DNA from: Escherichia phage vB_EcoM_ESCO10
Sequence record: OM386655.1
Reading direction: 5' to 3' (one strand)
DNA: 64,000 nucleotides
Shown: positions 1-64,000 of the stretch, piece by piece
Position numbering within the stretch: the stretch's first letter is position 1
Layout: each line of letters starts with the position of its first letter
The notes under the pieces: generated by a model
The model's database searches: none
What the model was told of the DNA's origin: nothing
Seen by the model: only the letters and a program-made list of their open reading frames with translations
Made by a program: the position numbers and the translations under genes

Positions 1-887
<887 letters not shown>

Positions 888-896
888 GGACTACAA

Positions 897-1715
897 ATGG
901 CTATTACATTAAGTCCATCTTCAATAGACGTAGAATACGGTGACTCTTATACAGTCACTGCTAATATTCCAGATATTAGCCCTGGTTCATCTATTGTGTA
1001 TAACTGGACTAAGAATAAAAAATTTATTAGTTCCGGAACTAATGTATTCACTGAAATAGCATCATCGGTAGAAACATTAAGTATTGCGTGCCGAATTGAA
1101 ATTATATCACCGGATAAAAACACTGAATATATTTTATCGGATTCTTGCTTGGTTAATGTTAGTAAAAACACAAAAGCGGACGGTATAAATTCTCAGCTAG
1201 TTTATTCACCAGATGTTCATAAAATAGGTGACCAAGTTATTCTTTCTGTAGAATCCCGCCATGTAGACCCTGGCTATATTAAAGGAGTTATTTGGAAAGA
1301 TCCATCGGGTAATGTCGTGTCAATTGGTAAAGAATATACGCATAAGATTAAGACGACAGAAGATGTTGTAGATGTAAAAATAGATTTGGCTTCTGAAAAT
1401 TATGCATATTACAATAAAACACTTCAAATTGTTCTTAAAGCTATTGAAGAAGATAATTCGGAGTGTAGTGTAAGATATATTCATCCTTTAGACCACAGGG
1501 ATTCAGGATACATCTGGATGGGTTGGTGGGTTATGGACGAAATTGAAAGGGCAACGGTAGAAGGATTAAATTGGAAAGCGCCGGACGGTACTGACCTGAA
1601 GTATAAGTGCGACTTGAAAACTCTTTCTATAATGCTTGACTTATATAATAATGTTGAAGTACAAGAATCAAGGAATGGTTATATTCTAAACAGGGCAGAT
1701 TTACTTCCAAAATAA
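897..1715 (+). CDS. Hoc-like capsid decoration paralog (Ig-like region plus Hoc-type C-terminal capsid-binding domain)
   Basis: C-terminus YIHPLDHRDSGYIWMGWWVMDEI...VQESRNGYIL parallels C-terminus of hoc product at 1742-2845. Confidence 0.6.
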   Translation: MAITLSPSSIDVEYGDSYTVTANIPDISPGSSIVYNWTKNKKFISSGTNVFTEIASSVETLSIACRIEIISPDKNTEYILSDSCLVNVSKNTKADGINSQLVYSPDVHKIGDQVILSVESRHVDPGYIKGVIWKDPSGNVVSIGKEYTHKIKTTEDVVDVKIDLASENYAYYNKTLQIVLKAIEEDNSECSVRYIHPLDHRDSGYIWMGWWVMDEIERATVEGLNWKAPDGTDLKYKCDLKTLSIMLDLYNNVEVQESRNGYILNRADLLPK

Positions 1716-1720
1716 AAAAA

Positions 1721-1737
1721 GGGCCGCAAGGCCCTTT
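1721..1737. terminator. bidirectional intrinsic terminator between convergent Hoc-like gene and hoc
   Basis: GGGCC-GCAA-GGCCC hairpin, A-run upstream, TTT downstream. Confidence 0.6.
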
Positions 1738-1741
1738 ATCA

Positions 1742-2845
1742 TTAATAGACGTAATCGTATATAATACCAGCTTCCAATGCCGAACGGTGGACGATACGAC
1801 CGTTACGAGATTCCTGTACATCAACTTCCGGGTAATCACTAAGCATTTTGGCTAATACAGCCAGATGACAATAATACGGTGTATCCTCTTTAGTGGCTTT
1901 TTTCCAATCTGTACTTTCAGATGTTAATTTCTGAATAGCGTCCATAACCCACCAACCACACCAAATATACGCAGTATTACGGACAGGAAGTGGATGTACA
2001 TAAATTAAAGGACATTCTTCTGGAACAACAGGCTCTGCTTCTGCCACCGTAACAGACTTATTACCTGATTTAACTGAATTTGTAAAGCCTGATTGTGATG
2101 CAGTAACTTCACAAGTATATGACTTCAAGCCTTCAGTGGATTCCGTTATTGCTCTTGTTGCTTCTGTTGAGTTGTCGTCCCATTTATATGCAAGAGTAGC
2201 ACCAGGGATAGCAGGGGACACGGAAGCTGTCAAATTGAATGGAACATCAACCGTTGCAGTAGACGGGCCTGAAATCTCAACAGTGAACTCAGGAAATGTA
2301 TTGTTTTCGACCGTAACAACTACTGCATCAGGATTAATAACTTGGTTGTCATAATCTGCAGCAGAAATGGTAATTTGACAAGTTAAAGAAACCGGTCCTG
2401 CAACAGTAGCGGTGCGAGTAATATCTTTGGTAGTTTCACCGGTAGACCACAAATATGCTATTGAAGCTCCACCAGGTTCACCTGTTACATTAGCCGAAGC
2501 TTTATATTCCTGTCCAACTTTAACGGTAGGAGTGGAAGTTGTTAATGTTGCGGTTGCAGACATAGTCTTATTATTAACTGTGATGGTTGTTTGAGCCTCT
2601 GCCGTTTCAGGCTCTCCTTCTTCCGGCGTTGTGGTGGCAACAACTTTAATTACTTTTGAACCTGCTGGCCCAGCTGCAATATAATCCATAGTAGCAATAA
2701 CAGAATCTTGTGGAACCTCATCAACGGTCCATACAAAAGATTCGGTACCAGCGACAGCGGCTCCAGCTCCAGTGGCAGTAAAATTAGTTGTTGCACCTAT
2801 AACCGCTGTAGGTGTTAAAGGGGCAATTGATACAGTATAAGCCAT
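1742..2845 (-). CDS. hoc: highly immunogenic outer capsid protein Hoc
   Basis: tandem Ig-like domains; C-terminal YVHPLPVRNTAYIWCGWWVMD...VQESRNG matches T4 Hoc; ATG 2845 preferred over track TTG 2857. Confidence 0.8.
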   Translation of the reverse strand: MAYTVSIAPLTPTAVIGATTNFTATGAGAAVAGTESFVWTVDEVPQDSVIATMDYIAAGPAGSKVIKVVATTTPEEGEPETAEAQTTITVNNKTMSATATLTTSTPTVKVGQEYKASANVTGEPGGASIAYLWSTGETTKDITRTATVAGPVSLTCQITISAADYDNQVINPDAVVVTVENNTFPEFTVEISGPSTATVDVPFNLTASVSPAIPGATLAYKWDDNSTEATRAITESTEGLKSYTCEVTASQSGFTNSVKSGNKSVTVAEAEPVVPEECPLIYVHPLPVRNTAYIWCGWWVMDAIQKLTSESTDWKKATKEDTPYYCHLAVLAKMLSDYPEVDVQESRNGRIVHRSALEAGIIYDYVY

Positions 2846-2872
2846 AAAAATCTCCAAAAGGCCACTAGGGCC

Positions 2873-3556
2873 TTAGTTTAAACGAATAAAAGATGAGTTA
2901 CGTGTTTCACGAATAAGAATGGAACCGTCACGATTGATATAGTAAATCAAACTAAACAATGTTTGGTGTGCGCTTGCATGAGCAAAAGAAGTGGGGCGTT
3001 CTTTCCAGTCCGGGGTCTCTTTAATCCACTGGTAAATCCACCAAGGGAGGGTACAATACCCAGGAGCTTTGCCCAGCATAAGCAGATTAGGACTAAAATT
3101 TTCAGGTAATTTAAATTTAGGTTTTTCAGATTCAACAATCTTAGATACGGCTTCTTCGAACTTCTCTTCAACAAAAGGAGTTTCAACAACAGCTATTTCA
3201 ACTGTTCCTGGGGTATCTTTTATTTCAATAACTTCAACAGGTTCGGCAGGAGCCGTCGGAGCGTCAAACAATAATTTAGCTTCAATTTTAGATTCTTCAA
3301 CATTTGCCAGGTGAGCATTAGTGCCCTGAAGCTCATCGTCGGCATCGATTAAATCAGTAATAGATAAACCTTCAGTTTCAGGTATAGGTTCATCTGCTAT
3401 AGCCTTAAGGGCTTCAGCGATGTCTATTACCAAGTTGTCAAAACTTTTAGTTTTCTTAAGTTTTAAACCGAACTGTTCGCCGTATTCGATTAACTTAGCT
3501 TTAGCTTCTTTTTTATCTTCGAGTGAACGAAGCTCTTCAATATATTGAGTATCCAT
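2873..3556 (-). CDS. putative Inh-like protein (prohead protease inhibitor) by synteny and size; acidic
   Basis: 227-aa ORF immediately upstream of hoc as in T4; no motif recognised. Confidence 0.4.
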   Translation of the reverse strand: MDTQYIEELRSLEDKKEAKAKLIEYGEQFGLKLKKTKSFDNLVIDIAEALKAIADEPIPETEGLSITDLIDADDELQGTNAHLANVEESKIEAKLLFDAPTAPAEPVEVIEIKDTPGTVEIAVVETPFVEEKFEEAVSKIVESEKPKFKLPENFSPNLLMLGKAPGYCTLPWWIYQWIKETPDWKERPTSFAHASAHQTLFSLIYYINRDGSILIRETRNSSFIRLN

Positions 3557-3575
3557 AATTAGTCTCTTGTTGGTG

Positions 3576-3583
3576 TATAAATA
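3576..3583 (+). promoter_or_regulatory. T4-type late promoter TATAAATA upstream of uvsW
   Basis: exact TATAAATA ~29 nt before uvsW ATG. Confidence 0.45.
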
Positions 3584-3612
3584 TAACTATATTTATTACT
3601 GGGATTATTCCA

Positions 3613-5109
3613 ATGAAGATTAATGTACATTTTGAAGATTTTAGTCATGTCCGAATTGAGTGTGACGATTCCACTTTCTTCGAACTCAGAGACTATTTTA
3701 GTTTTGAAGCCGATGGCTATAAGTTTAACCCAAAGTATCGTTATGGCCAATGGGATGGGAGAATTCGTCTTCTAGACTATAATCGTAAACTCCCTTATGG
3801 TCTGGTTTCACAGATGAGAAAATTCGCAGACCAATTCGAATACCAACTGTGGATTGACCCCCGTATCACCGAAACTGAAGAAATTTCTGAAACCGAATTA
3901 AAAGAATGGATTGCTTCTAAAGAAATCTATTCAGGTAATACTAAGATTGAGCCTCATTGGTATCAAGCTGATGCCGTATTCAATGGTCTTAAACATCGTA
4001 GACGCATTCTTAATTTACCTACATCCGCAGGTAAATCATTAATCCAGGCACTCCTGGCGCGTTATTACGTAGAACATTATGAAGGTAAAATTCTTATCCT
4101 TGTTCCTACTACTGCTCTCGTCGACCAGATGATTAATGACTTCGCTGATTATCGTTTATTCGGTAAACAACATATGCTTGGTATTCGAGCTGGTACCAAA
4201 CGTGATTCAGACGCAATGATTTATGTTTCAACTTATCAAACGGCTGTTAAACAACCTAAAGAATGGTTTGCTCAGTTTGGTATGTTTATGAACGACGAAT
4301 GTCACTTGGCTACAGGTAAGAGTATTTCTACTATTATTGAAGGTCTTACTAATTGCATGTTTAAATTTGGTTTGTCTGGTTCTTTAAAAGACGGTAAAGC
4401 TAACCTGATGCAATACATGGGTTTGTTTGGTGATATTTTTAAACCTGTTTCCACCTCCCAATTAATGGAAGAAGGACAGGTCACCGATTTAAAAATAAAC
4501 AGTATTTTCCTTAGATATCCAGACGAATTCACTGTTAAGATGAAAGGTAAAGATTACCAATCAGAAATTAAAGTCATTACTAAGGCTACTCGTCGTAATA
4601 AATGGGTTGCTAATTTAGCTGTTAAGCTCGCTAAGAAAGAAGAGAACGTATTCTTGATGTTTAAAAACATCGAGCACGGTAAAACTCTTTTTGAAATGGT
4701 TAAAGAGCAACATAAAGAAGTTTATTACGTATCAGGCGAAGTTAATACAGAAACTCGTAATGCTCTTAAGTTAATGGCGGAAAACGGTAAGGGTATTATT
4801 GTTGTGGCAAGTTACGGTGTATTTTCTACAGGTATTTCTGTTAAGAATCTCCATCACGTAATATTTGCCCATCCTGTAAAATCTAAAATTATTGTACTGC
4901 AAACCATCGGTCGTGTACTTCGTAAACATGACAGTAAACAAGTCGCGCAAGTTTTTGATATCATCGACGACATGGGCGTGAAACCTAAATCCAAAGATTC
5001 TAAAAAGAAATACGTTCACCTAAATTATGCATTAAAACATGGATTGGATCGTATTCAACGATATGCAGACGAGAAATTTAATTATGTCATGAAAGAGGTC
5101 CAAATTTGA
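3613..5109 (+). CDS. uvsW: UvsW DNA/RNA helicase (SF2)
   Basis: near full-length match to T4 UvsW as remembered; Walker A LPTSAGKS, DECH box. Confidence 0.95.
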   Translation: MKINVHFEDFSHVRIECDDSTFFELRDYFSFEADGYKFNPKYRYGQWDGRIRLLDYNRKLPYGLVSQMRKFADQFEYQLWIDPRITETEEISETELKEWIASKEIYSGNTKIEPHWYQADAVFNGLKHRRRILNLPTSAGKSLIQALLARYYVEHYEGKILILVPTTALVDQMINDFADYRLFGKQHMLGIRAGTKRDSDAMIYVSTYQTAVKQPKEWFAQFGMFMNDECHLATGKSISTIIEGLTNCMFKFGLSGSLKDGKANLMQYMGLFGDIFKPVSTSQLMEEGQVTDLKINSIFLRYPDEFTVKMKGKDYQSEIKVITKATRRNKWVANLAVKLAKKEENVFLMFKNIEHGKTLFEMVKEQHKEVYYVSGEVNTETRNALKLMAENGKGIIVVASYGVFSTGISVKNLHHVIFAHPVKSKIIVLQTIGRVLRKHDSKQVAQVFDIIDDMGVKPKSKDSKKKYVHLNYALKHGLDRIQRYADEKFNYVMKEVQI

Positions 5110-5801
5110 ATTATCAAAAAATTTATGACAATTTAATTAGAAGCCGAAAGGCTTCTAAACCTGAGGGTTATACAGAATCTCATCATATTATCCCGTCATG
5201 TATTGGCGGGCCTGATACTCAGGAAAATAGAGTACGCCTTACCCCAGAAGAACATTTTATAGCTCATAAATTACTAGCTAAAATTTATCCAAATAACTAC
5301 GGACTCATAAAAGCTGTTATTTCTATGGGTATGAGTTCCAGGACTCATAAAAGACAATTTAGTAAATCATACGGCTGGGAACGTAGACAATTGGCAATTC
5401 TTCAGACTGGCGAAGGAAATCCATTTTACGGTAAGCACCACACTGAAGCTCATAAAGAATACATGAGCAATTTATTTAAAGGTAGACCTATTTTATGGGG
5501 CGATAAAATATCCGCAACTAAAAAAGCGAATCCTTATAAATACACACAAGAACAATGTCAAGCTATATCTGAAAGAAATTCTGGGGTCGGCAACGGCATG
5601 TATGGTAAAAATCATACACCAGAAGCTTCTAAGAAAATTTCAGATAAAGCTAAAGAAAGATATAAAGACCCATCTAAAAACCCGGCAGCTAAAAAGGTTA
5701 CTATACATGGTGTTGAATATGGCTCGATGAAACAAGCTTCCGAAGCCACGGGTCTTTCTCGTCACAAAATCAGAAATTTAATGAAACAGGTGGATTTATG
5801 A
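5106..5801 (+). CDS. HNH homing endonuclease with NUMOD-like DNA-binding repeats
   Basis: HHIIP...N...H motif; two G-N-x-YGK-H-T-E repeats; 4-nt overlaps with uvsW stop and uvsW.1 start; apparent TTG start after AGAGG. Confidence 0.8.
   Translation: MNYQKIYDNLIRSRKASKPEGYTESHHIIPSCIGGPDTQENRVRLTPEEHFIAHKLLAKIYPNNYGLIKAVISMGMSSRTHKRQFSKSYGWERRQLAILQTGEGNPFYGKHHTEAHKEYMSNLFKGRPILWGDKISATKKANPYKYTQEQCQAISERNSGVGNGMYGKNHTPEASKKISDKAKERYKDPSKNPAAKKVTIHGVEYGSMKQASEATGLSRHKIRNLMKQVDL
5106..5801 (+). mobile_element. free-standing homing-endonuclease gene inserted between uvsW and uvsW.1
   Basis: T4 has segE upstream of uvsW, not an HNH gene at this junction. Confidence 0.5.
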
Positions 5802-6025
5802 AGTCCTTTAAAGAAGTTATCTATGAAGCCTCTATCGAGAGCTTCATGTCTAAAATTAGTTCTTGCCAAACCATGGACGGTTTGGAGGAATTGGAGAAGT
5901 ATTACAAAACCCGAAGTAAAGAAGCCGAACTTCGTGATTCGGATGATATCAGTGTCCGTGATGCCCTAGCAGGTAAACGATCTGAATTAGAATCTATGGA
6001 TGATGACGAAGAAGAAGAGTTCTAA
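5798..6025 (+). CDS. uvsW.1: UvsW.1 small acidic protein
   Basis: 75 aa, acidic C-terminus, position after uvsW. Confidence 0.7.
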   Translation: MKSFKEVIYEASIESFMSKISSCQTMDGLEELEKYYKTRSKEAELRDSDDISVRDALAGKRSELESMDDDEEEEF

Positions 6026-6028
6026 AAC

Positions 6029-6057
6029 AAAAAAAGGCCCAACCTTTCGGAAGGGCC
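6029..6057 (-). terminator. intrinsic terminator ending leftward uvsY operon
   Basis: GGCCC...GGGCC hairpin followed on minus strand by T7. Confidence 0.5.
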
Positions 6058-6088
6058 AATAACCATAAAAATGGCTATACACACTAGA

Positions 6089-6256
6089 CTAAAGCAATAA
6101 TTGTGTTTCGTTCAGCTGTTCTTCAGTGTTTTCCGTAACAGGCAGGCTTTGAACGTAATTATAACATGGACCCGGATGAACCGGACCTTTTTCTGTTTCA
6201 ACAACCAATGCAGCATCGATTGGAGTTTTACAGACAACGCAAATCTTATCTGACAT
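6089..6256 (-). CDS. small protein (55 aa), uvsY.-2-like position
   Basis: hand-translated MSDKICVVCKTPIDAALVVETEKGPVHPGPCYNYVQSLPVTENTEEQLNETQLLL; AAGGAG SD 7 nt upstream. Confidence 0.5.
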   Translation of the reverse strand: MSDKICVVCKTPIDAALVVETEKGPVHPGPCYNYVQSLPVTENTEEQLNETQLLL

Positions 6257-6284
6257 GATTGTCTCCTTAGTTTATCTTACATAT

Positions 6285-6383
6285 CTATTTATTACTTGCT
6301 AAAGCAGCGTTAATGAATTCTTGAATAAGCTTCATTTTATCAGCATCTACTTTAATAGGTTTGGTATTTTTAGTACGTCTCAT
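6285..6383 (-). CDS. small protein (32 aa), uvsY.-1-like position
   Basis: hand-translated MRRTKNTKPIKVDADKMKLIQEFINAALASNK; TAATG overlap with uvsY stop. Confidence 0.35.
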   Translation of the reverse strand: MRRTKNTKPIKVDADKMKLIQEFINAALASNK

Positions 6384-6817
6384 TATTTACCTGCCTCAAA
6401 CTGCCTCATCTCGTGCATTGTCTTAAGGTTAAAACCCCTGGCCTTAATAGCATCCAATGCCGAACTACAAAAGTCTTGTAATAAGGCCCAATACTGGATT
6501 GAAGTATCGATTTTAATTACGCTTGAATCTGCAGCCATTACGGTCTTTAATTCCGACCTCTCGTACTGGTCCATACAAACCTCATCACCAGGCTCTCCAC
6601 GTCCCGTGTAGAAATCTAATCTCTTCTTAAGAGAGGTCTTTTTCTGGATTTCTAATCGCATTATCTCTTTCTTACAATTCGTATATAGTCTTAGCCATTT
6701 GCTGTGCAGCAAAACGTTGTTCTGTACTTCATACTGTAAACGAGTCCCATCAATCTTTAAATCTTCATCTAATGCATCTTGGAACGATTCTAATTTATAT
6801 TCAATCTCTTTACTCAT
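6383..6817 (-). CDS. uvsY: UvsY recombination mediator
   Basis: matches T4 UvsY from internal ATG (MSKEIEYKLESFQDAL...); track N-terminal extension rejected. Confidence 0.9.
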   Translation of the reverse strand: MSKEIEYKLESFQDALDEDLKIDGTRLQYEVQNNVLLHSKWLRLYTNCKKEIMRLEIQKKTSLKKRLDFYTGRGEPGDEVCMDQYERSELKTVMAADSSVIKIDTSIQYWALLQDFCSSALDAIKARGFNLKTMHEMRQFEAGK

Positions 6818-6848
6818 GGCATGTTTCCTGTTGAATGACCGTAGGACC

Positions 6849-6875
6849 ATTATACACCATTTGTTTGTACAGCAA
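6849..6875 (-). promoter_or_regulatory. MotA-dependent middle promoter for uvsY
   Basis: minus strand aTTGCTGta, 13 nt, TATAAT; ~30 nt upstream of uvsY ATG. Confidence 0.45.
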
Positions 6876-7265
6876 TTAACCACTCTGTGAGAGCTGGATT
6901 CTAATTTGCTCTAATGTGTCCGGGTCGTCAACAATACTAAACTGGACTGTTACTATAATAGAGTTGTCATCATAAACAGGGGTTACACCTACAGCAAGAG
7001 CAGAAATTCTAGGTTCGAAGTTCCGCACAGCGGAAACTATATTACGCTTAATGGTATCTGTTATTAACGGGGTGATATTCTCAAACAACTGATTGCTAAT
7101 ATCACATCCAAATTCAGGCATAAAAGGGCGAGAACCTTTACGGGTAGTAATAATGCCTAACAAACTATTTTTTACTGCACGGGACCCTGTAGCTTTAGCG
7201 ACGTCTCTATTCCAAGACGTCCTCATTTCAGGGTCCAAATCTGAATACATTTTATTGATATTCAT
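6876..7265 (-). CDS. 25: baseplate wedge subunit gp25
   Basis: strong similarity to T4 gp25 (KNSLLGIITTRKGSRPF...PEFGCD). Confidence 0.9.
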   Translation of the reverse strand: MNINKMYSDLDPEMRTSWNRDVAKATGSRAVKNSLLGIITTRKGSRPFMPEFGCDISNQLFENITPLITDTIKRNIVSAVRNFEPRISALAVGVTPVYDDNSIIVTVQFSIVDDPDTLEQIRIQLSQSG

Positions 7266-7888
7266 TACATCACCTTAAAGAACTCTTTAAGTCCCTCAAT
7301 AACGTGGACGGTGTGCTCACCACATTCACAAGAAATAGGTATAGCCAAAATAGGCTTAGGGGCGACTAGAGCGTCATAAACTTCTTTTATATCTTTTTCT
7401 GTTATCACAGAATAAAGGTCATCTAGTTCCGCATCACTTAAATCAGAAAGAAGAAGCTTTTCGCCTGCAGAAGTTAAAATATAATCGATACACCCTGCGA
7501 CCATCATAGCTCTATTTTTGTCTTCAAAGAGTTTAGGATATCTGAACACAATTTTAAAGTTACCAAAGTCCTTAATAACATCAGGCTCTTTACCTAATGT
7601 AGCGCGAGTTAATGTCATAGGGACAACCTGTGAGCGACCACAACTACAAACCCACTCACGTTCTATATTCACTTCAGCTAATGAATGGGCCCACAGGTTT
7701 ATCACCAGGAGCTCAGATTCTTGCTTGTTTAAATCACGAGCATCTGTGCAATTCAAAATGAGTTCATTGATAAAGGACTCTATTCTGTCTTCTAATTTAG
7801 CTTGGAGCAAGTCCTTATACTCTCTGAGGGTAAATGCTCTGCATTTTATAGTCTTGTTTTTAATTTTTACATCAAAAGTATAATTCAT
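7265..7888 (-). CDS. 26: baseplate hub subunit gp26
   Basis: synteny, size 207 aa, TAATG coupling to gene 25. Confidence 0.75.
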   Translation of the reverse strand: MNYTFDVKIKNKTIKCRAFTLREYKDLLQAKLEDRIESFINELILNCTDARDLNKQESELLVINLWAHSLAEVNIEREWVCSCGRSQVVPMTLTRATLGKEPDVIKDFGNFKIVFRYPKLFEDKNRAMMVAGCIDYILTSAGEKLLLSDLSDAELDDLYSVITEKDIKEVYDALVAPKPILAIPISCECGEHTVHVIEGLKEFFKVM

Positions 7889-7906
7889 TGTCTTCTCCTT
7901 TAAGCT

Positions 7907-7914
7907 TATTTATA
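7907..7914 (-). promoter_or_regulatory. late promoter TATAAATA for genes 26-25
   Basis: plus tatttata = minus TATAAATA, ~18 nt upstream of gene 26 ATG. Confidence 0.6.
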
Positions 7915-7918
7915 AATA
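7911..7918 (+). promoter_or_regulatory. late promoter TATAAATA for gene 51 operon
   Basis: exact TATAAATA ~20 nt upstream of gene 51 ATG; overlaps divergent partner. Confidence 0.6.
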
Positions 7919-7938
7919 CATCAATAAGAGGATACCTT

Positions 7939-8691
7939 ATGGCTAATATAGTACGTTGCGAAATGCCTGATGGAGTCCACCGATTTAAACCTTTTACCGT
8001 AGCTGATTATCGTGATTTTATTTTGATTCGAAATGATATGAATAACAAATCACCTGAAGAGCAAAAACAAATTTTAGATGAGTTACTGGAAGAATACTTC
8101 GGTGAGTACCCTATGTCATGGCGACCATACATGTTTATTGAACTGTATACGTCATCTCTCGGCAAGACCAAAATTCCTATCCGTTACACTTGCAGTAAGT
8201 GTGAAAAAGATAGACAAGTTTTATTTAATTTGAAGCAGACTAAGTTAGATAACCCTACAATTGAAGTGGCTGGCTTGAAACTGACCTTCAAATTCCCTGA
8301 AATAGAATATCATGATAAATCTGAATTGATTTTGAATACCCTCCAAACTGTAGAAGATGAAAACGGGGCCTATAATTGGGTAGACCTTTCTGAAGAGGAC
8401 CAGTTAGCTGTAATAGATGCTATAGACTTATCTACTTTAGAGGATATAGTCAAACAAACCAGCCCTATTCATTTCGAACTCAAGTATGGATGCTGTAATC
8501 GTAGAACAATTACGTATACCGATATTTTAGAAGTGTTTAAGCTTATAGTCAATCCGGATGAGATATTTTTATTTTACCAAATAAACCATTTACTGGTAAA
8601 GAACAATTATTCGTTAGAAAGCATTATGCAGATGATTCCAATCGAACGCGGTATTGCTTTGTCTTTGGTTGAAAAGGACCTTAAGAAATGA
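7939..8691 (+). CDS. 51: baseplate hub assembly catalyst gp51
   Basis: synteny; ATG 7939 with AAGAGGA SD preferred over track TTG 7888. Confidence 0.75.
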
Positions 8692-9857
8692 GTTCAAAAA
8701 CTATGCAGCGTGAAGGCTTTCCTAATATTAGTATACGCCTTTACGAAGATTATGACGCCTGGTTAGAGCATCGTTTTGTTGAACTAGGCGCGACATTTAC
8801 TACCCTAACAATGCGAGACGGGCTTTATGGTAGTAATGAAGGATTGCTCCAGTTTTATGATGCAAAAAACCTTCATACCAAAATGGATGGTGAACAGATT
8901 ATCCAAGTTTCCGTTAAGAACGCCAACTCAGAACGTACCCAATCAAGAATTTATGGAACCAAGCATTTTGCCGTAGGAGTGGATTCTAAGGGCGATAATA
9001 TCATAACAATACAACTCGCCCCTATCCACTTTTTAGAAAATCTTAAATTCGGACGTATGTTTTTCCCTAGTGTTCAAGAAACATTAACTGAAATGATTGG
9101 GGTTATTTACCAGGACCGACCACTTCTTGCCCCACCGCTGAACGGGATAAACGTTTATGTTCCTAATGTCCCGTGGTGCGATTCTATGGATAGATATATG
9201 GAGTTTGTACGAGAAGTCGGTATGGCTGTTGAATCTGATAAATTTGTATTTGTTTGGGAAGATATAGATGGTATTTCTATTATGGACTACGAATTTATGG
9301 TTAATCAAGAGCCGATCAATTTTGTAGTAGGTGAGCCTCGTTTAATAGGGCAGTATGTCCAAGATATGGACACTCCTATTGCATTTGATTTTGAGTGGCT
9401 AACTAAAGCTAACCAACATATCCGAAAACCATACGAAAATGCTACAGTATACGCTCATTCGTTCTTAGATAAAAACGCTACACGAATTACTTTTGGAGAC
9501 GGGCAAAACAGTATACTAGTTTCTCGTTCCGGCGGATATTCTGATTATACATATCGAAACGGATTTGAAGAAGCCGATAGATTAGTTACTATGGCCCAGT
9601 ATGATGGGTATGCTCATTGCAAGGTATACGGGAACTTTGAATTAACCCCAGGTGATAAGATTAATTTCTATGACCCTAAAAACCAATTCCAGTACGATTT
9701 TTATGTAGACGAAGTTATTCATGAAGTGAGTAACAATACATCAATTACAAACCTTTATATGTTTACCAATGGTAAGCCTATTAAGATTGAAGAACCACCG
9801 AAGGTTAAAAATGAACTTAAAACTGATACTCCCGATCAAGAAAATAACGCTGGGTGA
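8688..9857 (+). CDS. 27: baseplate hub subunit gp27
   Basis: synteny and size 389 aa; ATGA overlap with gene 51. Confidence 0.8.
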
Positions 9858-10332
9858 TAAAGAGATTTCTATTCCTAAATTAGGTCTTAAACACCAGAAA
9901 TTAGTTAAAGATGAAAAGGACCCTTATAAAGCTCTTCATATATTAATGGATTCCATTTATAAGGGTTTAACTGCAGCAGAAACTGATTTTGCCGCACTCC
10001 ATCTTTTAGAATTCAACGGACGTCTAAAAGAAAAAGTAACCAAAGATGGATTTACATATAATCTAAATGACCTTTATATCTGCCAACGTCTTGAATTCCA
10101 ATTCCAAGGTAAAACGTTTAAATTTAAATCACACGAACCATTCCAAACATTTGGTCCTGTTGATAGTGTACTACAATCTCTTTATCTTGGTGATGATGTA
10201 CCAGATTTTCTGGATATGCCTGCCTTTGTTGCGACATGGGCCGACGATATAACTTCTACTGTAGCTATCCCTGGTCCTAATGGTCCTATTAAAGGATTGC
10301 TTAAAATCATGGATATCTTAAATGAAGAATGA
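9811..10332 (+). CDS. 28: baseplate hub distal subunit gp28
   Basis: synteny; internal ATG ([11 protein letters not shown]) chosen, overlaps gene 27 end. Confidence 0.6.
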
Positions 10333-12058
10333 ATCTAATCAGAATAGTTTTCGTCGTAATAAACTGATTGAACAAATGGCTCCTCAGCGTCGTGCTGAGG
10401 CGCTAGCCCAAACTCAGAACGACGAATTAGGAAATATAACAGAAGCTTTATCAGAAACCCAGGCATCGTCTGAATTGCTCTCTGAAGTTGTTGAAACAAA
10501 GTCTAATCAGATTATTAGTTCTGTAGACCGAGTAGATAAAAGTGTCCAAGATGTTGTCGCTGGAACAGAATTAACAGCTGAAGCTATATCAGAACAGACC
10601 CAACAATCTAAAGCTCTTTCAGACGCATTAAACGAAAAGATTAATAAGCTTTCTAATATGTTGGAGGCTAAATTTTCTGGTATTTCTATACCACCAGAAG
10701 GGAGCTCGCTAAAGGTTATTGAGGACTCTATTCCAGAAGAACCTAAGGCTGAAACTCCTAAAGTCCCGGCAGTTATTGAAGATATTCTCCCGCCGGAAGA
10801 TAATAAACCTGATGCTGAATTTGTACCAGAGCCTCCTAAAAATTCGGATGAAGGTGAAGAAGGTGGTAAGAGTTCTCTTTCTGATAAAATTGAAGCCCTT
10901 ACAAAAATAACCGAAAAAGGATTTAAAGCTTCTGTAAGCGTAGCCGATAGAATTTCAGGTATGCTTTTTAAGTATACCATTACTGCTGCCGCTGAAGCAG
11001 CTAAACTGGCCGCTGGTCTGGTTCTTTTAATATTTGGTATAGATGCCATTAGAGTTTACTTCCAATATTTTATGAAGCAATTTGAAGCCGGTTGGAAAGA
11101 ATTTAACGAAAAGTTTAAAGAGTGGGGACCTGTACTTGAAGGATTAATGACTTGGGCCAAGAATGCTGAAGCCATGTTTAGTGAAGGAAATTGGCTAGGC
11201 CTAGCTGAAGCTATTATTCGTGGTATGGTTAATCTTACTAAAAATATGGCACAACTTTTAATGCTTGGTATTTCTAAGTTGATTTCATCTATTTTAAGTA
11301 AAATACCTGGTATGGGTGATTTAGCTGAAAATGTAGAGGCGTCCGCTTTAATGTCGTATCAACAAAATACAGGAGCCACTTTAGATGACGAAGACCAAAC
11401 TAAAGTAGCCAAGTACCATGATAGACGTTCAGCAGAGGCTTTAGAAACAGCCGAGAAAATGAATAAGAAGTATAAAGATAAACCTGAGCTTATAAACCAG
11501 GCAGAGAAATACGGTAATCTTACCAAAGAACAAGCTGACCAGTTACGTGCAGGTGGAATTGACACAAGCTTCCGCGACCTCCCTGAAGAAGAACGTTTGG
11601 ACTATTTCAAGAAACGTGATAAAGCCCAGGCTGATATTATTCGTTTAACCCAAACCGCTGATAATATAATGAAGCCTGATTCTAAAGATATCGAAAACGC
11701 TAAGGCATTTAAAGCGGATATCGAGAAACAATTAGCCGACCCTATTATGGCTAAAGGTGGAGCACCCAAAGACCTTAATATTCAGCAATTACTTGATAAG
11801 ATGGATAAATCTTTAGAGAAATTTAATGATGCTGAAAAGCCTAAACCAGCTTCTGTAGCTGAAGCCCCTGAAACAGCTCAAGCTAAAAAGGTTGACGAGC
11901 AAATGAGAGCAAAGGAAAATGCTAAATATAGTCAGCAAGCTCCAACTCAAATAAATCAGCAAACGAATATCAAGAAAACGAGTAAGACTAGTTATAATTT
12001 ACCACCACAGTCTTCTACTCCTGCCCCTGGTATGCGTCAAGCTACTAAAGTTAATTAG
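10322..12058 (+). CDS. 29: baseplate hub subunit / tail length determinator gp29
   Basis: 578 aa, low-complexity central region, synteny. Confidence 0.8.
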   Translation: MKNESNQNSFRRNKLIEQMAPQRRAEALAQTQNDELGNITEALSETQASSELLSEVVETKSNQIISSVDRVDKSVQDVVAGTELTAEAISEQTQQSKALSDALNEKINKLSNMLEAKFSGISIPPEGSSLKVIEDSIPEEPKAETPKVPAVIEDILPPEDNKPDAEFVPEPPKNSDEGEEGGKSSLSDKIEALTKITEKGFKASVSVADRISGMLFKYTITAAAEAAKLAAGLVLLIFGIDAIRVYFQYFMKQFEAGWKEFNEKFKEWGPVLEGLMTWAKNAEAMFSEGNWLGLAEAIIRGMVNLTKNMAQLLMLGISKLISSILSKIPGMGDLAENVEASALMSYQQNTGATLDDEDQTKVAKYHDRRSAEALETAEKMNKKYKDKPELINQAEKYGNLTKEQADQLRAGGIDTSFRDLPEEERLDYFKKRDKAQADIIRLTQTADNIMKPDSKDIENAKAFKADIEKQLADPIMAKGGAPKDLNIQQLLDKMDKSLEKFNDAEKPKPASVAEAPETAQAKKVDEQMRAKENAKYSQQAPTQINQQTNIKKTSKTSYNLPPQSSTPAPGMRQATKVN

Positions 12059-12066
12059 GATTGATA

Positions 12067-13155
12067 ATGAAAGTAAAAGAACTCGACTTTGATGTAGCCT
12101 CCTTATTTAAAGGAGGTTCAAAAACCTCCGCAGGTCAATCTAAAGCTAAACCGGCCCAAACTACGGTAACAGCCCAGTATCCAGCAGAGAGGGCTTCCGG
12201 TAATGATACTTCTACAGATATGGTACTAAACGATTTATATAAAAATGGTTTACTTTTTACAGCATATAATTTTAGCTCTCGTGTATCGCCCGATTTGCGT
12301 AATGACCGTTCGAGCCAAATGACTAAAAAGTTTTCAAAAGCCGCTAATAAACTTACCGGTAATACTGGTGGGTTCAGTGCAGTTAAAAACCTGTTTAGTA
12401 GCAACTCTAAAGGAGTAAAATTTGATAGCCAGGCTTTAGCCAACATTTTACTCCCACGTTCCAAGTCTGATGTTGATTCAGTCACCCATAAATTTAATGA
12501 TGTAGGCGAATCATTAATTACTAAAGGCGGTGGTACTGCTACAGGTATTTTGAGTAACGTTGCTAGTACTGCGGTATTTGGTGCATTGGAATCTGTAACT
12601 AATGGGGTAATGGCTGATTCAGGAGAACAGATATATACCACCGCTCGTAGTATGTACGCAGGACCTGATAACCGTACTAAAGTATTTACTTGGGAAATGA
12701 CCCCTAGAAATGCTCAGGACCTTATCCAGATTATCAAAATATACGAAATCTTTAATTATTATTCTTATGGCGAAACAGGCAACTCTGCCTTCGCGGGTGA
12801 ATTAAAAGAGAAGATTGACACATGGTACAGGTCTACATTTAAAAAAGAAGCTATTGATAACTTTGATGGTAAGCTATTAGGAGAAGGTATTACAAGTTTC
12901 CTTTCCAATGTTATTGTAGTAAGTAACCCGACCATTTGGTATATTCGAAACTTTGGCGATACAAGTTCATATGACGGGCGCGAAGATATTTTTGGACCGT
13001 GTCAAATCCAGAGTATACGATTTGACAAAACTCCTGATGGGCATTTTAATGGTTTGGCTATTGCTCCTAACTTACCATCTACATTTAGTTTAGAAGTTAC
13101 TTTCCGTGAAATCATTACTTTGAACCGTGGCTCACTTTATACGGAAGGATTCTAA
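12067..13155 (+). CDS. 48: baseplate tail tube cap gp48
   Basis: synteny, size; ATG 12067 (track TTG 12061). Confidence 0.8.
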   Translation: MKVKELDFDVASLFKGGSKTSAGQSKAKPAQTTVTAQYPAERASGNDTSTDMVLNDLYKNGLLFTAYNFSSRVSPDLRNDRSSQMTKKFSKAANKLTGNTGGFSAVKNLFSSNSKGVKFDSQALANILLPRSKSDVDSVTHKFNDVGESLITKGGGTATGILSNVASTAVFGALESVTNGVMADSGEQIYTTARSMYAGPDNRTKVFTWEMTPRNAQDLIQIIKIYEIFNYYSYGETGNSAFAGELKEKIDTWYRSTFKKEAIDNFDGKLLGEGITSFLSNVIVVSNPTIWYIRNFGDTSSYDGREDIFGPCQIQSIRFDKTPDGHFNGLAIAPNLPSTFSLEVTFREIITLNRGSLYTEGF

Positions 13156-14108
13156 TGTATACTTTACAAGAATTTCAGAATCAGGCAATTAATATTGACC
13201 TACAAAGGAATAACCTGTTTAGCGTAGTATTTGCTACAGTTCCTTCTTCTAAATCCCAAGCGCTCCTCGACCAGTTCGGTGGAGCTTTATTTAACAACAT
13301 CCCTTTAAATACAGATTTGCTGGGTATTACACAAGGAGAGTTGACTCAAGGTGTTACGACATTAGTGACAGCGGGCACTCAGAAGTTGATTCGTAAGTCA
13401 GGCATAAGTAAATATCTGATTGGTGCTATGTCATCCAGGGTTGTGCAGAGTTTACTAGGTGAGTTTGAAGTCGGGACTTATCTTATGGATTTTTTCAATA
13501 TGGCTTATCCCACTGCGGGACTTTTAGTCCATGCAGTTAAAATCCCGGATAACACGTTGAATTATGAAATGGACCTTAACCATAACTCTCCTAATATAAA
13601 AATCACTGGAAGAGAATATTCCCCATTAGTATTAAGCTTCCGTATGGATTCTGAAGCTGCTAACTACCGTGCTTTTAATGATTGGGTCAATAGTGTCCAA
13701 GACCCTATTACGCAGCTAAGAGCATTACCTGAAGATGTTGAAGCTGACATCCAAGTCAACCTTCATTCTCGTAACGGATTGCCACATACGGTAGTAATGC
13801 TTAACGGTTGCGTTCCCGTTAGTGTTTCATCACCGGAATTATCCTACGACGGTGATAACCAAATTGCTTCGTTTGATGTTACATTTGCTTATAGAAGTAT
13901 ACAGACAGGTGCAGTTGGTAAACAAGCTGCTTACGAATGGTTGGAAGATAAAGTCCTTAAAGGTGTAGCGGGTCTAAGTGAGAGTAACTCATTAAGTTCT
14001 TCTGTAGCTAAATTGAGTAGACTTTCAGGAGCAGCAAGTGGATTGACTGGATTGGTTAATACGTTTGGTGGACGTGCTATTAATAATGGAATATCAAGGT
14101 TGTTATAA
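13155..14108 (+). CDS. 54: baseplate tail tube initiator gp54
   Basis: synteny, size 317 aa; TAATG coupling. Confidence 0.8.
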   Translation: MYTLQEFQNQAINIDLQRNNLFSVVFATVPSSKSQALLDQFGGALFNNIPLNTDLLGITQGELTQGVTTLVTAGTQKLIRKSGISKYLIGAMSSRVVQSLLGEFEVGTYLMDFFNMAYPTAGLLVHAVKIPDNTLNYEMDLNHNSPNIKITGREYSPLVLSFRMDSEAANYRAFNDWVNSVQDPITQLRALPEDVEADIQVNLHSRNGLPHTVVMLNGCVPVSVSSPELSYDGDNQIASFDVTFAYRSIQTGAVGKQAAYEWLEDKVLKGVAGLSESNSLSSSVAKLSRLSGAASGLTGLVNTFGGRAINNGISRLL

Positions 14109-14110
14109 TA

Positions 14111-14136
14111 AAAAAGGAGAGCCTTGGCTCTCCTTT
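14111..14136. terminator. bidirectional intrinsic terminator after gene 54
   Basis: GGAGAGC-CTTG-GCTCTCC hairpin, A5 upstream, TTT downstream. Confidence 0.6.
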
Positions 14137-14141
14137 AGGGG

Positions 14142-14432
14142 TTACTTACGGAACGAGATAAAACCTGCTGCAGTCATTAAGGGTTGCTTTTTAACAAATA
14201 CAGTAACTGAAATAGGAGCTTCAGATTCAAGCTGACCTGTCACTACACCATTAAAGATGTTTTCGGTTTGCTCAGGTTGTGAAAAATTTTCAACCGGGCG
14301 TAAGTCGAACTGCTTGTCTTCACCGAAAACGCGACGTAATTCATTACCTACTGCACTGTCGAACTCTTCAGAAGCTGGGATAACGTTTTCAACTACCAGT
14401 TCTTGACCATTAAAACGGAATGTAGATTTCAT
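14142..14432 (-). CDS. hypothetical protein (96 aa)
   Basis: ORF track; GAGGAG SD; own early promoter. Confidence 0.5.
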   Translation of the reverse strand: MKSTFRFNGQELVVENVIPASEEFDSAVGNELRRVFGEDKQFDLRPVENFSQPEQTENIFNGVVTGQLESEAPISVTVFVKKQPLMTAAGFISFRK

Positions 14433-14460
14433 ATTGTTCTCCTCATGTTTGTGTAAGGTA

Positions 14461-14490
14461 ATAGTACCACATCCTTGTGGTGTTGTAAAC
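14461..14490 (-). promoter_or_regulatory. sigma70-like early promoter
   Basis: minus GTTTAC, 18 nt, TACTAT; overlaps stop of Alt-like gene. Confidence 0.45.
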
Positions 14491-16613
14491 TACATTTTGA
14501 ATTTAGTTGGTAAAGCGGAGATGTTCAAAGATGCTGCAAGGATTTCCATAGCTTCGTTGCTTTCAGAAATAGATTCACTAATCAAGAATTGGCTGAATCC
14601 ATCCATCAGGCGAACTTCGCCGGTTTCCATCAAATGGTCACCATCGTAAACAGATTCGCTGAGCTCTGAAGGAGGTGTTACGGTAGCTTCCATAAGGTAT
14701 TTGTGAGACACTCTATCATTCATGGCAAAAGCCGCTACTTTATCAACCTTCAACAATAATCCGCGCGGAAGGATAATTTCTGCTTCTTCGGCATATTCTG
14801 TAAGGTCGCCGGGAGCGATAACTTTAACTGCTTCAGCACCTCGAATAACCATACCAATTTCAGCAATTCTATCCGCAGGGCCTTCAGGTGCAATTGGATT
14901 ACCAAACTCGTCTTCTTCCCATTCTACCTCTTCGTCATCGACTTCACCCACATCAGATGAACTACCACTAGCCAATTTAAACAACTCATCAGCGGAGGAT
15001 AAAGAACCTTCACCACCAACAAAAACGGCTTGGTTGTCGAGGGCCATATAATTTTTACCGAATTCACCAAAGATGTTAGGCTTTAATGAGGCTGACACAA
15101 AGTTCTTAAAGTAAAATGTTTTGTTATCGATATTATGGCGCAGAATTTTGTATGGCAAATCCTGACCACGATACAAAATAGTACCCTTAGGAAGTTTAAT
15201 ACCCTTAGTAAATGCTGAGTCTAAATCCTTAATCAATTTAATAGCCGTTGTATTGTTTTCGGATTCAGGTTTACCTAAAAGGAATAAGTTCATAGGAGCA
15301 TATTCAGCTGCGCAATATTCAATAATAGCGTTGCTTTCGTCTTTGGTTAGGTCCTTAGGTTTAATGAGCTCACCTGAATAAGCATATGCATCACTAATAG
15401 AATCGTTAATTAGTTTATAAACGGCTTCCATAGCGAAAGCAATTCGAGAGGCCTTTTCTGAAGGGGAGCCTTTAAAACGAGCGCTCAAGTTATTAACAAT
15501 TTTCTTAATAATATCCAGACTATTGGTGGTATTGATTTGCGAAAGGCCGCTTAAAAGTCTATCGACTTCTGTATTAAAAAATGCCATATTTTTAGAGTAA
15601 ATTTCAAACCCTTGTTTATCTCTATTAGCATAATTTAGTTTAAATTTACTATCAGTCATTAAAGCGTGCGTGAGAGCAATGGTGTATCTAAAGTTGGCAA
15701 GGTCCTCGCTCTTAGATTTAAACTGAGAAGCCTGGCGCATTTTGGTAATAGCACCTTTTTTAAAGTTCTGGCTAATCTGTTCAATACCTTCATTCTCAGG
15801 GCCTTCGGCAGTGTGAACCGGTACAGAAGCTTCAAATTCGTTATATACCTGCAATTCTTTAGGGGACAAAGTTTCAGGCTCAGCAGTAGAATACTGTGCG
15901 GCTGCTGCCATACGACGGGAAATCTTAGTACGGGTAATGACAGCCTTATCAGTACGTTTCTCTTCAACCTTAGCGATACTTGCCGCCATAGCTTCGACCT
16001 TACTTACGGCTTGACCTGTTTTCTTAGAAACATAAACTTCACCAACTTTAGACTCGACCTTAGTATAAAGATCGGCATCAATTTCAGGCATACCTTTGAT
16101 ATCTTCGATATTAGAACCACGACGTACTAAAAGAACGTAGGTATGTTTTCCACTGAATTGGAACATATCATCAACAACTTTAAACTTACCACCAGTACGA
16201 GCCATTACTAAACGAGCCAATACACGTTGTACAGTAGGGCCCTTACCTTTCATTTTCTTAGTAGGGAAACGGAACAGAACTGCGTCCATTTTAAGTTTGT
16301 TTACTTGTTCATATACTGTATCGAAAATAGTATTCAATGCACCAAGTGGGTCAGAACCAAGTCCACCTTTGAGTTCAGCCGGGGCTCCTTTGCTTGACAA
16401 ACTCATTAGAATAACATGAACATATTTGTCACCCGGCTTAACCATTTTAACTGCGTCTCCTTGAGACGCATAAGATACCATACGAGCAACAAGGTTATCA
16501 TTACCTGGAGCTTGAATAGAGAAAATCTGTGGGATACCGGAACCTGGTTTAAGATTTGTTACTGGATAGTTTTTAGCGGAATCACTATCAAAAACTTCGT
16601 TTAAATTTTCCAT
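14490..16613 (-). CDS. Alt-like ADP-ribosyltransferase paralog (divergent copy)
   Basis: N-terminal third similar to the adjacent alt product; R (YRGQ), S-x-S (FVSASL), E-x-E (EEAEIILPRG) motifs; acidic insertion. Confidence 0.8.
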   Translation of the reverse strand: MENLNEVFDSDSAKNYPVTNLKPGSGIPQIFSIQAPGNDNLVARMVSYASQGDAVKMVKPGDKYVHVILMSLSSKGAPAELKGGLGSDPLGALNTIFDTVYEQVNKLKMDAVLFRFPTKKMKGKGPTVQRVLARLVMARTGGKFKVVDDMFQFSGKHTYVLLVRRGSNIEDIKGMPEIDADLYTKVESKVGEVYVSKKTGQAVSKVEAMAASIAKVEEKRTDKAVITRTKISRRMAAAAQYSTAEPETLSPKELQVYNEFEASVPVHTAEGPENEGIEQISQNFKKGAITKMRQASQFKSKSEDLANFRYTIALTHALMTDSKFKLNYANRDKQGFEIYSKNMAFFNTEVDRLLSGLSQINTTNSLDIIKKIVNNLSARFKGSPSEKASRIAFAMEAVYKLINDSISDAYAYSGELIKPKDLTKDESNAIIEYCAAEYAPMNLFLLGKPESENNTTAIKLIKDLDSAFTKGIKLPKGTILYRGQDLPYKILRHNIDNKTFYFKNFVSASLKPNIFGEFGKNYMALDNQAVFVGGEGSLSSADELFKLASGSSSDVGEVDDEEVEWEEDEFGNPIAPEGPADRIAEIGMVIRGAEAVKVIAPGDLTEYAEEAEIILPRGLLLKVDKVAAFAMNDRVSHKYLMEATVTPPSELSESVYDGDHLMETGEVRLMDGFSQFLISESISESNEAMEILAASLNISALPTKFKM

Positions 16614-16616
16614 TAT

Positions 16617-18701
16617 TTACCCTTGGATGAATTTTTCTGGGATGTCGTCAAAATCAATACATGAAGCCAAAAGAGGCAACACATCAAAACGTGTGGATTT
16701 TACAAATGAGTCAAAGGACACAGGACTTTCGGAAGTATCAAAATCATCTTGGTATACAGCCAATTCACCGGTTTCCATTAATACGTCACCATCATACACT
16801 ACAGATTCTTGAAGCTCATCTGTTGTCATAACTTCAGCTTGAATGAGCTTTGTATTACTAGATGTTGTCCCGTCATTATTAGAAGCATCAGTTATTTTAT
16901 TAACTTTGACCATCAATCCGCGCGGTAGAATAACTTCAGCTTCTGTTGCTATACCTAATTGGCCTGGATAAACAACATTAACTTTATGAGCACCGTCAAT
17001 AGCCCATCCTATTTGAACTTTAACGTATTCAGGATTTTCTCTATATGCTCTTATTTCGCTTGGGTTAATAGTTATTCCTTCTTCATTTTTATCAACTGTT
17101 AGTTCATTGCGAGCTTCTGGTTCTAAAAGACCCACGCCAGCGTGAGTAACACCAAAACGACCAAAAATAATAGGAGTCAGTGAAGTAGATACAAAATTTC
17201 TAAAATAGAACACTTTATTTTTAACTAGTGCTTCGTATATAGGAGCAGTCATACTTTGGGCACGATAAACTGTAATGCCTTCTGGTATACGGTCTCCATT
17301 TTCAAAAGCTGAATCCAGATTATTAACGGCAGATTCGATATCTTTTTCGCCCATAACCTCATAGTTCTGAGGATTATAACGTCCTAAAAGAAGGTTATTG
17401 ATATCACCATATCCGGAACCACAATATTCACGAATACCACGTTTTTGAGAAGGGGTATATTTATCTGCACTATGACCCAAAGTAATATCAACCATAATAC
17501 CGCCGCCCACACCAGCAAAACTATACACACGTTTTTTAATGAACTTGGTCTTGGCTGCTTTCCACTTGGACTCAGTCAATTCATTCCAGAGGTCATCAGG
17601 TTGCCCTTTACGGGTTTTGTTGTGCGTGGCCACCCACTCGCCTTTATATTCTTCGAAGACACTGTTAATAACCGAAGCATATTTTTCCAGAGCTTTAACA
17701 GATGTTAAAGGTTCATTTTTGATAGCCGTAAGGATTCTCTCTTTAATTTTCTCTTGGATTTCACCAATAGCATGAAGTGGGAACATTTTATATTCGTAAT
17801 GCAACTCTTCAGCAGTACCTTCAGCCACTATATTAACAACCTTATTTTTAGCCGCTGGAGAATTATTATTCGTAACCATTTCCTGCGCGTCAGGGATTAA
17901 TGGAGCTGTAGCCGGTTTATTAAAATCTGCTGAAGTAGCTTCATACTTCTTAAACAGTTCGCTTTCATTACGATAAGATTCTAACGATTGGCTTGCTGCA
18001 ATCGCTCGCCGCGAAATCTTAGTTTTGGTTATAACCATTTTATCAGTGCGACGTTCTTCAACTTTAGCAATACTGCCGGCAATAGCAGTTTCTTTAGTAA
18101 CCTGCACGCCTTCTTTTTTAGAAATATAAACTTCACCAACATCAGAATCTACCTTAGTATACAGTTCAGCATTAATTCCTGGCATACCTTTGATATCTTC
18201 GATATCAGCTTGTTTACGAACTACTAGGATATACGTGTGTTTACCTGTAAATTGGTACATGGCCGGAACTACTTTGAAGCGTCCGCCTGTTTTTTGAGTT
18301 ACTAAACGTTGGATAATTCTCTGGACAACAGGACCTTGACCTTTCATTTTCTTGGTAGGAAAACGGAACATAACAGCATCCATACGAAGCTTTTTAACTT
18401 GTTCGAATACTACGTCGAAAATGGTATTAATAGCATCAATAGGAGTAGGGCCTAAGCCGCCTTTAAGTTCAGCTGGTGAACCTTTAGCTGAAAGGCTCAT
18501 AAGGATGATGTGGGCGTATTTATCACCTAATTTAACCTGTTTAATAGCATCGCCTTCAGAGGCATAAGATACCATACGAGCAACCAATTGGGATTCGGCA
18601 TTACCGATCTTCCAAATCTGGGGCACTTTAAGTTTTGGGTTTAAGTTTACAGTAGGCAGGGTGCCTTCAGACTCAAACACTTCATTTAATTGTTCGGTCA
18701 T
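16617..18701 (-). CDS. alt: Alt ADP-ribosyltransferase (packaged, modifies host RNA polymerase in T4)
   Basis: close match to T4 Alt incl. C-terminus ...LPRGLMVKVNKITDASNNDGT...IQAEVMTT; R/STS/ExE motifs. Confidence 0.9.
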   Translation of the reverse strand: MTEQLNEVFESEGTLPTVNLNPKLKVPQIWKIGNAESQLVARMVSYASEGDAIKQVKLGDKYAHIILMSLSAKGSPAELKGGLGPTPIDAINTIFDVVFEQVKKLRMDAVMFRFPTKKMKGQGPVVQRIIQRLVTQKTGGRFKVVPAMYQFTGKHTYILVVRKQADIEDIKGMPGINAELYTKVDSDVGEVYISKKEGVQVTKETAIAGSIAKVEERRTDKMVITKTKISRRAIAASQSLESYRNESELFKKYEATSADFNKPATAPLIPDAQEMVTNNNSPAAKNKVVNIVAEGTAEELHYEYKMFPLHAIGEIQEKIKERILTAIKNEPLTSVKALEKYASVINSVFEEYKGEWVATHNKTRKGQPDDLWNELTESKWKAAKTKFIKKRVYSFAGVGGGIMVDITLGHSADKYTPSQKRGIREYCGSGYGDINNLLLGRYNPQNYEVMGEKDIESAVNNLDSAFENGDRIPEGITVYRAQSMTAPIYEALVKNKVFYFRNFVSTSLTPIIFGRFGVTHAGVGLLEPEARNELTVDKNEEGITINPSEIRAYRENPEYVKVQIGWAIDGAHKVNVVYPGQLGIATEAEVILPRGLMVKVNKITDASNNDGTTSSNTKLIQAEVMTTDELQESVVYDGDVLMETGELAVYQDDFDTSESPVSFDSFVKSTRFDVLPLLASCIDFDDIPEKFIQG

Positions 18702-18736
18702 AATAATTCCTCTTTAATAACCGTATTTATGCCATT

Positions 18737-18754
18737 AAAGGCCCGAAGGCCTTT
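18737..18754 (-). promoter_or_regulatory. stable hairpin upstream of alt (UUCG tetraloop on transcript)
   Basis: AAAGGCC-CGAA-GGCCTTT; no U-run so not called terminator. Confidence 0.35.
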
Positions 18755-18755
18755 A

Positions 18756-18938
18756 TTAAAGTACTAATAGCGTACGGTATACTTCAAACTTAGGGCCCTT
18801 TTCATACCGGTCAAAAGTATCTTTGAAATCAGCAAAAGTGATTTCATTATCAAATTCAAGGATAATTTGTGAACATGAAGTAGAAACATCTCCACCTTCT
18901 TTATATCCAATAACCACGGTTTCTAAATAAGCTTTCAT
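18756..18938 (-). CDS. hypothetical protein (60 aa)
   Basis: ORF track from internal ATG; overlaps ligase stop region. Confidence 0.35.
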   Translation of the reverse strand: MKAYLETVVIGYKEGGDVSTSCSQIILEFDNEITFADFKDTFDRYEKGPKFEVYRTLLVL

Positions 18939-18939
18939 A

Positions 18940-20463
18940 TTATAACCCTGTCTGAGACCAATCACCAAATACGTCTTCAAACGTATCAGCTTCTGTTTTA
19001 TCAAATCGCCAACCTTTAATAATTGGGAGGAAAATACCTACAGTATCAGTACGTCCTTTAGAATGAACCCAACCATTGCATTCACAATCAGCAATACGTC
19101 CAATCAACTTACCTTCACGTGCTTGTTTCATAAGAAGTTCACGGTCTAAATCAGGACGATCTTCCAATGGAATCGACACCTTTTTACCTGATTTATCTTT
19201 CTTATGGGTGGTATCTTTAAAGCCAGAACCGCAGTCACTTGTAATTCGACGACAACGTGATACTAACTCGACACCACCAAGTTTGTTAGGGTCTTTAGAG
19301 TGTTCATAATAACCTACTACTTCTAAAGCGATATCGATTACTTCTTTGAACTTGATAAGATTCTTAGAACGGCGGTTTTCCCAGTAGGAGTCCATGTTCT
19401 TAAGGATAATACCTTCCAGACCTTGGTCGACGTATTTTTTATAAACGACTTTAGCTTCAGCCAAATTGTTAACCCATTGGTTTTCAATAGCTTCAACACG
19501 TGTTGTACCATGCAATACGACATTATGAGCAACCATAAGTTCTAAGGCAGTAAAGCGTAAATCATACTTATCGCCTTTAATTTTACCTTCGGAATACACT
19601 ACATCTAACGGAACGTAATCCCACGCCTGTAATACCATGCCAGCAGCTTCAGTAGCAGAAATAGTTCCTTGAAGAGCTTTGTTAGCCAAGCCGTTTGATG
19701 TAGAACGATCGGCGACGGTTTGGAATTCCTTTGCCTTACTTAATTCAGGGACTTCTTCATCAAACATGCTAAACAGGTCATTGGATGTTTTGGGTTCAAC
19801 CTTAGGGGTATGGTAAACTAATTCACCGTCAATCATAACACCATTAGGATGACGTTTACGAGCTTCTTCAGTCATCACCATTAATTCGGCTGCCAAAAGA
19901 TTAAGTCCTTGGTATTCATTACCACCACGGGTAAGGAATGTAACACCCGAATCACGTACTTCAGCAAAGCAACGAGCCCCATCAGCTTTTAATTGAGCAA
20001 ATGCAGGCCATTTAATATTTTTCTTAATCAGAGCTTCATCATAAGAACTAGCCAACATCTGAGGTTGTTCAGGGATTAAACCTTTCCAAACCTTGTTGGC
20101 AATAGAAATAGATGCACCACATTCAAGGTCACGCATCATTACACGACGTAATACCTCAACATCTTGTCCTTTGGCATCGGCAATAATTTGGGCAAGTTCT
20201 TCAATGGCCGCATTACCTGTAATCTTACGGGTGGCTAATGTGAACTCAGCGAAATCAAGAAGGTCTTCAAGTGTAATCATACCAAAGGATTGAGACGTAA
20301 ATCCAGGTTCTGGCCACTTTTTAATACCGTAGTTTAATCGGCGCGTATAAGCCATACGATAAACACGTTTAAGAAGCTCGTTGTCCTTTTCACGAGCAAT
20401 AATAGCTTCTTTAGCTTTGGTAGAATCGATAGCAGCAATTTCGTTCAAGATATCTAAAATCAT
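18940..20463 (-). CDS. 30: ATP-dependent DNA ligase gp30
   Basis: strong match to T4 DNA ligase; start at MILDILNEIAA. Confidence 0.95.
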   Translation of the reverse strand: MILDILNEIAAIDSTKAKEAIIAREKDNELLKRVYRMAYTRRLNYGIKKWPEPGFTSQSFGMITLEDLLDFAEFTLATRKITGNAAIEELAQIIADAKGQDVEVLRRVMMRDLECGASISIANKVWKGLIPEQPQMLASSYDEALIKKNIKWPAFAQLKADGARCFAEVRDSGVTFLTRGGNEYQGLNLLAAELMVMTEEARKRHPNGVMIDGELVYHTPKVEPKTSNDLFSMFDEEVPELSKAKEFQTVADRSTSNGLANKALQGTISATEAAGMVLQAWDYVPLDVVYSEGKIKGDKYDLRFTALELMVAHNVVLHGTTRVEAIENQWVNNLAEAKVVYKKYVDQGLEGIILKNMDSYWENRRSKNLIKFKEVIDIALEVVGYYEHSKDPNKLGGVELVSRCRRITSDCGSGFKDTTHKKDKSGKKVSIPLEDRPDLDRELLMKQAREGKLIGRIADCECNGWVHSKGRTDTVGIFLPIIKGWRFDKTEADTFEDVFGDWSQTGL

Positions 20464-20473
20464 AATCACCTCA

Positions 20474-20752
20474 TTAGTCATGGATTCTATTATAAGCCAC
20501 ATCAGCCAAAAGCAAGTCTAATCTCTTATGATAAGAGAACACAAATCTCATTTGACCGTTGGATTTCATTTTAGACATAAAGTGGACATAGATAAATCCT
20601 TGCTCAACGCATTCACGCCAGACCGGATGGTCTTTAGCAGGGTTTACATCAAAAGAATAATCATGATTCACATGTCGAATAAACTGGTTTACATGACCGT
20701 AATCCATTGTAGTGGTAGGGCCACGGTCTGAAATTGTATGAACTACAAACAT
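20474..20752 (-). CDS. hypothetical protein (30.1-like)
   Basis: ORF track; internal ATG abutting upstream stop. Confidence 0.45.
   Translation of the reverse strand: MFVVHTISDRGPTTTMDYGHVNQFIRHVNHDYSFDVNPAKDHPVWRECVEQGFIYVHFMSKMKSNGQMRFVFSYHKRLDLLLADVAYNRIHD
20489..20516 (-). promoter_or_regulatory. MotA-dependent middle promoter for gene 30
   Basis: minus cTTGCTTtt, 15 nt, TATAAT ~25 nt upstream of ligase ATG. Confidence 0.4.
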
Positions 20753-20753
20753 A

Positions 20754-21392
20754 TTAACCTCGAGCAACCCATTCAACGGCTGTATTATTACGAAGAGATT
20801 CGATAGCTGCTATATCGTCCCACGAATTAACCTTTACTGCTAAATTAGGTTTAAAGTCACGTTCACCACGGGCCAACCAATAAACTTGGATATCCATGAG
20901 AACATTAGATGCAGCATCACAGTGGTGAGCCAAATCATCAACATAAAACTTAATACGCTTACCATAAGTATTTTTAGCTCTTACGAACAGGTCTTCTTTT
21001 GATTCTGAATGGCCACACATCAGAATCTCCTTGAATGCGCCAGGGAACAAAGCATTCAAATTGAATTGTCTATTCAGCAGGGCATCAATTGAGTCGCCTA
21101 GCGCAGTCACGGCTACAAAATCGAAGTCTTTTTTGAGCTTGTTGATATGTTTTAGTGCGTCCATATAAGGAGACAGATAACGAATGAAATCTGACTGATT
21201 GTATTTCTCGATTAAACGAGCGCCTAATTCGTTGTCACAATTAAACAACTCACCTGGAGATAAGAAACGTTCGTCCTGAATCATATTCAAAATATGTTCT
21301 AAAGGCAGATTATATTTCTGTGCAAAATAAGGCAAGCCAGACTGCCAACTTAAACATACTCCATCGATATCTGTTAAGATAACTGGTTTCAT
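20754..21392 (-). CDS. HAD-superfamily-like hydrolase (30.2-like)
   Basis: N-terminal DIDGV motif-I-like sequence. Confidence 0.5.
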   Translation of the reverse strand: MKPVILTDIDGVCLSWQSGLPYFAQKYNLPLEHILNMIQDERFLSPGELFNCDNELGARLIEKYNQSDFIRYLSPYMDALKHINKLKKDFDFVAVTALGDSIDALLNRQFNLNALFPGAFKEILMCGHSESKEDLFVRAKNTYGKRIKFYVDDLAHHCDAASNVLMDIQVYWLARGERDFKPNLAVKVNSWDDIAAIESLRNNTAVEWVARG

Positions 21393-21856
21393 AATAAATC
21401 TCTCAATTTGTTTAGGATGTCGATAAACTCTTTTTCAGTTAGTATTGTATCACATTCTGTAAGGTGGCTTGCCATCGAATGCTTTAAAACTTTGCCTTTT
21501 GTAGCTTGTAATGCGTCGCGGAATCCTTTGTTTTGGAGCGCCGCTTCAAAATACGCATTTTCATACAACTCTTTCCATGCTGCAGAGTATCTTGAAAACG
21601 GAACTCCAAGCCAGAACAACGTGCCACGGTCCGCAGCTCTTGCATAAGCTCTTCCAGTTTGTTGGGCTGCAAGCCCGGACATCCTAAATATACGTCTTTG
21701 TTGTTCAACATTTTTCACCTTACACCCTTGGAGGAATCCTTCGAGTCCACCAAATTGGATACCGTCCATAACAAAAGGCCACTTAGCAAAGTTACTTAAT
21801 GCACATGATGGCCATGGGAAATTACTTCTAATTTCTAACTCAGACATCTTTAACAC
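21389..21856 (-). CDS. NADAR (YbiA/DUF1768)-like protein, putative ADP-ribose processing enzyme (30.3-like)
   Basis: F-SNF...PF..DG..F...EG.LQ..K......Q..I......A...GR pattern resembling NADAR signature. Confidence 0.5.
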   Translation of the reverse strand: MLKMSELEIRSNFPWPSCALSNFAKWPFVMDGIQFGGLEGFLQGCKVKNVEQQRRIFRMSGLAAQQTGRAYARAADRGTLFWLGVPFSRYSAAWKELYENAYFEAALQNKGFRDALQATKGKVLKHSMASHLTECDTILTEKEFIDILNKLRDLL

Positions 21857-22052
21857 TTATAATATCGATATCACACCAATGGCCATAACCCGGTAGACGG
21901 TCTTCAACAGATAAACCGCTGACATATTTGAGCATCGTTGTTTTCATTATAACAGGTTCAATATCTTGACCGCCTGGGCGAACGTCTGTTACGCGATAAG
22001 TCACTTCGACCATTTCAGTACCTAACAATTTCTGAATCAGTTTCTTAAACAT
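21840..22052 (-). CDS. hypothetical protein (70 aa)
   Basis: ORF track; overlapping start/stop packing. Confidence 0.45.
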   Translation of the reverse strand: MFKKLIQKLLGTEMVEVTYRVTDVRPGGQDIEPVIMKTTMLKYVSGLSVEDRLPGYGHWCDIDIISVKDV

Positions 22053-22053
22053 A

Positions 22054-22248
22054 TTATCCTCGCTTTAAACATTTGATTACAGACAATTCTTGTCCCATGC
22101 GTACGTCTTCAGTTCCGTCAACCCACAGGACTGAATAGGCTTCTTTAATTACTTTACCGTTAATTTTAAAAGCAGGTAAAACCTTTGAAATCATTCCAGG
22201 AATACCTATGCCTTTTAACTGGACTGTTTGTGATAAAAATAGTTGCAT
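22054..22248 (-). CDS. hypothetical protein (64 aa)
   Basis: ORF track; tight packing. Confidence 0.4.
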   Translation of the reverse strand: MQLFLSQTVQLKGIGIPGMISKVLPAFKINGKVIKEAYSVLWVDGTEDVRMGQELSVIKCLKRG

Positions 22249-22535
22249 TAGAACCTCATCTGAAATCCGTGTGATTTAACATTACCACCATAGACATCAG
22301 AGGTATTGACTTCACGTGCAGCGCTAGGGTCAATGTTAATATCATGGTTGAGCTTAGTGATTGCTAGGGTATCACGACCATTGACGGTACGGAATTCTAC
22401 AGGGCATACCACATCAGCATAGGCCTTAATAGATTCACGAGTAGGCTGTTTGTCAGCAGGAACACCTTTACCGGCTTTAGAGAAAACAACTTCACAGAAA
22501 TTTTTACGAGTATCGAAATAAGTGGTCATAAACAT
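22248..22535 (-). CDS. hypothetical protein (95 aa)
   Basis: ORF track; GAGGA SD. Confidence 0.45.
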   Translation of the reverse strand: MFMTTYFDTRKNFCEVVFSKAGKGVPADKQPTRESIKAYADVVCPVEFRTVNGRDTLAITKLNHDINIDPSAAREVNTSDVYGGNVKSHGFQMRF

Positions 22536-22549
22536 AATATTTTCCTCAA

Positions 22550-22565
22550 GGAGGCCGAAGCCTCC
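22550..22565 (-). promoter_or_regulatory. intercistronic RNA hairpin GGAGGC-UUCG-GCCUCC just upstream of SD
   Basis: perfect 6-bp stem with UUCG loop on minus transcript; identical copy at 60477-60492. Confidence 0.5.
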
Positions 22566-22573
22566 ATTTAAGA

Positions 22574-22939
22574 TTAGATATCAAACTCGTTAAGAACTAC
22601 ATCAAAGATTGCTTCAAGATGTTCAGGTTTAGCTCGGTTACTCAGAATATGACGAATCCAAGTTTTAACTAAGAGTTTACGATTATCACCGTTCCAACAA
22701 GGATGAGTGCCTAAATCGCGTTCACGGAAATCATCATCTAGAGCGATTTTAAAGTTGGAACCTTCCTTAGTTATTGAAAGAGTGATACCGTTTTCAAATC
22801 GCATATAAACGTAGTTAGGAGTCATGCACTGCTCGATTTCACATACTGAACCGTTTTCATGTTTCCACAGGCAAATAACTTCAGAAGAACCAGCGATACC
22901 GTTAGAAACATATTTACGTTCGAAGTTGATGTAGTTCAT
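22574..22939 (-). CDS. hypothetical protein (121 aa)
   Basis: ORF track. Confidence 0.45.
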   Translation of the reverse strand: MNYINFERKYVSNGIAGSSEVICLWKHENGSVCEIEQCMTPNYVYMRFENGITLSITKEGSNFKIALDDDFRERDLGTHPCWNGDNRKLLVKTWIRHILSNRAKPEHLEAIFDVVLNEFDI

Positions 22940-22970
22940 TTTATTATCCTTTGGTTTGATTTCGTATTAT

Positions 22971-23005
22971 TTGGTACAGGTCTATAATAACACAACCTGT
23001 ACCAA
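22971..23005. repeat. perfect 10-bp inverted repeat flanking the -10 element
   Basis: TTGGTACAGG ... 15 nt ... CCTGTACCAA. Confidence 0.7.
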
Positions 23006-23012
23006 AGTAAAA
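22984..23012 (-). promoter_or_regulatory. sigma70-like early promoter
   Basis: minus GTTTTAC, 17 nt, TATTAT. Confidence 0.4.
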
Positions 23013-23015
23013 CAT

Positions 23016-23348
23016 TTATTTCACAACATTCCAATTTTTCATATCAAGTTTACCAACTTTTTTCATCTGAGCAATCAGACGTTCGGCACGCTCACGAGCA
23101 GTAACATAATAGAATTCACCGATTTTGTTTTCTTCAATACGACCTGTAATTACAGTTTTCAGTTCATAAATCCAACCTGTAAAGAAGTTGTGAAGCTCGA
23201 TAGTAAAGGTGAAATCAGTACCCATACCTTCAGTGGTTTCAACTTCAATAATATCACCTTCAACCGCTGTCAGGACCCACATGGTTTCTTGATATTCACC
23301 GTTGAAACATTTAGCTTTAACAGATGCATTCAGGTTTACAGTTTTCAT
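23016..23348 (-). CDS. hypothetical protein (110 aa)
   Basis: ORF track; GGAGAATAAAATG SD. Confidence 0.5.
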   Translation of the reverse strand: MKTVNLNASVKAKCFNGEYQETMWVLTAVEGDIIEVETTEGMGTDFTFTIELHNFFTGWIYELKTVITGRIEENKIGEFYYVTARERAERLIAQMKKVGKLDMKNWNVVK

Positions 23349-23389
23349 TTTATTCTCCAGTTTGTTTTCGTATTTGTTGGTACAAGTCT

Positions 23390-23418
23390 ATAGTATCATG
23401 CCTACTGGAGAAGTAAAC
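23390..23418 (-). promoter_or_regulatory. sigma70-like early promoter
   Basis: minus GTTTAC, 17 nt, TACTAT; flanked by 8-bp inverted repeat 23354-23361/23404-23411. Confidence 0.5.
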
Positions 23419-23436
23419 ACTTTTTTAAAGATACAG

Positions 23437-23464
23437 AAACAAAAATGGGACTCCGAAGAGTCCC
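23437..23464 (-). terminator. intrinsic terminator
   Basis: GGGACUC-UUCG-GAGUCCC hairpin followed by UUUUUGUUU on minus strand. Confidence 0.6.
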
Positions 23465-23469
23465 ATAAC

Positions 23470-23631
23470 TTATGCCCGAGGCTTACCAAAACGAGAAGCA
23501 TCGTCGCGGATAACAGCACGAGCCCGACGCATAATCTTCTCAACTGTCTGATTGATACGTGAGTTAGACGCACGCTTGTAACCAGCGCGTTTAGAGGTTC
23601 CGTCAACTACTTTAACTTCTTTCTTAGCCAT
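23470..23631 (-). CDS. small basic protein (53 aa)
   Basis: hand-translated MAKKEVKVVDGTSKRAGYKRASNSRINQTVEKIMRRARAVIRDDASRFGKPRA; below track cutoff. Confidence 0.45.
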   Translation of the reverse strand: MAKKEVKVVDGTSKRAGYKRASNSRINQTVEKIMRRARAVIRDDASRFGKPRA

Positions 23632-23926
23632 TATAAAATCTCTTTAAATGAAAATGCAGGACTTATTGGCATTGCCTGCGCAAGCCCTCGAAGGGAACAT
23701 AGGTTTTGGATATTTAACGACAGGATAACCATAAACCTCGTCATCATACCAACCACGACTTAGACAGATAACCTTTTTCTGACGCGTGATAGTACAAAAT
23801 ACATTCAAGAGGTACACCGTAAAACTGTCGGGGTCTTAAAACTATAATGATTCGCAAATCATTAATAAGACAGTTCGACGGCTCCTCGATTTTCTAGCCG
23901 CACTAAGGTAGCGAATCACCTAAAAC

Positions 23927-24175
23927 TTATTTAAGGGTAATAACAAAATGACGTACTGCTTTACGAGCTGCCGAAGCCAAAGGCTTAGCATATTTCAGTT
24001 CATCTTTTGCTTCCAGTTCAGAAGCCAAAGCTGCCTGGACCGGGTTCAGATGTTTGAAATAACGCAGGATTTCCAGTGCTTCGGCTTCAACATCAATAGA
24101 TGCGCCATAGTTTTCGTGACCGTTGTTCCAAGCGTTGCGTTGCAGTTCAAGAGCGTGATTCAGATGTTTGTTCAT
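23927..24175 (-). CDS. rIII: rIII-like lysis-inhibition accessory protein (by synteny and size)
   Basis: 82-aa ORF immediately downstream of gene 31 as in T4. Confidence 0.5.
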   Translation of the reverse strand: MNKHLNHALELQRNAWNNGHENYGASIDVEAEALEILRYFKHLNPVQAALASELEAKDELKYAKPLASAARKAVRHFVITLK

Positions 24176-24318
24176 TTTAGTTTCTCAATTCGAGATAAAG
24201 ATTGGTGGACACGTTCTTCTGAATTTCACTTCCTTTCAGCAAGTCTCTCAGTTGTAGTCCACTGCTTAGAAGGTTGGTCATGTCCCTTTGGAGGTAGTTC
24301 TCCAACTCTTCATATTAT

Positions 24319-24326
24319 TATTTATA
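24319..24326 (-). promoter_or_regulatory. possible late promoter TATAAATA upstream of rIII
   Basis: exact match in gap between gene 31 stop and rIII, ~145 nt before rIII ATG. Confidence 0.3.
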
Positions 24327-24650
24327 TCACTTATAAAGACACGGAATAGCTTTATAATGACAAGTAACGAATTTCTGTTTAATTTCTTTAGGCTGTTTAA
24401 TACCTAATGCAACTAACGGATGAGGCACGTTAGCAATCTTACCGACAGGAAGTGGGGTCAAATCACCTACTTCACAAAAATCTTCAGGGACATCAGGTCC
24501 TACAGAATAAACTTCACAGAGTTCAGGGATTTCACCTTGATGAAGTTTGCCAATAACGATACCTGATGCAGTAGTTTCTTCATCACCAGCTTGTTTTGGT
24601 TCGGAAACGAGAATAATATATTCTCCGACCGCTTTAATAGGAAGTTCCAT
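24327..24650 (-). CDS. 31: co-chaperonin gp31 (GroES-like)
   Basis: close match to T4 gp31 (...[23 protein letters not shown]). Confidence 0.9.
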
Positions 24651-24681
24651 ATTTAATCCATGTTGTTTTGTTGATAAGATA

Positions 24682-24709
24682 ATAGTACCACATTATTCTT
24701 AAAGCATAT
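24682..24709 (-). promoter_or_regulatory. MotA-dependent middle promoter for gene 31
   Basis: minus atATGCTTtaa, 14 nt, TACTAT. Confidence 0.5.
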
Positions 24710-25008
24710 TACATGACAAGCAGAGTTTCAGTCTGGAGCCCATTAACAGAAACCAGTTTATCGAAACGGAACGAGCGCCATTCGTTGAGCTTGGTATCAA
24801 ATACCCTGATATAGCTAACAGGTTCTTTACTAGCTTCTGGCCTAGGGGCCTGGATTTCTTTATAAGGGAGCAGGTCCAGGTCGCGAGTACAAGTCATATG
24901 ACGGACACTGCCATCTGTTTTTTCAAACAGAACTTCATGAAAGCCGACAGACAAGATAGTCTTGACTTTTTCACGAAGACGGATAGTTTCTTGTTCAGTT
25001 AAAATCAT
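24709..25008 (-). CDS. hypothetical protein (31.1-like, 99 aa)
   Basis: ORF track, synteny. Confidence 0.5.
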   Translation of the reverse strand: MILTEQETIRLREKVKTILSVGFHEVLFEKTDGSVRHMTCTRDLDLLPYKEIQAPRPEASKEPVSYIRVFDTKLNEWRSFRFDKLVSVNGLQTETLLVM

Positions 25009-25010
25009 AA

Positions 25011-25244
25011 TTATTCCAAGACAGTTTTAATAGTGGTTGCATTACGCTCTTTTAGAGCACTTAATAGGTTATTACAATTCTCAAGAATAGGCGCCGTTTT
25101 GTATTTAGAATAAACATCAACCCAATCTGATTTGTAATATGACTTCCATCGAGAGAAAAAGTACTTTTTGTATTCTACTGAAAAGGCTACTAAGCTTTCA
25201 CCTTTTGAGTTCAGACCTGATATTTTAACAAGACGAAATTTCAT
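25011..25244 (-). CDS. hypothetical protein (31.2-like, 77 aa)
   Basis: ORF track, synteny. Confidence 0.45.
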   Translation of the reverse strand: MKFRLVKISGLNSKGESLVAFSVEYKKYFFSRWKSYYKSDWVDVYSKYKTAPILENCNNLLSALKERNATTIKTVLE

Positions 25245-25789
25245 TATTCACCACAATAGTTTTGAATTGATTCCCAGTTCAGAGAACGGAGGCCTGTACG
25301 GTTATACTGGATAACTTCAATCCCTGATTCACGGAGGATATCGTCCCATCCTTCAGGATTTCGGTCATAGAGTTCAGCATAAACCAATGTTTTAATTCCG
25401 GACTGCGCAATAGACTTAGCACAATCTGCACACGGAGATAATGTCACGTACATAGTAGCTCCGTCAATAGAACTTCCGGTACGAGCCGCAAACAAAATGG
25501 CGTTCAGTTCGGCGTGGATTTCATTTTTAGATGACCATGCGGCATGAGCCATACGATGTTCTTTAAGAAGAATTGATTTATGCGACATTCGTGCAGTGTC
25601 ATACACAACCCGAGTCCAGTCTTGTTCAACTGCATGGTCACAACAGTTCACACCACCGGAAGGCGAACCATTATATCCTGTAGAAATAATGCGGCCATTC
25701 TTTTCGATAACTGCACCCACTTTCCATGAACAACATTTTGATTCTTGAGAAATCAGATATGCAATCTGAAGGTATGTGCTTGCTCTCAT
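25244..25789 (-). CDS. cd: dCMP deaminase
   Basis: HAELNA...SPCADCAK zinc-binding deaminase motifs. Confidence 0.9.
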   Translation of the reverse strand: MRASTYLQIAYLISQESKCCSWKVGAVIEKNGRIISTGYNGSPSGGVNCCDHAVEQDWTRVVYDTARMSHKSILLKEHRMAHAAWSSKNEIHAELNAILFAARTGSSIDGATMYVTLSPCADCAKSIAQSGIKTLVYAELYDRNPEGWDDILRESGIEVIQYNRTGLRSLNWESIQNYCGE

Positions 25790-26127
25790 TACATCACCAC
25801 TAGATAAGCTGTGTTATTGGTTTCGACACGATATAAATCGGTACGAAGTTTAGTGATAGATTTCACACGTGAGGTTAATATACCATAACCGTCTGGGAAG
25901 CGTTTTTGTTTATCGAAAAATACTGCCGCTGGTATTCTATCACCAATTTCAACAGGAAGAACGGTAGCCAGAACAGCATCGTAAGTCGAAATATGAATAC
26001 TTTGGAAATCTTCACTCAGCTTAAAAAGGTCTTTGATATACTGAGCAGCATTTTCAGAGAGACCTCGATGGTCTCCGTCTTCATCAGATTGTAAGGCGGC
26101 ATTAACCGCTGATTTCAAATTAAACAT
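25789..26127 (-). CDS. hypothetical protein
   Basis: ORF track from internal ATG. Confidence 0.4.
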   Translation of the reverse strand: MFNLKSAVNAALQSDEDGDHRGLSENAAQYIKDLFKLSEDFQSIHISTYDAVLATVLPVEIGDRIPAAVFFDKQKRFPDGYGILTSRVKSITKLRTDLYRVETNNTAYLVVM

Positions 26128-26353
26128 TATAAACTCGCTGCGCTTCGACCAAACCATCAGAACCGAGTTTCAACTGGGTAATTTGGTCGCCATCTTTAGG
26201 ATTAACGATAACTAATACCGTACGTGGAGATTCCTGGATTACACGCAGAGTGGCATCAGGAAAACGTACGGAAACCTTATTAATCAGGGCCTGAGCAAAT
26301 TCTTTAACTTTAACATGGAACTGCTCTACAGTAATAGGTTGTTCGCTCAGCAT
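26120..26353 (-). CDS. hypothetical protein (77 aa)
   Basis: ORF track. Confidence 0.4.
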   Translation of the reverse strand: MLSEQPITVEQFHVKVKEFAQALINKVSVRFPDATLRVIQESPRTVLVIVNPKDGDQITQLKLGSDGLVEAQRVYNV

Positions 26354-26907
26354 CAGATAGTCTCCAACTTAAGTTGTCTTGTAGTGGTAGCTTGGGTAAC
26401 GTCGCCTTTAACGATATAACACACTTGTTGGAATGAATTAATCAAAAGCTCCTCGGCTTGTCGATCAGCTTGTTCCTTTGTGTTATGGCGAGAATGGACT
26501 TCAATCTTACCATTTTTAACTACAAGCACTTTCCAGTCGGCAGTAGTTTTTACAGGTTTAGGCTCATCGTTTTCAGGAATACTTACTGATGCCAATGGAC
26601 GTACCACTTCAATAAAGCATTCGAATTCATGGCCAAAAAAGCCTTCTGAATTAAAAAGAACACTATTTGAATCATCAGGATTACCTGTGATTTTACTCAG
26701 GTCAACAAACATCATCTCGTCATATACACGAATTCGGCTTACACGTTCGCGCCCATTATGATAATCAATTTCAACTTCAAACGGATTCATACCTACATAC
26801 TTGGCAAAAGCAGTATTAAGCCTGTAAGCACCGTTATTAGTGAATTTATTTTTATAATGCTCGCTTATAAATTTGTAAAACTTACGCTCTTCAAAGAACT
26901 TACCCAT
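26353..26907 (-). CDS. hypothetical protein (184 aa)
   Basis: ORF track; GAGGAAATCGAAATG SD; own early promoter. Confidence 0.5.
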   Translation of the reverse strand: MGKFFEERKFYKFISEHYKNKFTNNGAYRLNTAFAKYVGMNPFEVEIDYHNGRERVSRIRVYDEMMFVDLSKITGNPDDSNSVLFNSEGFFGHEFECFIEVVRPLASVSIPENDEPKPVKTTADWKVLVVKNGKIEVHSRHNTKEQADRQAEELLINSFQQVCYIVKGDVTQATTTRQLKLETI

Positions 26908-26935
26908 TTCGATTTCCTCATGTGTTGGTAGGACT

Positions 26936-26965
26936 ACTATACCACAGTCCTACCATGGTGTAAAC
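26936..26965 (-). promoter_or_regulatory. sigma70-like early promoter with extended -10
   Basis: minus GTTTAC, 18 nt, TGgTATAGT; 9-bp inverted repeat 26927-26935/26946-26954 flanks -10. Confidence 0.45.
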
Positions 26966-26967
26966 AC

Positions 26968-27246
26968 TTAAATTGCTTCGACAACTACCGTTTGTTTCTG
27001 GAAGTCCATTTTGCATGAAATAGCCAAAATATGGTCATCAATTTTAAATGGAACAATTGCAAATGCTGCGCCTGGCGTGAGTTGAACAGTGATTGCATCA
27101 ACTGCATCCGGGAACATGATTTCCAGAATAGCAGACAAACGACCATGCACTTTTAGTTCAGTCGACACGTCGACGCTTTCGTATAGATAATCGGATACGA
27201 TCTGACTAAAAACTACTTTAACAATTTCAGAATAGGTAGGAAACAT
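26968..27246 (-). CDS. hypothetical protein (92 aa)
   Basis: ORF track. Confidence 0.45.
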   Translation of the reverse strand: MFPTYSEIVKVVFSQIVSDYLYESVDVSTELKVHGRLSAILEIMFPDAVDAITVQLTPGAAFAIVPFKIDDHILAISCKMDFQKQTVVVEAI

Positions 27247-27292
27247 TTCTTTTCTCGCTCAGTTATTGGGGTTATTCAAAGGACCTAGACCC

Positions 27293-27320
27293 ATTATAAC
27301 ATAAAATTTTTTAAAGCATT
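27293..27320 (-). promoter_or_regulatory. MotA-dependent middle promoter
   Basis: minus taaTGCTTtaa, 15 nt, TATAAT. Confidence 0.45.
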
Positions 27321-27534
27321 AATGAACGGTATGCACCTTGACATTAACGATAAATCGGTCGACGACTTCAGTCAGCGGAACGAACTCAACGTAGTACTCG
27401 CCTTTGTAACGTTCGTTCAAATCGTTACGCAGTGCGGCCAGGTTATTGATAAGAGCAGGAGACATATTCTGCCCTACCAGTTTCTGAAGCTCTTTATAAG
27501 CTTCTTCTTCGATTTCATGGTGTTTGTTATACAT
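27319..27534 (-). CDS. hypothetical protein
   Basis: ORF track from internal ATG. Confidence 0.4.
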   Translation of the reverse strand: MYNKHHEIEEEAYKELQKLVGQNMSPALINNLAALRNDLNERYKGEYYVEFVPLTEVVDRFIVNVKVHTVH

Positions 27535-27723
27535 AATGTTCTTCCAAGAAGGCAAGGAGTTCCGGTGCGGATTTAAAAATACCACCATCCACCTTGTCTT
27601 CATTATCATAGTCCATTACATCCAGGCCAATACGTCCATCAGTTAAAGGCCATACGCCGAAGTAAAAGCATTTACGTTTTTCAATCTCTTCGATTGTACG
27701 AAAAATCTTTTCGATGTTATTCA

Positions 27724-27724
<1 letters not shown>
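27527..27724 (-). CDS. hypothetical protein
   Basis: ORF track from internal ATG abutting pseT stop. Confidence 0.4.
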
Positions 27725-28924
<1,200 letters not shown>

Positions 28925-28928
<4 letters not shown>

Positions 28929-29407
28929 ACACCAAGCTCCTTATAAAGTTCTTCGCGACAGGTTTTAAGGATTTTACCAGTTTCATAAGCTGTGCTTTCA
29001 GAAACATCACCAAGTGCAGCGGCAGCTTGCATTTGACCATGGCGTTTAGCAGCATATTCAAAACTTTTTACTAGCTCACGAATACGTTCTTTTTCATTGT
29101 ATTCTCCAATAAATTCTGGATATTCCCAAACCGGGCGCATCATACGATACCACTGTTGGATGGTAATATAATTACTTCCATTCAAATTAATAATCTGTGA
29201 AGGCTCAATAGACCCTGGAGCATAAAAAGTTACCTGTCTTACTACATCAATACCGTCTACAATAGCCCAAGCAAAATCGAAAGTTGCCTTCTTTTCAATC
29301 GGCGTGCTTGCACAGGACCCTAGTTTAAGGAGCTTTTGTAATACAGGAGATTTAATACTTGAAATGTATTCAGGCTTAGCCACAAAACTGTTATCACGTA
29401 ATGTCAT
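28925..29407 (-). CDS. hypothetical protein (160 aa)
   Basis: ORF track; SD; own early promoter. Confidence 0.5.
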
Positions 29408-29439
29408 AATAATTTCCTCAATTTATAATCCGTAGGAGC

Positions 29440-29469
29440 ATTATACTCTGCTCCCAAGAGTTTGTAAAC
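29440..29469 (-). promoter_or_regulatory. sigma70-like early promoter
   Basis: minus GTTTACA, 17-18 nt, TATAAT. Confidence 0.5.
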
Positions 29470-29474
29470 TACTT

Positions 29475-29576
29475 TCCAAAAAGACCATGCATACACATGC
29501 TGAACACAATCCCAAAACAAAAGAATGCAGCGCCAAATCTAACAGCATCCCAACCACAAACACATGTCTCGATCAT
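29475..29576 (-). CDS. possible small Cys-rich hydrophobic peptide (33 aa)
   Basis: hand-translated MIETCVCGWDAVRFGAAFFCFGIVFSMCMHGLFGK; ATGA overlap with o-spanin stop. Confidence 0.25.
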
Positions 29577-29863
29577 TTACACTTCTCCTCTTTTAACCCA
29601 GAACGATAATAACATAACATAGATTTCTGGTCTTGTACATATCTTTTTACATCGTTTAACCAAATACGATGTTCTTGGGAGTCTTCGAACGGCATTCCAA
29701 CCCAAGCCTTACCATCGATTACCTTGACCTGCCACTTAACATTATGTTCGGCAATAGGTTGTGGCCATGAAGGGTGCAGTTGTTGCTTAGGCGCCACAGG
29801 AACATCCTGAGCACACCCGACTAACAAGCCAATAGATAACATTACCACAGCTGATTTAATCAT
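29573..29863 (-). CDS. o-spanin (outer-membrane lipoprotein), pseT.2-like
   Basis: signal peptide with lipobox LVGC; 4-nt overlap with upstream i-spanin. Confidence 0.6.
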   Translation of the reverse strand: MIKSAVVMLSIGLLVGCAQDVPVAPKQQLHPSWPQPIAEHNVKWQVKVIDGKAWVGMPFEDSQEHRIWLNDVKRYVQDQKSMLCYYRSGLKEEKCK

Positions 29864-30213
29864 TCTGTGGTGCTCCTGAAGTCTTTGGCAAAGGAATCGA
29901 AGGAGTTGTTGATTTGTTTTTCGACCAGTCCTGGCTTACTTGCCACCACGTGCGCCTTCTTCGAATCTTTACGGAGCTTTTCATTTTCTACCTTAATTTT
30001 ATCCATTCGGGCGTTCATTTCAGTAGTACGGAATTCAATATCAGCGTATTGGCCGTGAAGGTCTTCTAAAGCTTCAGCGTTCTGTTTAGCTGTTTGCTGG
30101 ATTGTTTTCAGTTCTTCAGTTAGCGTATCAATACGGCTTGATTGATACGAAATAAGACTGTAAGCACCTACTACAATGGCTCCAGCTAAAAGGTAAATAC
30201 TTAATTTAGACAT
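29860..30213 (-). CDS. i-spanin (N-terminal TM helix plus coiled coil), pseT.3-like
   Basis: MSKLSIYLLAGAIVVGAYSLISY TM segment then charged helical region. Confidence 0.6.
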   Translation of the reverse strand: MSKLSIYLLAGAIVVGAYSLISYQSSRIDTLTEELKTIQQTAKQNAEALEDLHGQYADIEFRTTEMNARMDKIKVENEKLRKDSKKAHVVASKPGLVEKQINNSFDSFAKDFRSTTE

Positions 30214-30701
30214 TTGTTAATAATCTCAATGATGTCATCACGTGACAGGGAGTTAATAAGAACAGTTTTAGGATTTTCACACTGGATTTTGTATGTTTCA
30301 AACATCACACACAATTCTTCAGAGGTATGGTAAGGACTTGAAATACCGAGGCGATTAGTTTTATCACCTAGTGGGTCGCAAATCAAATAGAAAGTGATGC
30401 CAGCGATTTTAACATTAGGTTGACTGATATTAATGAACACGTGGGCATCATATTTGGAAAGGTTATTCTGAAGGAATTCGACCATTGCATTAACAGCTTC
30501 AGGCATGGCCTCACGTTTCTCTTCAGTATAACGAGTAGAATATTCTTTTTGTTTAATTTTCTTTTTAGCATTACGAGCCATCGTAACACGAAGGTCGGTG
30601 AGGTAACCAACTGCACGAGAACCTTTGAAAACTTGGATACCGTCAGTTGAGTCACCATAAGCCTTAACAATCATTTCGTTAGTGATAAGTTGCATGTTCA
30701 T
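30201..30701 (-). CDS. Alc-like protein (by synteny next to rnlA)
   Basis: 166-aa ORF in T4 alc position; sequence not independently recognised. Confidence 0.4.
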   Translation of the reverse strand: MNMQLITNEMIVKAYGDSTDGIQVFKGSRAVGYLTDLRVTMARNAKKKIKQKEYSTRYTEEKREAMPEAVNAMVEFLQNNLSKYDAHVFINISQPNVKIAGITFYLICDPLGDKTNRLGISSPYHTSEELCVMFETYKIQCENPKTVLINSLSRDDIIEIINKCLN

Positions 30702-30708
30702 TTTGTTT

Positions 30709-30753
30709 TCTCCTCATTAGTTGATAGGCTTATACTAACACATCATGAGGAGA
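30709..30753. repeat. 9-bp perfect inverted repeat; one arm is the alc SD/start region, the other lies inside the promoter spacer
   Basis: TCTCCTCAT ... 27 nt ... ATGAGGAGA. Confidence 0.7.
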
Positions 30754-30760
30754 TGTAAAC
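30732..30760 (-). promoter_or_regulatory. sigma70-like early promoter for alc-like gene
   Basis: minus GTTTAC, 17 nt, TAGTAT. Confidence 0.45.
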
Positions 30761-31908
30761 TACTCTATCACAATTTCTTTCAAATATTTTTCAGGGATTT
30801 GGGCCTTATGATTTTTCAAGAACACAGAGTTAATCTGGTCTACGACAGTGTCATAATTAATACCGCCTGCGTACGCCTGCATAAGAATAGAGAACAAGCC
30901 AGGGAAGTCTTTGAGGATTAACTGTCCGGTAACGGCATAGTCCTTACGGTCACGCCCCTTGAGCTGAGAATATGCCGCTTCTAACAAGGCTAAAGATTGT
31001 TCTAAGTAGTCTAAATGGATACGTTCAAACGCATTGATTTTCTCGATGGCAAATGAATCCGTACTGAACAAACCTCGGAGGTCATCAGTTCCACCAGCCA
31101 CTACAACTTCAAACAACCGTTCGTTATTGTTAATGGAATCCTTAGTATGATGCAGTGCGCTATACCAAGCAGTTTTGAGTTTAAAGAACGTGCCATCTTT
31201 AAGTACAAAGATAAAGCCTTCAATACCCTCTTGTTTACGGATATCGCCAACAAAATCGCCTTCAGAGAGTTCGTAGCTTTTAACCAAATGCTTACGCAGA
31301 GCGCCATCTTTAAACAGTTCAGCGTAAGGGATATACTCGCCTGTTTCGTTATTACGAACGTTCAGTAAGATAAGGTTTGTTTCTTGGTAAGCCAACACAA
31401 TACGGTTAGTAGGGGCGACGTACTCAAGGTTGCATGTATATCCTGCTTTAGTAATTTCTTCTAAACGGGCAGCGAAGGCCTCGTTTTCAGGGAGACGAAG
31501 GAAACGTAAAGAATCATGCACCATTGATGAATGGATAGAGCCTTTAGATTTAACAGAAAGATACTGCCGGTCCATGAAGGTAGAAATCAAGGAACCATCT
31601 TCCTTAGCCATAACCAAGTCAATATTTTCCGGCGATAAATCCAGACCAATGGTCATAGGGTTTTCATCTAGATTAAAGAACTTTTGCATAGGACGAGCCG
31701 CAATACGTACGGGACCACTCTCGTCCATTTCAAACATAATGCCTCGGCACTCTAGTGCGCCGTCTTCCAACCAATCACTGTACGATGCATAGTTATAACT
31801 AAAGATGCGATAGTTGACTCCTAGCGCACTCTGGAAGTCTTTAAAGAAGAACTTAGATTTAGTCGAGTTTTTAACCAGGGCCATTAAGTTATCATATAAT
31901 TCAATCAT
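30760..31908 (-). CDS. rnlA: RNA ligase 1
   Basis: matches T4 Rnl1 (gp63): ...YRIFSYNYASYSDW...ECRGIMFE... Confidence 0.85.
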   Translation of the reverse strand: MIELYDNLMALVKNSTKSKFFFKDFQSALGVNYRIFSYNYASYSDWLEDGALECRGIMFEMDESGPVRIAARPMQKFFNLDENPMTIGLDLSPENIDLVMAKEDGSLISTFMDRQYLSVKSKGSIHSSMVHDSLRFLRLPENEAFAARLEEITKAGYTCNLEYVAPTNRIVLAYQETNLILLNVRNNETGEYIPYAELFKDGALRKHLVKSYELSEGDFVGDIRKQEGIEGFIFVLKDGTFFKLKTAWYSALHHTKDSINNNERLFEVVVAGGTDDLRGLFSTDSFAIEKINAFERIHLDYLEQSLALLEAAYSQLKGRDRKDYAVTGQLILKDFPGLFSILMQAYAGGINYDTVVDQINSVFLKNHKAQIPEKYLKEIVIE

Positions 31909-32318
31909 TGCTTTATCCTATGTTGGGTATTCCAAGGTGGATTAAATTTCTTTATGAACATTGGCTCTTCAAGAGACATGGTCTCAACTGACATAGTTCC
32001 AAGTTCGTTAGTCATTGACAGATTAAAGCACTGCCGTGCATAGAACTCTACCTTTTTACCTGCCATTAATGCTTCATGAATCAGAATGGACTTAGTCGAA
32101 TCTGACGTTTGGTCCTTACGATTAATAGCGGTTCGGTAGTAGTTGATGCGCTTACGAAGATTTTTAGTCTTCCCGACGTAGACTAGTATATCATCAACCG
32201 CTATAGCATATATGACATTTTGTTTATTTGGTACTGTGAGTGGAGCTATGGTGGCGTCATCTTGGAGTTCTAGGGTGACGTACTTGATAAAGCTAAATTC
32301 GTCTGCGATTTCTTTCAT
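31905..32318 (-). CDS. denA: endonuclease II (GIY-YIG family)
   Basis: matches T4 DenA from MKEIADE...; YVGKTKNLRKRINYYR motif; alternative upstream ATG at 32342. Confidence 0.85.
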   Translation of the reverse strand: MKEIADEFSFIKYVTLELQDDATIAPLTVPNKQNVIYAIAVDDILVYVGKTKNLRKRINYYRTAINRKDQTSDSTKSILIHEALMAGKKVEFYARQCFNLSMTNELGTMSVETMSLEEPMFIKKFNPPWNTQHRIKQ

Positions 32319-32326
32319 AGCAATAA

Positions 32327-32340
32327 GGGGCCGAAGCCCC
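32327..32340 (-). promoter_or_regulatory. RNA hairpin GGGGC-UUCG-GCCCC between SD and denA start codon (split ribosome-binding site)
   Basis: AAGGA SD, 14-nt hairpin, UUAUUGCU, AUG; same hairpin sequence as upstream of gene 38. Confidence 0.5.
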
Positions 32341-32345
32341 ATTCC

Positions 32346-33524
32346 TTAAAAATATTTCTTGTATGATGCCATTACTTTTTCATCGACATCATTATCAATT
32401 TGTGCTACTAAGTAAGAACTGATTTCCACTTCCTGAGGAGCTGCCTGTACTGCATCAGAGTTCAGGTATTCGCGAATCCAAGGGTAAGGATGTCGAGTAG
32501 GGGCATCAGTAATTGGACACGGTAATCCACACTGCTTCATACGCGAAACAGTCAAGTAATCGACAAAAGCACCCATGTTCTGGGTATTTAATCCTGGGCA
32601 GGTACCATCTTTGAATAGGTGAGCGGCCCATTCTTTTTCTTGTCGGTTAACTTCCATGAAAATATCAACTGCTTCTTGTTCACATTCTTGAGCAATTTTA
32701 ACCCATTCATCGCCATCTGTACCAAGTTGAAGTTGACGAATAATGTACTGAGTACCTTTAAGGTGGAGCTGCTCATCGCGTGCAATGAACTTCATAATCT
32801 TGGCATTACCTTCCATGATTTCCATGTTCTTATGGAAGTTAAAGGTGCATGCGAAAGATACGTAAAAACGAATAGCTTCCAAGGCGTTGATTACGTGCAG
32901 GCAGAGGTAAAGAGAACGCATTAGTTCACGTTTCCAATACATCTCATGCTCTATGGCATCTTCATTATCATCTTCGTCTGCGTTAATTTCTTTTTGGTAC
33001 TCAATATCAGCTTTAGCATTCTGCCAATATCTAGTTTTCTTTAAAACATCGTCATAATAACGACCAATAGATTCAGCACGTTTCATGATGGCGTCATCTA
33101 ACAGAATTTCATCAAATACCTTAGATGGGTCTGTATAGAGGTTACGCATGATATGGGTATACGAACGGGAGTGAATAGTTTCACTAAAGGTCCATGTTGC
33201 CACCCAAGTATCAAGGCTAGGGTCTGAAATCAAGGCCTGAAGTGCTGCAGAAGGAGCACGTCCCTGGATACTATCCAGAAGTGATTGATACTTCAGGTTA
33301 TTGGTAAAAATATTTTGCTGGAATTGTGGAAGCTTATTAAATTGAGCAGCATCCATCATCAAGTTAACTTCTTCTGGGCGCCAGAAAAAACTCAACTGCT
33401 TTTCACAAAGCTCTTCGAATACTTTATGACGTTGGATATCATAACGAGCAATACCCAATCCTGAACCAAAGAACATCGGTTCGACTAAAACATCAACTGG
33501 GGTGGTATTAAAAACTGTAGACAT
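32346..33524 (-). CDS. nrdB: ribonucleotide reductase small subunit
   Basis: matches T4 NrdB from MSTVFNT...; uninterrupted (no intron). Confidence 0.95.
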   Translation of the reverse strand: MSTVFNTTPVDVLVEPMFFGSGLGIARYDIQRHKVFEELCEKQLSFFWRPEEVNLMMDAAQFNKLPQFQQNIFTNNLKYQSLLDSIQGRAPSAALQALISDPSLDTWVATWTFSETIHSRSYTHIMRNLYTDPSKVFDEILLDDAIMKRAESIGRYYDDVLKKTRYWQNAKADIEYQKEINADEDDNEDAIEHEMYWKRELMRSLYLCLHVINALEAIRFYVSFACTFNFHKNMEIMEGNAKIMKFIARDEQLHLKGTQYIIRQLQLGTDGDEWVKIAQECEQEAVDIFMEVNRQEKEWAAHLFKDGTCPGLNTQNMGAFVDYLTVSRMKQCGLPCPITDAPTRHPYPWIREYLNSDAVQAAPQEVEISSYLVAQIDNDVDEKVMASYKKYF

Positions 33525-33577
33525 ATTATTCTCATTTGTTGGTGACTCATCCATGAGTCAATTATAATCAGATTTTC

Positions 33578-35833
33578 TTAAAGCTTACAAGCTGCACAAT
33601 CATCGGCTTTAGGAGTTTCGATTTCGTAATCGTCAGTACCAGAGCCATCACGGGTATTATGATAATAGAGATTTTTTCCGCCATAATACCAGAAGTACAT
33701 CAAGTCGTCAAGCATTACTGACATAGGAACTTTTCCTTTTGGAAAAATCTGTGGGTCGTAATATGTATTAGCTGACGCAGATTGGCATACCCATTTCAAC
33801 ATAATCGCTACCTGAGTCAGATAAGGTTTATTACCTTTCTTAGCCAGGGTCCAAGCGTAATCATACAATCCTTGGTTATGTTCTACATTAGGAACTACCT
33901 GACGGAAGTTACCTTCTTTAGATTCTTTAATACTTACTGGGCCGCGCGGAGGTTCGATACCGTTGGTAGAGTTTGAAACCTGGCTGCTTGACTCACATGG
34001 CATGAGTGCTGATAATGTGCTATTACGGATGCCATGTGCAGATAAGTCTTCCCGCAACTGCGACCAGTCACAAACGTATTTTGGAGCTGCGATTTGGTCA
34101 ATCTTTTTATTGTACCAGTCGATAGGAAGCTCGCCTCGAGACCATTTAGTGTCTGAATAATACTCGCAAGGTCCTTTTTCTTTGGCGAGCTTGATTGATG
34201 CTCGGATAAGGCCATACTGTAATCTCTCAAATAATTCATGGGTTAAATCATTAGCATCTTCATAAGAAGCAAAGTTGCTTGCCAACCAAGCGGCATAGTT
34301 CGTAACACCGACACCCAGGTTACGGCGCTTCTTAGCCTTCAGAGCTTCAGGAACAGGATAGCTTTGATAATCTAATAGGTTATCCAGCGCTCGCACTTGT
34401 ACTTCAGCGAGTTCGTTAATCTTGTCTTGGTCTTGCCACTCAAAGTTATCCAATACGAATGCAGACAGAGTACATAACCCAATTTCAGCTTCAGGGCTAT
34501 TTACGTCATTAGTCGGGATCGCAATTTCACAACACAAGTTGCTCTGACGGATAGGAGCACGTTCACGAATAAATGGGGTGAAGTTGTTAGTGTTATCTAC
34601 GAACTGAGGATAAATTCGAGCTGTGCCTGAACGTTCAGTCATGAACAATTCGAAGAGGTCGCGTGCTTTAATACGTTTCTTACGAATACTAGGGTCTTTT
34701 TCAGCCGCTTCATACAATTCGCGGAAACGGTCTTGGTCTTCAAAATAAGAATAATAAAGCTCACCACTCATTTCGTGAGGACTAAACAGTGTGATGTAAT
34801 CATTTTTACCGAAACGTTCCATCATAAGGTCGTTCAACTGGATTCCGTAGTCCATATGACGAATACGGTTCTCATCAACGCCTTTGTTGTTTTTCAGAAC
34901 GAGCAGATTTTCAACTTCCAAATGCCAAATAGGATAATAAGCAGTAGCAGCGCCGCCACGGATTCCACCTTGTGAACATGATTTAACTGCAGTCTGGAAA
35001 TGCTTCCAGAATGGAATAACACCGGTATGTTTGACTTCACCCATACCAATACGAGAACCTTCAGCACGAATCATACCAACGTTGATACCAATACCTGCAC
35101 GTTTAGAAATATATTCGATTATTGAGTTAGCAGTTTTATTAATTGATTTCAGCGAGTCACCGGCTTCAATAACAACGCAAGAACTAAACTGTCGGGTCGG
35201 AGTACGAGCACCTGCCATAATAGGAGTAGGCAATGAAATCTGACGGGTGCTAACAGCATCATAAAAACGAATAATATGCGCTAAACGATTACCCGGTTCT
35301 TCTTGGTGAAGAGCCATACCAATACACATGATAGCGAACTGAGGAGTTTCGTAGATTTTACCTGTGGTCTTATCTTTAACCAAGTATTTCTCTTTCAGCT
35401 GCATCGCTCCAGCATAGGTCAATTCGAAATCACGCTCATGCTTAATATGCGATTCTAAAAAAGTAATCTCTTCTGCAGAATATCGAGACAACAATTCAGG
35501 GTCATATTTGCCTTCGTTAACACAGTAGGAAATATGGTCAATAAAACTACGAGGTTCAAACTGACCGTAAACTTCTTTACGCAGAGCAAACATCAATTCC
35601 TTTGCAGCTACATACTGGTAATCAGGTTCTTCAACCGAAATAAGGTTGGCTGCAACTTTAACAGTCAGATTCTGTATATCTTTGGTGGTCATACCATCAC
35701 GAAGATGTAGTTTAATTTCTTCGTATAATTCGTAGGGATCGATTTGGGTTCCTTCACAACCCCAAGTCAAAACTTTAATAATTTTTTGTGAGTCAAAATC
35801 TTGGGATACACCACTACTCTTTTGTACTTGCAT
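33578..35833 (-). CDS. nrdA: ribonucleotide reductase large subunit
   Basis: 751 aa class Ia RNR alpha; C-terminal CxxC. Confidence 0.95.
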   Translation of the reverse strand: MQVQKSSGVSQDFDSQKIIKVLTWGCEGTQIDPYELYEEIKLHLRDGMTTKDIQNLTVKVAANLISVEEPDYQYVAAKELMFALRKEVYGQFEPRSFIDHISYCVNEGKYDPELLSRYSAEEITFLESHIKHERDFELTYAGAMQLKEKYLVKDKTTGKIYETPQFAIMCIGMALHQEEPGNRLAHIIRFYDAVSTRQISLPTPIMAGARTPTRQFSSCVVIEAGDSLKSINKTANSIIEYISKRAGIGINVGMIRAEGSRIGMGEVKHTGVIPFWKHFQTAVKSCSQGGIRGGAATAYYPIWHLEVENLLVLKNNKGVDENRIRHMDYGIQLNDLMMERFGKNDYITLFSPHEMSGELYYSYFEDQDRFRELYEAAEKDPSIRKKRIKARDLFELFMTERSGTARIYPQFVDNTNNFTPFIRERAPIRQSNLCCEIAIPTNDVNSPEAEIGLCTLSAFVLDNFEWQDQDKINELAEVQVRALDNLLDYQSYPVPEALKAKKRRNLGVGVTNYAAWLASNFASYEDANDLTHELFERLQYGLIRASIKLAKEKGPCEYYSDTKWSRGELPIDWYNKKIDQIAAPKYVCDWSQLREDLSAHGIRNSTLSALMPCESSSQVSNSTNGIEPPRGPVSIKESKEGNFRQVVPNVEHNQGLYDYAWTLAKKGNKPYLTQVAIMLKWVCQSASANTYYDPQIFPKGKVPMSVMLDDLMYFWYYGGKNLYYHNTRDGSGTDDYEIETPKADDCAACKL

Positions 35834-35850
35834 AATTTCCTCAATATGTT

Positions 35851-35880
35851 AGGTTCTATATCTATAATAACATAGAACCT
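35851..35880. repeat. perfect 9-bp inverted repeat flanking -10 element upstream of nrdA
   Basis: AGGTTCTAT ... 12 nt ... ATAGAACCT. Confidence 0.7.
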
Positions 35881-35890
35881 GTTAAGCATG
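35864..35890 (-). promoter_or_regulatory. MotA-dependent middle promoter for nrdA
   Basis: minus caTGCTTaa, 14 nt, TATTAT. Confidence 0.4.
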
Positions 35891-36254
35891 GACTGATATT
35901 TATAGGTCTTCTAATGAGAACGTATCTTTGAAAAGTTTGTTAACAACCAAGGCTATCACATCACCGTGGCAATCCTTAGGTTTGCAGGTACATGCTATTC
36001 GCATACCTCTAAGGGTTTCGAGGTGTTCTCTTTTAATTTCACCTGATTTTATTTTAGCAATAAAGTATTCTTTAAAATTTCTGATGTTTTCCTCGCGGGT
36101 ACCATCTTTAAATGGATTACCCCACATGGTTCCACGCTGGATGTTGACATCAAAATCTTCTTTATACTTGTTAACAACTCTACAGACTCTCATTATAGCA
36201 CCAAATTCAGTCCAACCATAATAATCAAAAATAAGATACCTACGATTTGAATTT

Positions 36255-37932
<1,678 letters not shown>

Positions 37933-37941
37933 TATATTTCC

Positions 37942-38184
37942 TCAAACAGACTTTTTCACAATTTTCCAATCGGCTTTGAACTGGTCAACATCAGAGTGGT
38001 GAATCCAGAAACCAGATGAGCTACCATCTTCATAAAGAGGACAACCATCACACTCATCTTTCCAACCCATTGCACACAAAGTTTCTTCTGCTTTTTCCAG
38101 AGCTTCTGGATTATTACCTTGGATTGTGAAGTACCATTTGCCTTTAACTTCTGAATCTTTGATTGATTCACGTTTTAATTTCAT
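37942..38184 (-). CDS. hypothetical protein (80 aa)
   Basis: ORF track; GAGGAGAATAAAATG SD. Confidence 0.5.
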   Translation of the reverse strand: MKLKRESIKDSEVKGKWYFTIQGNNPEALEKAEETLCAMGWKDECDGCPLYEDGSSSGFWIHHSDVDQFKADWKIVKKSV

Positions 38185-38210
38185 TTTATTCTCCTCAAGT
38201 TGATAAGGCT

Positions 38211-38240
38211 ATAGTATCACTACCATAGCCTGTTGTAAAC
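38211..38240 (-). promoter_or_regulatory. sigma70-like early promoter
   Basis: minus GTTTAC, 18 nt, TACTAT; 7-bp inverted repeat 38206-38212/38225-38231. Confidence 0.45.
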
Positions 38241-38242
38241 AT

Positions 38243-38470
38243 TTATTTTTGAATTAAGCCCATATAAAATTCAGCATCTTCAGCATGCATACCATCACAA
38301 TACTCGTCAGCCATAAAACGAGTCAGGTCTTCAAGAGGACCTTGGATTTCAATTTGGATACTAAAGAATTGAGTATCTTTGATGTAAGCCATACTCAAAG
38401 AAGGATAACGATTACGGATAACTTCGTAAGTGTATTCAAAATCGACGATATCAATATTAACTTTAGCCAT
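38243..38470 (-). CDS. hypothetical protein (75 aa)
   Basis: internal ATG with GAGGAAAATAAAATG SD; track TTG extension rejected. Confidence 0.5.
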
Positions 38471-38475
38471 TTTAT

Positions 38476-38511
38476 TTTCCTCATGTTTTGATATGTCTAT
38501 AGTATCATGTT
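38476..38511 (-). repeat. 36-bp promoter/5'UTR cassette, copy 1 of a perfect direct repeat
   Basis: TTTCCTCATGTTTTGATATGTCTATAGTATCATGTT identical to 39162-39197. Confidence 0.8.
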
Positions 38512-38527
38512 TAAAGGGGTTGTAAAC
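38499..38527 (-). promoter_or_regulatory. sigma70-like early promoter
   Basis: minus GTTTAC, 17 nt, TACTAT. Confidence 0.5.
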
Positions 38528-38531
38528 TACT

Positions 38532-38801
38532 TTATGAAATTTTATCAAGCCATTTGCCAAGTTTAATCATTTCTTTGGTGGCCTTTTCCATACTTCTGAA
38601 CTTAACTAATAAAGGATAAGTATCTACACCCATAACTAAAGTGGTTACAAGACTATGCTCACCTACAAGCCATAGAGAATACGTTTGAATATCAAGTCCG
38701 TAATTTCGGTCTTTATGGACACGTACACCCATCACTTCAAACTGTTCGCTGGCTTTTTCTACTGCATCCAGGAAATCATCTTTAGTCATATTAAATTCCA
38801 A
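38532..38801 (-). CDS. hypothetical protein (89 aa)
   Basis: ORF track. Confidence 0.45.
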
Positions 38802-39156
38802 AGGTAGCTTTAATCAGGGCAATGACTTCAGCAGCATTTTTGTGATTAACCTGCACATGAATGGTTTGGGTGTCAACAACAGGAGCATCTTCATCAACTT
38901 CTAGGAAGTGTCGGAATTCACCTTCAGCGAGTTCAAAGTACTCATCAGCATCATCCATACTATCCAAGATGGTACCATCTTTCATTTCAACTTTTTCGAC
39001 AAAATAATTGCCATCAATAAAGCACATATCCAGGACTTTGAAGGAACTGCCATGCTGTTCCATCAGCTTGACCATGCGCGAATTATCATCCGGACAGTCG
39101 GCGATGAAACGTTTTTTAGCAGCAGGGTCTAATACGTAAGTTTTACCAGTTTCCAT
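38791..39156 (-). CDS. hypothetical protein (121 aa), acidic
   Basis: ORF track; GAGGAAATAAAAATG SD. Confidence 0.5.
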   Translation of the reverse strand: METGKTYVLDPAAKKRFIADCPDDNSRMVKLMEQHGSSFKVLDMCFIDGNYFVEKVEMKDGTILDSMDDADEYFELAEGEFRHFLEVDEDAPVVDTQTIHVQVNHKNAAEVIALIKATFGI

Positions 39157-39161
39157 TTTTA

Positions 39162-39197
39162 TTTCCTCATGTTTTGATATGTCTATAGTATCATGTT
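39162..39197 (-). repeat. 36-bp promoter/5'UTR cassette, copy 2
   Basis: identical to 38476-38511. Confidence 0.8.
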
Positions 39198-39213
39198 CCT
39201 AGAGGATGTAAAC
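39185..39213 (-). promoter_or_regulatory. sigma70-like early promoter
   Basis: minus GTTTAC, 17 nt, TACTAT. Confidence 0.5.
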
Positions 39214-39224
39214 CATTAAATGCC

Positions 39225-39249
39225 AAAAAGGGAAGACCGAAGTCTTCCC
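39225..39249 (-). terminator. intrinsic terminator after gene 32
   Basis: GGGAAGAC-UUCG-GUCUUCCC 8-bp stem then UUUUUGGCAUUU on minus strand. Confidence 0.65.
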
Positions 39250-39265
39250 ATTATAAATCAATAAC

Positions 39266-40171
39266 TTATAGACCAGCTAACAGGTCGTCCAGACCATCGT
39301 CATCAGAAGGACTTACTGACGGCTCAGGAGTAGTGGAACGAGTTGGTGTAGATGGTTTGGAGTCATATGCATCAAGGTCTGCACTGAATGCGTCCAGGTC
39401 ATCACCAATCTTATCAGCGGCTGCAGAAGCTTTAGCGGCAGCACCACCAAGAGCAGCTGTACCAACAACTTTCTTAAACTTGGCTTCGTTAGTTTCAAAG
39501 GATTTGAATTCGAGCAGTTTAGAAAGGTCGTGCATTTCTTCCATCAATTTAGCTTGATAAGCTTCGTCATTGATGTTAGGAATTTCGGACTGGTTCATGA
39601 ACTTGGAATCGTCATAGTTCTTGAAGTCGCCAACTTTCTTAGATTTCAGTACGAAGTTCGCACCATCAAACGGACAAGTGGCATCAATTGGTGTTTCACC
39701 AATATCAGTGTCAACTTCAACCATCTGGTTGATTTTATCCATGATTTTCTGACCGAAACGGAATTTAAACACTTTACCTTCATTAGCAGGCACTGCACTA
39801 TCCTTAATAACAAGGATGTTAGCCCAGAAGGAAGTTTTACGTTTCATCAGTTTGTATTCAGCGTTATTAGTATTAAAGCTGTCGTTCTGGTTCATGTATT
39901 TACATACAGGACATGAATCGAAATCACCGTGAGTAGACGTACAGTTCTCAATGTACCATTGACCATTTTTCTTGAAGCCGTGGTTAACGAGCTTAACGAA
40001 TGGAGATGGGTTTTCTTCGTTTTTCGAAGGAAGGAAACGAATTACCGCAGTACCAACGCCGTTGTCATCTTTCAATTTCCATTCAGCTTTATCGTCGGAA
40101 GAGAAAGAAGAGCCACCTTTCATAGCGGACAGTTGAGCAGCCAGTTGGGCAGGGTCTTTACGTTTAAACAT
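39266..40171 (-). CDS. 32: single-stranded DNA-binding protein gp32
   Basis: matches T4 gp32 from MFKRK; acidic C-terminal tail; alternative ATG 6 nt upstream. Confidence 0.95.
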
Positions 40172-40242
40172 TGACATATTATTTACCTTAGCAGATTTTA
40201 GCAGTTGTATTTTATACACAGTTTTTAACAGATTGAGTTAGT

Positions 40243-40267
40243 ATATTAACACATTTAATATGAAGCA
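40243..40267 (-). promoter_or_regulatory. MotA-dependent middle promoter for gene 32
   Basis: minus aTGCTTca, 14 nt, TAATAT; AU-rich leader follows. Confidence 0.35.
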
Positions 40268-40921
40268 TTAAAACTTACAGGATTTGATAGTTTCAATGAA
40301 CAATTTACGAGCTTCTAAATTATCGATTATAAGAATTTTCTTATAAGCATTTAATTTAGTTGAATACTTAGACCAAACCAGGTCGTTGGTCTGTTCATCA
40401 TGTTTATTTATTATGTCCATAAATGAATCAAGCAAAATAAACGTTTCGAACGAAATAACATTCGATTGAAGGAGCTTAAAAATATAGCTCGAGTTAACTT
40501 TTTTATTATAATCAAAAATTTCAGAAAGCGCTTGAACTTCCACTTTCTTACTGAAATAATAGATGTTTTTGATATCATCCTCAAAAACTTGTTTTATTCT
40601 TTTAAGCCTACCGATATATTCTCGGTAAAAGACTAAGGCGTCAGCATCACTGATGTCACCAATCCATGCGTCTTGGTTAGCCACCAAGTTACTCATGAAG
40701 ATAAGAGCAAGCTCTTTCAAAGTGTATTTATCACTCAATTTCTCAAAGAAATATTTGTCACGACGTTTTTGGTAAGCCGTATCAGAGATTCGCATGACCC
40801 AGTTATATTTTATAACGTCGTATTTGGCATTGAAGTGATGTTTGAGCATTAAGTATAATGAATATACGCTCTTACCATTCACCATACGATTATTGTTTGG
40901 TGGCATGCGAATCTTAATCAT
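40268..40921 (-). CDS. 59: gp59 helicase loader
   Basis: strong match to T4 gp59 (...ALIFMSNLVANQDAWIGDISDADALVFYREYIGRLK...). Confidence 0.9.
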   Translation of the reverse strand: MIKIRMPPNNNRMVNGKSVYSLYLMLKHHFNAKYDVIKYNWVMRISDTAYQKRRDKYFFEKLSDKYTLKELALIFMSNLVANQDAWIGDISDADALVFYREYIGRLKRIKQVFEDDIKNIYYFSKKVEVQALSEIFDYNKKVNSSYIFKLLQSNVISFETFILLDSFMDIINKHDEQTNDLVWSKYSTKLNAYKKILIIDNLEARKLFIETIKSCKF

Positions 40922-41220
40922 AACAAGAAATCCAGGGTATTAGTTTTTTGCGTTCGGGCCATTGAAGGACGAAGCAAGTTATCATCAATGGCTTCGTTCA
41001 TAATTTTATCAATAATTCCTGCAGGCAAATATCGAGCAAAGTTACCTTCAGGGATGCTGTTCTCTTCCAACCATGCAGTAGCCGCTTCGAGATAGCTACA
41101 TCCTTCAGCCTCAACAAAGGCCTCAATATCGAGACCATTTTGTTGCTTGTTCACCAATACATGGACTGGTTCGGAAGCGGTATTAACCGCTCCATCAAAA
41201 TCATTCAAAGATTGTGTCAT
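40918..41220 (-). CDS. 33: gp33 late transcription co-activator
   Basis: C-terminus ...NLLRPSMARTQKTNTLDFLL matches T4 gp33. Confidence 0.8.
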   Translation of the reverse strand: MTQSLNDFDGAVNTASEPVHVLVNKQQNGLDIEAFVEAEGCSYLEAATAWLEENSIPEGNFARYLPAGIIDKIMNEAIDDNLLRPSMARTQKTNTLDFLL

Positions 41221-41470
41221 ACAGTTCTACCACTTCAGTTTTCTCATCTTCGAAACGTTCACGAGTACCTTTATGATACAGGGAGAACAGTTGATTAAAC
41301 ATTTTACCGTCGACACCAAGTTCGGTCTTAGCACGGTCTTTGATATCTTTAATTTCGTCACCGTATGCTTCCATTTTTAATTTAGTATCGGAAGCAGTTT
41401 TAATCAACTGGGCCAGGGTATTACCATGTTCTTCTTGATTGAATTCAACTTTCACTTTTTCTTTAGCCAT
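41201..41470 (-). CDS. dsbA: DsbA double-stranded DNA-binding protein
   Basis: synteny; ATG (MAKEK) preferred over track GTG 41479. Confidence 0.7.
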   Translation of the reverse strand: MAKEKVKVEFNQEEHGNTLAQLIKTASDTKLKMEAYGDEIKDIKDRAKTELGVDGKMFNQLFSLYHKGTRERFEDEKTEVVELYDTIFE

Positions 41471-41480
41471 TATATTCACC

Positions 41481-42428
41481 TTAATAGAAATCAGCTACTG
41501 TAGCGGTTAGTTTAGACAAACCTGATTTAACGAAATAAGGATAAACTTTAGATTTCGAAGGTTTGATGTAGTTATTATATCTTTCAGTAATTAAAGCAAC
41601 AATATCATCTGGGATAAAGTCCATATCAATTAAGATTTGGTTTTCACAGAAACGTTCATATTGTTCTTCAGTAAGAAGTGTTTTAATTATATCATGGTCG
41701 TAATAATTCAGAGCAATTGCTTCAAGTTCTTTAGCACGAGTACTTGGAGTACGTTCGCCTTCAACCATGGTCAACCAATAATCACCGCGAACTTTAATAC
41801 TTGCGACGTTATCCTTGCGGTCGCCTTTAACAACTTTAGTTACACAATCAAGCAACGAGTCACCGGATTTTGTTTTGACGAATTTTTTCTGCATTGGGGA
41901 CCATTGTTTTACCCCAGGGAATTTATGAAGTTGGGTAAAGTCACCGTCAGAAGAACCAATCATTATAGGGTGGCCTAAAGCAGTGAGGATTCGAGTCAAA
42001 ACAGCAATATGGTCATCAGCCTCGATTGTATCGATATTCATAACAATATAAGGCATGTTTTGTTCTAGTTCATCCACAATAATATGCATTGCAGTAAATA
42101 GACCTTCCCAATCAAATGGCGATTCATCACGTGCCTTAGCACGGTTTTTCTTATAATAAGAAGAATAACGACGTCGCCAATACCCTGATTTAGAGTTATC
42201 AACGCAAACGATTAATTGGTTGTAACCTTGTTTTTTAAAGTCTTTAATATTTTTCTTAATTGAGTTCAGCACGAGGTGCCGAAGCATTGCTGTGGTTACT
42301 TTAGGAAATCCAGCGTTTTCACCGAATTCTTGGAAGGCCGCAGCCATAATGATTTGGCTAAAGTCTAACAATAAAAATCCGTCTTTTTGTCGTTCTTCTT
42401 CAGGAAGTAAAAAATCTAAATCGTTCAT
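41481..42428 (-). CDS. rnh: RNase H (5'-3' exonuclease / flap endonuclease)
   Basis: matches T4 RNase H from MNDLDF...; track extension rejected. Confidence 0.9.
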   Translation of the reverse strand: MNDLDFLLPEEERQKDGFLLLDFSQIIMAAAFQEFGENAGFPKVTTAMLRHLVLNSIKKNIKDFKKQGYNQLIVCVDNSKSGYWRRRYSSYYKKNRAKARDESPFDWEGLFTAMHIIVDELEQNMPYIVMNIDTIEADDHIAVLTRILTALGHPIMIGSSDGDFTQLHKFPGVKQWSPMQKKFVKTKSGDSLLDCVTKVVKGDRKDNVASIKVRGDYWLTMVEGERTPSTRAKELEAIALNYYDHDIIKTLLTEEQYERFCENQILIDMDFIPDDIVALITERYNNYIKPSKSKVYPYFVKSGLSKLTATVADFY

Positions 42429-42459
42429 ATGAACCTCTGTCCAATTAGTGTAGGAGTTC

Positions 42460-42488
42460 ATTATATCATGGCCCTAGAAGAAGTAAAC
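42460..42488 (-). promoter_or_regulatory. sigma70-like early promoter for rnh
   Basis: minus GTTTAC, 17 nt, TATAAT. Confidence 0.5.
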
Positions 42489-42495
42489 ACTTTGC

Positions 42496-42503
42496 TATAA
42501 ATA
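42496..42503 (+). promoter_or_regulatory. late promoter TATAAATA for gene 34
   Basis: exact match 32 nt upstream of gene 34 ATG. Confidence 0.6.
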
Positions 42504-42535
42504 GTTCTATACCCTGAAAACGAAAAGGAAATAAA

Positions 42536-45500
42536 ATGGCTGATATTTTAAAACCTGCATTCCGTGCTACATCCGGACTCGATGCTGCGGGCGAGAAAGT
42601 TATCAATGTTGCCAAAGCCGATTACAATGTACTAGATGATGGCGTCAACGTTGAATTCTTTATAGATGAGAACACCATCCAAGCGTACGACGAGACGCGC
42701 GGATATAAGAAAGGGTTTGCAGTAATCCATGACCAACGTATTTGGGTTGCTCAACGTGATATTGATGCCCCTGCTGGAACTTTTGTACCTGGTTATTGGA
42801 CTGCCACTCGTACCGACCCTAAATGGATTACTGTGGCATCTCCTACACGCCAGTTGGCTTCCGGTGAATATATTGCAGTAGATTCAGCTGCAAGCTTTAC
42901 TACATTTACGTTACCTCCGAATCCTACAGACGGGGATACCGTTGTAATTAAGGATATCGGCGGGCGAGTAGGTTATAATGAAATAAAGGTCCAATCTAGT
43001 TCTGCTCCGGGCGGTGGTAATCAGAAAATTGTACGTTTCGGTAACCAGTTCACTGAAACTCTGATTACTAAACCTTTTTCTTATAACATGATTATCTTTG
43101 CCAACCGTTTATGGCATTTCTGGGAAGCCGGTAACGAAGAACGCGGTGTTCGTGTAGAACCTAACACGGCCCAGTTCCAGGCCCAAGCAGGTGATAATGT
43201 TTTACGTCGTTATACTTCAGGCGCAGTAATTAAATTTACTCTTCCTAAGTATGCTAACCAAGGTGATATGATTAAAACCGTTGATATCGATGGCCTTGGA
43301 AGTAAGTTCCATTTAATCGTTGAAACATTCGATGCTTCGTCTGCTTTAGGTAAACAAGGTCAGCATAGTATGGAATTCCGTACCTCTGGTGATGGATTCT
43401 TCGTTTATAACTCTACAGAAAAATTATGGTATGTTTGGGATGGTGACCGTCAAACTCGACTGCGTGTTATTCGTGATGACGTAGAACTATTGGCTAACGA
43501 AAGTATTATTGTTTTTGGTCCTAATAACACGACTCCTCAGACAATTAATATTACATTACCTACCGGTGTTGCCCAAGGTGATACGGTTAAAATTGCTCTG
43601 AACTATCTTCGTAAAGCGCAGACGGTAAATATTAAAGCTGCTGTAGGAGATAAGATTGCTTCTTCTGTTCAATTGCTTCAGTTCCCTAAACGTTCAGAAT
43701 ATCCGCCTGATACTGAATGGGTGTTAAATGATGTACTAACCTTCAATGGTAATTTGAGCTATACCCCGGTTATTGAACTGAGTTATATAGAAGACAACAC
43801 TACAGGTGGAAAATATTGGGTTGTTGCTCAGAACGTTCCTACTGTAGAGCGTGTAGATTCTAAGGACGATTTAACTCGTGCTCGTCTTGGTGTTATTGCT
43901 CTGGCAAGCCAGACTCAAGCTAACGTTGACCATGAAAATAACCCTGAAAAAGAATTGGCTATTACTCCGCAGACTTTGGCTAACCGTGTAGCGACTGAAT
44001 CACGTCGTGGTATTGCTCGTATTGCTACAACTGCTCAAGTAAATCAGAACACCGGATTTGCATTCCAGGATGATTTGATTATTTCTCCTAAGAAATTAAA
44101 CGAACGTACTGCTACTGAAACTCGTCGTGGTGTCGCTGAAATTGCTACGCAACAGGAAACTGATGCTGGTGTTGATGATACAACCATTATCACTCCTAAG
44201 AAGCTACAGACGCGCCAGGGAACTGAAGACCTCTCAGGTATAGTAAAATATGTATCTACTGTAGGAACCACTCCTGCCGATACTAGAGAAAACGTAGGTA
44301 CTAACGTTTATAATAAGAACACAACTACGTTGGTTATTTCTCCTAAAGCTTTAGACCAATATAAAGCTGACCAAAATAACCAAGGTGCCGTATATCTTGC
44401 TACGCAAGCGGAAACCGATGCAGGTGCTACTAATCCGGGATTTAGTAACTCAGTTGTTACTCCTGAAACATTAGGTGCTCGTCGTTCTACTGATACTAAT
44501 CATGGTTTGATTGAAATTGCTACGCAAGTTGAAGTCAACGCCGGAACTGATTATACACGTGCGGTAACGCCTAAGACGTTAAATGATAGGAAAGCTACTG
44601 AAGCTTTAAGTGGTATAGCAGAGATTGCTACTCAGGTAGAATTTGATGCTGGTACTGATGATACTCGTATTTCAACTCCGTTGAAAATTAAAACAAGATT
44701 TAATAATACTGCTAGAACTTCTGTCTCAGCAGCCAGTGGTTTGATTGAATCAGGAACCTTATGGAACCATTATACACTAGATATCAGTGAAGCAAGTAAT
44801 ACCCAACGTGGTACAGCTCGTCTGGCTACACAAACCGAAGTTAACGTTGGTACTGATGACAAAACCATCATTACTCCTCTTAAACTTCAAGCTAAAAAGG
44901 CTACTGAATCCTCTGAAGGTATCGTTAAAATCGCTACGCGAGCAGAGACTATTACCGGAACGAGTATTATTACTGCTGTATCTCCAGGTAGTTTAAAATG
45001 GATTGTACAGTCTGAGCCGACTTGGGCAGCAACCACGACGACCCGCGGCTTTGCTAAGATGTCTGAAGGCGCAATTACTTTTGTTGGTAATGCAACTGCA
45101 GGTTCTACTCAGGCTCTTGACTTGTACGAGAAAAATAGCTATGCTATCTCTCCGTATGAGTTAAACAAAACCCTTGGTAACTTCCTGCCACGTCTGGCTA
45201 AAGCGGTAGACTCTGATAAACTGGACAACCTGGATAGCACGCAGTTTATTCGTCGTGACGTAGCCCAGGATATTAACGCTGCTATGACATTTAAACAGCC
45301 TGTAAGAATTGAAAGTACTTTAACCGTTACAGGTGTGGTTAATTTGAGTGGTTCTATTACTTCAAATAATACTACATTAACCGGTTCTACTACAATCAAT
45401 AGCAATTCTACAGTAGGTGCTCTGAATTACATTGAGTTTACTTCAGAATCTCAAGGTTCCGGTACTTGGAACTCCCAACATGATAGTAATGTTAAAGCTC

Positions 45501-46411
45501 CTGTATTTTTAAATATAACTACTCCGGCAGGCTCATCTAGATATGTTCCTTTAATTAAGCAACGTTATAAAGATGGGACATTTACCTTTGGTACATTGAT
45601 AAATGAACCCACCTCAAATGATGAAGGTGCTTTTATTCTTCACTATATAGATGCGATAAAAACCCAGCGCAAATGGACCTTTAGACGGAATGGTGATTTA
45701 GAAATAACTACAGGTAATTTCGTTCTTGGTGATGGGTCTGCTATAATTAACGGCGGTCTTAGTGTTACTAAAGCTTCAGGTATCACAACCACTGGGCTAG
45801 TTGCTAATAGTGAATCCAGATTCGAAGGCGCTGTTACTATTAACAACTTCCTTACGGTAAGCAACAAAACCACACTTAACAACGGCTTAGCTGTTCAGAA
45901 ATATGCAAGGGTTGCAGGAGATAAGACTTCTGATATCTATAGTAGAAAACCTACAATGGATACCGCAGGTTTTTGGTCTGTTGACATTAATGATTCAACC
46001 ACATATAACCAATTCCCAGGTTATTTCAAAATGGTTGAAAAGACCAACGAAGTAACAGGTTTGCCTTATCTGGTTCGTGGTGAAGAAGTTAAGTCTCCAG
46101 GTACTTTGACTCAGTTTGGTAACACTCTGAACTCACTTTACCAGGATTGGATTACCTATCCAAACACTGCAGACGGAAGCACCACTCGTTGGACCCGTAC
46201 CTGGCAGCAAAATAAAAATGCTTGGTCTGGATTTGTTCAGGTATTTGATGGCGGTAACCCACCTCAACCATCTGATATCGGTGCATTGCCTTCTGATAAC
46301 GCATCGATGAGTAACTTGACTATTCGTGACTGGTTAAGAATCGGAAACGTTCGTATAGTTCCAGACCCAGTAACTCGTTCAGTTAAATTTGAATGGATCG
46401 ATACACCATAA
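42536..46411 (+). CDS. 34: long tail fiber proximal subunit gp34
   Basis: 1291 aa, synteny, repeated ...RRG(I/V)A(E/R)IAT... motifs. Confidence 0.95.
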   Translation: MADILKPAFRATSGLDAAGEKVINVAKADYNVLDDGVNVEFFIDENTIQAYDETRGYKKGFAVIHDQRIWVAQRDIDAPAGTFVPGYWTATRTDPKWITVASPTRQLASGEYIAVDSAASFTTFTLPPNPTDGDTVVIKDIGGRVGYNEIKVQSSSAPGGGNQKIVRFGNQFTETLITKPFSYNMIIFANRLWHFWEAGNEERGVRVEPNTAQFQAQAGDNVLRRYTSGAVIKFTLPKYANQGDMIKTVDIDGLGSKFHLIVETFDASSALGKQGQHSMEFRTSGDGFFVYNSTEKLWYVWDGDRQTRLRVIRDDVELLANESIIVFGPNNTTPQTINITLPTGVAQGDTVKIALNYLRKAQTVNIKAAVGDKIASSVQLLQFPKRSEYPPDTEWVLNDVLTFNGNLSYTPVIELSYIEDNTTGGKYWVVAQNVPTVERVDSKDDLTRARLGVIALASQTQANVDHENNPEKELAITPQTLANRVATESRRGIARIATTAQVNQNTGFAFQDDLIISPKKLNERTATETRRGVAEIATQQETDAGVDDTTIITPKKLQTRQGTEDLSGIVKYVSTVGTTPADTRENVGTNVYNKNTTTLVISPKALDQYKADQNNQGAVYLATQAETDAGATNPGFSNSVVTPETLGARRSTDTNHGLIEIATQVEVNAGTDYTRAVTPKTLNDRKATEALSGIAEIATQVEFDAGTDDTRISTPLKIKTRFNNTARTSVSAASGLIESGTLWNHYTLDISEASNTQRGTARLATQTEVNVGTDDKTIITPLKLQAKKATESSEGIVKIATRAETITGTSIITAVSPGSLKWIVQSEPTWAATTTTRGFAKMSEGAITFVGNATAGSTQALDLYEKNSYAISPYELNKTLGNFLPRLAKAVDSDKLDNLDSTQFIRRDVAQDINAAMTFKQPVRIESTLTVTGVVNLSGSITSNNTTLTGSTTINSNSTVGALNYIEFTSESQGSGTWNSQHDSNVKAPVFLNITTPAGSSRYVPLIKQRYKDGTFTFGTLINEPTSNDEGAFILHYIDAIKTQRKWTFRRNGDLEITTGNFVLGDGSAIINGGLSVTKASGITTTGLVANSESRFEGAVTINNFLTVSNKTTLNNGLAVQKYARVAGDKTSDIYSRKPTMDTAGFWSVDINDSTTYNQFPGYFKMVEKTNEVTGLPYLVRGEEVKSPGTLTQFGNTLNSLYQDWITYPNTADGSTTRWTRTWQQNKNAWSGFVQVFDGGNPPQPSDIGALPSDNASMSNLTIRDWLRIGNVRIVPDPVTRSVKFEWIDTP

Positions 46412-46419
46412 GAGGTAAT

Positions 46420-47547
46420 ATGGAAAGATTTATGGCTGAATTTGGACAAAACTATGTTCAAATTCCTGTATTATCTGAAAATAACGCCGTTCGATATAAA
46501 CTTAGTATAGCAGGGAGCTGTACTAAGTCTACCGTAAAGGCTTATGTTAAATTTCAAGATGAGGTCTTCGGACCTCAAAACTTTTTACCAGGGCTTAATC
46601 TTGTTGAAATAGACCCTGTAACTAACACAATAACGGCCTCTAAGAATTACCAGCTTACAAGTTCCCATGATACTATATCTCAAGCCTTTATAACATATGT
46701 GAACTCTATTCCGGCCAACAGAATAGTTTGCTTAATTTCCTCCGGAAGGCTATTTGCTTCACAGACATTAATAGATTGGTTTAAGGCTGCTGGAAGTACG
46801 GTATTTCCGGATAAATGGCTTATTGATAAAGTAGAACCAAGTTATTCGGCTTTTTATGTTTCGGGTCGAAATGCTATAGTAAAAGAGCATGTGCTTTATA
46901 ACGATGGCATTTTGGTTGAAGATGTATCAACCCCTTTAGAAATGGTTTATGACACTATTAATGATGTAGGAGCCACAGGATTCCCACTTCGTATTATAGA
47001 AGATGAAACCGAATACTTTAGTAGCGGAAGCCAAGAAATTAAACGTTTCCCTACTTCAGAGACCATAACTCCTATGGCAAATTATAATATGAAACCTGGT
47101 GATTGGTTTTATATTAAATTCCAAAGTAATTATGATGCTGCATTGAAGGCTGAAGGAACAACCCAAGTTTCAGTTAGGTTCTTTAATGGGCTTTCATTAA
47201 TCCAGTCCACTGATATGGATATTCCTGTGGGCGCCGGTTCTCCTCCAGCAGGAGCATGGATGAGTTTTGAGCGTTATATTCAAGCCCCAGCAAATTCTGA
47301 CGGATTCACAGTTTATGCTCGTAAAACGGTAAATGTGGGTATTGGCGGTCTTAGAAATATATCATTCGGTGAAATATCCTCGCAAGAACCTCAACCTAAA
47401 GATGCTGAAATCGGTGTGAATGGTATGCGTATGAACTTTGGTACAGAAACACTTAACTTGGCTCCTGATTTGATTTCTCAGTTGAATGATAAAGCTAGTG
47501 GTTATGCAGGCAAGGTATTTGCTGCAGAGTTTAAAGAAAAATATTAG
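46420..47547 (+). CDS. 35: long tail fiber hinge (knee) protein gp35
   Basis: matches T4 gp35 from MERFMAEFGQ; AGAGG SD. Confidence 0.85.
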   Translation: MERFMAEFGQNYVQIPVLSENNAVRYKLSIAGSCTKSTVKAYVKFQDEVFGPQNFLPGLNLVEIDPVTNTITASKNYQLTSSHDTISQAFITYVNSIPANRIVCLISSGRLFASQTLIDWFKAAGSTVFPDKWLIDKVEPSYSAFYVSGRNAIVKEHVLYNDGILVEDVSTPLEMVYDTINDVGATGFPLRIIEDETEYFSSGSQEIKRFPTSETITPMANYNMKPGDWFYIKFQSNYDAALKAEGTTQVSVRFFNGLSLIQSTDMDIPVGAGSPPAGAWMSFERYIQAPANSDGFTVYARKTVNVGIGGLRNISFGEISSQEPQPKDAEIGVNGMRMNFGTETLNLAPDLISQLNDKASGYAGKVFAAEFKEKY

Positions 47548-47567
47548 GAACCTTCGGGTTCCTTTTT
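47547..47567 (+). terminator. intrinsic terminator after gene 35
   Basis: GGAACC-UUCG-GGUUCC then UUUUU. Confidence 0.65.
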
Positions 47568-47573
47568 CGTTTC

Positions 47574-47581
47574 TATAAATA
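47574..47581 (+). promoter_or_regulatory. late promoter TATAAATA for genes 36-37
   Basis: exact match ~24 nt upstream of gene 36 ATG. Confidence 0.6.
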
Positions 47582-47604
47582 CTCTTATTAATAAGGGGAA
47601 CACT

Positions 47605-48264
47605 ATGGCTGATTTAAAATTAGGCTCTACAGCAGGTGGTTCAGTTCTTTGGCACCAAGGTAACTTTCCATTAACTCCTGTAAGCAACGACGTTTATTAT
47701 AAAACGTATAAGATTTATTCTGAATTCAATAAACCTAAAGCCGCGGATAATGATTTCGTTTCTAAAGCTAGCGGTGGTAATTATTTAAGCGTTGTTGGAT
47801 TTGATAAAGATTTACAGTTTAAAGACACCGATGGGTATTGGGTTAAATTAGGACGTAAAGTAAACAACTCTCCGATGTCGGCTGCATATTCTTTCTCTTT
47901 TAGAATGAGTAAAGGAATGGGTCTTGAGACATCTGATGGTACTCCATTTGTTATTTTCGACCCCAGTACAGTGGTCGGCGCAAACCGTCTTACTGTTATG
48001 GGCGATATTTTAGGTCGTCATCTTAAAGATGAATCTGGGAGAGTATTTTCACCGGGTAATACCCCTACTAAAGCTCAGGTAGGTTTAAGTGACGTAGACA
48101 ACGCAAAACAGGTTCAAATAAATAATACTAGCTTACAGACAATGGCTGGTGTTTTGTCTGCACCAAATTTTATATCTAGGAACCCAGGTACATTGAACGA
48201 ACACGTTCCTCGTATTGACCAGGTTGTTCTTAGAGGCACATACGAAGATTTTGGATATTATTAA
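47605..48264 (+). CDS. 36: long tail fiber distal-proximal connector gp36
   Basis: synteny, size 219 aa. Confidence 0.85.
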   Translation: MADLKLGSTAGGSVLWHQGNFPLTPVSNDVYYKTYKIYSEFNKPKAADNDFVSKASGGNYLSVVGFDKDLQFKDTDGYWVKLGRKVNNSPMSAAYSFSFRMSKGMGLETSDGTPFVIFDPSTVVGANRLTVMGDILGRHLKDESGRVFSPGNTPTKAQVGLSDVDNAKQVQINNTSLQTMAGVLSAPNFISRNPGTLNEHVPRIDQVVLRGTYEDFGYY

Positions 48265-48272
48265 GAGGCAAT

Positions 48273-51200
48273 ATGGCTACTTTAAAAGCGATACAATTTA
48301 AAAGAAGTAAGACAGCTGGTGCCAAGCCTACTGTAGACCAGTTGGTTGAAGGTGAACTGGCTATTAACTTACGCGACCGTACGATTTATACAAAAACCGA
48401 CCAGAATCAGATTATTGACCTTGGCTTTGCTAAAGGTGGACAGGTTGATGGTGATATTCTCCAGAACGGCACATTTAACCTCAATGGTAATATGTTCGTT
48501 TACGCTGGTAAGTATATTGAATTCCTGCCTAAAACTGCGGGTAATGGCGCCTGGGCAAACCAACATTTAACTAAAGCTCCTATCTTTGCAGATTTAAGTT
48601 CAACTGCCTCAGTATCAGAATATCATCCTCTGATTAAGCAACGTTATAAAGACGGTACTTTTTCTGCTGGTACATTAGTAAGCGAAGGCTCATTTAGAGT
48701 TCATTATATTGATTCTACAGCTCCAGACAATTCTAAACACTGGGTCTTTAATCGAAATGGTAATTTCATCGTAGATTCTGGTAGTATTGAAGTTCGTACC
48801 GGTAATATTTCTGCTTCAGGCAATATTAACTCTGCTAATGGTATTATCACTGGTCCTGAAATTGTTACTAAAAATATTAATTTCAGTACAAAACCATTTA
48901 TAGCTAATGCCAACATTGGATATGATTGGGTTTCTTTACCTACTTGGGTTTATAACCCACCGGCTGATGGTTCTGATAATACTACTAACGGTTTAAACTA
49001 TTTGCGTAAATTGCGTGCATCAAGTGCATCAAGTATTTTCCATGAAATTGCTGATTGTCGAAAAGGCAAGCCACAAGAAATTTCCTGGTGGACCGGTGTA
49101 GGTCCGGCATCTTTCCAATGGGCGTTTGATACCTCTGGGCGTATTACCGCAGGTAAATCTATTTCAGTAGGTCTTCCTGATAACGGGGCAAATGGGCGTT
49201 ATCCTTTAGATTCAGCTATTTCTATTGGTATTGCCATCGGTGATAACGATACAGGTATTAAATGGGTCCGTGACGGTGTTTACGACCTGATGGCCAATGG
49301 TATTTCATCTGCTACTATTTTGAATAACGGTATTAATAGTACTAAAAAATTGATGGTTGGTTATAGCCGAGATTCAGGTTCTACTTGGGATTTCCCGAAT
49401 AATAACCAAGCAATGTTTACTGCGCGTACTGATGTTGATGGCAATAATAACGGCGATGGTCAGACTCATATCGGTTATAGCAGCAATGCTAAAATGTATC
49501 ACTATTTCCGTGGCGCGGGTCGTATGTCCGTTAGTATGGCCGAAGGGCTTATTGTTGAACCAGGAATTTTAGATATTAAAACCGGTTCCAATAGCGTTGC
49601 TATTAGAGCGGACGGAACAATTAACTCCACCCAGCGTATTTCTATGCGTACGGGCTTGTTTTTAAATGGTGATGATAATACTAATGCTTTATCGTTTAAA
49701 GCGCCTTCTGGTGTTGATGGTACTAAAACTATCAATTGGGACGCGGGTATTCGTAACGGTCAAAACAAAAACACTGTAACACTTAAAGCTTGGGGTAATT
49801 CATTTAATGCAGGCGGCGGTAACAGAGAAACTGTATTTGAAGTATCGGATTCACAAGGTTATTATTTTTATGCCCAGCGTACCAATCCGGCCGTTGCCGG
49901 AGGTATAGGACCTGTCAACTTTAAGTTTAACGGAACTATTGAAACAGGTCATATCATAGGCCTTGGTGATATTACTGCTTCCGGTACAGGTTCTTTTGGT
50001 GGCAATGTTACCATGACTAATGGCCTGTTTGTCCAAGGTGGTTCTTCTATTACCGGCCAAGTTAAAATCGGTGGAACAGCTGATGCATTAAGAATTTGGA
50101 ATGCTGAATATGGCGCTATTTTCCGTCGTTCCGAAGATAAGCTTTATATTATTCCAACTCCGCAGAATGCTGGAGAATCAGGTGGTATTTCTAATTTACG
50201 TCCGTTCTACATTACATTAAGTACTGGTCAAGTTTCTATGGACCATGTAGTAGATATCGGCGGTGGTAGATTTAAAGTAGATACAACTGGTACTACGGCT
50301 GGCCAACGTATTACAGTTAATGCAGCAAGCGATGCTGTTGTATTAAATGCCCCTAATCAAGAATCATCCAACTTTATCCAGGGTCGTAAAGCCAATGTTA
50401 CTAAATGGTATCTTGGTATTGGCGATGGTGGTAACGTTGTTCGTATGCACAACTATACATATGCGCACGGTATTGCGTTGAATGCTGATACTGTTGATAT
50501 AACCAAGGCGCTTAAAATTGGTTCCGATATTCGTATTGGTCTTGATGGCAATATTACAGGCAGCACTGCATTAGAAAACTTTAAAAACCTGAACACCACT
50601 TTAAACCGTAAAGTTAATGTCGGAACTTGGTCGGGTGGTGCGGCTGCGGGTTGGTATAAATTTGCTACTGTAACTATGCCTCAAAGTGTGGCTACTGCCC
50701 AATTTAAAATTACTGGCGGTAACGGATATAATGTCAATTCATCGGAACAAGCCACAATTACTGAAATAGTTCTTAGAACTGGTAATAACAACCCTAAGGG
50801 TATTAATGCCACCTTATGGGCGCGCACAGGTAATGGATTTACTAATATAGCAACAATTAATACCTCCGGCGATGACTATGATGTTTACCTATACGTTGGA
50901 ACTTACGCGGACAAACTTATAGTCGAATATGATTATACAGCAAACACCCGTTATATTTCGGTAGTCGGTCTTAATGATGTGAATCAAACCCCAGTCGCGG
51001 AATTACCTACTGGTCACCAGCGCGGACAAGTGTATATGATGTATTCTGATGCTCAGATACCTTATCCGGTGGGTGCTCCGATTCCATGGCCGAGCGATTC
51101 AGTTCCAGCCGGATTTGCTTTAATGGAAGGTCAAACCTTTGATACCGGAGCTTATCCTAAACTAGCTGCAGCTTATCCGTCGGGTACTATTCCGGATATG

Positions 51201-51821
51201 CGTGGACAGACTATTAAAGGTAAACCAAGTGGTCGTGCAGTGTTGAGTGCAGAAGCTGATGGTATTAAGTCTCACAACCATGGCGGCTCTGTTGCGAGTA
51301 CTGATTTAGGTACTAAAAACACCTCATCATTTGATTATGGTACTAAAAACACCTCATCATTTGATTATGGTACTAAAACCAGCAACACAACAGGTAACCA
51401 TAACCATAGCGTTAGTGGCAATACTGGCGCAGCAGGTAATCATCAGCACTCACAGACAGGTCCAAGAGGTCCTAATAATCAACCAACAGGAATATTTCCT
51501 AATGGAGCTACTCAAATTAGTGGAACCCAGGTTGTTTCTTTTGGCATAAGCAACGGTGTTGTGCCTGGTGTAAACCAATATATTGCAAAGTCATCGACAG
51601 AAGGTAACCATACACACTCTTGGTCTGGAACTACAAATACCACCGGTAACCATGCCCACACCGTTGGTATCGGTGCTCATAGTCATTCGGTCGGTATTGG
51701 TGCTCATAGTCATTCGGTTGCAATCGGGTCCCACGGTCATGGTCTTACCATAAATAGTACAGGTAATACAGAAAACACGGTTAAAAACATTGCTTTTAAC
51801 TATATCGTTCGCTTAGCATAA
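48273..51821 (+). CDS. 37: long tail fiber distal subunit gp37 (receptor-binding tip with His-box repeats)
   Basis: 1182 aa; C-terminal G-N-H-x-H-S repeats; followed by gene 38. Confidence 0.9.
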   Translation: MATLKAIQFKRSKTAGAKPTVDQLVEGELAINLRDRTIYTKTDQNQIIDLGFAKGGQVDGDILQNGTFNLNGNMFVYAGKYIEFLPKTAGNGAWANQHLTKAPIFADLSSTASVSEYHPLIKQRYKDGTFSAGTLVSEGSFRVHYIDSTAPDNSKHWVFNRNGNFIVDSGSIEVRTGNISASGNINSANGIITGPEIVTKNINFSTKPFIANANIGYDWVSLPTWVYNPPADGSDNTTNGLNYLRKLRASSASSIFHEIADCRKGKPQEISWWTGVGPASFQWAFDTSGRITAGKSISVGLPDNGANGRYPLDSAISIGIAIGDNDTGIKWVRDGVYDLMANGISSATILNNGINSTKKLMVGYSRDSGSTWDFPNNNQAMFTARTDVDGNNNGDGQTHIGYSSNAKMYHYFRGAGRMSVSMAEGLIVEPGILDIKTGSNSVAIRADGTINSTQRISMRTGLFLNGDDNTNALSFKAPSGVDGTKTINWDAGIRNGQNKNTVTLKAWGNSFNAGGGNRETVFEVSDSQGYYFYAQRTNPAVAGGIGPVNFKFNGTIETGHIIGLGDITASGTGSFGGNVTMTNGLFVQGGSSITGQVKIGGTADALRIWNAEYGAIFRRSEDKLYIIPTPQNAGESGGISNLRPFYITLSTGQVSMDHVVDIGGGRFKVDTTGTTAGQRITVNAASDAVVLNAPNQESSNFIQGRKANVTKWYLGIGDGGNVVRMHNYTYAHGIALNADTVDITKALKIGSDIRIGLDGNITGSTALENFKNLNTTLNRKVNVGTWSGGAAAGWYKFATVTMPQSVATAQFKITGGNGYNVNSSEQATITEIVLRTGNNNPKGINATLWARTGNGFTNIATINTSGDDYDVYLYVGTYADKLIVEYDYTANTRYISVVGLNDVNQTPVAELPTGHQRGQVYMMYSDAQIPYPVGAPIPWPSDSVPAGFALMEGQTFDTGAYPKLAAAYPSGTIPDMRGQTIKGKPSGRAVLSAEADGIKSHNHGGSVASTDLGTKNTSSFDYGTKNTSSFDYGTKTSNTTGNHNHSVSGNTGAAGNHQHSQTGPRGPNNQPTGIFPNGATQISGTQVVSFGISNGVVPGVNQYIAKSSTEGNHTHSWSGTTNTTGNHAHTVGIGAHSHSVGIGAHSHSVAIGSHGHGLTINSTGNTENTVKNIAFNYIVRLA
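51309..51368 (+). repeat. perfect 30-bp tandem duplication inside gene 37
   Basis: ggtactaaaaacacctcatcatttgattat x2 encoding GTKNTSSFDY twice. Confidence 0.9.
51663..51716 (+). repeat. 27-bp near-perfect tandem repeat in gene 37 His-box region
   Basis: two units encoding VGIGAHSHS with two synonymous differences. Confidence 0.8.
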
Positions 51822-51826
51822 GGAGA

Positions 51827-51840
51827 GGGGCTTCGGCCCC
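51827..51840 (+). promoter_or_regulatory. RNA hairpin GGGGC-UUCG-GCCCC between SD and gene 38 start codon (split ribosome-binding site)
   Basis: AAGGAG at 51820-51825, hairpin, AUG at 51849 (23-nt spacing, ~9 nt when folded). Confidence 0.55.
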
Positions 51841-51848
51841 TTCTAAAT

Positions 51849-52391
51849 ATGAAAATCTATCATTTTTATTTCGATACAAAAGAATTTTACAAAGAAGAAA
51901 ATTACAAACCGGTTAAAGGTCTTGGTCTTCCTGCTCATTCAACAATTAAAAAACCTTTAGAACCTAAAGAAGGATACGCAGTTGTATTTGATGAACGTAC
52001 CCAAGACTGGATTTATGAAGAAGACCATCGAGGCAAACGTGCATGGACTTTTAATAAAGAAGAAATTTTTATAAGTGACATTGGAAGTCCGGTTGGTATA
52101 ACTTTTGATGAGCCGGGCGAATTTGATATATGGACAGATGATGGCTGGAAAGAAGATGAAACATATAAACGAGTAATGATTCGCAATCAAAAAATCGAGG
52201 GGTTTTATAAAGAATTCCAGGTATTAAGTAATATGGTTGAAGCCTCAGTCGCCGATAAGAAAGAAAAATTCTATCACCAGAATCTTAAACGTTTCTTTGC
52301 TCTTTTAGAAAAACATGAACACTTGGGTGGTGAATTCCCGGCTTGGCCAGAAAAAGATAAAAAGCCTTGGTATAAGTGCTTTTTCAAATAA
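51849..52391 (+). CDS. 38: gp38 long-tail-fiber assembly chaperone (T4 type)
   Basis: matches T4 gp38 as remembered (MKIYH.YFDTKEFYKEENYKPVKGLGLPAHS...). Confidence 0.85.
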   Translation: MKIYHFYFDTKEFYKEENYKPVKGLGLPAHSTIKKPLEPKEGYAVVFDERTQDWIYEEDHRGKRAWTFNKEEIFISDIGSPVGITFDEPGEFDIWTDDGWKEDETYKRVMIRNQKIEGFYKEFQVLSNMVEASVADKKEKFYHQNLKRFFALLEKHEHLGGEFPAWPEKDKKPWYKCFFK

Positions 52392-52402
52392 TACTTCTAT
52401 AT

Positions 52403-52410
52403 TATAAATA
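52403..52410 (+). promoter_or_regulatory. late promoter TATAAATA for holin t
   Basis: exact match 18 nt upstream of t ATG. Confidence 0.6.
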
Positions 52411-52428
52411 TCTTTAAAGGAGAAAAGT

Positions 52429-53082
52429 ATGGAACCAAAAGTAGGATTTTCATTAACAGACCTACTTTTTGGACTTCTTGATAGAATTTTTAAAGATACT
52501 ACTTCCGGGAAAGTAGTTTTTTCCCGGGTCCTAGTCGTAATATTATTGTTCTTTATGACATTGATTTGGTATAAAGGCGAGTATATTCTAAACTTTTACA
52601 AAGAGACAACTTATGCCTCTTATACTGAAATGATTAGACAAGACCAGGACAATAGATTTAAAATTGCGGCTATCGAGCAGCTCCGAATAGTGCATTCTTC
52701 TTCAGGCGCAGACTTCACAGCAATATATTCTTTTAGGCCGACCAACATGAATTATTTTGTGGATATGGTAGCTTATGAGGGTAAATTACCAGAAACGGTA
52801 GACGCAAAAAATACGGGAGGGTTTCCGATTGACAAAACGTCAGTAGAGTATATGGCGGGAGTTAACGGGAACTATTTTGAATCATCTACTGAATCAGTGT
52901 TTCTCCCTACAAAAGAGAAAACTTATTTCACTTATATGTTTTCGTGCCCGTTTTTTAATTTGGATAACATCTATGCCGGTTCGATATCATTATACTGGTA
53001 TGACATCAAACCGGATTTAGGATTTCCTAGACTTTCGTCTATGTGTGGTCAGGCCGGGAGGACATTAGGTCGAACTCGTTAA
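52429..53082 (+). CDS. t: holin T
   Basis: matches T4 holin T (N-terminal TM, large periplasmic domain); 217 aa. Confidence 0.9.
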   Translation: MEPKVGFSLTDLLFGLLDRIFKDTTSGKVVFSRVLVVILLFFMTLIWYKGEYILNFYKETTYASYTEMIRQDQDNRFKIAAIEQLRIVHSSSGADFTAIYSFRPTNMNYFVDMVAYEGKLPETVDAKNTGGFPIDKTSVEYMAGVNGNYFESSTESVFLPTKEKTYFTYMFSCPFFNLDNIYAGSISLYWYDIKPDLGFPRLSSMCGQAGRTLGRTR

Positions 53083-53354
53083 AAATTGGAGGTATACATC
53101 ATTAGATAACGGTGTATATCTTCATACCCTTCATTAAATTGCTCAATAAGAGTATCACGTTCATCTTCAGTTAAAGACTTAAAGAGTTTATTAAAAGATA
53201 GACCATTAAGTTCCTTTCCTTGTTCATTACGAATACCTAGCTCGTTCAAAAAGGCAATAAACTCATCACGACGTTGCATGATGTCTTCACAATCCGTTTT
53301 AATTAAAATAGAAACAATAGTAGCAATTTCAGAAACGATTTCAATTTTAGTCAT
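53079..53354 (-). CDS. asiA: AsiA anti-sigma-70 factor
   Basis: matches T4 AsiA (...DEFIAFLNELGI...LIEQFNEGYEDIHRYLMMYT). Confidence 0.9.
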   Translation of the reverse strand: MTKIEIVSEIATIVSILIKTDCEDIMQRRDEFIAFLNELGIRNEQGKELNGLSFNKLFKSLTEDERDTLIEQFNEGYEDIHRYLMMYTSNF

Positions 53355-53403
53355 TTTAATTTACTCAAGTATTCAATAGGACGTTCATTTATTCAGTAAG
53401 AAT

Positions 53404-53432
53404 ATTGTAACACTATTCTTCTAGGTTGTACA
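53404..53432 (-). promoter_or_regulatory. possible sigma70-like early promoter for asiA
   Basis: minus TGTACA, 17 nt, TACAAT. Confidence 0.3.
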
Positions 53433-53664
53433 CATGATTTTTCATCCGTACAACATATTCCTGATATATCTCTTCTACTGGTTCCTGGAACTTAAAATCA
53501 GCTCCCAGGAATTCCTCAAAGCACTCCTGCTCACGTGTACGTTGACCTGATACAGTGTTCTCTAAGTTATGACTCATAGCCTTTACCCTTATGTTTCTGT
53601 TTACGAGTTGACTCTTTAAAGTTTTTCTTCTTGTCCTTATGGACAGAAGCCTTATTGAAATCAT
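53413..53664 (-). CDS. hypothetical protein (83 aa or shorter)
   Basis: ORF track. Confidence 0.4.
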   Translation of the reverse strand: MISIRLLSIRTRRKTLKSQLVNRNIRVKAMSHNLENTVSGQRTREQECFEEFLGADFKFQEPVEEIYQEYVVRMKNHVYNLEE

Positions 53665-53678
53665 GCTTAGCTACTAGA

Positions 53679-53876
53679 TTATTCATAATGTGCAATTACC
53701 TCTCTTAAACATCCACCTGTAAGACTGAAACGCTTGGCTACCCCACACTCAATGATATGTTCTGAAAGCATATTCACATCAGTATAACCCAGCTCGACGA
53801 TGAAGTATTTTATAGTTTCCTTATCACGAGAATTTAAACTACTGAAATACTCTGATTTTGAATTAAGAGTCTTCAT
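53679..53876 (-). CDS. hypothetical protein (65 aa)
   Basis: ORF track. Confidence 0.4.
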   Translation of the reverse strand: MKTLNSKSEYFSSLNSRDKETIKYFIVELGYTDVNMLSEHIIECGVAKRFSLTGGCLREVIAHYE

Positions 53877-54138
53877 GTAATTTCCTTAATTGATATTCTA
53901 AAGAGCTAATAATTTCTTTATTAGTTGCGATATACATATCACGTAGGAATGGCTTAAGGCCTTCCATATTCCCATGAATGGTCTTAGAACTAATATTCTT
54001 TATATATTCATGGTCTAAAGCGTCCCATGCCGGTTGGTTGACATAAGTACCCCAGTTATCTTCCATCATAGCATTCAGACGCTTGATATGATTAATGTGG
54101 GCTTCAATAGCATCAATCTGGATTTGTTTAAGGTTCAT
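53863..54138 (-). CDS. hypothetical protein (91 aa)
   Basis: ORF track; arn-region position. Confidence 0.45.
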   Translation of the reverse strand: MNLKQIQIDAIEAHINHIKRLNAMMEDNWGTYVNQPAWDALDHEYIKNISSKTIHGNMEGLKPFLRDMYIATNKEIISSLEYQLRKLHEDS

Positions 54139-54608
54139 TAGTAAAGGTCCTCTGAATAAAGTTCGTCTTCGCGCCCGCCACGTTCAATACGTACCTGGCC
54201 TGCATAAGTAGCAATAATCATGGCTTCTTTACGGGTCCAATAATTGCTGTATTGGTCGATAAATCCTTGGTCATCACCACATACCTGACATGAAACAACT
54301 CTGTCTTCAACTGCATCTAATACAGCAGCCATGTCTTTAGAATAATGACGAGCACCCGGAATAATGAGTGTTCCACCTTCCTTTAATTTAAAACGGTTCG
54401 CTGCTGAAACAATACGTCGTTGGAATTTCTGGTCATTACACCAGTACCCAAGTTCCCAACAGATTTCAGGAACTTCATCCAGGACATCTTGTTCTGTATA
54501 TTCACCACCATAAGAAGCTAATTTAGCAGCCAGACTTTCAGGAGTCTCGCGTGACAGAGCTTTATCTAACAGAGCCAAACGTTCTTCAAATGTTTTCATT
54601 TGAACCAT
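54138..54608 (-). CDS. hypothetical protein (156 aa)
   Basis: ORF track. Confidence 0.5.
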
Positions 54609-54925
54609 CCTTTAACACGTTGCCAGAGGCTTTTCTGTTGAGCTTTATTAGCACCAATTGAGCGGATAACCGGTTGTGATTCCTGGTATTCTTTGTAGTC
54701 TGCCTGATACACTTCATAAGCAATAGGAACAAAGGAGCTGATGGCAGCCATAAAGTTCTTACGAATTCCCATAGAAGCTTCAGAACCACCACGGATGATT
54801 AAGTATTTACCCGCTTTAATCTTAACAATAGTGCCGAGATAAGCGCCATGGTACCAAATGTCCCAACCTTCTTGAGTAGGTTCTGCACAACGACGAAGTT
54901 CATTAACAATATTCAGCTTGTTCAT
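54596..54925 (-). CDS. hypothetical protein (109 aa)
   Basis: ORF track. Confidence 0.45.
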
Positions 54926-54943
54926 AATAATTTCCTCAGTCAG

Positions 54944-55576
54944 TTAAATTGCATTAGTTACGGTTTTGATAACTTCAGATGATACGTTTTGGAAGTCAAT
55001 ATAAGTATTCTTACCACCAGTCTTAATCTTAACATCAAGGTTCAAGGAAGTAAACACTTGTTTTTCTTTATCAGACATATTATAACCGAAGATGCGCATC
55101 ATTCCATCACGACGAACTTCGATTTGACGAATACCTGCAGTACGTTTTGCGAATCGAACTTCAAGATTACTACGGTTTTCAGCGATTTCACGAATCTCAA
55201 TACGTTCTTCTAACAAAGCTTTGACTTCATCAGCCAGAGTAATCATTTCTGGAGTAACACCACGTGAACTACGTGTTTTACGTTTTTCCAGCATCTCTGG
55301 AGCATTTTCAGAAGCGAACAAATCGGCAGCTTTTTGAACTAGGTCCATTGCTTCACCTGTAGCCACTAAACCGTCACCAGATTTTTCGATAAAACCTTTC
55401 TTAATCAATACACCAATGTTAGAGTTAACTACCGCGGCACTAAATTGCTCACTCAGGGCTTCACGGACTTCGCCTGAAGTGATGAAGTTGTGCTTGATGA
55501 TATGTACTAAGATCGAAGCAGTTTTTTCATTCAGGACGTCTTCAGAAGCTTTGATGATATAAGTAATTTTAGACAT
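54944..55576 (-). CDS. motA: MotA middle-transcription activator
   Basis: matches T4 MotA from MSKITYIIKAS...; track extension rejected. Confidence 0.9.
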   Translation of the reverse strand: MSKITYIIKASEDVLNEKTASILVHIIKHNFITSGEVREALSEQFSAAVVNSNIGVLIKKGFIEKSGDGLVATGEAMDLVQKAADLFASENAPEMLEKRKTRSSRGVTPEMITLADEVKALLEERIEIREIAENRSNLEVRFAKRTAGIRQIEVRRDGMMRIFGYNMSDKEKQVFTSLNLDVKIKTGGKNTYIDFQNVSSEVIKTVTNAI

Positions 55577-55610
55577 TTTAATCTCCGATAACCATTTATT
55601 TGATAGGTCT

Positions 55611-55639
55611 ATAGTATCATGTTTAAAGCATAAGTAAAC
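55611..55639 (-). promoter_or_regulatory. sigma70-like early promoter for motA
   Basis: minus GTTTAC, 17 nt, TACTAT. Confidence 0.55.
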
Positions 55640-55658
55640 ACTTTTTTGCACTAAACCC

Positions 55659-55679
55659 AAAAAGGAACCCAAAGGTTCC
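55659..55679 (-). terminator. intrinsic terminator
   Basis: GGAACC-UUUG-GGUUCC then UUUUU on minus strand. Confidence 0.6.
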
Positions 55680-55784
55680 TTAGTTTTTGAAGTGGGCTGC
55701 TATTAAACCTATAGCTAGACCTGTCGCTAGGCCTAGAATAACGGCAAAGATGCAGAGTAACAAGAACTCTACTCCGAAGCTCAT
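55680..55784 (-). CDS. small hydrophobic peptide (34 aa)
   Basis: hand-translated MSFGVEFLLLCIFAVILGLATGLAIGLIAAHFKN; ATGA overlap with gene 52 stop. Confidence 0.35.
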   Translation of the reverse strand: MSFGVEFLLLCIFAVILGLATGLAIGLIAAHFKN

Positions 55785-57160
55785 AGAGCCTCCAAATCTT
55801 TAACGTACTCGGTCACTACATCAGTAGTTTTCCAGTATTGGTGCTCTTCTTTCTTAGCCTTGGCTTCCAAAGCCAGTTTCTTAGCTTCGTCAGATGTGAT
55901 GTGGAAAATATTCATTGCTACGAGTTTATCAGCGTATTCACCGTAGACTTTATTACTAGCCAATTCCTCAGTTAAAACTTTGCGAGTTTTACCTTGGATA
56001 ACTACTACACCATCAATAACATCTTTAATGAATGTGGCTTTAGCCAGTGCCAGTTTAAATGCTTGTTCGGTTTCGACGATTTTACCGTCAATACGTTTTT
56101 GAACAAAGGTCTTACGGACCTCAACGAAATCACGAATCAGTTCAACAGCATCTTCGTAAACCTTGAGCTTACCTTTCTCATTAATAACTGTCAAGTTTTG
56201 TGAACGACGTTCGATTAACCCGAAGTCCTTCATAATTTTTTCGTGCTTCTTATTTTCTTCAGTAGGTAATTCATATTCTTTACGAATTTTTACCTTGAAG
56301 CCGAAACCATTCTCATCGCAGTCGTCATCATACGTGATATACCCTTTGTCTTCCAGAGGGTCCAGTACTTTGGCCACGTATGTTTCACGGTCGTATTTGT
56401 ATGGGATTTCTGTGATATGCATTTGGGTTCGGGATGTGAACTTATACGTACCACGTAGTTCATAACTTCCAGGTTCAATCTCAATCACGTCTCCGCGGAA
56501 TTCCGGGTAAGCCACTTTAGGCTTAGTTACTCGTTTTTCTTGGAGAACCTGCAATACAGCTTTCTTAACAGAATCAAAACTATGAGGAAGAATATTAGTT
56601 GCATAACCAGTTGCAATACCGGAAATACCATTAAGAAGAACAGTAGGAATAATAGGCAGATAAAAAGCCGGTGGCTTATGTTCGACGTCCGCATGAACCG
56701 GTGCATATTCTGTATCCTTATAAACCTTTGCGAAATTAGTTCCAATACGAGCAAAAATATAACGAGAGGCAGCCGCTTTTTGAACTAAACGAGAGCCGAA
56801 GTTACCTTGTCCATCTAACAAAGGGAAGTTATTGTTCCACGTGTTGGCCATCAAAGCCCCGGCTTCCTGGGCAGAGCCTTCACCGTGGTGGTATCCAAGA
56901 TCAGCTACACCACCCGCAATAGAAGCAAGTTTGTGGAATTTTTCTTTATTACCACGAGCCATATCAAGACAACGAGCAACTACAAATCGTTGTACAGGTT
57001 TAAAGCCGTCAATCATATTTGGAATGGCCCGGTTTTCGACAGTATACATTGCATAAGCCAACGCTTCATTGTCGATAATGCTTTTTAAGTCACGTCGAGT
57101 AAAAGCATCGTCGTAAACATCTAAAGCTTGTTTAAAAAGAGTATCAATTACATCAGCCAT
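55781..57160 (-). CDS. 52: DNA topoisomerase II medium subunit gp52
   Basis: GyrA-like N-terminal domain; synteny. Confidence 0.9.
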   Translation of the reverse strand: MADVIDTLFKQALDVYDDAFTRRDLKSIIDNEALAYAMYTVENRAIPNMIDGFKPVQRFVVARCLDMARGNKEKFHKLASIAGGVADLGYHHGEGSAQEAGALMANTWNNNFPLLDGQGNFGSRLVQKAAASRYIFARIGTNFAKVYKDTEYAPVHADVEHKPPAFYLPIIPTVLLNGISGIATGYATNILPHSFDSVKKAVLQVLQEKRVTKPKVAYPEFRGDVIEIEPGSYELRGTYKFTSRTQMHITEIPYKYDRETYVAKVLDPLEDKGYITYDDDCDENGFGFKVKIRKEYELPTEENKKHEKIMKDFGLIERRSQNLTVINEKGKLKVYEDAVELIRDFVEVRKTFVQKRIDGKIVETEQAFKLALAKATFIKDVIDGVVVIQGKTRKVLTEELASNKVYGEYADKLVAMNIFHITSDEAKKLALEAKAKKEEHQYWKTTDVVTEYVKDLEAL

Positions 57161-57164
57161 AATT

Positions 57165-57305
57165 TTACCATACTAGTGAATGAATAGCCATAATAACATC
57201 GGAAATAAAAAGCACAACTTGGATAAGTCCGAACATTACTCCATAATACAGTGCTACTAACAAAGCAGCAAGGGCTAACGAGTAGCCCAAGATTTGTTTA
57301 ATCAT
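57165..57305 (-). CDS. small membrane protein (46 aa), 52.1-like position
   Basis: hand-translated MIKQILGYSLALAALLVALYYGVMFGLIQVVLFISDVIMAIHSLVW. Confidence 0.35.
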   Translation of the reverse strand: MIKQILGYSLALAALLVALYYGVMFGLIQVVLFISDVIMAIHSLVW

Positions 57306-57466
57306 TTATTAACCACTGATTCTAGAAATTTGACTAAGGCATCCAGTACAAACCATGTGCAAATAAATCCTGTAAAAAAATCACCCGGGACCCATACACC
57401 TGTAGCAAAAAGAGTCACAGCAACGATAACAGCTACGAGCCAGATAAAAGTAAAAACTGTTTGCAT
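57302..57466 (-). CDS. small membrane protein (54 aa), ac-like position
   Basis: hand-translated MQTVFTFIWLVAVIVAVTLFATGVWVPGDFFTGFICTWFVLDALVKFLESVVNK; GAGGAAAAT SD. Confidence 0.4.
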   Translation of the reverse strand: MQTVFTFIWLVAVIVAVTLFATGVWVPGDFFTGFICTWFVLDALVKFLESVVNK

Positions 57467-57473
57467 ATTTTCC

Positions 57474-57554
57474 TCACAGGCGTCCGAAGACGCCGGTAAT
57501 TTTAAGATTATTACGATGCCATTGCATCACATGTTCGTTATAGAAATTACTCAT
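57474..57554 (-). CDS. stp: Stp peptide (26 aa)
   Basis: hand-translated [26 protein letters not shown], close to remembered T4 Stp; below track cutoff. Confidence 0.7.
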
Positions 57555-57720
57555 ATATACCACACATTTTGCATAAACGTTCAAAACATATATATCCGCC
57601 ACCAAAACACATCGCGACAGCGACTTTATCATTAAATGGCGCACCAAAGGCCATAAAGGCTCCAGCCATTGTGAATAAAGCTAAAACAAATATATAACCT
57701 GTTACAAGTAGATGTTTCAT
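57547..57720 (-). CDS. small Cys-rich membrane protein (57 aa)
   Basis: hand-translated [57 protein letters not shown]; TAATG overlap with ndd stop. Confidence 0.35.
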
Positions 57721-58169
57721 TAGTATGCCTGCAGAATGAATTTAAAGTTATCAGCCAGGATTCGGTTCATTTCTTCCAGGGTCTGGAGGTCTGAACTATG
57801 ATTACGAGTGAAAGCCATTGCAATTTGGCCTTTACCAAAACCTGTAGTCAGAGGTTTCATTTTAGAAGCAGGTACATAAAGAACTTCATACAGGACACTG
57901 TTAGTTTTCATGGTACGGTTGGCTTGAGAACGAGCTGAACGAATATTCTTAAGAACACCATCCAGACCTTGTCCTGAGCGCTGGTTACCTACATAGAAGC
58001 GAGCAGCTACGATACGGTTTTCACCAACACCTTTAACAAAGAAATAGAAGCCTGGTTGGGCTGCTGTTTCTTTAGAAGGCCTGCCAATTTTGTATTCGCC
58101 GTTCATAACGTAAGCAACGGTAGTAGCACCAGCAGTCAGAACATTTTTGCGAGTCATATAAGTAGTCAT
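57720..58169 (-). CDS. ndd: Ndd nucleoid disruption protein
   Basis: matches T4 Ndd (...[12 protein letters not shown]...[25 protein letters not shown]...LEEMNR.LADNFKF.LQAY). Confidence 0.85.
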
Positions 58170-58214
58170 ATCAATTTCCTCAGTAAATGATTTATTATCC
58201 AGTCAACGAGAACC

Positions 58215-58243
58215 ATTATAACATGATTCTCGAGGTTGTAAAC
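58215..58243 (-). promoter_or_regulatory. sigma70-like early promoter for ndd (extended -10)
   Basis: minus GTTTAC, 17 nt, TGtTATAAT; 6-bp inverted repeat flanks -10. Confidence 0.55.
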
Positions 58244-58584
58244 TATTTTTGTAGCTGTTCTAAAATAAATCCAGACGTATAAAATGAAGCATTATAAACC
58301 TTATTAAGAGGGTTCAAAGCACGTCCGTAGGTATCACGCAATTCTTTGATAACATTTTCATAGCTTACATAGTAAGCATTGCGATAGTCTGGGTCCAGGC
58401 TCATACGGAATTTAATGAATCGATAGAAGCCTGTTTCAGGGTCTTGAATGAAAACAAAATCAGAACTCATCACAGGTTTTAGTTGTAACCCTGGAATCTG
58501 CCCTTGATTACATAACGATGCGTCTTGAAGGCTGAGTTGTTTAAAGAACATCACCTTAGAGTTACCAAAAAAGACTTTAGACAT
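58243..58584 (-). CDS. hypothetical protein (113 aa)
   Basis: ORF track. Confidence 0.45.
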   Translation of the reverse strand: MSKVFFGNSKVMFFKQLSLQDASLCNQGQIPGLQLKPVMSSDFVFIQDPETGFYRFIKFRMSLDPDYRNAYYVSYENVIKELRDTYGRALNPLNKVYNASFYTSGFILEQLQK

Positions 58585-58598
58585 GATATTTTCCTCAA

Positions 58599-58844
58599 TT
58601 ATTCAGGGTCTACAGCGCCATCCCATGGGTCAACTTCTTCAGATGATTCCATAAGTTCATCGACTGTAAAGCACTCGGTATTATTTTCAATAGCAAAACG
58701 TTTTTGATAAAAAGGATAATCCAAACAATTTTCAGTACGTACAGGACGTTCACTAGAATCCATCAGAGGAGAAATACGAATCAGCTGCTGACCGTTACTA
58801 AGAACAAATTTCTCACCAACTTCAACGTCTTTAAAAAGTTTCAT
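58599..58844 (-). CDS. hypothetical protein (81 aa)
   Basis: internal ATG with GAGGA SD; track TTG extension rejected. Confidence 0.45.
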   Translation of the reverse strand: MKLFKDVEVGEKFVLSNGQQLIRISPLMDSSERPVRTENCLDYPFYQKRFAIENNTECFTVDELMESSEEVDPWDGAVDPE

Positions 58845-58854
58845 AATGTTATCC

Positions 58855-58971
58855 TCAGAAGAAATAGTTAAAATATACACGTACATGGTCAATCATAAAA
58901 GCGATTGGGAAAATGCATAATACCATAAACAGAATAAACATGTTCCAAATTGCTTTAAGTAACTTTTTCAT
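58855..58971 (-). CDS. small hydrophobic peptide (38 aa)
   Basis: hand-translated MKKLLKAIWNMFILFMVLCIFPIAFMIDHVRVYFNYFF; stop overlaps next SD. Confidence 0.3.
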   Translation of the reverse strand: MKKLLKAIWNMFILFMVLCIFPIAFMIDHVRVYFNYFF

Positions 58972-58997
58972 AATCATCTCCATTAGTTGATAGGTCT

Positions 58998-59026
58998 ATA
59001 GTATCATGTCTAATAGAGATGTAAAC
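58998..59026 (-). promoter_or_regulatory. sigma70-like early promoter
   Basis: minus GTTTAC, 17 nt, TACTAT. Confidence 0.5.
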
Positions 59027-59116
59027 TATTTTATGCAAGTTTTAACAACAATAAACTGAAGCATACACAAATAATTGGAATACACAACATCCAGATAAGG
59101 CACCACATTTTGCTAC

Positions 59117-59383
59117 TCAAAATATCACCTCTTTGATTTCAATCAATCCATCAGACAATGCAGTGCGGAGGTCATAAAGAATATCTATACCATCAATATT
59201 GTCCAGCTTACCATCAATAAGCTTTTTTAAATCACGCTTTGAGGCAACTAGTGGGCGAAGAAATTTACAATCAGAAAGAGATAACTCTGTAGTAACATCA
59301 TCACCATCACCTGACGCATCATACATAGCGGCAACAACCATACCTGTAACTTTGTGTTTGGCGTAGTATAATTTAATATCCAT
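59117..59383 (-). CDS. hypothetical protein (88 aa)
   Basis: internal ATG with GAGGAAAACAAAATG SD. Confidence 0.45.
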   Translation of the reverse strand: MDIKLYYAKHKVTGMVVAAMYDASGDGDDVTTELSLSDCKFLRPLVASKRDLKKLIDGKLDNIDGIDILYDLRTALSDGLIEIKEVIF

Positions 59384-59412
59384 TTTGTTTTCCTCTCGTA
59401 GTTGATAGGAAG

Positions 59413-59442
59413 ATAGTAACACCGTCCTTGGTGTATGTAAAC
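59413..59442 (-). promoter_or_regulatory. sigma70-like early promoter
   Basis: minus GTTTAC, 18 nt, TACTAT. Confidence 0.45.
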
Positions 59443-59457
59443 TGATTTATGAAAAAA

Positions 59458-60015
59458 TTATAAGGCGAGATACCAGCCATTGTAATTGCTCTTACGGACT
59501 AGCTTTTTGATGGATTCTCTGTCACCAGAGAACTTAGGAGTGAACAGGACATCGCCTGTCTCATTTACTGAAGTGTCGAATATGATTATACAATCCGCAA
59601 CTTTATGATTCAAGAGCGGTCCCAGGTTAATCCCTGTTCCATAAGGGAAGTCACCGGAGTATCCTGTAGTACAGGAAATCCACTTAGAATCAGATTGGTG
59701 GGTCTTAACCTCTACACGTAGTCCACAATACATAGGATGGGCTAAAACATCCCAGGCATAGGTGTAAGGGTCATCATGGTCTTCCAGGCCACTGTTGACG
59801 TATCCATTCAACCAATCAGCAACCATGTACTCGGCGTACGTTGCGATGACACACCGAGTCAATACCTCTTTCTTATCTTGGGACGGGTCTTGACTTAAGG
59901 AATACAATACTGTATCCTTAATCTTAACCTTCATTTCGCCTGTCAAATCAGATGTCTTCAGGGTAAATGTCGGCATCTTCGACAGTCGAACTAGTCCCGG
60001 ATTTGACGGATTCAT
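59458..60015 (-). CDS. putative endonuclease IV (DenB)-like protein, by synteny and size only
   Basis: 185 aa from internal ATG, between ndd cassette and rIIB as T4 denB. Confidence 0.35.
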   Translation of the reverse strand: MNPSNPGLVRLSKMPTFTLKTSDLTGEMKVKIKDTVLYSLSQDPSQDKKEVLTRCVIATYAEYMVADWLNGYVNSGLEDHDDPYTYAWDVLAHPMYCGLRVEVKTHQSDSKWISCTTGYSGDFPYGTGINLGPLLNHKVADCIIIFDTSVNETGDVLFTPKFSGDRESIKKLVRKSNYNGWYLAL

Positions 60016-60277
60016 AATCACCACCAATATACAATTCTTCGACGTGAACATTACCAAAATAGATACGAGAGTTTTCACTCAATTTACTGTGGTCTAATTT
60101 TTTAAGGTTTTCAACTGAATCGAAAATCACATCTGTTGCAAAAAGATGGCCTGTAGCTTTATCAGATGTGATTACATCTACGCAATAAACCTTATCGACC
60201 ACATGATTACCTTGGAGATAACTATCTTTGATATCTTCGTCGCCGACGTTCATGTAATTAATCATTTTACTCACCAA
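59948..60277 (-). CDS. hypothetical protein
   Basis: ORF track; overlaps denB-like 5' region. Confidence 0.4.
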   Translation of the reverse strand: MVSKMINYMNVGDEDIKDSYLQGNHVVDKVYCVDVITSDKATGHLFATDVIFDSVENLKKLDHSKLSENSRIYFGNVHVEELYIGGDYESVKSGTSSTVEDADIYPEDI

Positions 60278-60464
60278 AATAAGAAATACGAACCTCTAAA
60301 CAATGAGCGTATGCACCCATCGCATCCAGTTGTGCAATCAGTAACCCTTGTTGACGGATATCAAGAGTTTCAAAAACACCACCTTTAATAAACTCTTCAA
60401 GAGCATTAATTTTCAGGGCCAATTGGTCATATTCTTCGATTACACGTGCTTGAAAACCTAACAT
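60267..60464 (-). CDS. hypothetical protein (65 aa)
   Basis: ORF track; GAGGA SD. Confidence 0.45.
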   Translation of the reverse strand: MLGFQARVIEEYDQLALKINALEEFIKGGVFETLDIRQQGLLIAQLDAMGAYAHCLEVRISYFGE

Positions 60465-60476
60465 AATTCCTCATTA

Positions 60477-60492
60477 GGAGGCCGAAGCCTCC
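60477..60492 (-). promoter_or_regulatory. intercistronic RNA hairpin GGAGGC-UUCG-GCCUCC just upstream of SD
   Basis: identical to element at 22550-22565. Confidence 0.5.
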
Positions 60493-60502
60493 ATTTATTG
60501 AT

Positions 60503-61537
60503 TTAGTATTTGTATTCGTTTGCGAACTGTTCAGTGACGTCTTCCAGAACTTCATAATAACATACACGCATTTTAGCATCACCGTAATCAACTGGGATAC
60601 TAACGACATCACGTGGGTTAACTTTACACGAAACTACTTTACAGCTTGAGCTACCAAAGTGGCCGATATAACTACGAGAGCAAACGTGTAGACCACTTGA
60701 ACAAGTTACTTCGTCGTCATCATTAACACGCGAACGAGGCATTTTAACTGGCTTACCTGGTGAGTTATCAAACGTACCAGTGCGACAGTCGGTGTAATCA
60801 GCGTTAACAACTTTCCATGTGATAAATTGGCCGTCTTCAGTGATTTTGATATCGTTCGCTACAAGGAAGTCGAACAGACGTTGCACAGCTTTTTCACTCG
60901 GGTTTTCTAACAGGTTCTCAAGGAACGGCAGGTAGAATTCGAAGTCTTCGCCGTTTTCCATTGAAGCAATAATACGGTCAATAAGACCGGAACGGAGTTC
61001 GATACCTTGATAGACTAGGCGACCGCCTTCAATACGAACGTTACCTTTAACGAAAGCCTTAACAGCTTCTTTAATAGAAATCAGTTTAATCGCATCATCG
61101 AAACGGGATTCTTTAAGAGCCTGTACAATGGTATCAAAATGTTTGTTCTTATTAGTGGTATTCCATACTGTACGTCCTTCAGTGATGGATACGAATTTAG
61201 TGCTTGCATTCCAAATAATTTCAGGACGCGAGCCACCAATGGTAACTTCAACCGGAACTACACGAGGCTCATTAGGAACTGTTACGGTAATATTTCCGGT
61301 AATAACCACTTTTGATGGTTCATTTAAAGGTACAGTAGGCGCTTTTTTAAGAGACTCTGCCATAGAATTAGCTACTTTAGAAAGATTAAATTCTTTATCG
61401 TTTTTAATGACCCTACGAATGGTATCAACCGAAACACTATACCACTCAGCCAGTTCTTGTTGAGTATAATTACCTGAAGCATACAGAGAAACAATTTGTT
61501 TTTGTTCGTATTCAGAGACACATTTAATATTATACAT
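60503..61537 (-). CDS. rIIB: rIIB membrane-associated protein
   Basis: strong match to T4 rIIB (MYNIKC...SGNYTQQELA...VSVDTIRRV...). Confidence 0.9.
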   Translation of the reverse strand: MYNIKCVSEYEQKQIVSLYASGNYTQQELAEWYSVSVDTIRRVIKNDKEFNLSKVANSMAESLKKAPTVPLNEPSKVVITGNITVTVPNEPRVVPVEVTIGGSRPEIIWNASTKFVSITEGRTVWNTTNKNKHFDTIVQALKESRFDDAIKLISIKEAVKAFVKGNVRIEGGRLVYQGIELRSGLIDRIIASMENGEDFEFYLPFLENLLENPSEKAVQRLFDFLVANDIKITEDGQFITWKVVNADYTDCRTGTFDNSPGKPVKMPRSRVNDDDEVTCSSGLHVCSRSYIGHFGSSSCKVVSCKVNPRDVVSIPVDYGDAKMRVCYYEVLEDVTEQFANEYKY

Positions 61538-61550
61538 AATATTTCCTAAG

Positions 61551-63761
61551 TTAAGCCGCTTCCACGGCTTTCATGAATTTAACGATTTGAGCTACAGAAG
61601 CCTCGGTAATGGATGTTCCACGACGATACATATAGTCTGAAACTAAATGGTAATCAGATTCAAACTGTACAGTCATTTTATCATTGTTGTTTGAAGCATT
61701 ATTGGTTAACGTATTGAACGTATTGTTACAGATTCTTTTGATAATAGAAAGTTTGTCATCAGTGATATACCCATGGAAATTCATATAACGGAATATATCA
61801 TAGAAATTACTCAGACGAGTATACGCTTCAGACACCGGCTTATCGCTGAAATACTTAGTCATAAACCCAAGCTCAGGGAACTTAGCAATTATTTCAAGAT
61901 AATACCGGGCGCGGGTATTGCTACCGATATAATCATCAATATCTACAGCATCTAATGCTTCAGCATAAGCTTCTAATGTGGCTTCCATTAGGCATTCGCA
62001 CTGGCCTAACTTTTTAATCTTTTTGGCAATCTGAGGACGAATGATATGGAATTCGGTAATACCTAACAAATTAGCCATACGAGTCATTGTAGTGGTGTTG
62101 ATATCAAAGTTACCATAAGCTTCATCCATTCCTAGGATATCAGAACGTCTACCGAACAACACATAACCTGAAATCTCTTCAGCTTCAGCCGCAGTCAAAT
62201 ACATTGTTTCTTGTTGCCAGCGACCGTCTTTAATGAACCAACGATATGCACTTGGTGTTTTAGGACGAGGTTCAGATGAACGAACTGTAACCGGAATCCA
62301 CGGCTTAACAATCTTATTCAGTTCCGAGACTTTATAAAAATGAATTGTGTCACCCTTAAAAAGAGCTTTAACTTTTTCAAGTTGCTGCATTTGCAGCATT
62401 GAATTCGGGTCAACAAAAATAAGGTCCGTTCCGTATTTAGGAATATTGTGCTCTTTAACAATTTTCTTGGCTTTGACAGAATTATCCATTGCTAGCGCCC
62501 ATAGACCTCGAACCAGAGGCACACGTCCCTTTTCGTCATCATAAACAACATGGATTTCTTTATTATTAATGCCTAATAAGCCGCTAAGTCCTGCCACGGA
62601 AGAAGTATTACCACTCGACTTAATTCGTTTCAAACGAGGGTCCGAAATAACTTCGTAAACTACACCTAAATTAACAAGGTCGTTTTGAAGCGTATAACGT
62701 TGGTACAATTTCTCGTATGTTAATTTTTCAGTTGTGAACTGTTTAGTAACACCTCTTTTAGAAAGGTATTCACGAGCACTATAACCGAGGTTAGCAAGGT
62801 CGCGATAAACATGACGCGGATTATCAGATTCCACCCATTCTTTTGTATCATTTTTAAAGACTACTGCATCTAGGGCTTCAATGCGGGTTGCAATATTTTC
62901 CATAGTACGCTTATCAAGCGACAACGCTTCACGAGATGGAGCAATATCTAATGAACCCATAGGGAACTTAATATAAACTACATCATGACGGGTACGCATC
63001 CATGTGCCTTTAATATAGGCAGAATCTAATGGATAAACAATACCGCCATAAACAGCATAAAGTCCTGAACGTTCAAAATCACCGTAGCCTGTATCAGTTA
63101 CTGAATGGTAGTCTTCGAACTCAGGGAAATAATTAACTTCGACACCATCGACATCACCTAGTCCAATGAAAGGACGCATGATATAACGAATTTCAGTTTC
63201 AAACTTACGGAAATCTTCTTCGTCAACAGGAACAGTGATTTCAATACCTGTTTTATCGCCAGGTTGCATCGGTTCGACAAAAGTAGGTTTAATCTGTGGG
63301 CCATCACCATCCATATAAGCTACATAACCACGAACTTCACCATTATGCCATGATGTAATGTTAAACGTTTCTGTATAACTAAATGGAGATTTCGAACCAA
63401 GTCCAAAGCCGCCAATAAAATCGTTAGAAGCCGTTTTGGATGAAGCGAAATAAGAGTTATACAAACCTGTTTCATTTTCATCACCACGAATCTGGAAATC
63501 ACTCATGCCTGGGCCGAAGTCTCGACATACGAAACGTGGGTCAAGCTTACCAGGAACCTGTACTTTCCAACGTTCTTTATTACCATTCAGAATATGGGCA
63601 TCAATCATGTTGGTGATTAGTTCACGAACTACAGCACGTACCTTATTACTATAAAGGTCTGATGACAAAATTTTAAAGACCTTAGGAGAAGCCTGGATAG
63701 TAAAGCCTGTAGACTTAGAGCCGTTACCGATGATTTGTTCTTTTTCAGTTTCAATAATCAT
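61551..63761 (-). CDS. rIIA: rIIA protein (GHKL-type ATPase fold)
   Basis: 736 aa, synteny adjacent to rIIB. Confidence 0.9.
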   Translation of the reverse strand: MIIETEKEQIIGNGSKSTGFTIQASPKVFKILSSDLYSNKVRAVVRELITNMIDAHILNGNKERWKVQVPGKLDPRFVCRDFGPGMSDFQIRGDENETGLYNSYFASSKTASNDFIGGFGLGSKSPFSYTETFNITSWHNGEVRGYVAYMDGDGPQIKPTFVEPMQPGDKTGIEITVPVDEEDFRKFETEIRYIMRPFIGLGDVDGVEVNYFPEFEDYHSVTDTGYGDFERSGLYAVYGGIVYPLDSAYIKGTWMRTRHDVVYIKFPMGSLDIAPSREALSLDKRTMENIATRIEALDAVVFKNDTKEWVESDNPRHVYRDLANLGYSAREYLSKRGVTKQFTTEKLTYEKLYQRYTLQNDLVNLGVVYEVISDPRLKRIKSSGNTSSVAGLSGLLGINNKEIHVVYDDEKGRVPLVRGLWALAMDNSVKAKKIVKEHNIPKYGTDLIFVDPNSMLQMQQLEKVKALFKGDTIHFYKVSELNKIVKPWIPVTVRSSEPRPKTPSAYRWFIKDGRWQQETMYLTAAEAEEISGYVLFGRRSDILGMDEAYGNFDINTTTMTRMANLLGITEFHIIRPQIAKKIKKLGQCECLMEATLEAYAEALDAVDIDDYIGSNTRARYYLEIIAKFPELGFMTKYFSDKPVSEAYTRLSNFYDIFRYMNFHGYITDDKLSIIKRICNNTFNTLTNNASNNNDKMTVQFESDYHLVSDYMYRRGTSITEASVAQIVKFMKAVEAA

Positions 63762-63768
63762 ATTTTTC

Positions 63769-63972
63769 TCAATTCAGGTTACGTTTAAAAATATCTGCTA
63801 CTTCAAGGAGCTCATCCTTAGTAGCGATGTCGTTGAGTATTTTATACCGTATTTCCTTAAAGCGTTCTTTAAAATCTTCAGCCGCATTGATATCAAAAAA
63901 TCTCTGAATTAGCCGGAATTCTTTGTGGACCGCTTTATCAAACAAATCAATATTGACTTTAAAGTTTGTCAT
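63769..63972 (-). CDS. hypothetical protein (rIIA.1 position, 67 aa)
   Basis: ORF track. Confidence 0.4.
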   Translation of the reverse strand: MTNFKVNIDLFDKAVHKEFRLIQRFFDINAAEDFKERFKEIRYKILNDIATKDELLEVADIFKRNLN

Positions 63973-64000
63973 TTTTAACTACCTCATGTTGAACATATTC

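Follow-up and report, generated by a model that had tools for sequence, protein, structure and literature searches.

A Predicted HNH Homing Endonuclease Gene with a TTG Start at the uvsW/uvsW.1 Junction of Escherichia Phage vB_EcoM_ESCO10

Gene arrangement and candidate expression signals at the uvsW/uvsW.1 junction

A 64,000-nt stretch of DNA from Escherichia phage vB_EcoM_ESCO10 (OM386655.1; the whole stretch is referred to below as the window) carries, at the junction of uvsW and uvsW.1, an open reading frame originally predicted to be an HNH homing endonuclease gene (HEG; Table 1). As predicted, the frame overlaps each of its neighbors by 4 nt: TTGA is shared with uvsW, whose TGA occupies 5107–5109, and ATGA is shared with uvsW.1, whose ATG begins at 5798, the HEG stop being at 5799–5801. 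The description of the gene as wedged between uvsW and uvsW.1 was right about the junction but has to be amended, since the HEG lies in frame within the last six uvsW codons and borrows the uvsW stop. The expected AGAGG was found at 5094–5098, 7 nt before the TTG; this Shine-Dalgarno sequence, which can also be read as GAGGT (5095–5099), is located inside a substitute uvsW tail. No in-frame ATG precedes the HNH motif, the first being codon 74, beyond the HNH core, and no GTG or TTG occurs in the HEG frame between the TTG start and codon 74. Upstream of the TTG, the HEG frame (−1 with respect to that of uvsW) extends over only 8 open codons before it meets a TAA at 5079–5081. The GC content of the HEG is the same as that of its flanks (0.362 versus 0.363), and no paralogs were found within the window.

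Table 1. Features at the uvsW/uvsW.1 junction (window coordinates)
Feature	Position	Strand	Remarks
T4-type late-promoter consensus, TATAAATA	3576–3583	+	29 nt upstream of uvsW ATG
uvsW helicase gene	3613–5109	+	498 aa; Pfam UvsW_N 1.4e-43, ResIII, Helicase_C
Foreign donor-type uvsW 3' tract linked to HEG	4930–5105	+	PSD2002-like
Substitute uvsW tail, GTC ATG AAA GAG GTC CAA ATT TGA	5086–5109	+	V-MKEVQI-stop
HNH homing endonuclease gene (HEG)	5106–5801	+	231 aa; TTG start within TTTGA, stop within ATGA
HNH (beta-beta-alpha-metal) core, GYTESHHIIPSCIGGPDTQENRVRLTPEEHFIAHKLLA	5166–5279	+	Residues 21–58
First NUMOD3-like repeat, GEGNPFYGKHHTEAHKEYMS...	5403–5510	+	~Residues 100–135; coordinates approximate, from motif in alignment
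Internal TATAAATA	5535–5542	+	Inside HEG; codons P-Y-K-Y
Second NUMOD3 repeat	5538–5642	+	Residues 145–179; best Pfam stretch
Predicted C-terminal I-TevI-like helix-turn-helix DNA-binding module	5691–5780	+	Residues 196–225
Native uvsW tail kept 3' of insert, ATGAAACAGGTGGATTTATGA	5781–5801	+	MKQVDL-stop
uvsW.1	5798–6025	+	75 aa; Pfam UvsW-1 (PF11637) 3.8e-24; 100% identical to VR5 UvsW.1
GC-rich hairpin (GGCCC ... GGGCC)	6030–6062		Between converging uvsW.1 and uvsY.-2

Comparison with orthologs supported the predicted TTG start: at the homologous codon several of them have an ATG, as does T4 MobE, followed by the same N terminus (M-N-Y-x-K-I-Y). The ATG is found in Roth77/Wolf_ER13, L094, L095, Morganella Rgz1, and T4 MobE, a set that includes Klebsiella phages and two metagenomic contigs. 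Five lineages use TTG, and all of them have a Shine-Dalgarno match of at least 5 nt at 5–6 nt spacing, whereas matches in the ATG-start lineages are mostly only 3–4 nt long. The retention of TTG in five lineages, always with a strong Shine-Dalgarno sequence, argues for selection on initiation and not for decay. We infer from these alignments that translation of the HEG starts at TTG 5106.

The TATAAATA upstream of uvsW probably drives a uvsW-HEG-uvsW.1 transcript. Nine matches were found in the whole window against 7.3 expected, which is not above chance, so it is position alone that supports a promoter upstream of uvsW. No sigma-70-like or T4-late motif was found immediately upstream of the HEG. 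The second TATAAATA, inside the HEG, may speculatively be regarded as a candidate late promoter feeding uvsW.1; it is present at the same position in PSD2002, UP19, SP18, L094, and L095, and absent from the T6, Roth77, Rgz1, and L098 lineages. The hairpin beyond uvsW.1, which was read from the sequence and not called by a simple hairpin scan, is likely a bidirectional terminator ending the transcript; an earlier report (PMC1524935) describes a conserved, bidirectional terminator beyond uvsW.1. An RNA hairpin masking the HEG ribosome-binding site was rejected, as the fold of 5066–5145 was not significant (z = −1.17) and left the Shine-Dalgarno sequence unpaired. Likewise unsupported was a splitting of a longer uvsW into uvsW and uvsW.1 by the HEG ("genes in pieces," as in Aeh1 nrdA/mobE): all UvsW.1 homologs found (66/66) are stand-alone proteins of 72–80 aa, none of them fused, and the sole fused UvsW/UvsW.1 form seen is an uncorrected T4 record, which the literature blames on a sequencing error.

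Domain composition and family of the encoded protein

Both the HNH motif and the NUMOD-like repeats of the original prediction were recovered. Residues H26-H27, N41, H50, and H54 are present, and all 64 aligned homologs share H27, N41, H50, and H54; H27 (5184–5186), N41 (5226–5228), and H50 (5253–5255) are candidate catalytic residues. In an AF2 model (pLDDT 87.6), a beta-hairpin followed by an alpha-helix is found at the motif, corresponding to a beta-beta-alpha core. A Pfam search of the window protein gave no HNH match at E ≤ 0.1. T4 MobE (24.6 bits) and a variant from Bp7 (26.7 bits) both lie above the PF01844 cut-off of 21.4 bits, and over the 64 homologs HNH PF01844 was matched in 34 and NUMOD3 in 61. 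Hence the HNH membership of the window protein, which has no Pfam HNH match itself, rests on transitive homology and the motif. NUMOD3 (PF07460) was matched in two stretches with an E value of 7.8e-12 (45.4 bits; cut-off 20.4). Fold-search matches included the I-TevI DNA-binding domain, GVE2 HNH, and I-HmuI, with low scores, and direct PDB sequence matches were only marginal (E = 0.06). The protein matched PHROG 655, "homing endonuclease" (E = 1.1e-53), and aligned with T4 MobE by BLASTP at 36% identity over ~219 positions (E = 6e-27).

Rfam group I and II intron models gave no match at E ≤ 1 between 4700 and 6200, and no other RNA family was detected there. The flanking frames are complete and directly abut the HEG, UvsW being of the same length as in the HEG-less phage VR5. 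The lack of an intron, with uvsW and uvsW.1 as bounds, indicates that the HEG is free-standing and not intron-encoded. We consider it likely that the ORF belongs to the MobE-like T4 Mob family of free-standing HNH homing endonuclease genes and is a selfish element; by analogy, its product would have nuclease activity and the gene would be mobile at present.

Duplicated uvsW tails, mosaic backbone, and distribution

A detail that adds to the original prediction is that the endonuclease frame ends on the native uvsW tail, the cassette bringing a substitute tail with a Shine-Dalgarno sequence. The substitute tail is a diverged copy of the native one (15/21 nt). Read in its original frame, the native tail provides the last six HEG codons and the stop; it also carries the uvsW.1 Shine-Dalgarno sequence (AGGTGG) and the ATGA overlap, and it is identical (21/21) to the end of uvsW in VR5, JS98, and other phages without the HEG. 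The same tail arrangement was seen in T6 compared with T4 (AAAACAGTTAATTTATAA) and in SP18, where the flanking direct repeats are identical (18/18 nt, versus 15/21 nt in the window). The alignments show an in-frame insertion point, six codons short of the stop that uvsW originally used, the tail MKEVQI-stop doubling as a putative HEG ribosome-binding site. Since the HEG reads through the original tail MKQVDL and its stop, the uvsW.1 Shine-Dalgarno sequence and ATGA are left intact, and the three cistrons stay linked by overlaps.

The backbone of the window is VR5-like, with 95%–100% identity on both sides of the HEG cassette. The uvsW 3' tract next to the HEG is only 76%–84% identical to VR5 (flanks on either side, 93%–100%); 175 nt of foreign uvsW 3' end and the HEG constitute a PSD2002-like cassette (~4930–5780, 96.4% identity). 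In the window, the VR5-type backbone gives way at the 3' end of uvsW to an imported segment of PSD2002 type. T6 and HY03, when compared with T4, have a common dense divergent tract in the last ~115–130 nt of uvsW, while on the downstream side there is 1 mismatch in 400 positions. Judged from these comparisons, the cassette appears to be the footprint of homing with one-sided co-conversion, and the foreign tract is a candidate location of target or immunity polymorphisms. Not all carriers show the candidate HEG-linked polymorphisms: SP18 and Roth77 keep HEG-less-like residues. TACGTA versus TATGTN was rejected as a target/immunity signature: TAC/TAT varies among HEG-less alleles, and UP19, which has the HEG, keeps TACGTA.

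Orthologs with 48%–99% identity are present in Dhakavirus, Gaprivervirus, Tequatrovirus (T6), and Klebsiella and Morganella phages, and every one examined is located at the uvsW/uvsW.1 junction. Carriers are few: 6 of 124 Dhaka/Gapriver-type matches, 49 of 884 matches to the T6 query, and two of the 62 UvsW.1 loci in IMG/VR, both T6-like; only ~3%–6% of related genomes carry the HEG. VR5, the closest backbone, and most relatives are without it, in keeping with the mobile insertion originally predicted; it is patchy in occurrence, not an ancestral, fixed gene. The HEG is not new, 97%–99% identical proteins at the same locus being already in GenBank, where that of PSD2002 is labeled "hypothetical protein" and that of UP19 "homing endonuclease"; the more distant T6 gene, too, still bears the label "hypothetical protein." In the portion of the literature covered by our full-text searches, no account of a homing endonuclease at this junction was found.

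dN/dS of the HEG is 0.05–0.10 (versus PSD2002, UP19, and SP18), which shows purifying selection on a functional coding sequence, and dS to the nearest relatives is ~0.15, so that its acquisition was not very recent. HEG identity is 84% to SP18 and 58% to T6, roughly in step with the host genera, so much of its history could be vertical, and descent with loss could have prevailed over frequent transfer. This bears on the view that a formerly mobile HNH gene is now domesticated, or just persists: it would no longer home, would be passed on mostly vertically, and might benefit its host in recombination or repair beside UvsW, and its absence from most lineages would reflect losses, such as those that recombination between the two uvsW tail copies could cause. 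Such a gene would be expected to be site-faithful, as it is over five or more genera with divergence tracking that of the hosts, and the direct repeats flanking it would permit precise loss. Strong purifying selection, too, would be expected of a useful gene. The authors of one published study also caution that homing is not inferable from sequence alone (PMC10448857). We nevertheless find this view improbable. The combination of a VR5 backbone and a PSD2002-type cassette with sharp boundaries needs lateral exchange and not pure vertical descent, a foreign upstream tract is linked to the HEG in Tequatrovirus too, the low occupancy is typical of a selfish element in a gain/loss cycle, and MobE, the closest characterized relative, is an active homing nuclease (PMC2790892).

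Still less probable is a decaying pseudogene that is no longer translated, its TTG being a mutated ATG. A non-canonical start codon and a protein that falls under the Pfam HNH thresholds would fit decay, and T4 is known to have inactive HEGs, I-TevIII among them (PMC2790892), but the frame is unbroken over its 231 codons, the catalytic residues show no variation, dN/dS is low, and TTG is paired with a strong Shine-Dalgarno sequence in each of five lineages. Finally, we give hardly any credence to an ORF that is not separately initiated, be it a sequencing frameshift artefact or a UvsW-HEG fusion arising from a −1 ribosomal frameshift close to the uvsW stop: such an ORF would agree with the −1 frame, the 8 open codons upstream of the TTG, and the missing ATG, but the same frame relationship is seen in 12 or more genomes or contigs that were sequenced independently, which makes both chance and sequencing error untenable, NYQKIY after the TTG corresponds to the residues after the initiator Met in MobE and the ATG-initiated orthologs, UvsW has its VR5 length, and a −1 fusion was rejected, as the TAA closes the HEG frame and the uvsW frame holds no X XXY YYZ slippery heptamer from 5082 to 5106.

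Proposed homing and comparison with known systems

For a selfish HNH gene of the MobE type, the course of events may be as follows. The HEG would be co-transcribed with uvsW, probably from the late promoter upstream of uvsW, and translated from the TTG in TTGA, whether by ribosomes that have just finished uvsW or by de novo initiation directed by GAGGT/AGAGG 6–7 nt upstream; with a start as weak as TTG, little nuclease would be made. Where HEG-bearing and HEG-less phages infect the same cell, the protein would, by analogy with MobE, nick or cut a uvsW/uvsW.1 allele lacking the HEG, most likely in the last ~130–175 nt of uvsW or at the junction, and recombinational repair from the HEG-bearing genome would copy in the HEG together with the adjoining uvsW 3' end.

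A more far-reaching possibility, to which we attach limited confidence, is that the element is a purpose-built cassette and not a simple intergenic insert, with an in-frame site, a division of labor between the tails, clean loss, and immunity. It would sit in frame inside the last six uvsW codons, bracketed by two tail copies. The upstream tail would travel with the element, recoded (Q/T to E) to provide the Shine-Dalgarno sequence and a deliberately weak TTG; the downstream tail would be the recipient's own, keeping the uvsW.1 initiation region and giving the nuclease its stop. Recombination between the two repeats could permit scarless loss and return an intact, cleavable HEG-less allele. 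The target would then lie within the last ~130–175 nt of uvsW, and HEG-linked UvsW C-terminal variants (VFD, KSKDS, KHGL) would be immunity alleles. If true, this would be a compact example of a selfish gene that keeps a three-cistron overlap chain together with its own gain/loss cycle.

The practical value of the finding is modest. For annotation, the TTG at the uvsW stop would be the correct start; the SP18 RefSeq entry begins at a later ATG, loses the first catalytic His residues, and so truncates the catalytic motif; the entry is probably mis-annotated. The duplicated tail, and the association of TTG with strong and ATG with weak Shine-Dalgarno sequences, offer a testable example of HEG insertion into overlapping, apparently translationally coupled operons without harm to the neighbors.

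The closest characterized counterpart is T4 MobE. Both proteins belong to PHROG 655, are ~230 aa long, contain NUMOD3 motifs, and have a near-identical N-terminal nuclease domain (MNYQKIY...HHIIP.C.GG.D..N.V.LT..EHFIAH). mobE lies between nrdA and nrdB and overlaps the upstream stop and the downstream start, as the HEG does at its junction, and neither has a promoter of its own. According to PMC2790892, MobE was found experimentally to be co-transcribed with the upstream gene, to nick the HEG-less allele, and to cause co-conversion. The two differ in locus (nrdA/nrdB versus uvsW/uvsW.1), in start codon (ATG versus TTG), and in the C-terminal part, which is a Cys-rich tail (CPHCGKK...KC) in MobE and a predicted I-TevI-like helix-turn-helix in the window protein. 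Only the window HEG reads into and ends on the original last six codons of the host gene. The MobE nicking site has been mapped in T2 nrdB, whereas activity and target of the window HEG are predicted.

At the same junction, annotated orthologs with 57%–99% amino-acid identity are found in PSD2002 (UCR81248.1), UP19 (CAI9865852.1), SP18 (YP_003934820.1), T6 (ORF179, AXN58218.1), HY03 (AKJ72715.1), Roth77, Wolf_ER13, and Morganella Rgz1, most with the same stop/start overlap; the combination of a VR5-type backbone with the cassette is the window's. The Klebsiella and Morganella versions start with ATG and are without the duplicated uvsW tail, and the T6 version has a hairpin and a separate Shine-Dalgarno sequence before uvsW.1. 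The 260-aa HNH endonuclease of Bp7 and UGJNEcP3 occupies the same insertion point, starts at a TTG in TTTGA with GAGGTG upstream, and resembles the HEG product in its N-terminal HNH domain (55% identity over 65 aa). Its other ~195 residues are unrelated and give no NUMOD3 match in Pfam, and it ends on a tail of its own (FFEEIL-stop) instead of the uvsW tail. By sequence, the DNA-binding region seems to have been exchanged at a common site.

T4 segE lies, as originally stated, on the other side of uvsW, between inh and uvsW. SegE too is a free-standing homing endonuclease flanking uvsW, but it belongs to the GIY-YIG family and has its target in uvsW; T6 and HY03 carry both segE and the HNH gene, whereas segE is absent from the window, where the inh-uvsW spacer is only 56 nt. 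T-even-type phages have two different homing endonuclease sites at uvsW, segE upstream and a Mob-type HNH gene downstream, which matters for reading marker exclusion and mosaicism there. Finally, the window protein shares with I-TevI and I-HmuI the combination of a small nuclease domain and an extended chain of modules (NUMOD3 helices and, as predicted for the window protein, a terminal helix-turn-helix), but both of these enzymes are intron-encoded, and the nuclease domain of I-TevI is GIY-YIG, not HNH.

Start codon and overlaps of the endonuclease gene

The HNH homing endonuclease gene (HEG) lies in a Dhakavirus-type (JS98/VR5-like) T4 relative with the gene order hoc and inh (-), uvsW, HEG and uvsW.1 (+), and uvsY.-2, uvsY, 25 and 26 (-), as in annotated relatives. 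Pfam identifies its neighbours as UvsW (UvsW_N, 1.4e-43; ResIII; Helicase_C) and UvsW.1 (PF11637, 3.8e-24). In the window, uvsW ends ATG AAA GAG GTC CAA ATT TGA; TTGA and ATGA, both read in the sequence, give the 4-nt overlaps with the uvsW stop and the uvsW.1 start described in the original prediction. Its claims of a TTG start preceded by AGAGG and of no in-frame ATG before the HNH motif also hold: the earliest in-frame ATG is codon 74, well past the HNH core, no in-frame GTG or TTG offers an alternative in between, and orthologs start at the homologous codon.

Features of the uvsW-HEG-uvsW.1 region, in window positions
Feature	Position	Strand	Remark
Late-promoter consensus TATAAATA	3576-3583		29 nt 5' of uvsW ATG
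Second divergent tract	3601-4200		5' third of uvsW
PSD2002-like tract	4948-5800		96.4% identity to PSD2002
TAA shutting the HEG frame	5079-5081		8 codons upstream of TTG
AGAGG	5094-5098		7 nt 5' of HEG TTG
HEG ORF	5106..5801	+	231 aa, TTG start (six-frame ORF list)
HEG start TTG	5106-5108		inside TTTGA
uvsW stop	5107-5109		4-nt overlap with HEG start
Internal late-promoter consensus TATAAATA	5535-5542		inside HEG, codons P-Y-K-Y
Native uvsW tail, 21 nt unchanged	5781-5801	+	same frame, last six HEG codons and stop
uvsW.1 ATG	5798		overlapped by HEG stop (ATGA)
HEG stop	5799-5801
GC-rich hairpin	about 6036-6057		3' of uvsW.1

We compared start codons among orthologs from annotated phages and metagenomic contigs. 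At the codon homologous to 5106, TTG is found in the window, PSD2002, UP19, SP18, T6/HY03, the Bp7 variant and L098, and ATG in Klebsiella phages Roth77 and Wolf_ER13 (MNYEKHY), L094 (MNYQKIY), L095, Morganella phage Rgz1 and T4 MobE. Of the 13 uvsW-junction genes tabulated, 11 share TTGA or ATGA between their start and the stop before it; L095, like T4 MobE at nrdA, has TAATG instead. All TTG lineages carry an anti-Shine-Dalgarno match of at least 5 nt (GAGGT, AGGTG or GAGGTG) at a spacing of 5-6 nt, whereas the match is only 3-4 nt in 4/5 ATG lineages. This pattern, seen in only about ten lineages, suggests that initiation strength is tuned, TTG being paired with a strong and ATG with a weak Shine-Dalgarno sequence. 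For annotation, the outcome is a corrected HEG start codon. The SP18 RefSeq CDS (L002, NC_014595.1, 2955-3554) begins at an internal ATG 32 codons 3' of the conserved TTG; this is probably a mis-annotation, and it cuts the leading histidines off the HNH motif. In two HEG-less IMG/VR loci, uvsW.1 itself apparently starts at TTG within TTGA with AGAGG upstream (L159) or at GTG (L144), so non-ATG starts at this stop/start overlap are neither unusual nor HEG-specific.

A UvsW-HEG fusion made by -1 frameshifting is unlikely, since the 24 nt available contain no slippery heptamer and the HEG N terminus is that of the family. The local RNA fold around the HEG start was not significant, and no promoter-like motif was found directly 5' of HEG. 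The hairpin 3' of uvsW.1 matches in position a conserved bidirectional terminator of T4-like phages, described in PMC1524935. The internal TATAAATA stands at nt 430 of the gene in the window, PSD2002, UP19, SP18 and L094, and at nt 436 in L095; its nucleotides are kept in lineages that are elsewhere nearly saturated at synonymous sites, but the versions of T6, Klebsiella and Morganella phages lack it. An internal promoter for uvsW.1 is one possible explanation, plain codon usage another.

A duplicated uvsW tail and a mosaic uvsW

The one finding that goes past the original prediction is a tail duplication. In HEG-less Dhakaviruses, uvsW ends TAC GTA ATG AAA CAG GTG GAT TTA TGA (MKQVDL*), and its final ATGA starts uvsW.1. 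This native tail now closes HEG, and the uvsW tail of the window (MKEVQI*) is a diverged copy, identical at 15/21 nt, in which the Q-to-E change created the AGAGG Shine-Dalgarno sequence. The arrangement keeps UvsW at full length and puts the HEG ribosome-binding site into the new uvsW tail. The uvsW.1 Shine-Dalgarno sequence (AGGTGG) and ATGA overlap are untouched, so the three cistrons stay linked by stop/start overlaps. HEG offers a clear example from nature of how a cassette is designed where stops and starts overlap.

The pattern recurs in other genera. T6 retains T4's AAAACAGTTAATTTATAA 3' of HEG (RKTVNL*) and its uvsW ends MKEVKL*; in SP18 an exact 18-nt direct repeat, AATTAAACAGGTGGAAAT, flanks HEG on both sides. 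Roth77 and Wolf_ER13 have a shorter HEG and a uvsW with a native-type MKTVNL* tail, only the last two codons being common to HEG and tail. In Rgz1, L094, L095 and L098, judged from the HEG+ sequences alone, HEG ends on its own short tails with no evident uvsW-tail copy. Speculatively, the repeats could in principle permit precise loss of the element.

Comparison with relatives lacking the insert, as the original prediction had proposed, showed an imported unit on a VR5 backbone. Apart from uvsW, the window matches HEG-less VR5 at 95-100% identity, and its UvsW.1 protein is 100% identical. From about 4930 identity to VR5 drops to 76-84% and the sequence turns PSD2002-like; VR5 identity is back exactly where the HEG body ends. 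These switches delimit the import: HEG, preceded by about 175 nt of foreign sequence at the 3' end of uvsW, with essentially no downstream tract. HEG+ T6 and HY03 likewise share, against HEG- T4, a dense substitution cluster within the final ~115-130 nt of uvsW, and differ from it at only 1-4/400 positions downstream. The UvsW C-terminal VFD position is F or Y in 7/12 HEG+ and 0/20 HEG- alleles; HEG-linked C termini tend toward VFD, KSKDS and KHGL, HEG-less ones carry VWD, KSANA and KHAL, and SP18, Roth77 and L109 are exceptions. TACGTA as a marker of HEG status was ruled out by allele comparison.

Such a one-sided foreign tract is the comparative trace that homing should leave when co-conversion takes place on the cleavage-site side, and the HEG target is predicted to lie either in the 3' end of uvsW or at its junction with uvsW.1. 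The HEG junction gives uvsW a second flanking homing site. As originally noted, segE is on the other side of uvsW in T4, and also in T6, where it occupies the inh-uvsW spacer (records; review table in PMC2988022); it is absent from the window, where this spacer is just 56 nt.

The second divergent tract shares only 68-87% identity with VR5 and with every other relative (best match in the phage collection, about 81%), with flanks VR5-like at 95-100%. It is an uncatalogued uvsW allele that may have been left by another recombination or homing event, SegE being an endonuclease that targets uvsW in T4-type phages. uvsW is annotated in two pieces in T6 (L006, MH550421, 997-2504; uvsW/uvsW-B) and Bp7 (L004, 1489-2992; two 'uvsW' CDS), which may reflect either sequencing errors or a genuinely disrupted gene; it is intact in HEG+ HY03.

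Occupancy of the junction

HEG family members were found by tblastn in 1084 phage records; all full-length orthologs of at least 57% identity adjoin uvsW, and every inspected ortholog, the most distant at 48% identity, sits at the uvsW/uvsW.1 junction. Carriers make up 6/124 of Dhaka/Gapriver-type matches, 49/884 of matches to the T6 query and 2/62 of IMG/VR loci encoding UvsW.1. The proteins deposited for this locus in PSD2002 ('hypothetical protein') and UP19 ('homing endonuclease') show 97-99% identity; more distant annotated orthologs occur in SP18, T6-like, Klebsiella and Morganella phages. Within the window HEG has no paralog and no GC anomaly.

A different HNH gene, of 260 aa, occupies this junction in Bp7 (L004, 2989-3771) and UGJNEcP3/4. 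Like HEG it has a TTG-in-TTTGA start and homologous first ~65 residues (55% identity), but the remainder is unrelated and the tail its own, a pattern resembling an exchange of DNA-binding domains at a common insertion site. In L129 (1242-1601; IMG/VR UViG_2974786931), the junction is occupied by an unrelated hydrophobic ORF of 119 aa that overlaps both uvsW and uvsW.1 through ATGA. Because of these two occupants, we conclude that the boundary accepts insertions repeatedly, with cargo beyond endonucleases.

That an endonuclease caused the uvsW/uvsW.1 split is unsupported, no fused protein occurring among 66 homologs. The classic T4 GenBank record (L009, AF158101.6, 298-2061) still gives both genes as one 587-codon CDS, a sequencing error according to PMC1524935 and PMC6486255; newer T4 assemblies (L010) have two ORFs with a hairpin between them.

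Protein family and relation to MobE

The HEG protein falls in phrog_655 'homing endonuclease' (1.1e-53), the PHROG with which T4 mobE, between nrdA and nrdB, is annotated. E24, H27, P30, C32, G35, N41, L45, H50 and H54 are invariant among 64 aligned homologs; H27, N41 and H50 give the family a His-Asn-His signature. The predicted HNH motif and NUMOD-like repeats are borne out, Pfam finding two NUMOD3 stretches in HEG and NUMOD3 in 61/64 homologs. The window protein reached no Pfam HNH model match; PF01844 was passed by MobE, the Bp7 variant and 34/64 homologs. An AlphaFold2 model on the 64-homolog alignment (mean pLDDT 87.6) has a beta-beta-alpha unit (strands 24-27 and 42-45, helix 47-60), then a string of short helices and a terminal beta-beta-helix-helix module; residues 108-227 gave a sub-threshold match to TIGR01453 (group I intron endonuclease, I-TevI type). 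The architecture is a Mob-type HNH nuclease, two NUMOD3 motifs and a putative I-TevI-like helix-turn-helix. HEG is free-standing, as no intron or other RNA family was found at its locus. dN/dS values of 0.05 (PSD2002), 0.10 (UP19) and 0.07 (SP18) indicate purifying selection.

Searches of the available literature returned no description of this lineage or of its target, nor any of the duplicated tail. Mob-type free-standing HNH homing endonucleases are a well-known class in T4-like phages (PMC2988022, PMC2790892), and HEG is an uncharacterised lineage of that type, nothing categorically new. For MobE, homing with co-conversion was demonstrated experimentally (PMC2790892): the gene shares a transcript with nrdA, and its product nicks nrdB of T2 and takes flanking markers along. 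HEG is 36% identical to T4 MobE (E=6e-27), with nearly superimposable N-terminal domains (MNYQKIYDNLI...GYTESHHIIPSCIGGPDTQENRVRLTPEEHFIAHKLLAKIYP against MNYQKIYNDLI...EYKETHHIIPRCMGGSDDKENLVELTAREHFIAHAILSKIYP); at the C terminus, however, MobE has a Cys-rich tail and HEG the putative I-TevI-like helix-turn-helix.

Follow-up and report, generated by a model that had tools for sequence, protein, structure and literature searches.

A palindrome between baseplate genes 26 and 51 of Escherichia phage vB_EcoM_ESCO10 is a probable pair of overlapping, divergent late promoters

The spacer between the baseplate genes 26 and 51 of Escherichia phage vB_EcoM_ESCO10 contains a perfect 12-bp palindrome, TATTTATAAATA, at positions 7907–7918 of the 64,000-nt stretch of record OM386655.1 that was analysed here (hereafter the window). 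We consider it very probable that this palindrome is a back-to-back pair of consensus T4-type late promoters with 4 bp in common, driving genes 26-25 in one direction and genes 51 to 54 in the other, with the start sites and the activity of both promoters deduced from the sequence. The site marks, in a Dhakavirus, the two positions at which late transcription of the baseplate hub genes is predicted to begin, and has little reach beyond annotation.

Results

Two late-promoter boxes overlap within the palindrome

Late promoters of T4 consist of TATAAATA at positions −13 to −6 and have no −35 element (PMC1524935; PMC2988020); they are recognised by gp55-RNA polymerase and activated by gp33 together with the gp45 clamp (PMC7892883; PMC2988020). 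About 50 such sites are known in T4 (PMC2988020), and Geiduschek's review warns that not all of those listed are proven to be active in vivo (PMC2988020). As the preliminary description of this DNA had it, TATAAATA occurs on both strands of the palindrome: by motif match, the box of the rightward promoter (P51) lies at 7911–7918 on the plus strand and that of the leftward promoter (P26) at 7914–7907 on the minus strand, each taken as −13 to −6 (consensus position from PMC1524935), and the TATA at 7911–7914 forms the 4-bp overlap that is common to both. The distance of 18–20 nt to the divergent start codons given in the same description is exact, with 18 nt separating the palindrome from the start of gene 26 (7888, minus strand) and 20 nt from that of gene 51 (7939, plus strand), the ATG of the latter being placed at 7939 and not at 7940. 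Both boxes lack a −35 element and stand upstream of orthologues of late genes. The proteins that act at T4 late promoters are also encoded by the phage or by a near-identical relative: gp33 lies in the window (PF16805), while gp45, gp44/62 and gp55 (matched to T4 gp55, PDB 7D7C chain F, with E 1e-93) are found, outside the span of the window, in the genome of Escherichia phage vB_EcoM-VR5 (Dhakavirus, Tevenvirinae), which is 99.5% identical over positions 7200–8700.

When the −13 to −6 rule (PMC1524935) is applied to the two boxes, transcription of the gene 51 operon is predicted to start at 7924 on the plus strand, with a 15-nt leader (AUAAGAGGAUACCUU), and that of the gene 26-25 unit at 7901 on the minus strand, with a 13-nt leader (AAAGGAGAAGACA), so that the predicted starts are 23 bp apart. 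Both leaders hold a Shine-Dalgarno sequence and nothing else: AAGAGGA at 7926–7932 (plus strand) for gene 51, a purine-rich block that is kept at the same place in relatives, and AAGGAG at 7895–7900 (minus strand) for gene 26, which relatives keep as CTCC on the plus strand. A scan of the 26/51 spacer for sigma-70-like promoters returned no site, with counts at the level of shuffled sequences, and single-strand DNA folding of the spacer gave no significant structure (z = −0.24).

The TATAAATA 8-mer by itself is not enriched in the window (9 occurrences, compared to 7.3 ± 2.6 in shuffles). Since it occurs at chance frequency, the motif alone is weak evidence, and the argument is carried by position and conservation. 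Promoter status of the TATAAATA sites in the window is marked by position and not by count: six of the nine perfect sites are followed, 18–32 nt downstream, by an ORF start with a Shine-Dalgarno sequence in front of it, and the ORFs belonging to these six are uvsW, 26, 51, 34 and two ORFs of ∼218 aa in the tail-fibre region (47605 and 52429).

The palindrome separates two predicted, divergent baseplate transcription units

The assignment of the flanking genes to 26 and 51, which the preliminary description had made without database searches, was borne out by Pfam matches of both products to PF12322 (‘T4 bacteriophage base plate protein’) and by the neighbouring genes for gp25 and gp27. Gene 26 (7265–7888, minus strand) encodes a baseplate hub subunit or hub assembly chaperone of 207 aa (PF12322, E 1.9e-51; annotated accordingly in VR5 and JS10), and its stop is overlapped by gene 25 (6876–7265, minus strand; PF04965), which encodes a baseplate wedge subunit. 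Gene 51 (7939–8691, plus strand) encodes a hub assembly protein of 250 aa (PF12322, E 5.8e-56) and is followed by genes 27, 28, 29, 48 and 54 (8688–14108, plus strand), which are tightly packed or overlapping and presumably form one operon with it; gp27 combines PF09097 and PF09096. Phages JS10 and JS98 are ∼96% identical over the same region, and their annotation names the genes 25, 26, 51 and 27.

No further NATAAATA box was found on the plus strand from 7918 to 42496, nor on the minus strand from 7907 to 6293. P51 is therefore the sole consensus late promoter for genes 51-27-28-29-48-54 (7939–14108), and P26 the sole one for genes 26-25. Given the overlap of the two genes and the absence of another NATAAATA on this strand down to 6293, gene 25 is presumably co-transcribed with gene 26; in T4, translation of gene 25 from the 26-25 intercistronic junction has been documented (PMC3014915). 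At the far end of the rightward unit, gene 54 and the convergent alt.-3 are separated by a 10-bp G+C-rich hairpin (AAAGGAGAGCC-ttgg-GGCTCTCCTTT, 14113–14136). Its T-run is present on the minus-strand side only, so it would clearly terminate transcription of the leftward early genes, whereas termination of the rightward hub operon at this hairpin is doubtful.

Both halves of the palindrome are conserved among T4-like phages

To define the conservation of the site we compared 45 related loci, comprising 14 genus-level representatives and 31 IMG/VR loci found with a gp26 alignment. Roughly 1,180 phage records encode gp26, and the representatives include eleven phages that were picked down the ranking of gp26 identity, from 61% to 27%. 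The exact 12-mer is present in the 26/51 spacer of 40 of the 45 loci (12 of the 14 representatives and 28 of the 31 IMG/VR loci), and the loci that carry it give 24 distinct 72-nt sequences. Carriers belong to Dhakavirus, Tequatrovirus, Gaprivervirus, Winklervirus, Jiaodavirus, Muldoonvirus, Lazarusvirus, Lasallevirus and Bragavirus, and include an unclassified Yersinia phage, such that the T4 arrangement is almost unchanged across many T4-like genera. When the sequences were aligned on the palindrome, all 12 columns were invariant (2 bits each), while the three columns on either side held almost no information and elsewhere only the two Shine-Dalgarno blocks were conserved. The distance from the palindrome to the start of gene 26 ranges from 16 to 22 nt across the loci (33 nt in one Acinetobacter phage) and that to the start of gene 51 from 15 to 24 nt. 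Within the palindrome the outer TATT serves the leftward box only and the outer AATA the rightward box only; as both are invariant and each is needed by one promoter, selection acts on both promoters. The freezing of all 12 positions can be explained in the same way, because the outer 4 bp on each side serve one promoter, the TATA serves both, and an insertion or deletion would kill both.

Two kinds of exception were found. In Krischvirus (JSE/RB49-like; locus L009, 430–501, and the IMG/VR loci L041–L043) the 70-bp spacer contains TATTTAGT-ATTT-TATAAATA, in which the boxes are 4 bp apart and do not overlap; the rightward box is perfect and the leftward candidate, ACTAAATA, is off consensus at −13 and −12, positions that are known to vary in relatives, e.g. 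CTAAATA in Aeh1 (PMC1524935). In Aeromonas phage SW69-9 (locus L013, 536–583) a 10-bp palindrome, TATTTAAATA, takes the place of the 12-mer. Each strand here reads TTTAAATA, which departs from the consensus once, at −12; the two copies overlap by 6 bp and lie at normal distances from both starts, and TATTTAAATA reads as a variant form of the same overlapping architecture.

Other divergent late genes have boxes that face each other

A different solution is seen in the 56-bp spacer (3557–3612) between inh (start 3556, minus strand) and uvsW (start 3613, plus strand), where TATAAATA at 3576–3583 (plus strand) and AATAAATA at 3597–3590 (minus strand) point at each other, 6 bp apart, and the predicted transcripts cross by ∼6 nt. 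The inh/uvsW spacer of VR5 has two perfect boxes. Likewise, the 47-bp spacer between genes 4 and 53 of T4 (locus L046, 17349 and 17364) has two perfect boxes, face to face and 7 bp apart. Akin to the 26/51 site, these pairs place late boxes for divergent late genes on opposite strands, and simultaneous occupancy is likewise impossible; unlike at the 26/51 site, the boxes are 6–7 bp apart, the transcripts cross by ∼5–6 nt and the leaders are 21–28 nt long. Compaction was considered as a sufficient reason for the 26/51 overlap and was rejected, as the face-to-face pairs fit into a spacer of the same length.

Downstream of uvsW, a 231-aa ORF (5106–5801, plus strand) lies between uvsW and uvsW.1 and has two NUMOD3 motifs (PF07460, E 7.8e-12) as well as an HNH-like motif at its N terminus. 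This ORF is absent from VR5, where uvsW and uvsW.1 abut, and is probably a homing endonuclease insertion. One TATAAATA occurs inside it, at 5535, and no ORF start preceded by a Shine-Dalgarno sequence is found within 120 nt downstream of this copy.

Discussion

Known counterparts of the 26/51 site

The late promoters that had been proposed on both strands are supported by their consensus, their position, the gene context, the T4 orthologue and the purifying selection on both halves of the palindrome. In T4 the 26/51 spacer, likewise 50 bp long, carries the identical TATTTATAAATA, with genes 25-26 running leftward, genes 51-27-28-29 running rightward and leaders that hold the Shine-Dalgarno sequences only. 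The differences are small at the site and larger around it: in T4, 21 and 17 nt separate the palindrome from the starts (here 18 and 20), a shift of 3 bp, and the flanking spacer has diverged, as has gp26 (∼49% identical). The T4 positions that correspond to the two predicted starts are about 116,444 (minus strand) and 116,467 (plus strand). Judged by sequence, the element at 7907–7918 and the T4 P26/P51 pair are orthologous. Overlapping late promoters for divergent transcription of the T4 baseplate cluster were reportedly described by Scarlato, Storlazzi, Gargano and Cascino (Virology, 1989), and the T4 genome review is said to list late promoters for genes 26 and 51. An overlapping pair is hence reportedly known already from T4, and the pair described here is an ordinary one. 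No promoter is annotated across the 26/51 region of the T4 GenBank record, and our search of the open-access literature for the T4 26/51 promoters found no text describing them.

The nearest general parallel is with the prokaryotic bidirectional promoters of Warman, Grainger and colleagues (PMC12825309), which the site resembles in that a short, pseudo-symmetric A/T-rich element of the −10 type can be read in both directions, with overlapping boxes and divergent predicted starts flanking it, and in that one binding event would shut out the other. The spacing of the predicted starts, 23 bp, is among the three that are common in that class (18, 10 and 23). It differs from the bidirectional promoters in the machinery, which here would be gp55, gp33 and the sliding clamp instead of sigma-70, with no −35 element, and in having an 8-bp box instead of a hexamer, a perfect consensus and essential mRNAs in both directions.

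Predicted transcription from the palindrome and probable mutual exclusion

Based on the T4 system, the host RNA polymerase core with gp55 and gp33, tethered by gp45, would bind TATAAATA on either strand, open the DNA from −12 to +2 and initiate ∼6 nt downstream of the box. Initiation to the left, at ∼7901, would yield the 26-25 message, and initiation to the right, at ∼7924, the 51-27-28-29-48-54 hub message. In the T4 late open complex strand separation extends from −12 to +2, gp33 and the clamp occupy the duplex upstream of it (PMC7892883), and the activated footprint reaches 13 bp further upstream (PMC7892883; PMC2988020). Projected onto the 26/51 spacer, the rightward bubble (7912–7925) would reach into the leftward box and melt its upstream end, and vice versa, and the upstream duplex of each complex, with gp33 and the clamp, would cover the start of the other. 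We infer from both considerations that two late complexes cannot occupy the palindrome together, a sound inference which upholds the mutual exclusion envisaged in the preliminary description, given the −12 to +2 bubble and the upstream location of gp33 and gp45 (PMC7892883).

Alternative readings of the palindrome

Might the 12-mer have arisen randomly in A+T-rich intergenic DNA? The window has a G+C content of 39%, and the TATAAATA 8-mer occurs at chance frequency; the 12-mer, however, is expected just 0.01–0.05 times per window (0.009–0.046 times per 64 kb with Markov models of orders 0 to 5) and is observed once, and the same spacer carries it in 40 of 45 relatives whose spacers have otherwise diverged. 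The comparative data already refute a random origin, to which we assign a negligible probability. Another reading is that only one of the promoters works and that the other box owes its presence to the near-symmetry of TATAAATA, which is nearly self-complementary, so that a partial second match comes cheap; moreover, some listed T4 late sites are without proven activity (PMC2988020). Yet a full second box costs four extra specific bases, and on neither side do these change among 24 distinct spacers while the neighbouring columns vary freely, and the 26-25 and 51-54 units are each without another consensus box. We therefore judge a single working promoter to be very unlikely. The same low standing is given to the proposal that the palindrome serves mainly as an operator for a dimeric DNA-binding protein such as DsbA, instead of or besides the promoter pair. 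Its perfect symmetry would suit such a protein, DsbA binds with low affinity at A/T-rich sites that overlap two late promoters (PMC2988020), and dsbA is present in the window (41201–41479; PF11126). The conserved bases, however, coincide exactly with the two late-promoter boxes and extend to nothing beyond them, and both TATTTAAATA in the Aeromonas phage and the split form in Krischvirus keep promoter-like boxes and lose the 12-bp palindrome. In addition, dsbA is non-essential in T4 (PMC2988020), and the window, like the 57 kb of T4 that were examined, holds a single copy of the 12-mer. All of this makes an operator highly improbable.

With a pair of late promoters as the preferred reading, it can be asked whether the relative amounts of leftward and rightward baseplate transcription are set, or buffered, by the overlap as such. 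This role has some appeal: the bubble, along with gp33 and gp45 upstream, leads to steric exclusion (PMC7892883), identical boxes would give an intrinsic 1:1 choice, the first genes in both directions encode paralogous hub chaperones, and at E. coli bidirectional promoters strong activation in one direction represses the other via competition for polymerase (PMC12825309). Polymerase competition at shared late promoters may have a regulatory effect. Each box has four private bases, 7907–7910 for P26 and 7915–7918 for P51. Against an effect of the overlap as such, Krischvirus keeps the divergent genes with boxes that are 4 bp apart, which indicates that the overlap is not obligatory, and at inh/uvsW in the window and 4/53 in T4 the boxes face each other within 47–56 bp of spacer. 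Any two late promoters within ∼50 bp must clash, and the 4-bp overlap is hence not needed for exclusion. Furthermore, the basal activity of the five E. coli bidirectional promoters that were tested was too low for competition, with the divergent RNA repressed only upon strong activation of one direction (PMC12825309), and the double constraint on the sequence fully explains the invariance of the 12-mer. In light of these points we regard a balancing function of the overlap as rather unlikely. A more elaborate version, which we consider improbable, is that the symmetric core acts as a coin-flip site for equal initiation towards gp26 and gp51, which would also use clamps of either polarity, such that its output would reflect the direction or strand on which replication loads them.

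Symmetry beyond the palindrome

The two genes that lie head to head around the palindrome are themselves related: gp26 and gp51 are distant paralogues by BLASTP (E 1e-4 over ∼200 residues) and by their common PF12322 domain, and the literature counts the two among the hub assembly chaperones (PMC3004832). In some relatives the spacer is also symmetric beyond the 12-mer. The spacer ends of a Proteus phage (Bragavirus; locus L012, 450–500), including start codon and Shine-Dalgarno sequence, form 16-nt arms that are 94% complementary, and those of T4 and Muldoon form 23–24-nt arms that are 71–74% complementary. This extended symmetry could equally be the result of convergence from the requirements for a Shine-Dalgarno sequence and an ATG on both sides; considered along with the paralogy of gp26 and gp51, the quasi-palindromic spacers suggest a possible old inverted duplication around the promoter.

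Follow-up and report, generated by a model that had tools for sequence, protein, structure and literature searches.

Escherichia phage vB_EcoM_ESCO10 is a Dhakavirus, a T4-like coliphage of the JS10/JS98 type, and it carries two adjacent genes of the kind that encodes Alt in phage T4. The question raised by this locus is whether both genes encode functional ADP-ribosyltransferases and, if so, what a second enzyme might provide. To address it, the pair was analyzed within the window (the whole stretch of 64,000 nt taken from sequence record OM386655.1). A tandem alt pair is already known, since altA and altB are annotated in relatives and the arrangement is common in T-even phages. A first-pass annotation had read the two genes as intact and their products as probably active, packaged and directed at different host targets; as a whole, that interpretation is partly supported here. 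The locus contains the following features:

18737-18754, minus strand: terminator-like stem-loop AAAGGCC-TTCG-GGCCTTT on the alt.1 side, directly 3' of the alt.1 stop and upstream of altA
18724-18731, minus strand: box CATAAATA, resembling a late promoter and differing at one position from the T4 late consensus TATAAATA
16617-18701, minus strand: altA, 694 aa, Alt-family ADP-ribosyltransferase, with a GAGG Shine-Dalgarno 8 nt upstream
14490-16613, minus strand: altB, 707 aa, second Alt-family ADP-ribosyltransferase, starting 3 nt past the altA stop
14142-14432, minus strand: alt.-3 homolog, 96 aa, final gene of the unit, 57% identical to T4 Alt.-3
14113-14136, minus strand: intrinsic-terminator-like hairpin and T-run, 3' of alt.-3, where that gene and gene 54 converge

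Both genes are intact, with a 3-nt gap between them (TAA-ATA-ATG), and they lie on the minus strand between gene 54/alt.-3 and alt.1/gene 30 (DNA ligase), in synteny with T4, T2, JS10 and MX01 and in a neighbourhood of baseplate and head-protein genes; the placement of alt.-3 likewise agrees with T4, T2 and JS10. The upstream hairpin is identical in ESCO10, JS10, MX01, T4 and T2, and a conserved terminator upstream of alt has been described (Nolan 2006). The box CATAAATA is the sole late-promoter-like site upstream of altA-altB. It aligns with the TATAAATA located 5' of alt in T4 and T2 and is kept in three Dhakaviruses, including JS10 and MX01; one-mismatch matches to TATAAATA are no commoner in the 64-kb window than expected by chance, and no exact TATAAATA occurs between 7918 and 24319. 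The T at -13 is poorly conserved among T4-like late promoters (PMC1524935). The junction between altA and altB holds no promoter of its own and the altB Shine-Dalgarno is weak. With so short a gap, altB probably shares the altA transcript and is translationally coupled to it. The hairpin that follows alt.-3 has a 10-bp stem with 5 GC pairs and is succeeded by TTTATTAT.

Within the genus, the closest comparison is JS10, whose alta (ACL78420.1) and altb (ACL78419.1) share with ESCO10 their order, lengths (694 and 707 aa), 3-nt junction and neighbours (gene 54, alt.-3, alt.1 and gene 30). The proteins are 95% (AltA) and 96% (AltB) identical in amino acids and the locus is about 90% identical in nucleotides. 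Only allelic differences (dS about 0.4-0.5) separate ESCO10 from JS10 and from IME08, another Dhakavirus in which alta/altb are annotated. The Dhakaviruses MX01, QL01, WG01 and AnYang possess a third, mosaic copy between altA and altB.

Membership of both products in the Alt family, as the first-pass annotation had proposed, is confirmed by their reading frames and by matches to two profiles. The PHROG profile phrog_802 ('Alt-like RNA polymerase ADP-ribosyltransferase') covers residues 1-693 of 694 in AltA (E 5e-261) and 1-707 of 707 in AltB (E 1e-251), while Pfam PF03496 scores 119.5 bits on AltA and 63.9 bits on AltB (gathering cut-off 23.4). On the ADP-ribosyltransferase (ART) domain of AltB the latter match is split in two pieces because of a 60-aa insert. 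Among 131 homologs at E <= 1e-5, the top 120 all have PF03496 plus PF26846. Alignment of the proteins with T4 Alt, together with AF2 models (pLDDT 83 for AltA, with low confidence near the C-terminal cleavage site, and 79.6 for AltB), gives the following parts:

18681-18701, minus strand: AltA predicted N-terminal propeptide, residues 1-7, MTEQLNE|V, its L-x-E aligned with T4 Alt ITE-6
17982-18680, minus strand: AltA N-terminal alpha/beta domain, residues 8-240, lineage-specific, with a GNAT-like predicted fold
17487-17981, minus strand: AltA all-helical middle domain, residues 241-405, from AF2 secondary structure
16806-17486, minus strand: AltA ART catalytic domain, residues 406-632
16620-16805, minus strand: AltA predicted C-terminal propeptide, residues 633-694, past LQE|SV, aligned with T4 Alt LTE-619
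16596-16613, minus strand: AltB predicted N-terminal propeptide, residues 1-6, MENLNE|V, aligned with T4 ITE-6
15894-16595, minus strand: AltB N-terminal alpha/beta domain, residues 7-240
15354-15893, minus strand: AltB helical middle domain, residues 241-420
14655-15353, minus strand: AltB ART catalytic domain, residues 421-653
14868-15053, minus strand: AltB variable insert, residues 521-582, between S-x-S and E-x-E
14493-14654, minus strand: AltB predicted C-terminal propeptide, residues 654-707, past LSE|SV, aligned with T4 LTE-619

The R, S-x-S and E-x-E residues had been reported as kept in both proteins, and careful alignment shows no loss of any of them. In AltA they are R480 (17262-17264), S505-T-S507 (17181-17189) and E587-A-E589 (16935-16943), and in AltB R482 (15168-15170), S507-A-S509 (15087-15095) and E610-A-E612 (14778-14786). 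Across an alignment of 73 family sequences the first catalytic Ser and the two Glu never vary, and conservation is at least 90% for the Arg and the second Ser. In AltB, Ala replaces the family's usual middle Thr (S-T-S), and the NAD-pocket motif YFKNFVS is kept. Structural superposition onto solved R-S-E ARTs of the C3/iota/VIP2 type reveals the shared fold. Within the T4 Alt family, altA and altB probably encode two functional paralogs, mono-ADP-ribosyltransferases of the arginine-specific R-S-E, E-x-E type. The R-S-E toxins C3, iota, VIP2 and Vis (PF03496) are only 13-25% identical in sequence to Alt proteins, which have in addition an N-terminal alpha/beta domain, a helical middle domain, a cleavable C-terminal propeptide and an insert of 50-95 aa between S-T-S and E-x-E; Alt proteins are delivered by ejection from the phage head, whereas these toxins use a toxin B-component. 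T4 ModA and ModB are also phage ARTs of the R-S-E clade, which modifies host proteins of transcription and translation, but they are early gene products and not packaged head proteins.

T4 Alt, which ADP-ribosylates Arg265 of E. coli RNAP alpha as well as other host proteins, travels in the phage head and is injected. The prohead protease gp21 cleaves it at ITE-6 and LTE-619 (PMC5694885). Motifs of the gp21 type occur at the aligned positions of both ESCO10 proteins, LNE|V at the N-terminal site and LQE|SV (AltA) or LSE|SV (AltB) at the C-terminal one. The Glu of each site is invariant in 73 family members; in AltB numbering these are E6 and E653, and L4 is at least 90% conserved. The predicted C-terminal propeptide of AltA also holds the conserved motif YDGDxLMETGE. 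Mass spectrometry of virions from T4-like Klebsiella phages has detected an Alt-family ART (PMC13119998), and the literature searched held no expression, virion-proteome or enzymatic report for ESCO10 or any AltB-type protein. Because the gp21 cleavage motifs are kept in both proteins, it is a reasonable inference that AltA and AltB are active and packaged. The N-terminal third had been described as a capsid-targeting and processing region common to both. It is indeed shared (66% identity over 240 aa), but the known processing of T4 Alt removes only 6 residues there, together with a 63-residue C-terminal propeptide, and no demonstration that the 240-aa domain is a capsid-targeting signal was found in the literature searched.

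Beyond that domain the two proteins diverge. BLASTP aligns them with 38% identity overall (E 9e-145), and identity falls from 66% in the N-terminal 240 aa to 16% in the middle, with 38% in the ART domain and 39% in the C-tail. The divergence formerly placed in the C-terminal region thus holds for the catalytic part, but it begins in the middle domain, and the extreme C-terminus is conserved. The statement that AltA matches T4 Alt (NP_049811.1) closely did not survive: the two are only 49% identical (N-domain 47%, middle 34%, ART 62%), and the AltA ART core is 91% identical to that of T2 Alt1. AltB is less similar to T4 Alt than AltA is. T4 Alt shares with the ESCO10 proteins its architecture, genomic position, upstream hairpin, R-S-E motifs and pair of gp21 sites, and its late promoter stands where ESCO10 has the late-promoter-like box.

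Comparison with T2 points to two cassette types. T2 encodes a tandem pair with a 3-nt junction, BBF63360.1 (697 aa) and BBF63359.1 (685 aa, 'hypothetical protein'). The first, Alt1, is of type A, with an ART core 91% identical to that of AltA in amino acids (87% in nucleotides) and a middle domain 61% identical; the AltA core is 87-96% identical to T2 Alt1 in nucleotides, as against 50-60% in the flanks. The second, Alt2, is of type B and an ortholog of AltB (ART 57%, middle 48%, C-tail 65% identical). T4 Alt represents a third type, whose middle and ART domains are 30-65% identical to T2 Alt1 inside flanks 96-100% identical in nucleotides. T4 has no B-type gene, and its alt.-1/alt.-2 ORFs are the remnant of a deletion of about 1.69 kb. 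N-terminal domains group by phage lineage (41-47% identity across genera versus 66-67% between paralogs of one genome). The Alt genes look modular, with a middle and catalytic cassette exchanged between phages and framed by a lineage-specific N-terminal domain and a C-terminal propeptide. Matches spanning 80% or more of the AltB middle and ART region occur in about 460 phage records, 43 of them at 90% identity or above, with the others among the matches listed (including RB9 and RB27) at about 50%.

The acidic insertion reported for AltB is real and lies between S-x-S and E-x-E. Residues 553-585 (14859-14957) include 14 acidic and 1 basic residue (net charge -13), and pLDDT is below 50 across residues 555-577 of the AF2 model. 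T2 Alt2 shares the first half of the insert but not the acidic half, which is specific to Dhakaviruses. Strong purifying selection acts on both genes, this insertion included. Against JS10 and MX01, omega is 0.06 for altA and 0.05-0.08 for altB, the latter at dS 0.3-0.4; it is 0.01-0.05 for the AltB ART segments 421-520 and 591-653, and about 0.02 against JS10, at dS 0.33, for the insert with its acidic part. Conserved, disordered and strongly acidic, this loop of AltB adjoins the active site and is a candidate for an element that recruits substrates.

The explanation that best accommodates these observations, to which we assign a probability of about 0.7 from sequence comparison, is that AltA and AltB are late-expressed, packaged, gp21-trimmed and injected proteins bearing effector cassettes of types A and B. 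Accordingly arranged, the hairpin, the CATAAATA box, altA, altB, alt.-3 and the terminator would form one late transcription unit; gp21 would trim both products at the conserved N- and C-terminal L-x-E sites; the mature proteins (about residues 8-632 of AltA and 7-653 of AltB) would enter with the DNA and would ADP-ribosylate host proteins ahead of any phage gene expression. Each protein would then consist of four parts, a 'phage-side' N-terminal domain and C-terminal propeptide flanking a 'host-side' middle and ART cassette, with A and B as two old, distinct cassette types of which B was lost from T4. The analysis shows directly that the genes are intact members of the family, with its catalytic and cleavage motifs, purifying selection, synteny and mosaic cassettes; from these features we infer that the proteins are expressed late, packaged, processed and enzymatically active, and that their targets differ. 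That the two enzymes differ in host targets or substrate spectra is plausible, and two old and distinct cassette types would make different spectra the most likely outcome.

Divergence alone is no proof of different targets, since T4 Alt and ModA differ greatly as ARTs and still have Arg265 of RNAP alpha as a common target (PMC2988021). AltA and AltB, as E-x-E arginine-type ARTs of the same architecture, could similarly share this main target, the second copy raising or buffering the injected activity, and one copy suffices for T4. Such redundant dosage is unlikely, however, when the effector parts retain so little identity (16% and 38%), the insert adjoining the active site is wholly different and the two types have been held separate in at least two genera, whereas simple duplicates would be expected to stay alike or vanish. 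Decay of one copy towards a pseudogene, for which the T4 remnant of the same gene type offers a precedent, is effectively refuted by the intact altB frame, its low omega and the many phage records that cover the B-type cassette.

Two further alternatives concern AltB only. It might have lost catalytic activity and serve as a structural or internal head protein in which just the ART fold is retained, as the Ala within S-T-S and the weaker, divided Pfam match could suggest, with the disordered acidic loop serving in DNA condensation or another charge-related role in the head. This is improbable, as every catalytic residue and YFKNFVS are kept, the Ser, Glu and Arg positions are invariant or nearly so across the family, the ART segments are tightly constrained and the division of the match is due to the insert. 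Alternatively, AltB could be made but left unpackaged, acting in the producing cell in the manner of ModA and ModB, since altB lacks its own promoter and could also be reached by read-through transcription. Its full Alt architecture, with the N-domain and both gp21 motifs with their invariant Glu, its position behind a late-type promoter box among baseplate and head-protein genes, and the early expression of ModA/ModB as opposed to the packaging and injection of Alt make this improbable too.

The preferred explanation, that of two injected effectors with distinct cassettes, can be extended to a broader one in which Alt is a modular delivery platform, the AltB acidic loop a nucleic-acid mimic and the N-terminal domain the seat of a second, GNAT-like activity; taken jointly, these propositions are unlikely. 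If they held, the N-domain and C-terminal propeptide would serve as head-docking frame, packaging signal and homology arms, between which T-even phages would swap or stack middle and ART cassettes with different host targets. The acidic loop would draw in host or defence proteins that are rich in arginine and bind DNA or RNA, and the GNAT-like domain would be acyl-CoA-dependent, making Alt proteins bifunctional injected effectors. On this broader account the B-type cassette was never studied because it is absent from T4.

A separate observation is that the Alt N-terminal domain has a GNAT-like fold in the predicted models. The N-domains have no Pfam or NCBIfam match even at E <= 10. Next to the central strand, on its C-terminal side, comes a motif-A-like K120-x-x-G123-x-G/A/E125, in which K120 and G123 do not vary while position 125 is a Glu in 19 of 73 sequences; the domain is not assigned here to the GNAT superfamily, there being no profile match and the motif departing from acetyl-CoA motif A (Q/R-x-x-G-x-G/A). 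Clustered at 50% identity, the family of the AltB N-domain counts just 69 representatives in a set of 1.84 billion proteins. It invariably occupies the N-terminus of the protein, and PF03496 is also present in 7 of the 10 atypical members scanned.

Two tandem Alt-type reading frames, reported in the first-pass annotation, are present on the minus strand of the window, separated by a junction of 3 bases (TAA-ATA-ATG). The gene order is that of Dhakavirus JS10, with gene 54/alt.-3 followed by the Alt pair and then by alt.1/gene 30 (DNA ligase). No tRNA genes were found in the window. The coding features are as follows.

16617-18701, minus strand: altA, open reading frame of 694 aa
14490-16613, minus strand: altB, open reading frame of 707 aa
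16620-16805 (AltA) and 14493-14654 (AltB), minus strand: predicted C-terminal propeptides, the segment that the prohead protease gp21 removes in T4 Alt
AltB residues 553-585, minus strand: acidic half of the AltB insert, SDVGEVDDEEVEWEEDEFGNPIAPEGPADRIAE, 14 acidic residues and 1 basic, specific to Dhakavirus AltB
14142-14432, minus strand: alt.-3 homolog, 96 aa, 57% identical to T4 Alt.-3

Each product has a full-length match to PHROG 802 ('Alt-like RNA polymerase ADP-ribosyltransferase'; E-value 5e-261 for AltA, 1e-251 for AltB) and a match to Pfam PF03496 well over the gathering score; PF26846 is the precomputed annotation for the Alt family, and an NCBIfam search with AltA, AltB, alt.-3 and alt.1 gave zero matches. 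Compared with JS10 and MX01, omega is 0.06 for altA and 0.05-0.08 for altB, and by this measure neither gene is decaying; the possibility that altB is a pseudogene was rejected on these values. [quoted passage not shown] The locus is ~90% identical at the nucleotide level in Dhakavirus genomes (JS10, IME08, NC-G, MX01), the JS10 and IME08 records list the same two genes as alta/altb, T2 carries a tandem pair of the same kind (697 and 685 aa), MX01, QL01, WG01 and AnYang have three Alt copies compared with two in the window, and paralogous duplications adjoining alt were described in RB49, 44RR and T4 by Nolan et al. 2006 (PMC1524935).

AltA and AltB align with an E-value of 9e-145, and their identity is unevenly distributed. 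The common N-terminal third noticed earlier is borne out by 66% identity across the first 240 residues (the N-domain), while identity is 16% in the helical middle domain, 38% in the ADP-ribosyltransferase (ART) domain and 39% in the C-terminal tail. The catalytic residues are found at aligned positions in both products, namely R480, S505-T-S507 and E587-A-E589 in AltA and R482, S507-A-S509 and E610-A-E612 in AltB, which deviates only in having Ala where the middle residue is usually Thr. In family alignments of 73 sequences, no variation is seen at the first Ser or at either Glu, and conservation is at least 90% at the Arg and the second Ser; in HMMER alignments the Arg and E-x-E fall on the catalytic positions of iota toxin Ia and BECa. 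Sequence searches of the PDB returned no solved Alt structure and weak matches only (iota, BECa, Certhrax, C3, Vis). Likewise, Foldseek searches of the PDB matched the ART domain only (AlphaFold2 models: AltA, pLDDT 83.0, pTM 0.73; AltB, pLDDT 79.6, pTM 0.72).

Between S-T-S and E-x-E, every Alt protein carries a variable stretch of considerable length, and in AltB it is ~32 residues longer than in AltA, which agrees with the long acidic insertion described in the first-pass annotation. The first half of this insert is common to T2 Alt2, the second (B-type) Alt of T2. Residues 555-577 are predicted to be disordered (AlphaFold2, pLDDT <50), whereas the equivalent AltA segment is folded with confidence in the model. 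For the insert as a whole (residues 521-590), omega is ~0.02 at a dS of 0.33.

While the reading frames, catalytic motifs and acidic insertion of the first-pass annotation stand, its close match of AltA to T4 Alt does not, as identity is only 49% overall (N-domain 47%, middle 34%, ART 62%). The ART domain of AltA is instead near that of T2 Alt1, the first (A-type) Alt of T2, with 91% amino acid and 87% nucleotide identity and a dS of 0.51, a value equal to within-genus dS, with saturated flanks (dS >1.5). In sliding windows the high-identity block spans residues 451-620 (window 16842-17351; 87-96% nucleotide identity), outside of which the two genes are 50-70% identical. This core with divergent flanks is evidence, at the sequence level, of cassette exchange between genera, the cassette being the middle and ART domains. 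In the comparison of T4 Alt with T2 Alt1 the pattern is reversed: the flanks are 96-100% identical in nucleotides at residues 1-235 and 89-98% from ~residue 600, around a core of only 40-70%.

T2 Alt2 is the ortholog of AltB (ART 57%, middle 48%, C-tail 65% identity), and a match to the B-type cassette at a coverage of at least 80% was found in about 460 phage records. When T4 alt.-1/alt.-2 (5034-5454 of the T4 locus, L002) was compared with T2 alt2 (6098-8218 of the T2 locus, L003), the first 351 nt were 94.9% and the last 80 nt 92.5% identical. Since both ends of T2 alt2 are matched, T4 alt.-1/alt.-2 is a deletion remnant of a B-type gene from which ~1.69 kb is gone, with a frameshift, in agreement with a note in the T4 record.

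Further mosaicism is seen in the third copy of MX01 (4120-6165 of its locus, L004), whose N-domain is 91% identical to that of AltB and whose C-tail is 69% identical to that of AltA, around a unique cassette (middle 23%, ART 32-39%); this suggests cassette insertion via the conserved ends. Clustering of 73 Alt homologs per domain at 70% identity divided the N-domain into 11 clusters, the middle into 41 and the ART domain into 31, and middle and ART distances are correlated (r = 0.89). N-domains are 66-67% identical between paralogs of one genome versus 41-47% between orthologs across genera. Taken together, the mosaic identities, cluster counts and N-domain likeness of paralogs indicate that a conserved, lineage-specific frame surrounds an exchangeable effector cassette. 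Recent gene conversion between the AltA and AltB N-domains was also considered and rejected, as dS is saturated at 1.5.

In T4, Alt belongs to the head core, is present in about 40 copies and is injected together with the DNA (PMC9958956, PMC9026906). It is cut by gp21 at ITE-6 and LTE-619, which takes off 6 residues at the N-terminus and 63 at the C-terminus (PMC5694885). L-x-E is kept at both aligned sites (LNE|V in both products, then LQE|SV in AltA and LSE|SV in AltB), both cleavage-site Glu are invariant in the Alt family, and a conserved motif, YDGDxLMETGE, immediately follows the C-terminal site, within the propeptide. The cleavage and propeptide motifs support, without proving, packaging and processing of AltA and AltB. 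The propeptide start, (S)V-YDGD-x-LMETGE, is retained in each of the ten Alt sequences that were compared, across cassette types, and such unusually strong conservation of a discarded propeptide suggests a targeting or autoinhibitory role.

Two candidate expression signals lie upstream of altA.

18737-18754, minus strand: hairpin AAAGGCCTTCGGGCCTTT with a UUCG tetraloop, between alt.1 and alt
18724-18731, minus strand: late-promoter-like box CATAAATA, the same in three Dhakaviruses

The window, JS10, MX01, T4 and T2 share one and the same hairpin sequence, which is thus 100% conserved between Dhakaviruses and T4/T2 despite divergent surrounding intergenic sequence. Downstream of the hairpin, T4 and T2 have the late promoter TATAAATA, whose place is taken here by CATAAATA; the first T of the late-promoter box is poorly conserved among T4-like phages (PMC1524935). 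The exact TATAAATA has no site in 7918-24319 of the window, and one-mismatch matches occur at chance frequency, so the promoter call stands on positional homology only. A scan for sigma-70 promoters and terminators showed no enrichment over shuffles, its sole convincing terminator being after alt.-3. Since no further late-type box was found between the CATAAATA site and altB, and given this terminator, altA-altB-alt.-3 likely form a transcription unit, in which the alt.-3 homolog is probably co-transcribed with both alt genes. T4 mutants with a C-terminally extended Alt.-3 evade CmdTAC defence by blocking the degradation of CmdA (PMC11618068).

The best-supported reading is that altA and altB would be expressed late and their products packaged in the prohead, processed by gp21 and injected as arginine-specific mono-ARTs with distinct effector cassettes. 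Each of the alternatives is rated lower. A pseudogene or dead enzyme fits poorly with the purifying omega values and the retained catalytic motifs, and an unpackaged enzyme with the retained cleavage motifs. Redundancy of the two enzymes would recall T4 Alt and ModA, which, though very dissimilar, both modify Arg265 of RpoA (PMC2988021); the motif and selection data also count against it. Because identity is 16% in the middle and 38% in the ART domain, and both types have been maintained long-term, the substrate spectra of AltA and AltB likely differ. A literature search turned up neither functional nor proteomic work on a second Alt paralog.

Knowledge of Alt comes essentially all from T4, the only studied model, in which the catalytic cassette is unlike that of most T2-like/JS98-like phages and the B-type gene is deleted. 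Hence, the injected ART repertoire of many T-even phages, therapeutic Dhakaviruses included, lies outside what T4 has taught. Where two or three distinct enzymes arrive ready-made and act within the first seconds of an infection, their transcription, translation or defence targets could differ.

With 69 representatives at 50% identity in a set of 1.84 billion proteins, the N-domain family is a small one. Its members always carry the domain at the N-terminus, usually with PF03496 after it. A motif-A-like K120-x-x-G123-x-G/A, with K120 and G123 invariant, follows the central strand of the domain. A GNAT assignment was not adopted, as Pfam and NCBIfam gave no profile match (Pfam on three N-domains, E <= 10) and a quarter of the sequences have Glu at position 125. 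Among ten atypical N-domain proteins searched with Pfam, seven have an ART domain (one below the curated cut-off), three have no match at all, and none has a recognised non-ART domain. A few metagenomic N-domain proteins, P0170 (1142 aa), P0174, P0172 and P0176, match neither ART nor any other Pfam domain; such Pfam-negative proteins may be either fragments or fusions of the N-domain to unrecognised C-terminal effector parts.

Follow-up and report, generated by a model that had tools for sequence, protein, structure and literature searches.

Here we show that gene 30.3 of Escherichia phage vB_EcoM_ESCO10 (OM386655.1), which lies in a 64,000-nucleotide stretch of this T4-like myovirus genome (hereafter, the window), is an orthologue of T4 adfN, with the NADAR fold, the catalytic residues, the C-terminal helix and the gene position all in place. 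By analogy with the T4 protein, it is very probable that the gene encodes an enzyme directed against DarT1. For this allele, which differs from that of T4 at 19 of 152 residues, the enzymatic activity, its restriction to guanine and its part in counter-defence are predicted from the T4 orthologue; the same function is the most likely one because the two proteins are 88% identical and every functionally defined element is intact. The anti-DarTG1 function is itself already known from T4, and the allele agrees in all respects with what has been published.

Resistance of T-even phages to DarTG1 was mapped by Johannesman et al. (Nat Commun 2025, PMC11825919) to gene 30.3, which was renamed adfN. 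T4 AdfN was reported to strip ADP-ribose, as a purified protein, from DarT1-modified DNA in vitro, to show no two-hybrid interaction with DarT1, to restore plaquing of RB69 on DarTG1 cells when expressed, and to have no effect on DarTG2, a thymine modifier (PMC11825919). Reversal of the guanine-ADPr made by DarT1, and not of the thymine-ADPr made by DarT2, has also been described in vitro for the T4 enzyme (PMC11125620), and its guanine-ADPr activity is reported again in PMC12945103, where reversal of cytosine-ADPr is listed only for the NADAR and YbiA-type families. AdfN of T2 is functional as well (PMC11825919). In uninfected E. coli the T4 protein gives no rescue from DarT1, and it reaches full activity only in the course of T-even infection, a dependence that the authors proposed to explain by a phage factor (PMC11825919). 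In a transposon screen of T4 (HIDEN-SEQ preprint), 30.3 was dispensable on K-12, and insertions in it were lost under DarTG1 (log2FC -7.25, adjusted p 0; supplementary file 7); we took this table to be the one for DarTG1 because it comes ahead of the DarTG2 sheet and because the main text describes the loss of 30.3 insertions under DarTG1. A first-pass annotation of the window had proposed that the gene counters DNA ADP-ribosylation by DarT-type toxins. For the guanine modification made by DarT1 this holds, by way of the T4 orthologue and the close identity of the window protein to it; extended to all DarT-type toxins it is too broad, the thymine modification made by DarT2 falling outside the range of the T4 enzyme.

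The proposed course of events is as follows. AdfN, a small single-domain enzyme of NADAR fold, would be produced early in infection. Host DarT1 would ADP-ribosylate guanine in phage DNA and so block replication; AdfN would hydrolyse the N-glycosidic bond between ADP-ribose and guanine (guanine-N2), restoring the DNA, and the phage could then replicate in hosts carrying DarTG1. The predicted target is thus the product of the toxin, not the toxin.

Membership of the T4 protein family is evident from profile and pairwise comparison. The window protein matches PF08010 (Phage_30_3) at E=8.3e-66, scoring 220.5 bits where the cut-off is 36, with residues 12-150 covering profile positions 2-138 of 138, and PHROG 652 at E=2.8e-51, and BLASTP against T4 gp30.3 returns 133 identical residues out of 152 (88%) at the same length and with 0 gaps (E=1e-102). 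The gene is widespread, with 1,510 phage records carrying it by tblastn and hosts that include Escherichia, Klebsiella, Shigella, Aeromonas, Acinetobacter and Vibrio. Codon differences from T4 comprise 48 synonymous and 19 non-synonymous changes, and third positions account for 57 of the 88 base differences; the main frame of adfN is therefore under purifying selection.

Placement in the wider NADAR superfamily was reached by several routes. The first-pass annotation had noticed the pattern F-SNF...PF...G..F...E...Q..K, which is indeed present at residues 18-43 (S18-N19-F20, P24-F25, G29..F32, E36, Q40 and K43), far beyond chance. A direct match to the NADAR profile PF08719, which it had named as a check, did not materialise: at E<=1 the AdfN sequence finds PF08010 only. 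The family is nonetheless recovered otherwise, since 25 of 98 relatives scanned individually match PF08719 (best E=1.5e-7) and hhalign of the 97-sequence family profile against E. coli YbiA gives a probability of 92.6% and E=4.5e-7 over 106 columns. Searched as a single sequence against the PDB, the protein finds E. coli YbiA (PDB 2B3W) at E=0.39, and with the family profile YbiA is the sole PDB match, at E=0.019. Structure prediction, likewise suggested at the outset, agrees: an AlphaFold2 model built on the 97-sequence alignment (mean pLDDT 94.4, pTM 0.89) displays the predicted NADAR alpha+beta fold, with a helical core flanked by small beta-hairpins, while a single-sequence AlphaFold model (pLDDT 35.9) was unusable. 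Identification of the window protein as a NADAR is well supported by this transitive and profile homology together with the fold (AlphaFold2, Foldseek).

The catalytic residues, far from being absent, are conserved: E36 and K43 (Table 1) are the same in T4 and T2 in the alignment, and in T4 AdfN the changes E36A and K43A and truncation of the C-terminus each impair the enzyme or lower protection (PMC11825919). A third position, at the last strand, sets NADAR branches apart: YbiA-type proteins have Glu there, DarT1-associated NADARs have Asp, and the gp30.3 proteins of phages have His (PMC11543638, PMC11125620, PMC12945103). H123 of the window protein stands immediately after the last beta-strand of the AlphaFold2 model (residues 120-122), and the hhalign match to YbiA stops one residue before YbiA E125; replacement of the last-strand Glu/Asp by H123 fits the hhalign result, the model and the literature. 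In a plain MAFFT alignment H123 is placed opposite a different YbiA histidine. The C-terminal helix is intact, as judged from the model and from a length of 152 aa equal to that of T4. The RB69 allele, by comparison, carries a frameshift that truncates 15 residues and removes this helix, and it is reduced in activity and non-protective (PMC11825919).

The arrangement of genes on the minus strand (gp31, rIII, 30.9, 30.8, 30.7, 30.6, 30.5, 30.4-like, adfN, 30.2, 30.1 (DUF3045), DNA ligase; Table 1) is the same as in T4 and in T2. The gene had been assigned to the 30.x cassette at first reading, and the succession 30.4, 30.3, 30.2, 30.1 and ligase found in both reference phages upholds this. It had also been described as a 155-aa product of 21389-21856. 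An open reading frame does run on the minus strand from a GTG at 21856 to 21389, and the frame stands; the start does not, as the ATG at 21847 is the start in T4, T2 and the nearest relatives and yields a 152-aa protein beginning MSELEIR. The adfN start codon should, by this comparison, be corrected to 21847. Between this ATG and the stop of the 30.4-like gene there is an overlap of 8 nt (ATGTCTGA), and the stop of adfN shares ATGA with the start of 30.2, T4 and T2 being alike in both respects; translational coupling probably operates among these tightly packed 30.x genes. Pfam and PHROGs searches of the neighbouring 30.4-like gene and 30.2 revealed neither DarT nor any other ART domain.

Table 1. 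Positions in the window of adfN, its functional elements and its neighbours
Feature	Position	Strand	Evidence
gp31	24327-24650	-	cassette order
30.4-like gene, 70 aa, upstream of adfN	21840..22052	-	phrog_2042 E=1.6e-30
adfN (gene 30.3), 152 aa + stop, single NADAR core domain	21389..21847	-	
E36 codon, catalytic glutamate	21740..21742	-	invariant in 98 homologues; aligns with YbiA E48
K43 codon, catalytic lysine	21719..21721	-	at least 90% conserved in 98 homologues; aligns with YbiA K55
H123 codon, phage-NADAR histidine	21479..21481	-	invariant in 98 homologues
C-terminal helix, residues 138-152	21392..21436	-	model helix 138-151; length as in T4
30.2 homologue, 212 aa, HAD-superfamily phosphatase-like	20754..21392	-	74% identity to N-terminal 194 aa of T4 gp30.2
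gp30.1 homologue (DUF3045)	20474-20776 as listed, TTG start at 20776	-	
DNA ligase	18940-20502	-	cassette order

Two signals on the minus strand bear on the transcription of this region: a strong terminator-like hairpin at 23445-23466, with a 9-bp stem and a T-run, which follows the 30.9-like open reading frame, and, upstream of 30.7 at 23011-22984, a site that resembles a promoter and has an extended -10. This combination suggests that the genes from 30.7 to ligase, adfN included, form one transcription unit.

Comparison of the 24 kb around adfN (window positions 10000-34000) with a phage collection of 50,697 records placed the region closest to the Dhakavirus-type phages IME281, IME08, JS10, C6 and fDHCT2, at approximately 90-91% nucleotide identity. 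With the best matches at only this level, the phage may therefore, at least across 10000-34000, represent a species without a counterpart among those records.

The preferred reading, that AdfN of the window removes ADP-ribose left on DNA by DarT1, has to be weighed against others. Its main natural substrate might be something else, such as RNA guanine-ADPr or soluble ADPr derivatives produced by other defences, with DarTG1 as one facet of a broader role. All NADAR families, that of T4 included, are reported to remove guanine-ADPr from RNA in vitro (PMC12945103), and the authors of the AdfN study speculate that some counter-defences also detoxify other ADP-ribosylating systems (PMC11825919). 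The T4 orthologue, however, is required for growth where the host carries DarTG1 but not on plain K-12, is linked to DarTG1 alone among defences, and directly de-modifies DarT1-treated DNA, and we regard this alternative as improbable. Very unlikely, too, is that the allele has decayed and lost its protective capacity like that of RB69. Loss of function does occur naturally, as the RB69 frameshift attests together with several database entries that are truncated to 89-126 aa, and the window protein has accumulated 19 substitutions relative to T4; against this, it retains the full 152 aa together with E36, K43, H123 and the C-terminal helix, and the preponderance of synonymous changes speaks for continuing purifying selection.

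Two further alternatives concern the mode of action and the substrate. Neutralisation of DarT by binding the toxin, as other anti-DarT factors (AdfA/AdfB) do (PMC11825919), would dispense with catalysis, and another recently described phage NADAR, unlike AdfN, acts independently of enzymatic activity (PMC11825919, discussion). For the T4 orthologue the lack of a two-hybrid interaction with DarT1, the impairment caused by catalytic-site mutations and the de-modification of DNA by the purified enzyme all argue otherwise, and the catalytic residues are conserved in the window protein; a binding mechanism here appears extremely unlikely. The chance that the gene encodes a YbiA-type housekeeping N-glycosidase acting on intermediates of the riboflavin pathway seems close to negligible. 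Among solved structures YbiA is the nearest in sequence, and TIGR02464 ('riboflavin biosynthesis intermediates N-glycosidase') gives a weak match (E=0.064, 13.5 bits) in an NCBIfam scan that returned only sub-threshold noise for AdfN; that score, however, lies far under the 73.7-bit cut-off, the last-strand Glu that defines YbiA-type proteins is a His here, the published tree puts the phage clade nearest the DarT1-associated NADARs (PMC11825919), and a lytic phage has no evident need for an activity on riboflavin intermediates.

Set beside characterised systems, the DarT1-reversing enzyme proposed here resembles T4 AdfN most closely. Besides identity, ungapped length, E36, K43, H123 and the C-terminal helix, the two genes share their setting, flanked by 30.4 and 30.2 ahead of DNA ligase, and their start and stop overlaps agree. 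They differ in the 19 substitutions, of which several (G128H, K131E, D132C, A139K, L147K and S151L) lie within the final 30 residues, and in that the present phage is Dhakavirus-like (approximately 90% nucleotide identity to the nearest records) and not a Tequatrovirus. The differences from DarG1, represented by the Geobacter lovleyi NADAR (PDB 8BAT) and the NADAR of E. coli C7, are more substantial: no DarT gene lies next to the window gene, which is thus an orphan, its product has no N-terminal extension (152 aa compared with 219 aa in 8BAT), the catalytic Asp of DarG1 is replaced by His, and the T4 orthologue, unlike DarG1, does not serve as an antitoxin in uninfected cells (PMC11825919). 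The window AdfN would work like DarG1 without being a DarG1. YbiA, a PF08719 protein whose gene belongs to a host operon under LexA control and which has been connected with swarming and with riboflavin intermediates, shares approximately 22% identity with the window protein, carries Glu in place of the last-strand His and confers no protection against DarT1 in vivo (PMC11125620). The orphan NADARs AdfN(Bas32) and AdfN(Bas60) of T5-like and Vequintavirinae phages also reverse DarTG1 and are guanine-specific, but belong to other, independently acquired NADAR clades and, unlike the T4 type, need no further phage factor to neutralise DarT1 in uninfected cells (PMC11825919). The window protein belongs to the AdfN(T4)/Phage_30_3 clade of the NADAR superfamily.

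The dependence of the T4 protein on T-even infection draws attention to its neighbours. The 30.2 homologue begins MKPVILTDIDGV, and the DIDGV noted in it at first reading as HAD-like is a genuine HAD motif I: 59 homologues share D8, D10, K132, D152 and D153 without exception and T96 at a level of at least 90%, so that all four HAD motifs (DxD, Ser/Thr, Lys and the acidic pair) are present. Database matches within this superfamily are weak. The only profile matched by the window protein is NT5C, below the cut-off at E=0.075; among its relatives PF00702 is found in 12 of 59 (best E=2e-4) and NT5C likewise in 12 of 59 (best E=0.003), and in the PDB a 5'(3')-deoxyribonucleotidase matches best, weakly, at E=0.16. 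At 212 aa, the protein is without the C-terminal extension of approximately 85 residues found in T4 gp30.2 (278 aa). The database homologues fall into a short class of approximately 200-230 aa and a long class of approximately 260-340 aa, with the HAD core common to both.

As a helper of AdfN, gp30.2 is a poor candidate. The 4 kb on each side of 30.3 include its gene in T4, T2, fDHCT2, an Acinetobacter phage and Klebsiella phage Matisse, but lack it in Krischvirus JEP8, Aeromonas 44RR2.8t, Vibrio K567 and Agrobacterium Atu_ph04. In the T4 screen, insertions in 30.2 are not depleted where those in 30.3 drop (log2FC -0.12, not significant; HIDEN-SEQ, in the table inferred to be that for DarTG1). 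The gene is a neighbour of adfN and at most a putative partner. In the same comparison, T4 30.4 is mildly depleted (log2FC -1.79, adjusted p 0.014; HIDEN-SEQ supplementary file 7, part 11, again inferred to be the DarTG1 table). T2 30.4 is frameshifted, being split over two reading frames and annotated as only 28 aa, yet T2 AdfN works, which makes gp30.4 an unlikely, if conceivable, helper. Insertions immediately ahead of 30.3 probably have a polar effect on it, which is the simpler explanation of the depletion in T4 because the frameshifted 30.4 of T2 coexists with a functional AdfN.

It is conceivable, if rather unlikely, that the His-bearing clade of T4-type AdfN, the present allele included, has a second natural substrate besides DarT1-modified DNA, for example RNA guanine ADP-ribosylated by an undiscovered host defence toxin, and that the T-even potentiating factor directs the enzyme to its substrate. 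If so, that factor might be an essential or redundant phage gene, since 30.2 and 30.4 are argued against by the T4 screen and the T2 frameshift, respectively.

The family, fold, chemistry and anti-DarTG1 role of the T4 orthologue were published between 2023 and 2025, and its authors noted homologues across T4-like phages. Annotation has yet to follow: in 25 of 25 best-matching records listed, the matched genes other than DNA ligase, adfN among them, are labelled 'hypothetical protein'. The window gene can be named adfN with confidence. Its intact allele predicts that the phage would resist hosts that carry DarTG1, a property of use in the selection of phages for therapy. To the identity of the T4-type helper factor, the window adds only that 30.2 and 30.4 look like poor candidates.

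Some further features of the locus deserve mention. Nested in adfN, at 21484-21711 on the minus strand, lies a 75-aa ATG open reading frame in the +1 frame, whose 136-nt offset and length are the same as those of T4 30.3', annotated there as 'internal translation in a different reading frame'. This frame is open in T4, T2 (69 codons) and fDHCT2 and closed in distant homologues. A separate conserved product was considered and rejected: the nested frame shows no sign of constraint of its own because it diverges faster than the main frame (approximately 60%, by an estimate made by eye, versus 88% identity to T4).

The gp30.1 homologue probably starts at an ATG at 20752 instead of the listed TTG. 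It is approximately 44% identical to T4 gp30.1, compared with 74% for 30.2 and 88% for 30.3 beside it, and the gene is a site of local divergence or a mosaic hot spot. In fDHCT2, the nearest relative by AdfN protein identity (96.7%), two tandem 30.4-like paralogues occupy 2574-3008 (L002) and are 67% and 50% identical to the single copy of the window; copy number in the small-gene cassette of the 30.x region differs among close relatives.

Follow-up and report, generated by a model that had tools for sequence, protein, structure and literature searches.

The element GGAGGC-UUCG-GCCUCC, which occurs twice in the 64,000-nucleotide stretch of Escherichia phage vB_EcoM_ESCO10 DNA analyzed here (the window; OM386655.1), is in both places an example of the C(UUCG)G intercistronic hairpin, an extra-stable RNA structure long known from T4-like phages. 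An exact search of the window for GGAGGCTTCGGCCTCC returns exactly two copies, at 22550-22565(-) and 60477-60492(-), both on the sense strand, which confirms at both coordinates the 16-nt repeat that a sequence-only reading of this DNA had claimed for the minus-strand transcript. The window holds no further match at up to three mismatches (0.06 expected; two copies were reached by 0 of 100 shuffles), and no extra copy was found in JS98 1-109 kb; between them, this segment and the window cover a whole JS98-type genome. The copies lie between genes 30.7 and 30.6 (site 1) and between rIIB and denB.1 (site 2), and the two sites are laid out as follows.

22574..22576, minus strand: TAA stop of gene 30.7, separated from hairpin 1 by 8 nt (ORF 22574..22939(-), JS98 annotation)
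22566..22573, minus strand: A/U-rich single-stranded spacer UCUUAAAU from the stop codon to hairpin 1 (sequence)
22550..22565, minus strand: hairpin copy 1, GGAGGC-UUCG-GCCUCC, in the 30.7/30.6 spacer (exact match, energy, orthologous hairpins)
22533..22547, minus strand: start of gene 30.6, with GAGGA SD 22547-22543, 7-nt spacer and ATG 22535-22533 (ORF 22248..22535(-))
60503..60505, minus strand: TAA stop of rIIB, separated from hairpin 2 by 10 nt (ORF 60503..61537(-), JS98 annotation)
60477..60492, minus strand: hairpin copy 2, GGAGGC-UUCG-GCCUCC, in the rIIB/denB.1 spacer (exact match, orthologous UUCG hairpin in seven genera)
60462..60472, minus strand: start of denB.1, with GAGGA SD 60472-60468 and ATG 60464-60462 (ORF 60267..60464(-))

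Read along the minus strand, site 1 runs TAA, 8 nt, hairpin, TT, GAGGA, 7 nt and ATG(22535), and site 2 runs TAA(60505-60503), 10 nt, hairpin, TAAT, GAGGA, 3 nt and ATG(60464). Both copies show the placement that had been described for the element, behind a stop codon and with a GAGGA SD 2-4 nt further on; 8-10 nt separate them from the stop. The flanking genes 30.7, 30.6, rIIB and denB.1, named by JS98 annotation, are all on the minus strand, and the spacer from stop to next start is 38 nt at both sites, an intercistronic location in each case. The window is from a JS98-like phage of the T4 type (Dhakavirus, Straboviridae): the two regions share 90-96% nucleotide identity with JS98-group coliphages, gp30.6 has 98.9% identity with its counterpart in phage AV114, and JS98 carries the identical hairpin at both junctions. 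A mini-ORF at site 2, AUG-GAG-GCU-UCG-GCC-UCC-UAA, was rejected as not conserved, because its AUG reads ACG in JS98 and other relatives. In the antisense (+) reading, ATTTA(T/A) follows both hairpins (22550-22565 and 60477-60492), and site 2 was scored as terminator-like on the + strand by the terminator scan.

Both copies read GGAGG-CUUCGG-CCUCC, with six Watson-Crick pairs, and fit the form (X)2-8 CUUCGG (Y)2-8, in which the X and Y arms are complementary. Hairpins of the C(UUCG)G class have unusual thermodynamic stability and block reverse transcriptase; the stability here is a predicted one, the nearest-neighbor energy of the isolated hairpin being -10.8 kcal/mol (z -3.4). The minimum-free-energy fold of site 1 adds a weak outer helix of UCUUAA with UUGAGG, which has no equivalent at site 2. 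Hairpins of the form (X)2-8CUUCGG(Y)2-8 are found in many phages, mostly in intergenic positions, and T4 is especially rich in them (PMC8948821, citing Tuerk 1988; also PMC4371310).

Intercistronic enrichment genome-wide was the check attached to the sequence-only reading, and it is found: by ORF-based gene calls, 16 of 48 sense-strand CTTCGG motifs are intergenic, where intergenic DNA is 6.3% of the sequence (5.3-fold enriched, p=2e-8), and 1 of 49 antisense motifs is, so that intergenic CTTCGG stands at 16:1 sense to antisense (p=3e-4). The window contains 10 C(UUCG)G hairpins whose stems reach 5 bp or more, and in every one of them UUCG is on the locally transcribed strand; JS98 1-100 kb contributes 10 more strong UUCG hairpins, again all sense-oriented, or 20/20 in total. 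Loop orientation would not matter to a DNA palindrome, so selection acts on the RNA, the structure being favored in intergenic DNA and in the sense orientation. The kinship with the T4 intercistronic CUUCGG hairpins that had been proposed is borne out as class membership by form, location and enrichment.

The 16-mer itself is not specific to this family, because it recurs in at least 118 unrelated phage contexts. An exact scan of IMG/VR gave at least 125 matches in at least 118 distinct contexts, in phages of 30-69% G+C; among the contexts listed, 49% continue into a T-run, the architecture of a terminator, and 25% have no T-run and an SD and start codon within 45 nt downstream. Other 6-bp UUCG hairpins number 20 in ~1 Mb of sequence. 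The 16-mer is a convergent, convenient core for a stable hairpin, and with about 20 G-rich C(UUCG)G hairpins in the composite genome, the finding of two identical stems becomes far less surprising.

Hairpins at the 30.7/30.6 junction, or upstream of 30.6, take these forms in relatives.

JS98-clade genomes: GGAGGC-UUCG-GCCUCC
Gaprivervirus-type genomes: GGGGC-GAAA-GCCCC
T4-type genomes (Tequatrovirus): AGGGGC-UUCG/UUUG/UUCA-GCCCCU
Pantoea phage Phynn, upstream of 30.6: AGGGGC-GAAA-GCCCCU
Jiaodavirus and Biquartavirus: none; the genes abut, with 12-nt and 5-nt spacers

At the rIIB/denB.1 junction, where a UUCG hairpin is found in seven genera, the 5' arm varies likewise.

Dhakavirus: GGAGGC
Gaprivervirus and Kanagawavirus: GGGGC
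Marfavirus: GGGGAC
Winklervirus and Kagamiyamavirus: AAGGAGAC
Tequatrovirus: AAGGGC

In hairpin-centered alignments, 93.9% of cells are paired at rIIB/denB.1, with changes on both sides in 4/6 pairs, and 95.8% are paired at 30.7/30.6, with 2/6 pairs compensatory and loops of UUCG or GAAA (also UUUG/UUCA in the T4-type genomes); these covariation samples are small and their independent events few, and the direction is clear. Since the orthologues swap stems (GGGGC, GGGGAC, AAGGGC) with compensatory changes, what is conserved at both junctions, as judged from these alignments, is a stable tetraloop hairpin structure and not the GGAGG/CCUCC sequence. The two copies are positional orthologues of the hairpins that T4 and other Tevenvirinae carry at these junctions, and GGAGGC/GCCUCC is a lineage-specific stem variant whose SD-like composition looks incidental. 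The 30.7/30.6 hairpin is dispensable in Jiaodavirus and Biquartavirus, as it is absent there, and the spacing from stop to hairpin is not conserved, as in Tequatrovirus the stop codon falls inside the stem. With its position kept and its stem changes compensatory across at least seven genera, the rIIB/denB.1 hairpin is a clean natural test case for the effect of non-terminator pre-SD UUCG hairpins on mRNA decay and translation.

On the whole we lean toward the explanation that these are T4-type intercistronic C(UUCG)G hairpins whose RNA structure is selected and which act post-transcriptionally, as message punctuation or a decay barrier. From their anatomy and by analogy with known stabilizing stem-loops, their most likely role in the polycistronic early transcripts would be as a barrier to mRNA decay or an insulator. 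A part in mRNA processing or stability, or in tuning how ribosomes load, as the sequence-only reading put forward, is plausible. A small, autonomous and unusually stable stem-loop would form in the early mRNA between the stop codon (of 30.7 or rIIB) and the next ribosome binding site (of 30.6 or denB.1), and because it lacks a U-tract it would not efficiently terminate transcription. It could then block 3'->5' exonucleases that enter after downstream endonucleolytic cuts, protecting the upstream cistron. Once the A/U-rich spacer was cut, the downstream cistron would carry a stem-loop near its new 5' end, which might hinder 5'-end-dependent attack by RNase E/G. The G/C-rich segment, being locked into itself, would also be kept from pairing with the adjacent SD. 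The main agents of T4 mRNA decay are RNase E and 3' exonucleases (PMC3014915), and the stability of segments within operons is set by 3' stem-loops (PMC8219983). Shielding of mRNA from RNase E by 5'-terminal stem-loops is documented in references given in PMC3997798, and according to PMC8948821, which cites Gorski 1985 and Loayza 1991, the T4 gene 32 mRNA is stabilized by a 5' CUUCGG hairpin. Our literature search found no T4 RNA-end maps specific to the 30.7/30.6 or rIIB/denB.1 junctions.

Three readable architectures can be told apart among the UUCG hairpins of these genomes (terminator, pre-SD and split-SD), a division that could aid annotation. The window contains the following examples besides the two sites.

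23445..23466, minus strand: terminator-type, 9-bp stem, UUCG loop, then UUUUGUUUCU
39230..39249, minus strand: terminator-type, GGGAAGAC-UUCG-GUCUUCCC, then UUUUUGG
47546..47563, plus strand (late, sense strand): terminator-type, AGGAACC-UUCG-GGUUCCU, then UUUUCG
57479..57494, minus strand: pre-SD, GGCGUC-UUCG-GACGCC, 16 nt past TAA and 3 nt before GAGGA and ATG
61553..61570, minus strand: pre-SD with GNRA loop, AAGCCGU-GGAA-GCGGCUU, between the rIIA stop and the rIIB SD
51825-51842, plus strand: split-SD, AAGGAG, hairpin GAGGGGC-UUCG-GCCCCUU, 7 nt and ATG, after a long tail-fiber gene (gene 38 by position)
32327-32340, minus strand: GGGGC-UUCG-GCCCC between AAGGA (overlapping the nrdB stop) and the next ATG (denA by position)

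The pre-SD group, defined by the lack of a U-tract and an SD 0-5 nt downstream, comprises the two reported sites, 57479-57494, 61553-61570 and JS98 67193 and 81408. The 10-mer TAATCTTAAA, made up of the TAA stop and part of UCUUAAAU, has exactly two copies in the window, 22567-22576(-) and 57501-57510(-), both located in A/U-rich sequence that separates a stop codon from a pre-SD UUCG hairpin; its recurrence may be chance or may mark a shared processing context. At 51825-51842 the split Shine-Dalgarno structure known from T4 gene 38 is conserved, here with UUCG as its loop. The hairpin at 32327-32340, with no SD between it and the downstream ATG, resembles the split-RBS arrangement of T4 genes 38 and 25, the gene being probably denA; we know of no published report of a split RBS at an nrdB/denA-type junction. 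Pairing of the GGAGG/CCUCC type is also seen inside a late-gene coding region at 12096-12129(+), in the two overlapping hairpins AGCCUCCU-UAUUUAA-AGGAGGUU and GGAGGU-UCAAAA-ACCUCC, which are mutually exclusive because the AGGAGGU segment is common to both.

An intrinsic terminator at the two sites was rejected, as no U-tract is present 3' of either stem (the tails are UUGAGGAA and UAAUGAGG). A weaker version, in which the hairpins act as leaky intrinsic terminators, as attenuators or as pause sites for RNA polymerase and so reduce, or set the timing of, read-through into 30.6 (from 30.7) and into denB.1 (from rIIB), is unlikely but retains some weight, because the orthologues in Winkler-, Kagamiyama- and Marfavirus (at rIIB/denB.1) and in Phynn (upstream of 30.6) carry U-rich tails, which hint at a transcriptional (attenuator) ancestry. 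The T-run that follows about half of the listed unrelated phage contexts of the 16-mer (at least 118) favors it as well, as do the sibling UUCG hairpins in the window that are clear terminators and the strong termination by the RB49 PeSL stem-loops (PMC2839356). However, the stem is only 6 bp, the sense-strand terminator scan called neither 22550-22565 nor 60477-60492, and efficient termination would silence the downstream genes, which lack a promoter within the 38-nt spacers; a promoter scan with a sigma70-like -35/-10 criterion found none in or beside either spacer.

The within-clade match of the stems is the only hint that goes beyond the textbook picture. Dhakavirus has GGAGGC at both 30.7/30.6 and rIIB/denB.1, ~38 kb apart, Gaprivervirus has GGGGC at both, and in Tequatrovirus the two are nearly alike (AGGGGC at 30.7/30.6 and AAGGGC at rIIB/denB.1). 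This may be a coincidence, as only three clades are compared and G-rich stems come in few kinds. We give little credence to the two hairpins being non-independent, whether through short-patch ectopic gene conversion or template switching or through a clade-specific trans-factor that reads the stem, such as the ribosomal anti-SD or a phage protein, though such a factor, if real, would give the SD/anti-SD composition a function.

A related alternative, that the element is a DNA-level palindrome (a recombination hotspot, a PeSL-like module boundary or a protein-binding site) whose copies ectopic gene conversion keeps identical, is improbable. It would account for the same or nearly the same stem at both junctions within each clade, short homology suffices for T4 recombination, and PeSL loops are crossover points (PMC2839356). 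In the T4-like phage L126 (IMGVR_UViG_2974742932_000001), synteny changes just upstream of the 30.6 hairpin, since the segment 5' of it is not 30.7 but another sequence, which ends in an early-promoter-like GTTTACA...TATTAT. Against this, the 16:1 sense bias of the UUCG loop is unexpected for a DNA palindrome, the promoter component is absent, and with few kinds of G-rich stem coincidence is plausible. The mosaic breakpoint between the window and phage VR5 maps to ~22475, at +61 of gene 30.6, with 99.3% identity upstream and 77% downstream; the 99.3% stretch takes in 30.7, the hairpin and the first 60 nt of 30.6, and hairpin 1 as a recombination boundary with VR5 was therefore rejected.

Slightly less probable still is an SD/anti-SD mimic, in which the GGAGG or CCUCC arm contacts ribosomes or the GAGGA SD and gates loading or couples termination to reinitiation. 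The pairing of SD-like GGAGG with anti-SD-like CCUCC that the sequence-only reading pointed out is real, and the AAGGAGAC/GUCUCCUU stems of the Winkler- and Kagamiyamavirus orthologues are again SD-like; the emphasis placed on it is unsupported, as orthologues use GGGGC/GCCCC, GGGGAC/GUCCCC and AAGGGC/GCCCUU, and GAAA loops at site 1, so that GGAGG/CCUCC is missing from the stems of Gapriver-, Kanagawa-, Marfa- and Tequatrovirus. The GGAGG, moreover, lies 25-30 nt from the AUG, locked in a stem of -10.8 kcal/mol, and the hairpin begins 9-11 nt past the stop, a distance at which, by standard ribosome footprint geometry, a terminating ribosome need not melt it; as the Tequatrovirus stop falls within the stem, even this spacing is not kept. 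When RBS accessibility was modeled for the wild type and for scrambled or deleted hairpins, site 2 gained from the hairpin, scrambling there lowering the predicted SD accessibility because the freed CCUC pairs with GAGG, but site 1 showed no such benefit, and the SD opening energies were 3-5 kcal/mol with or without the hairpin. In the inhibitory structures of T4 translation initiation regions (e, soc, 49, I-TevI), the SD and/or AUG is sequestered in a helix. Chance duplication without function, which the generic 16-mer and the missing 30.7/30.6 hairpin of some genera might suggest, is very improbable given the position kept across genera with compensatory changes and the intergenic sense-strand enrichment.

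Several other identities were considered for the two sites. A PeSL cassette was rejected, as there is no promoter in the 38-nt spacers (PMC2839356). A split-RBS enhancer hairpin was rejected on geometry, since the GAGGA follows the hairpin and is separated from the AUG by 3-7 nt. A RegB cleavage site was rejected as well: the RegB target is an unpaired GGAG with an A-rich tract (GG*AGRAYARAA), and secondary structure protects against RegB (PMC3014915), while here the GGAG is paired in the stem and is followed by GCUUCGG with no A-rich 3' tract. Rfam gave no match at gathering score in the whole window, and near both sites only chance-level matches.

Compared with known systems, the hairpins resemble phage intrinsic (Rho-independent) terminators in their G/C-rich stem and UUCG loop, and the same 16-mer is a terminator core in many unrelated phages, but the two reported sites are without a U-tract. 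With the promoter-early stem-loops (PeSL; Arbiol et al. 2010, PMC2839356) they share an early-region, intergenic stem-loop of a G-run and a C-run with an SD and start codon after it, and possibly a role as recombination linkers, but their 38-nt spacers have no sigma70-type promoter. Elsewhere on the minus strand of the window, four inverted repeats of 10-12 bp (26926-26955, 35851-35880, 38206-38231 and 58207-58232) have as loops the 6-nt -10-like hexamers GGTATA, ATTATA, AGTGAT and GTTATA, each preceded by GTTTACA and three followed by GAGGA and ATG; these four fit PeSL cassettes of the subclass with the stem-loop over the -10 box (Arbiol 2010, PMC2839356). The split-RBS hairpins of T4 genes 38 and 25 (PMC3014915) are likewise small stable hairpins in the translation initiation region of a T4-type phage, but they lie between SD and AUG and shorten the spacing, whereas the reported hairpins are upstream of a normally spaced SD. 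The 5' stabilizing stem-loops of ompA, papA and the T4 gene 32 leader and the 3' stabilizers REP and SRPS, as described in PMC3997798, PMC8219983 and PMC8948821, are also cistron-boundary hairpins with the function proposed here, the gene 32 leader being the phage precedent for a stabilizing hairpin (PMC8948821). The T4 intercistronic C(UUCG)G hairpins (Tuerk et al. 1988, PNAS 85:1364, as relayed in PMC8948821 and PMC4371310) are like ours in form, intergenic position and mRNA strand. By itself our finding is of little weight: intercistronic CUUCGG hairpins, described in T4 as early as 1988, are seen again here in a JS98-like phage. Both junctions carry a hairpin in T4 too, AGGGGC-UUCA-GCCCCU ahead of 30.6 and AAGGGC-UUCG-GCCCUU behind rIIB, and the only difference from the T4 C(UUCG)G hairpins is the stem, GGAGGC/GCCUCC, which is Dhakavirus-specific and identical at the two loci here.
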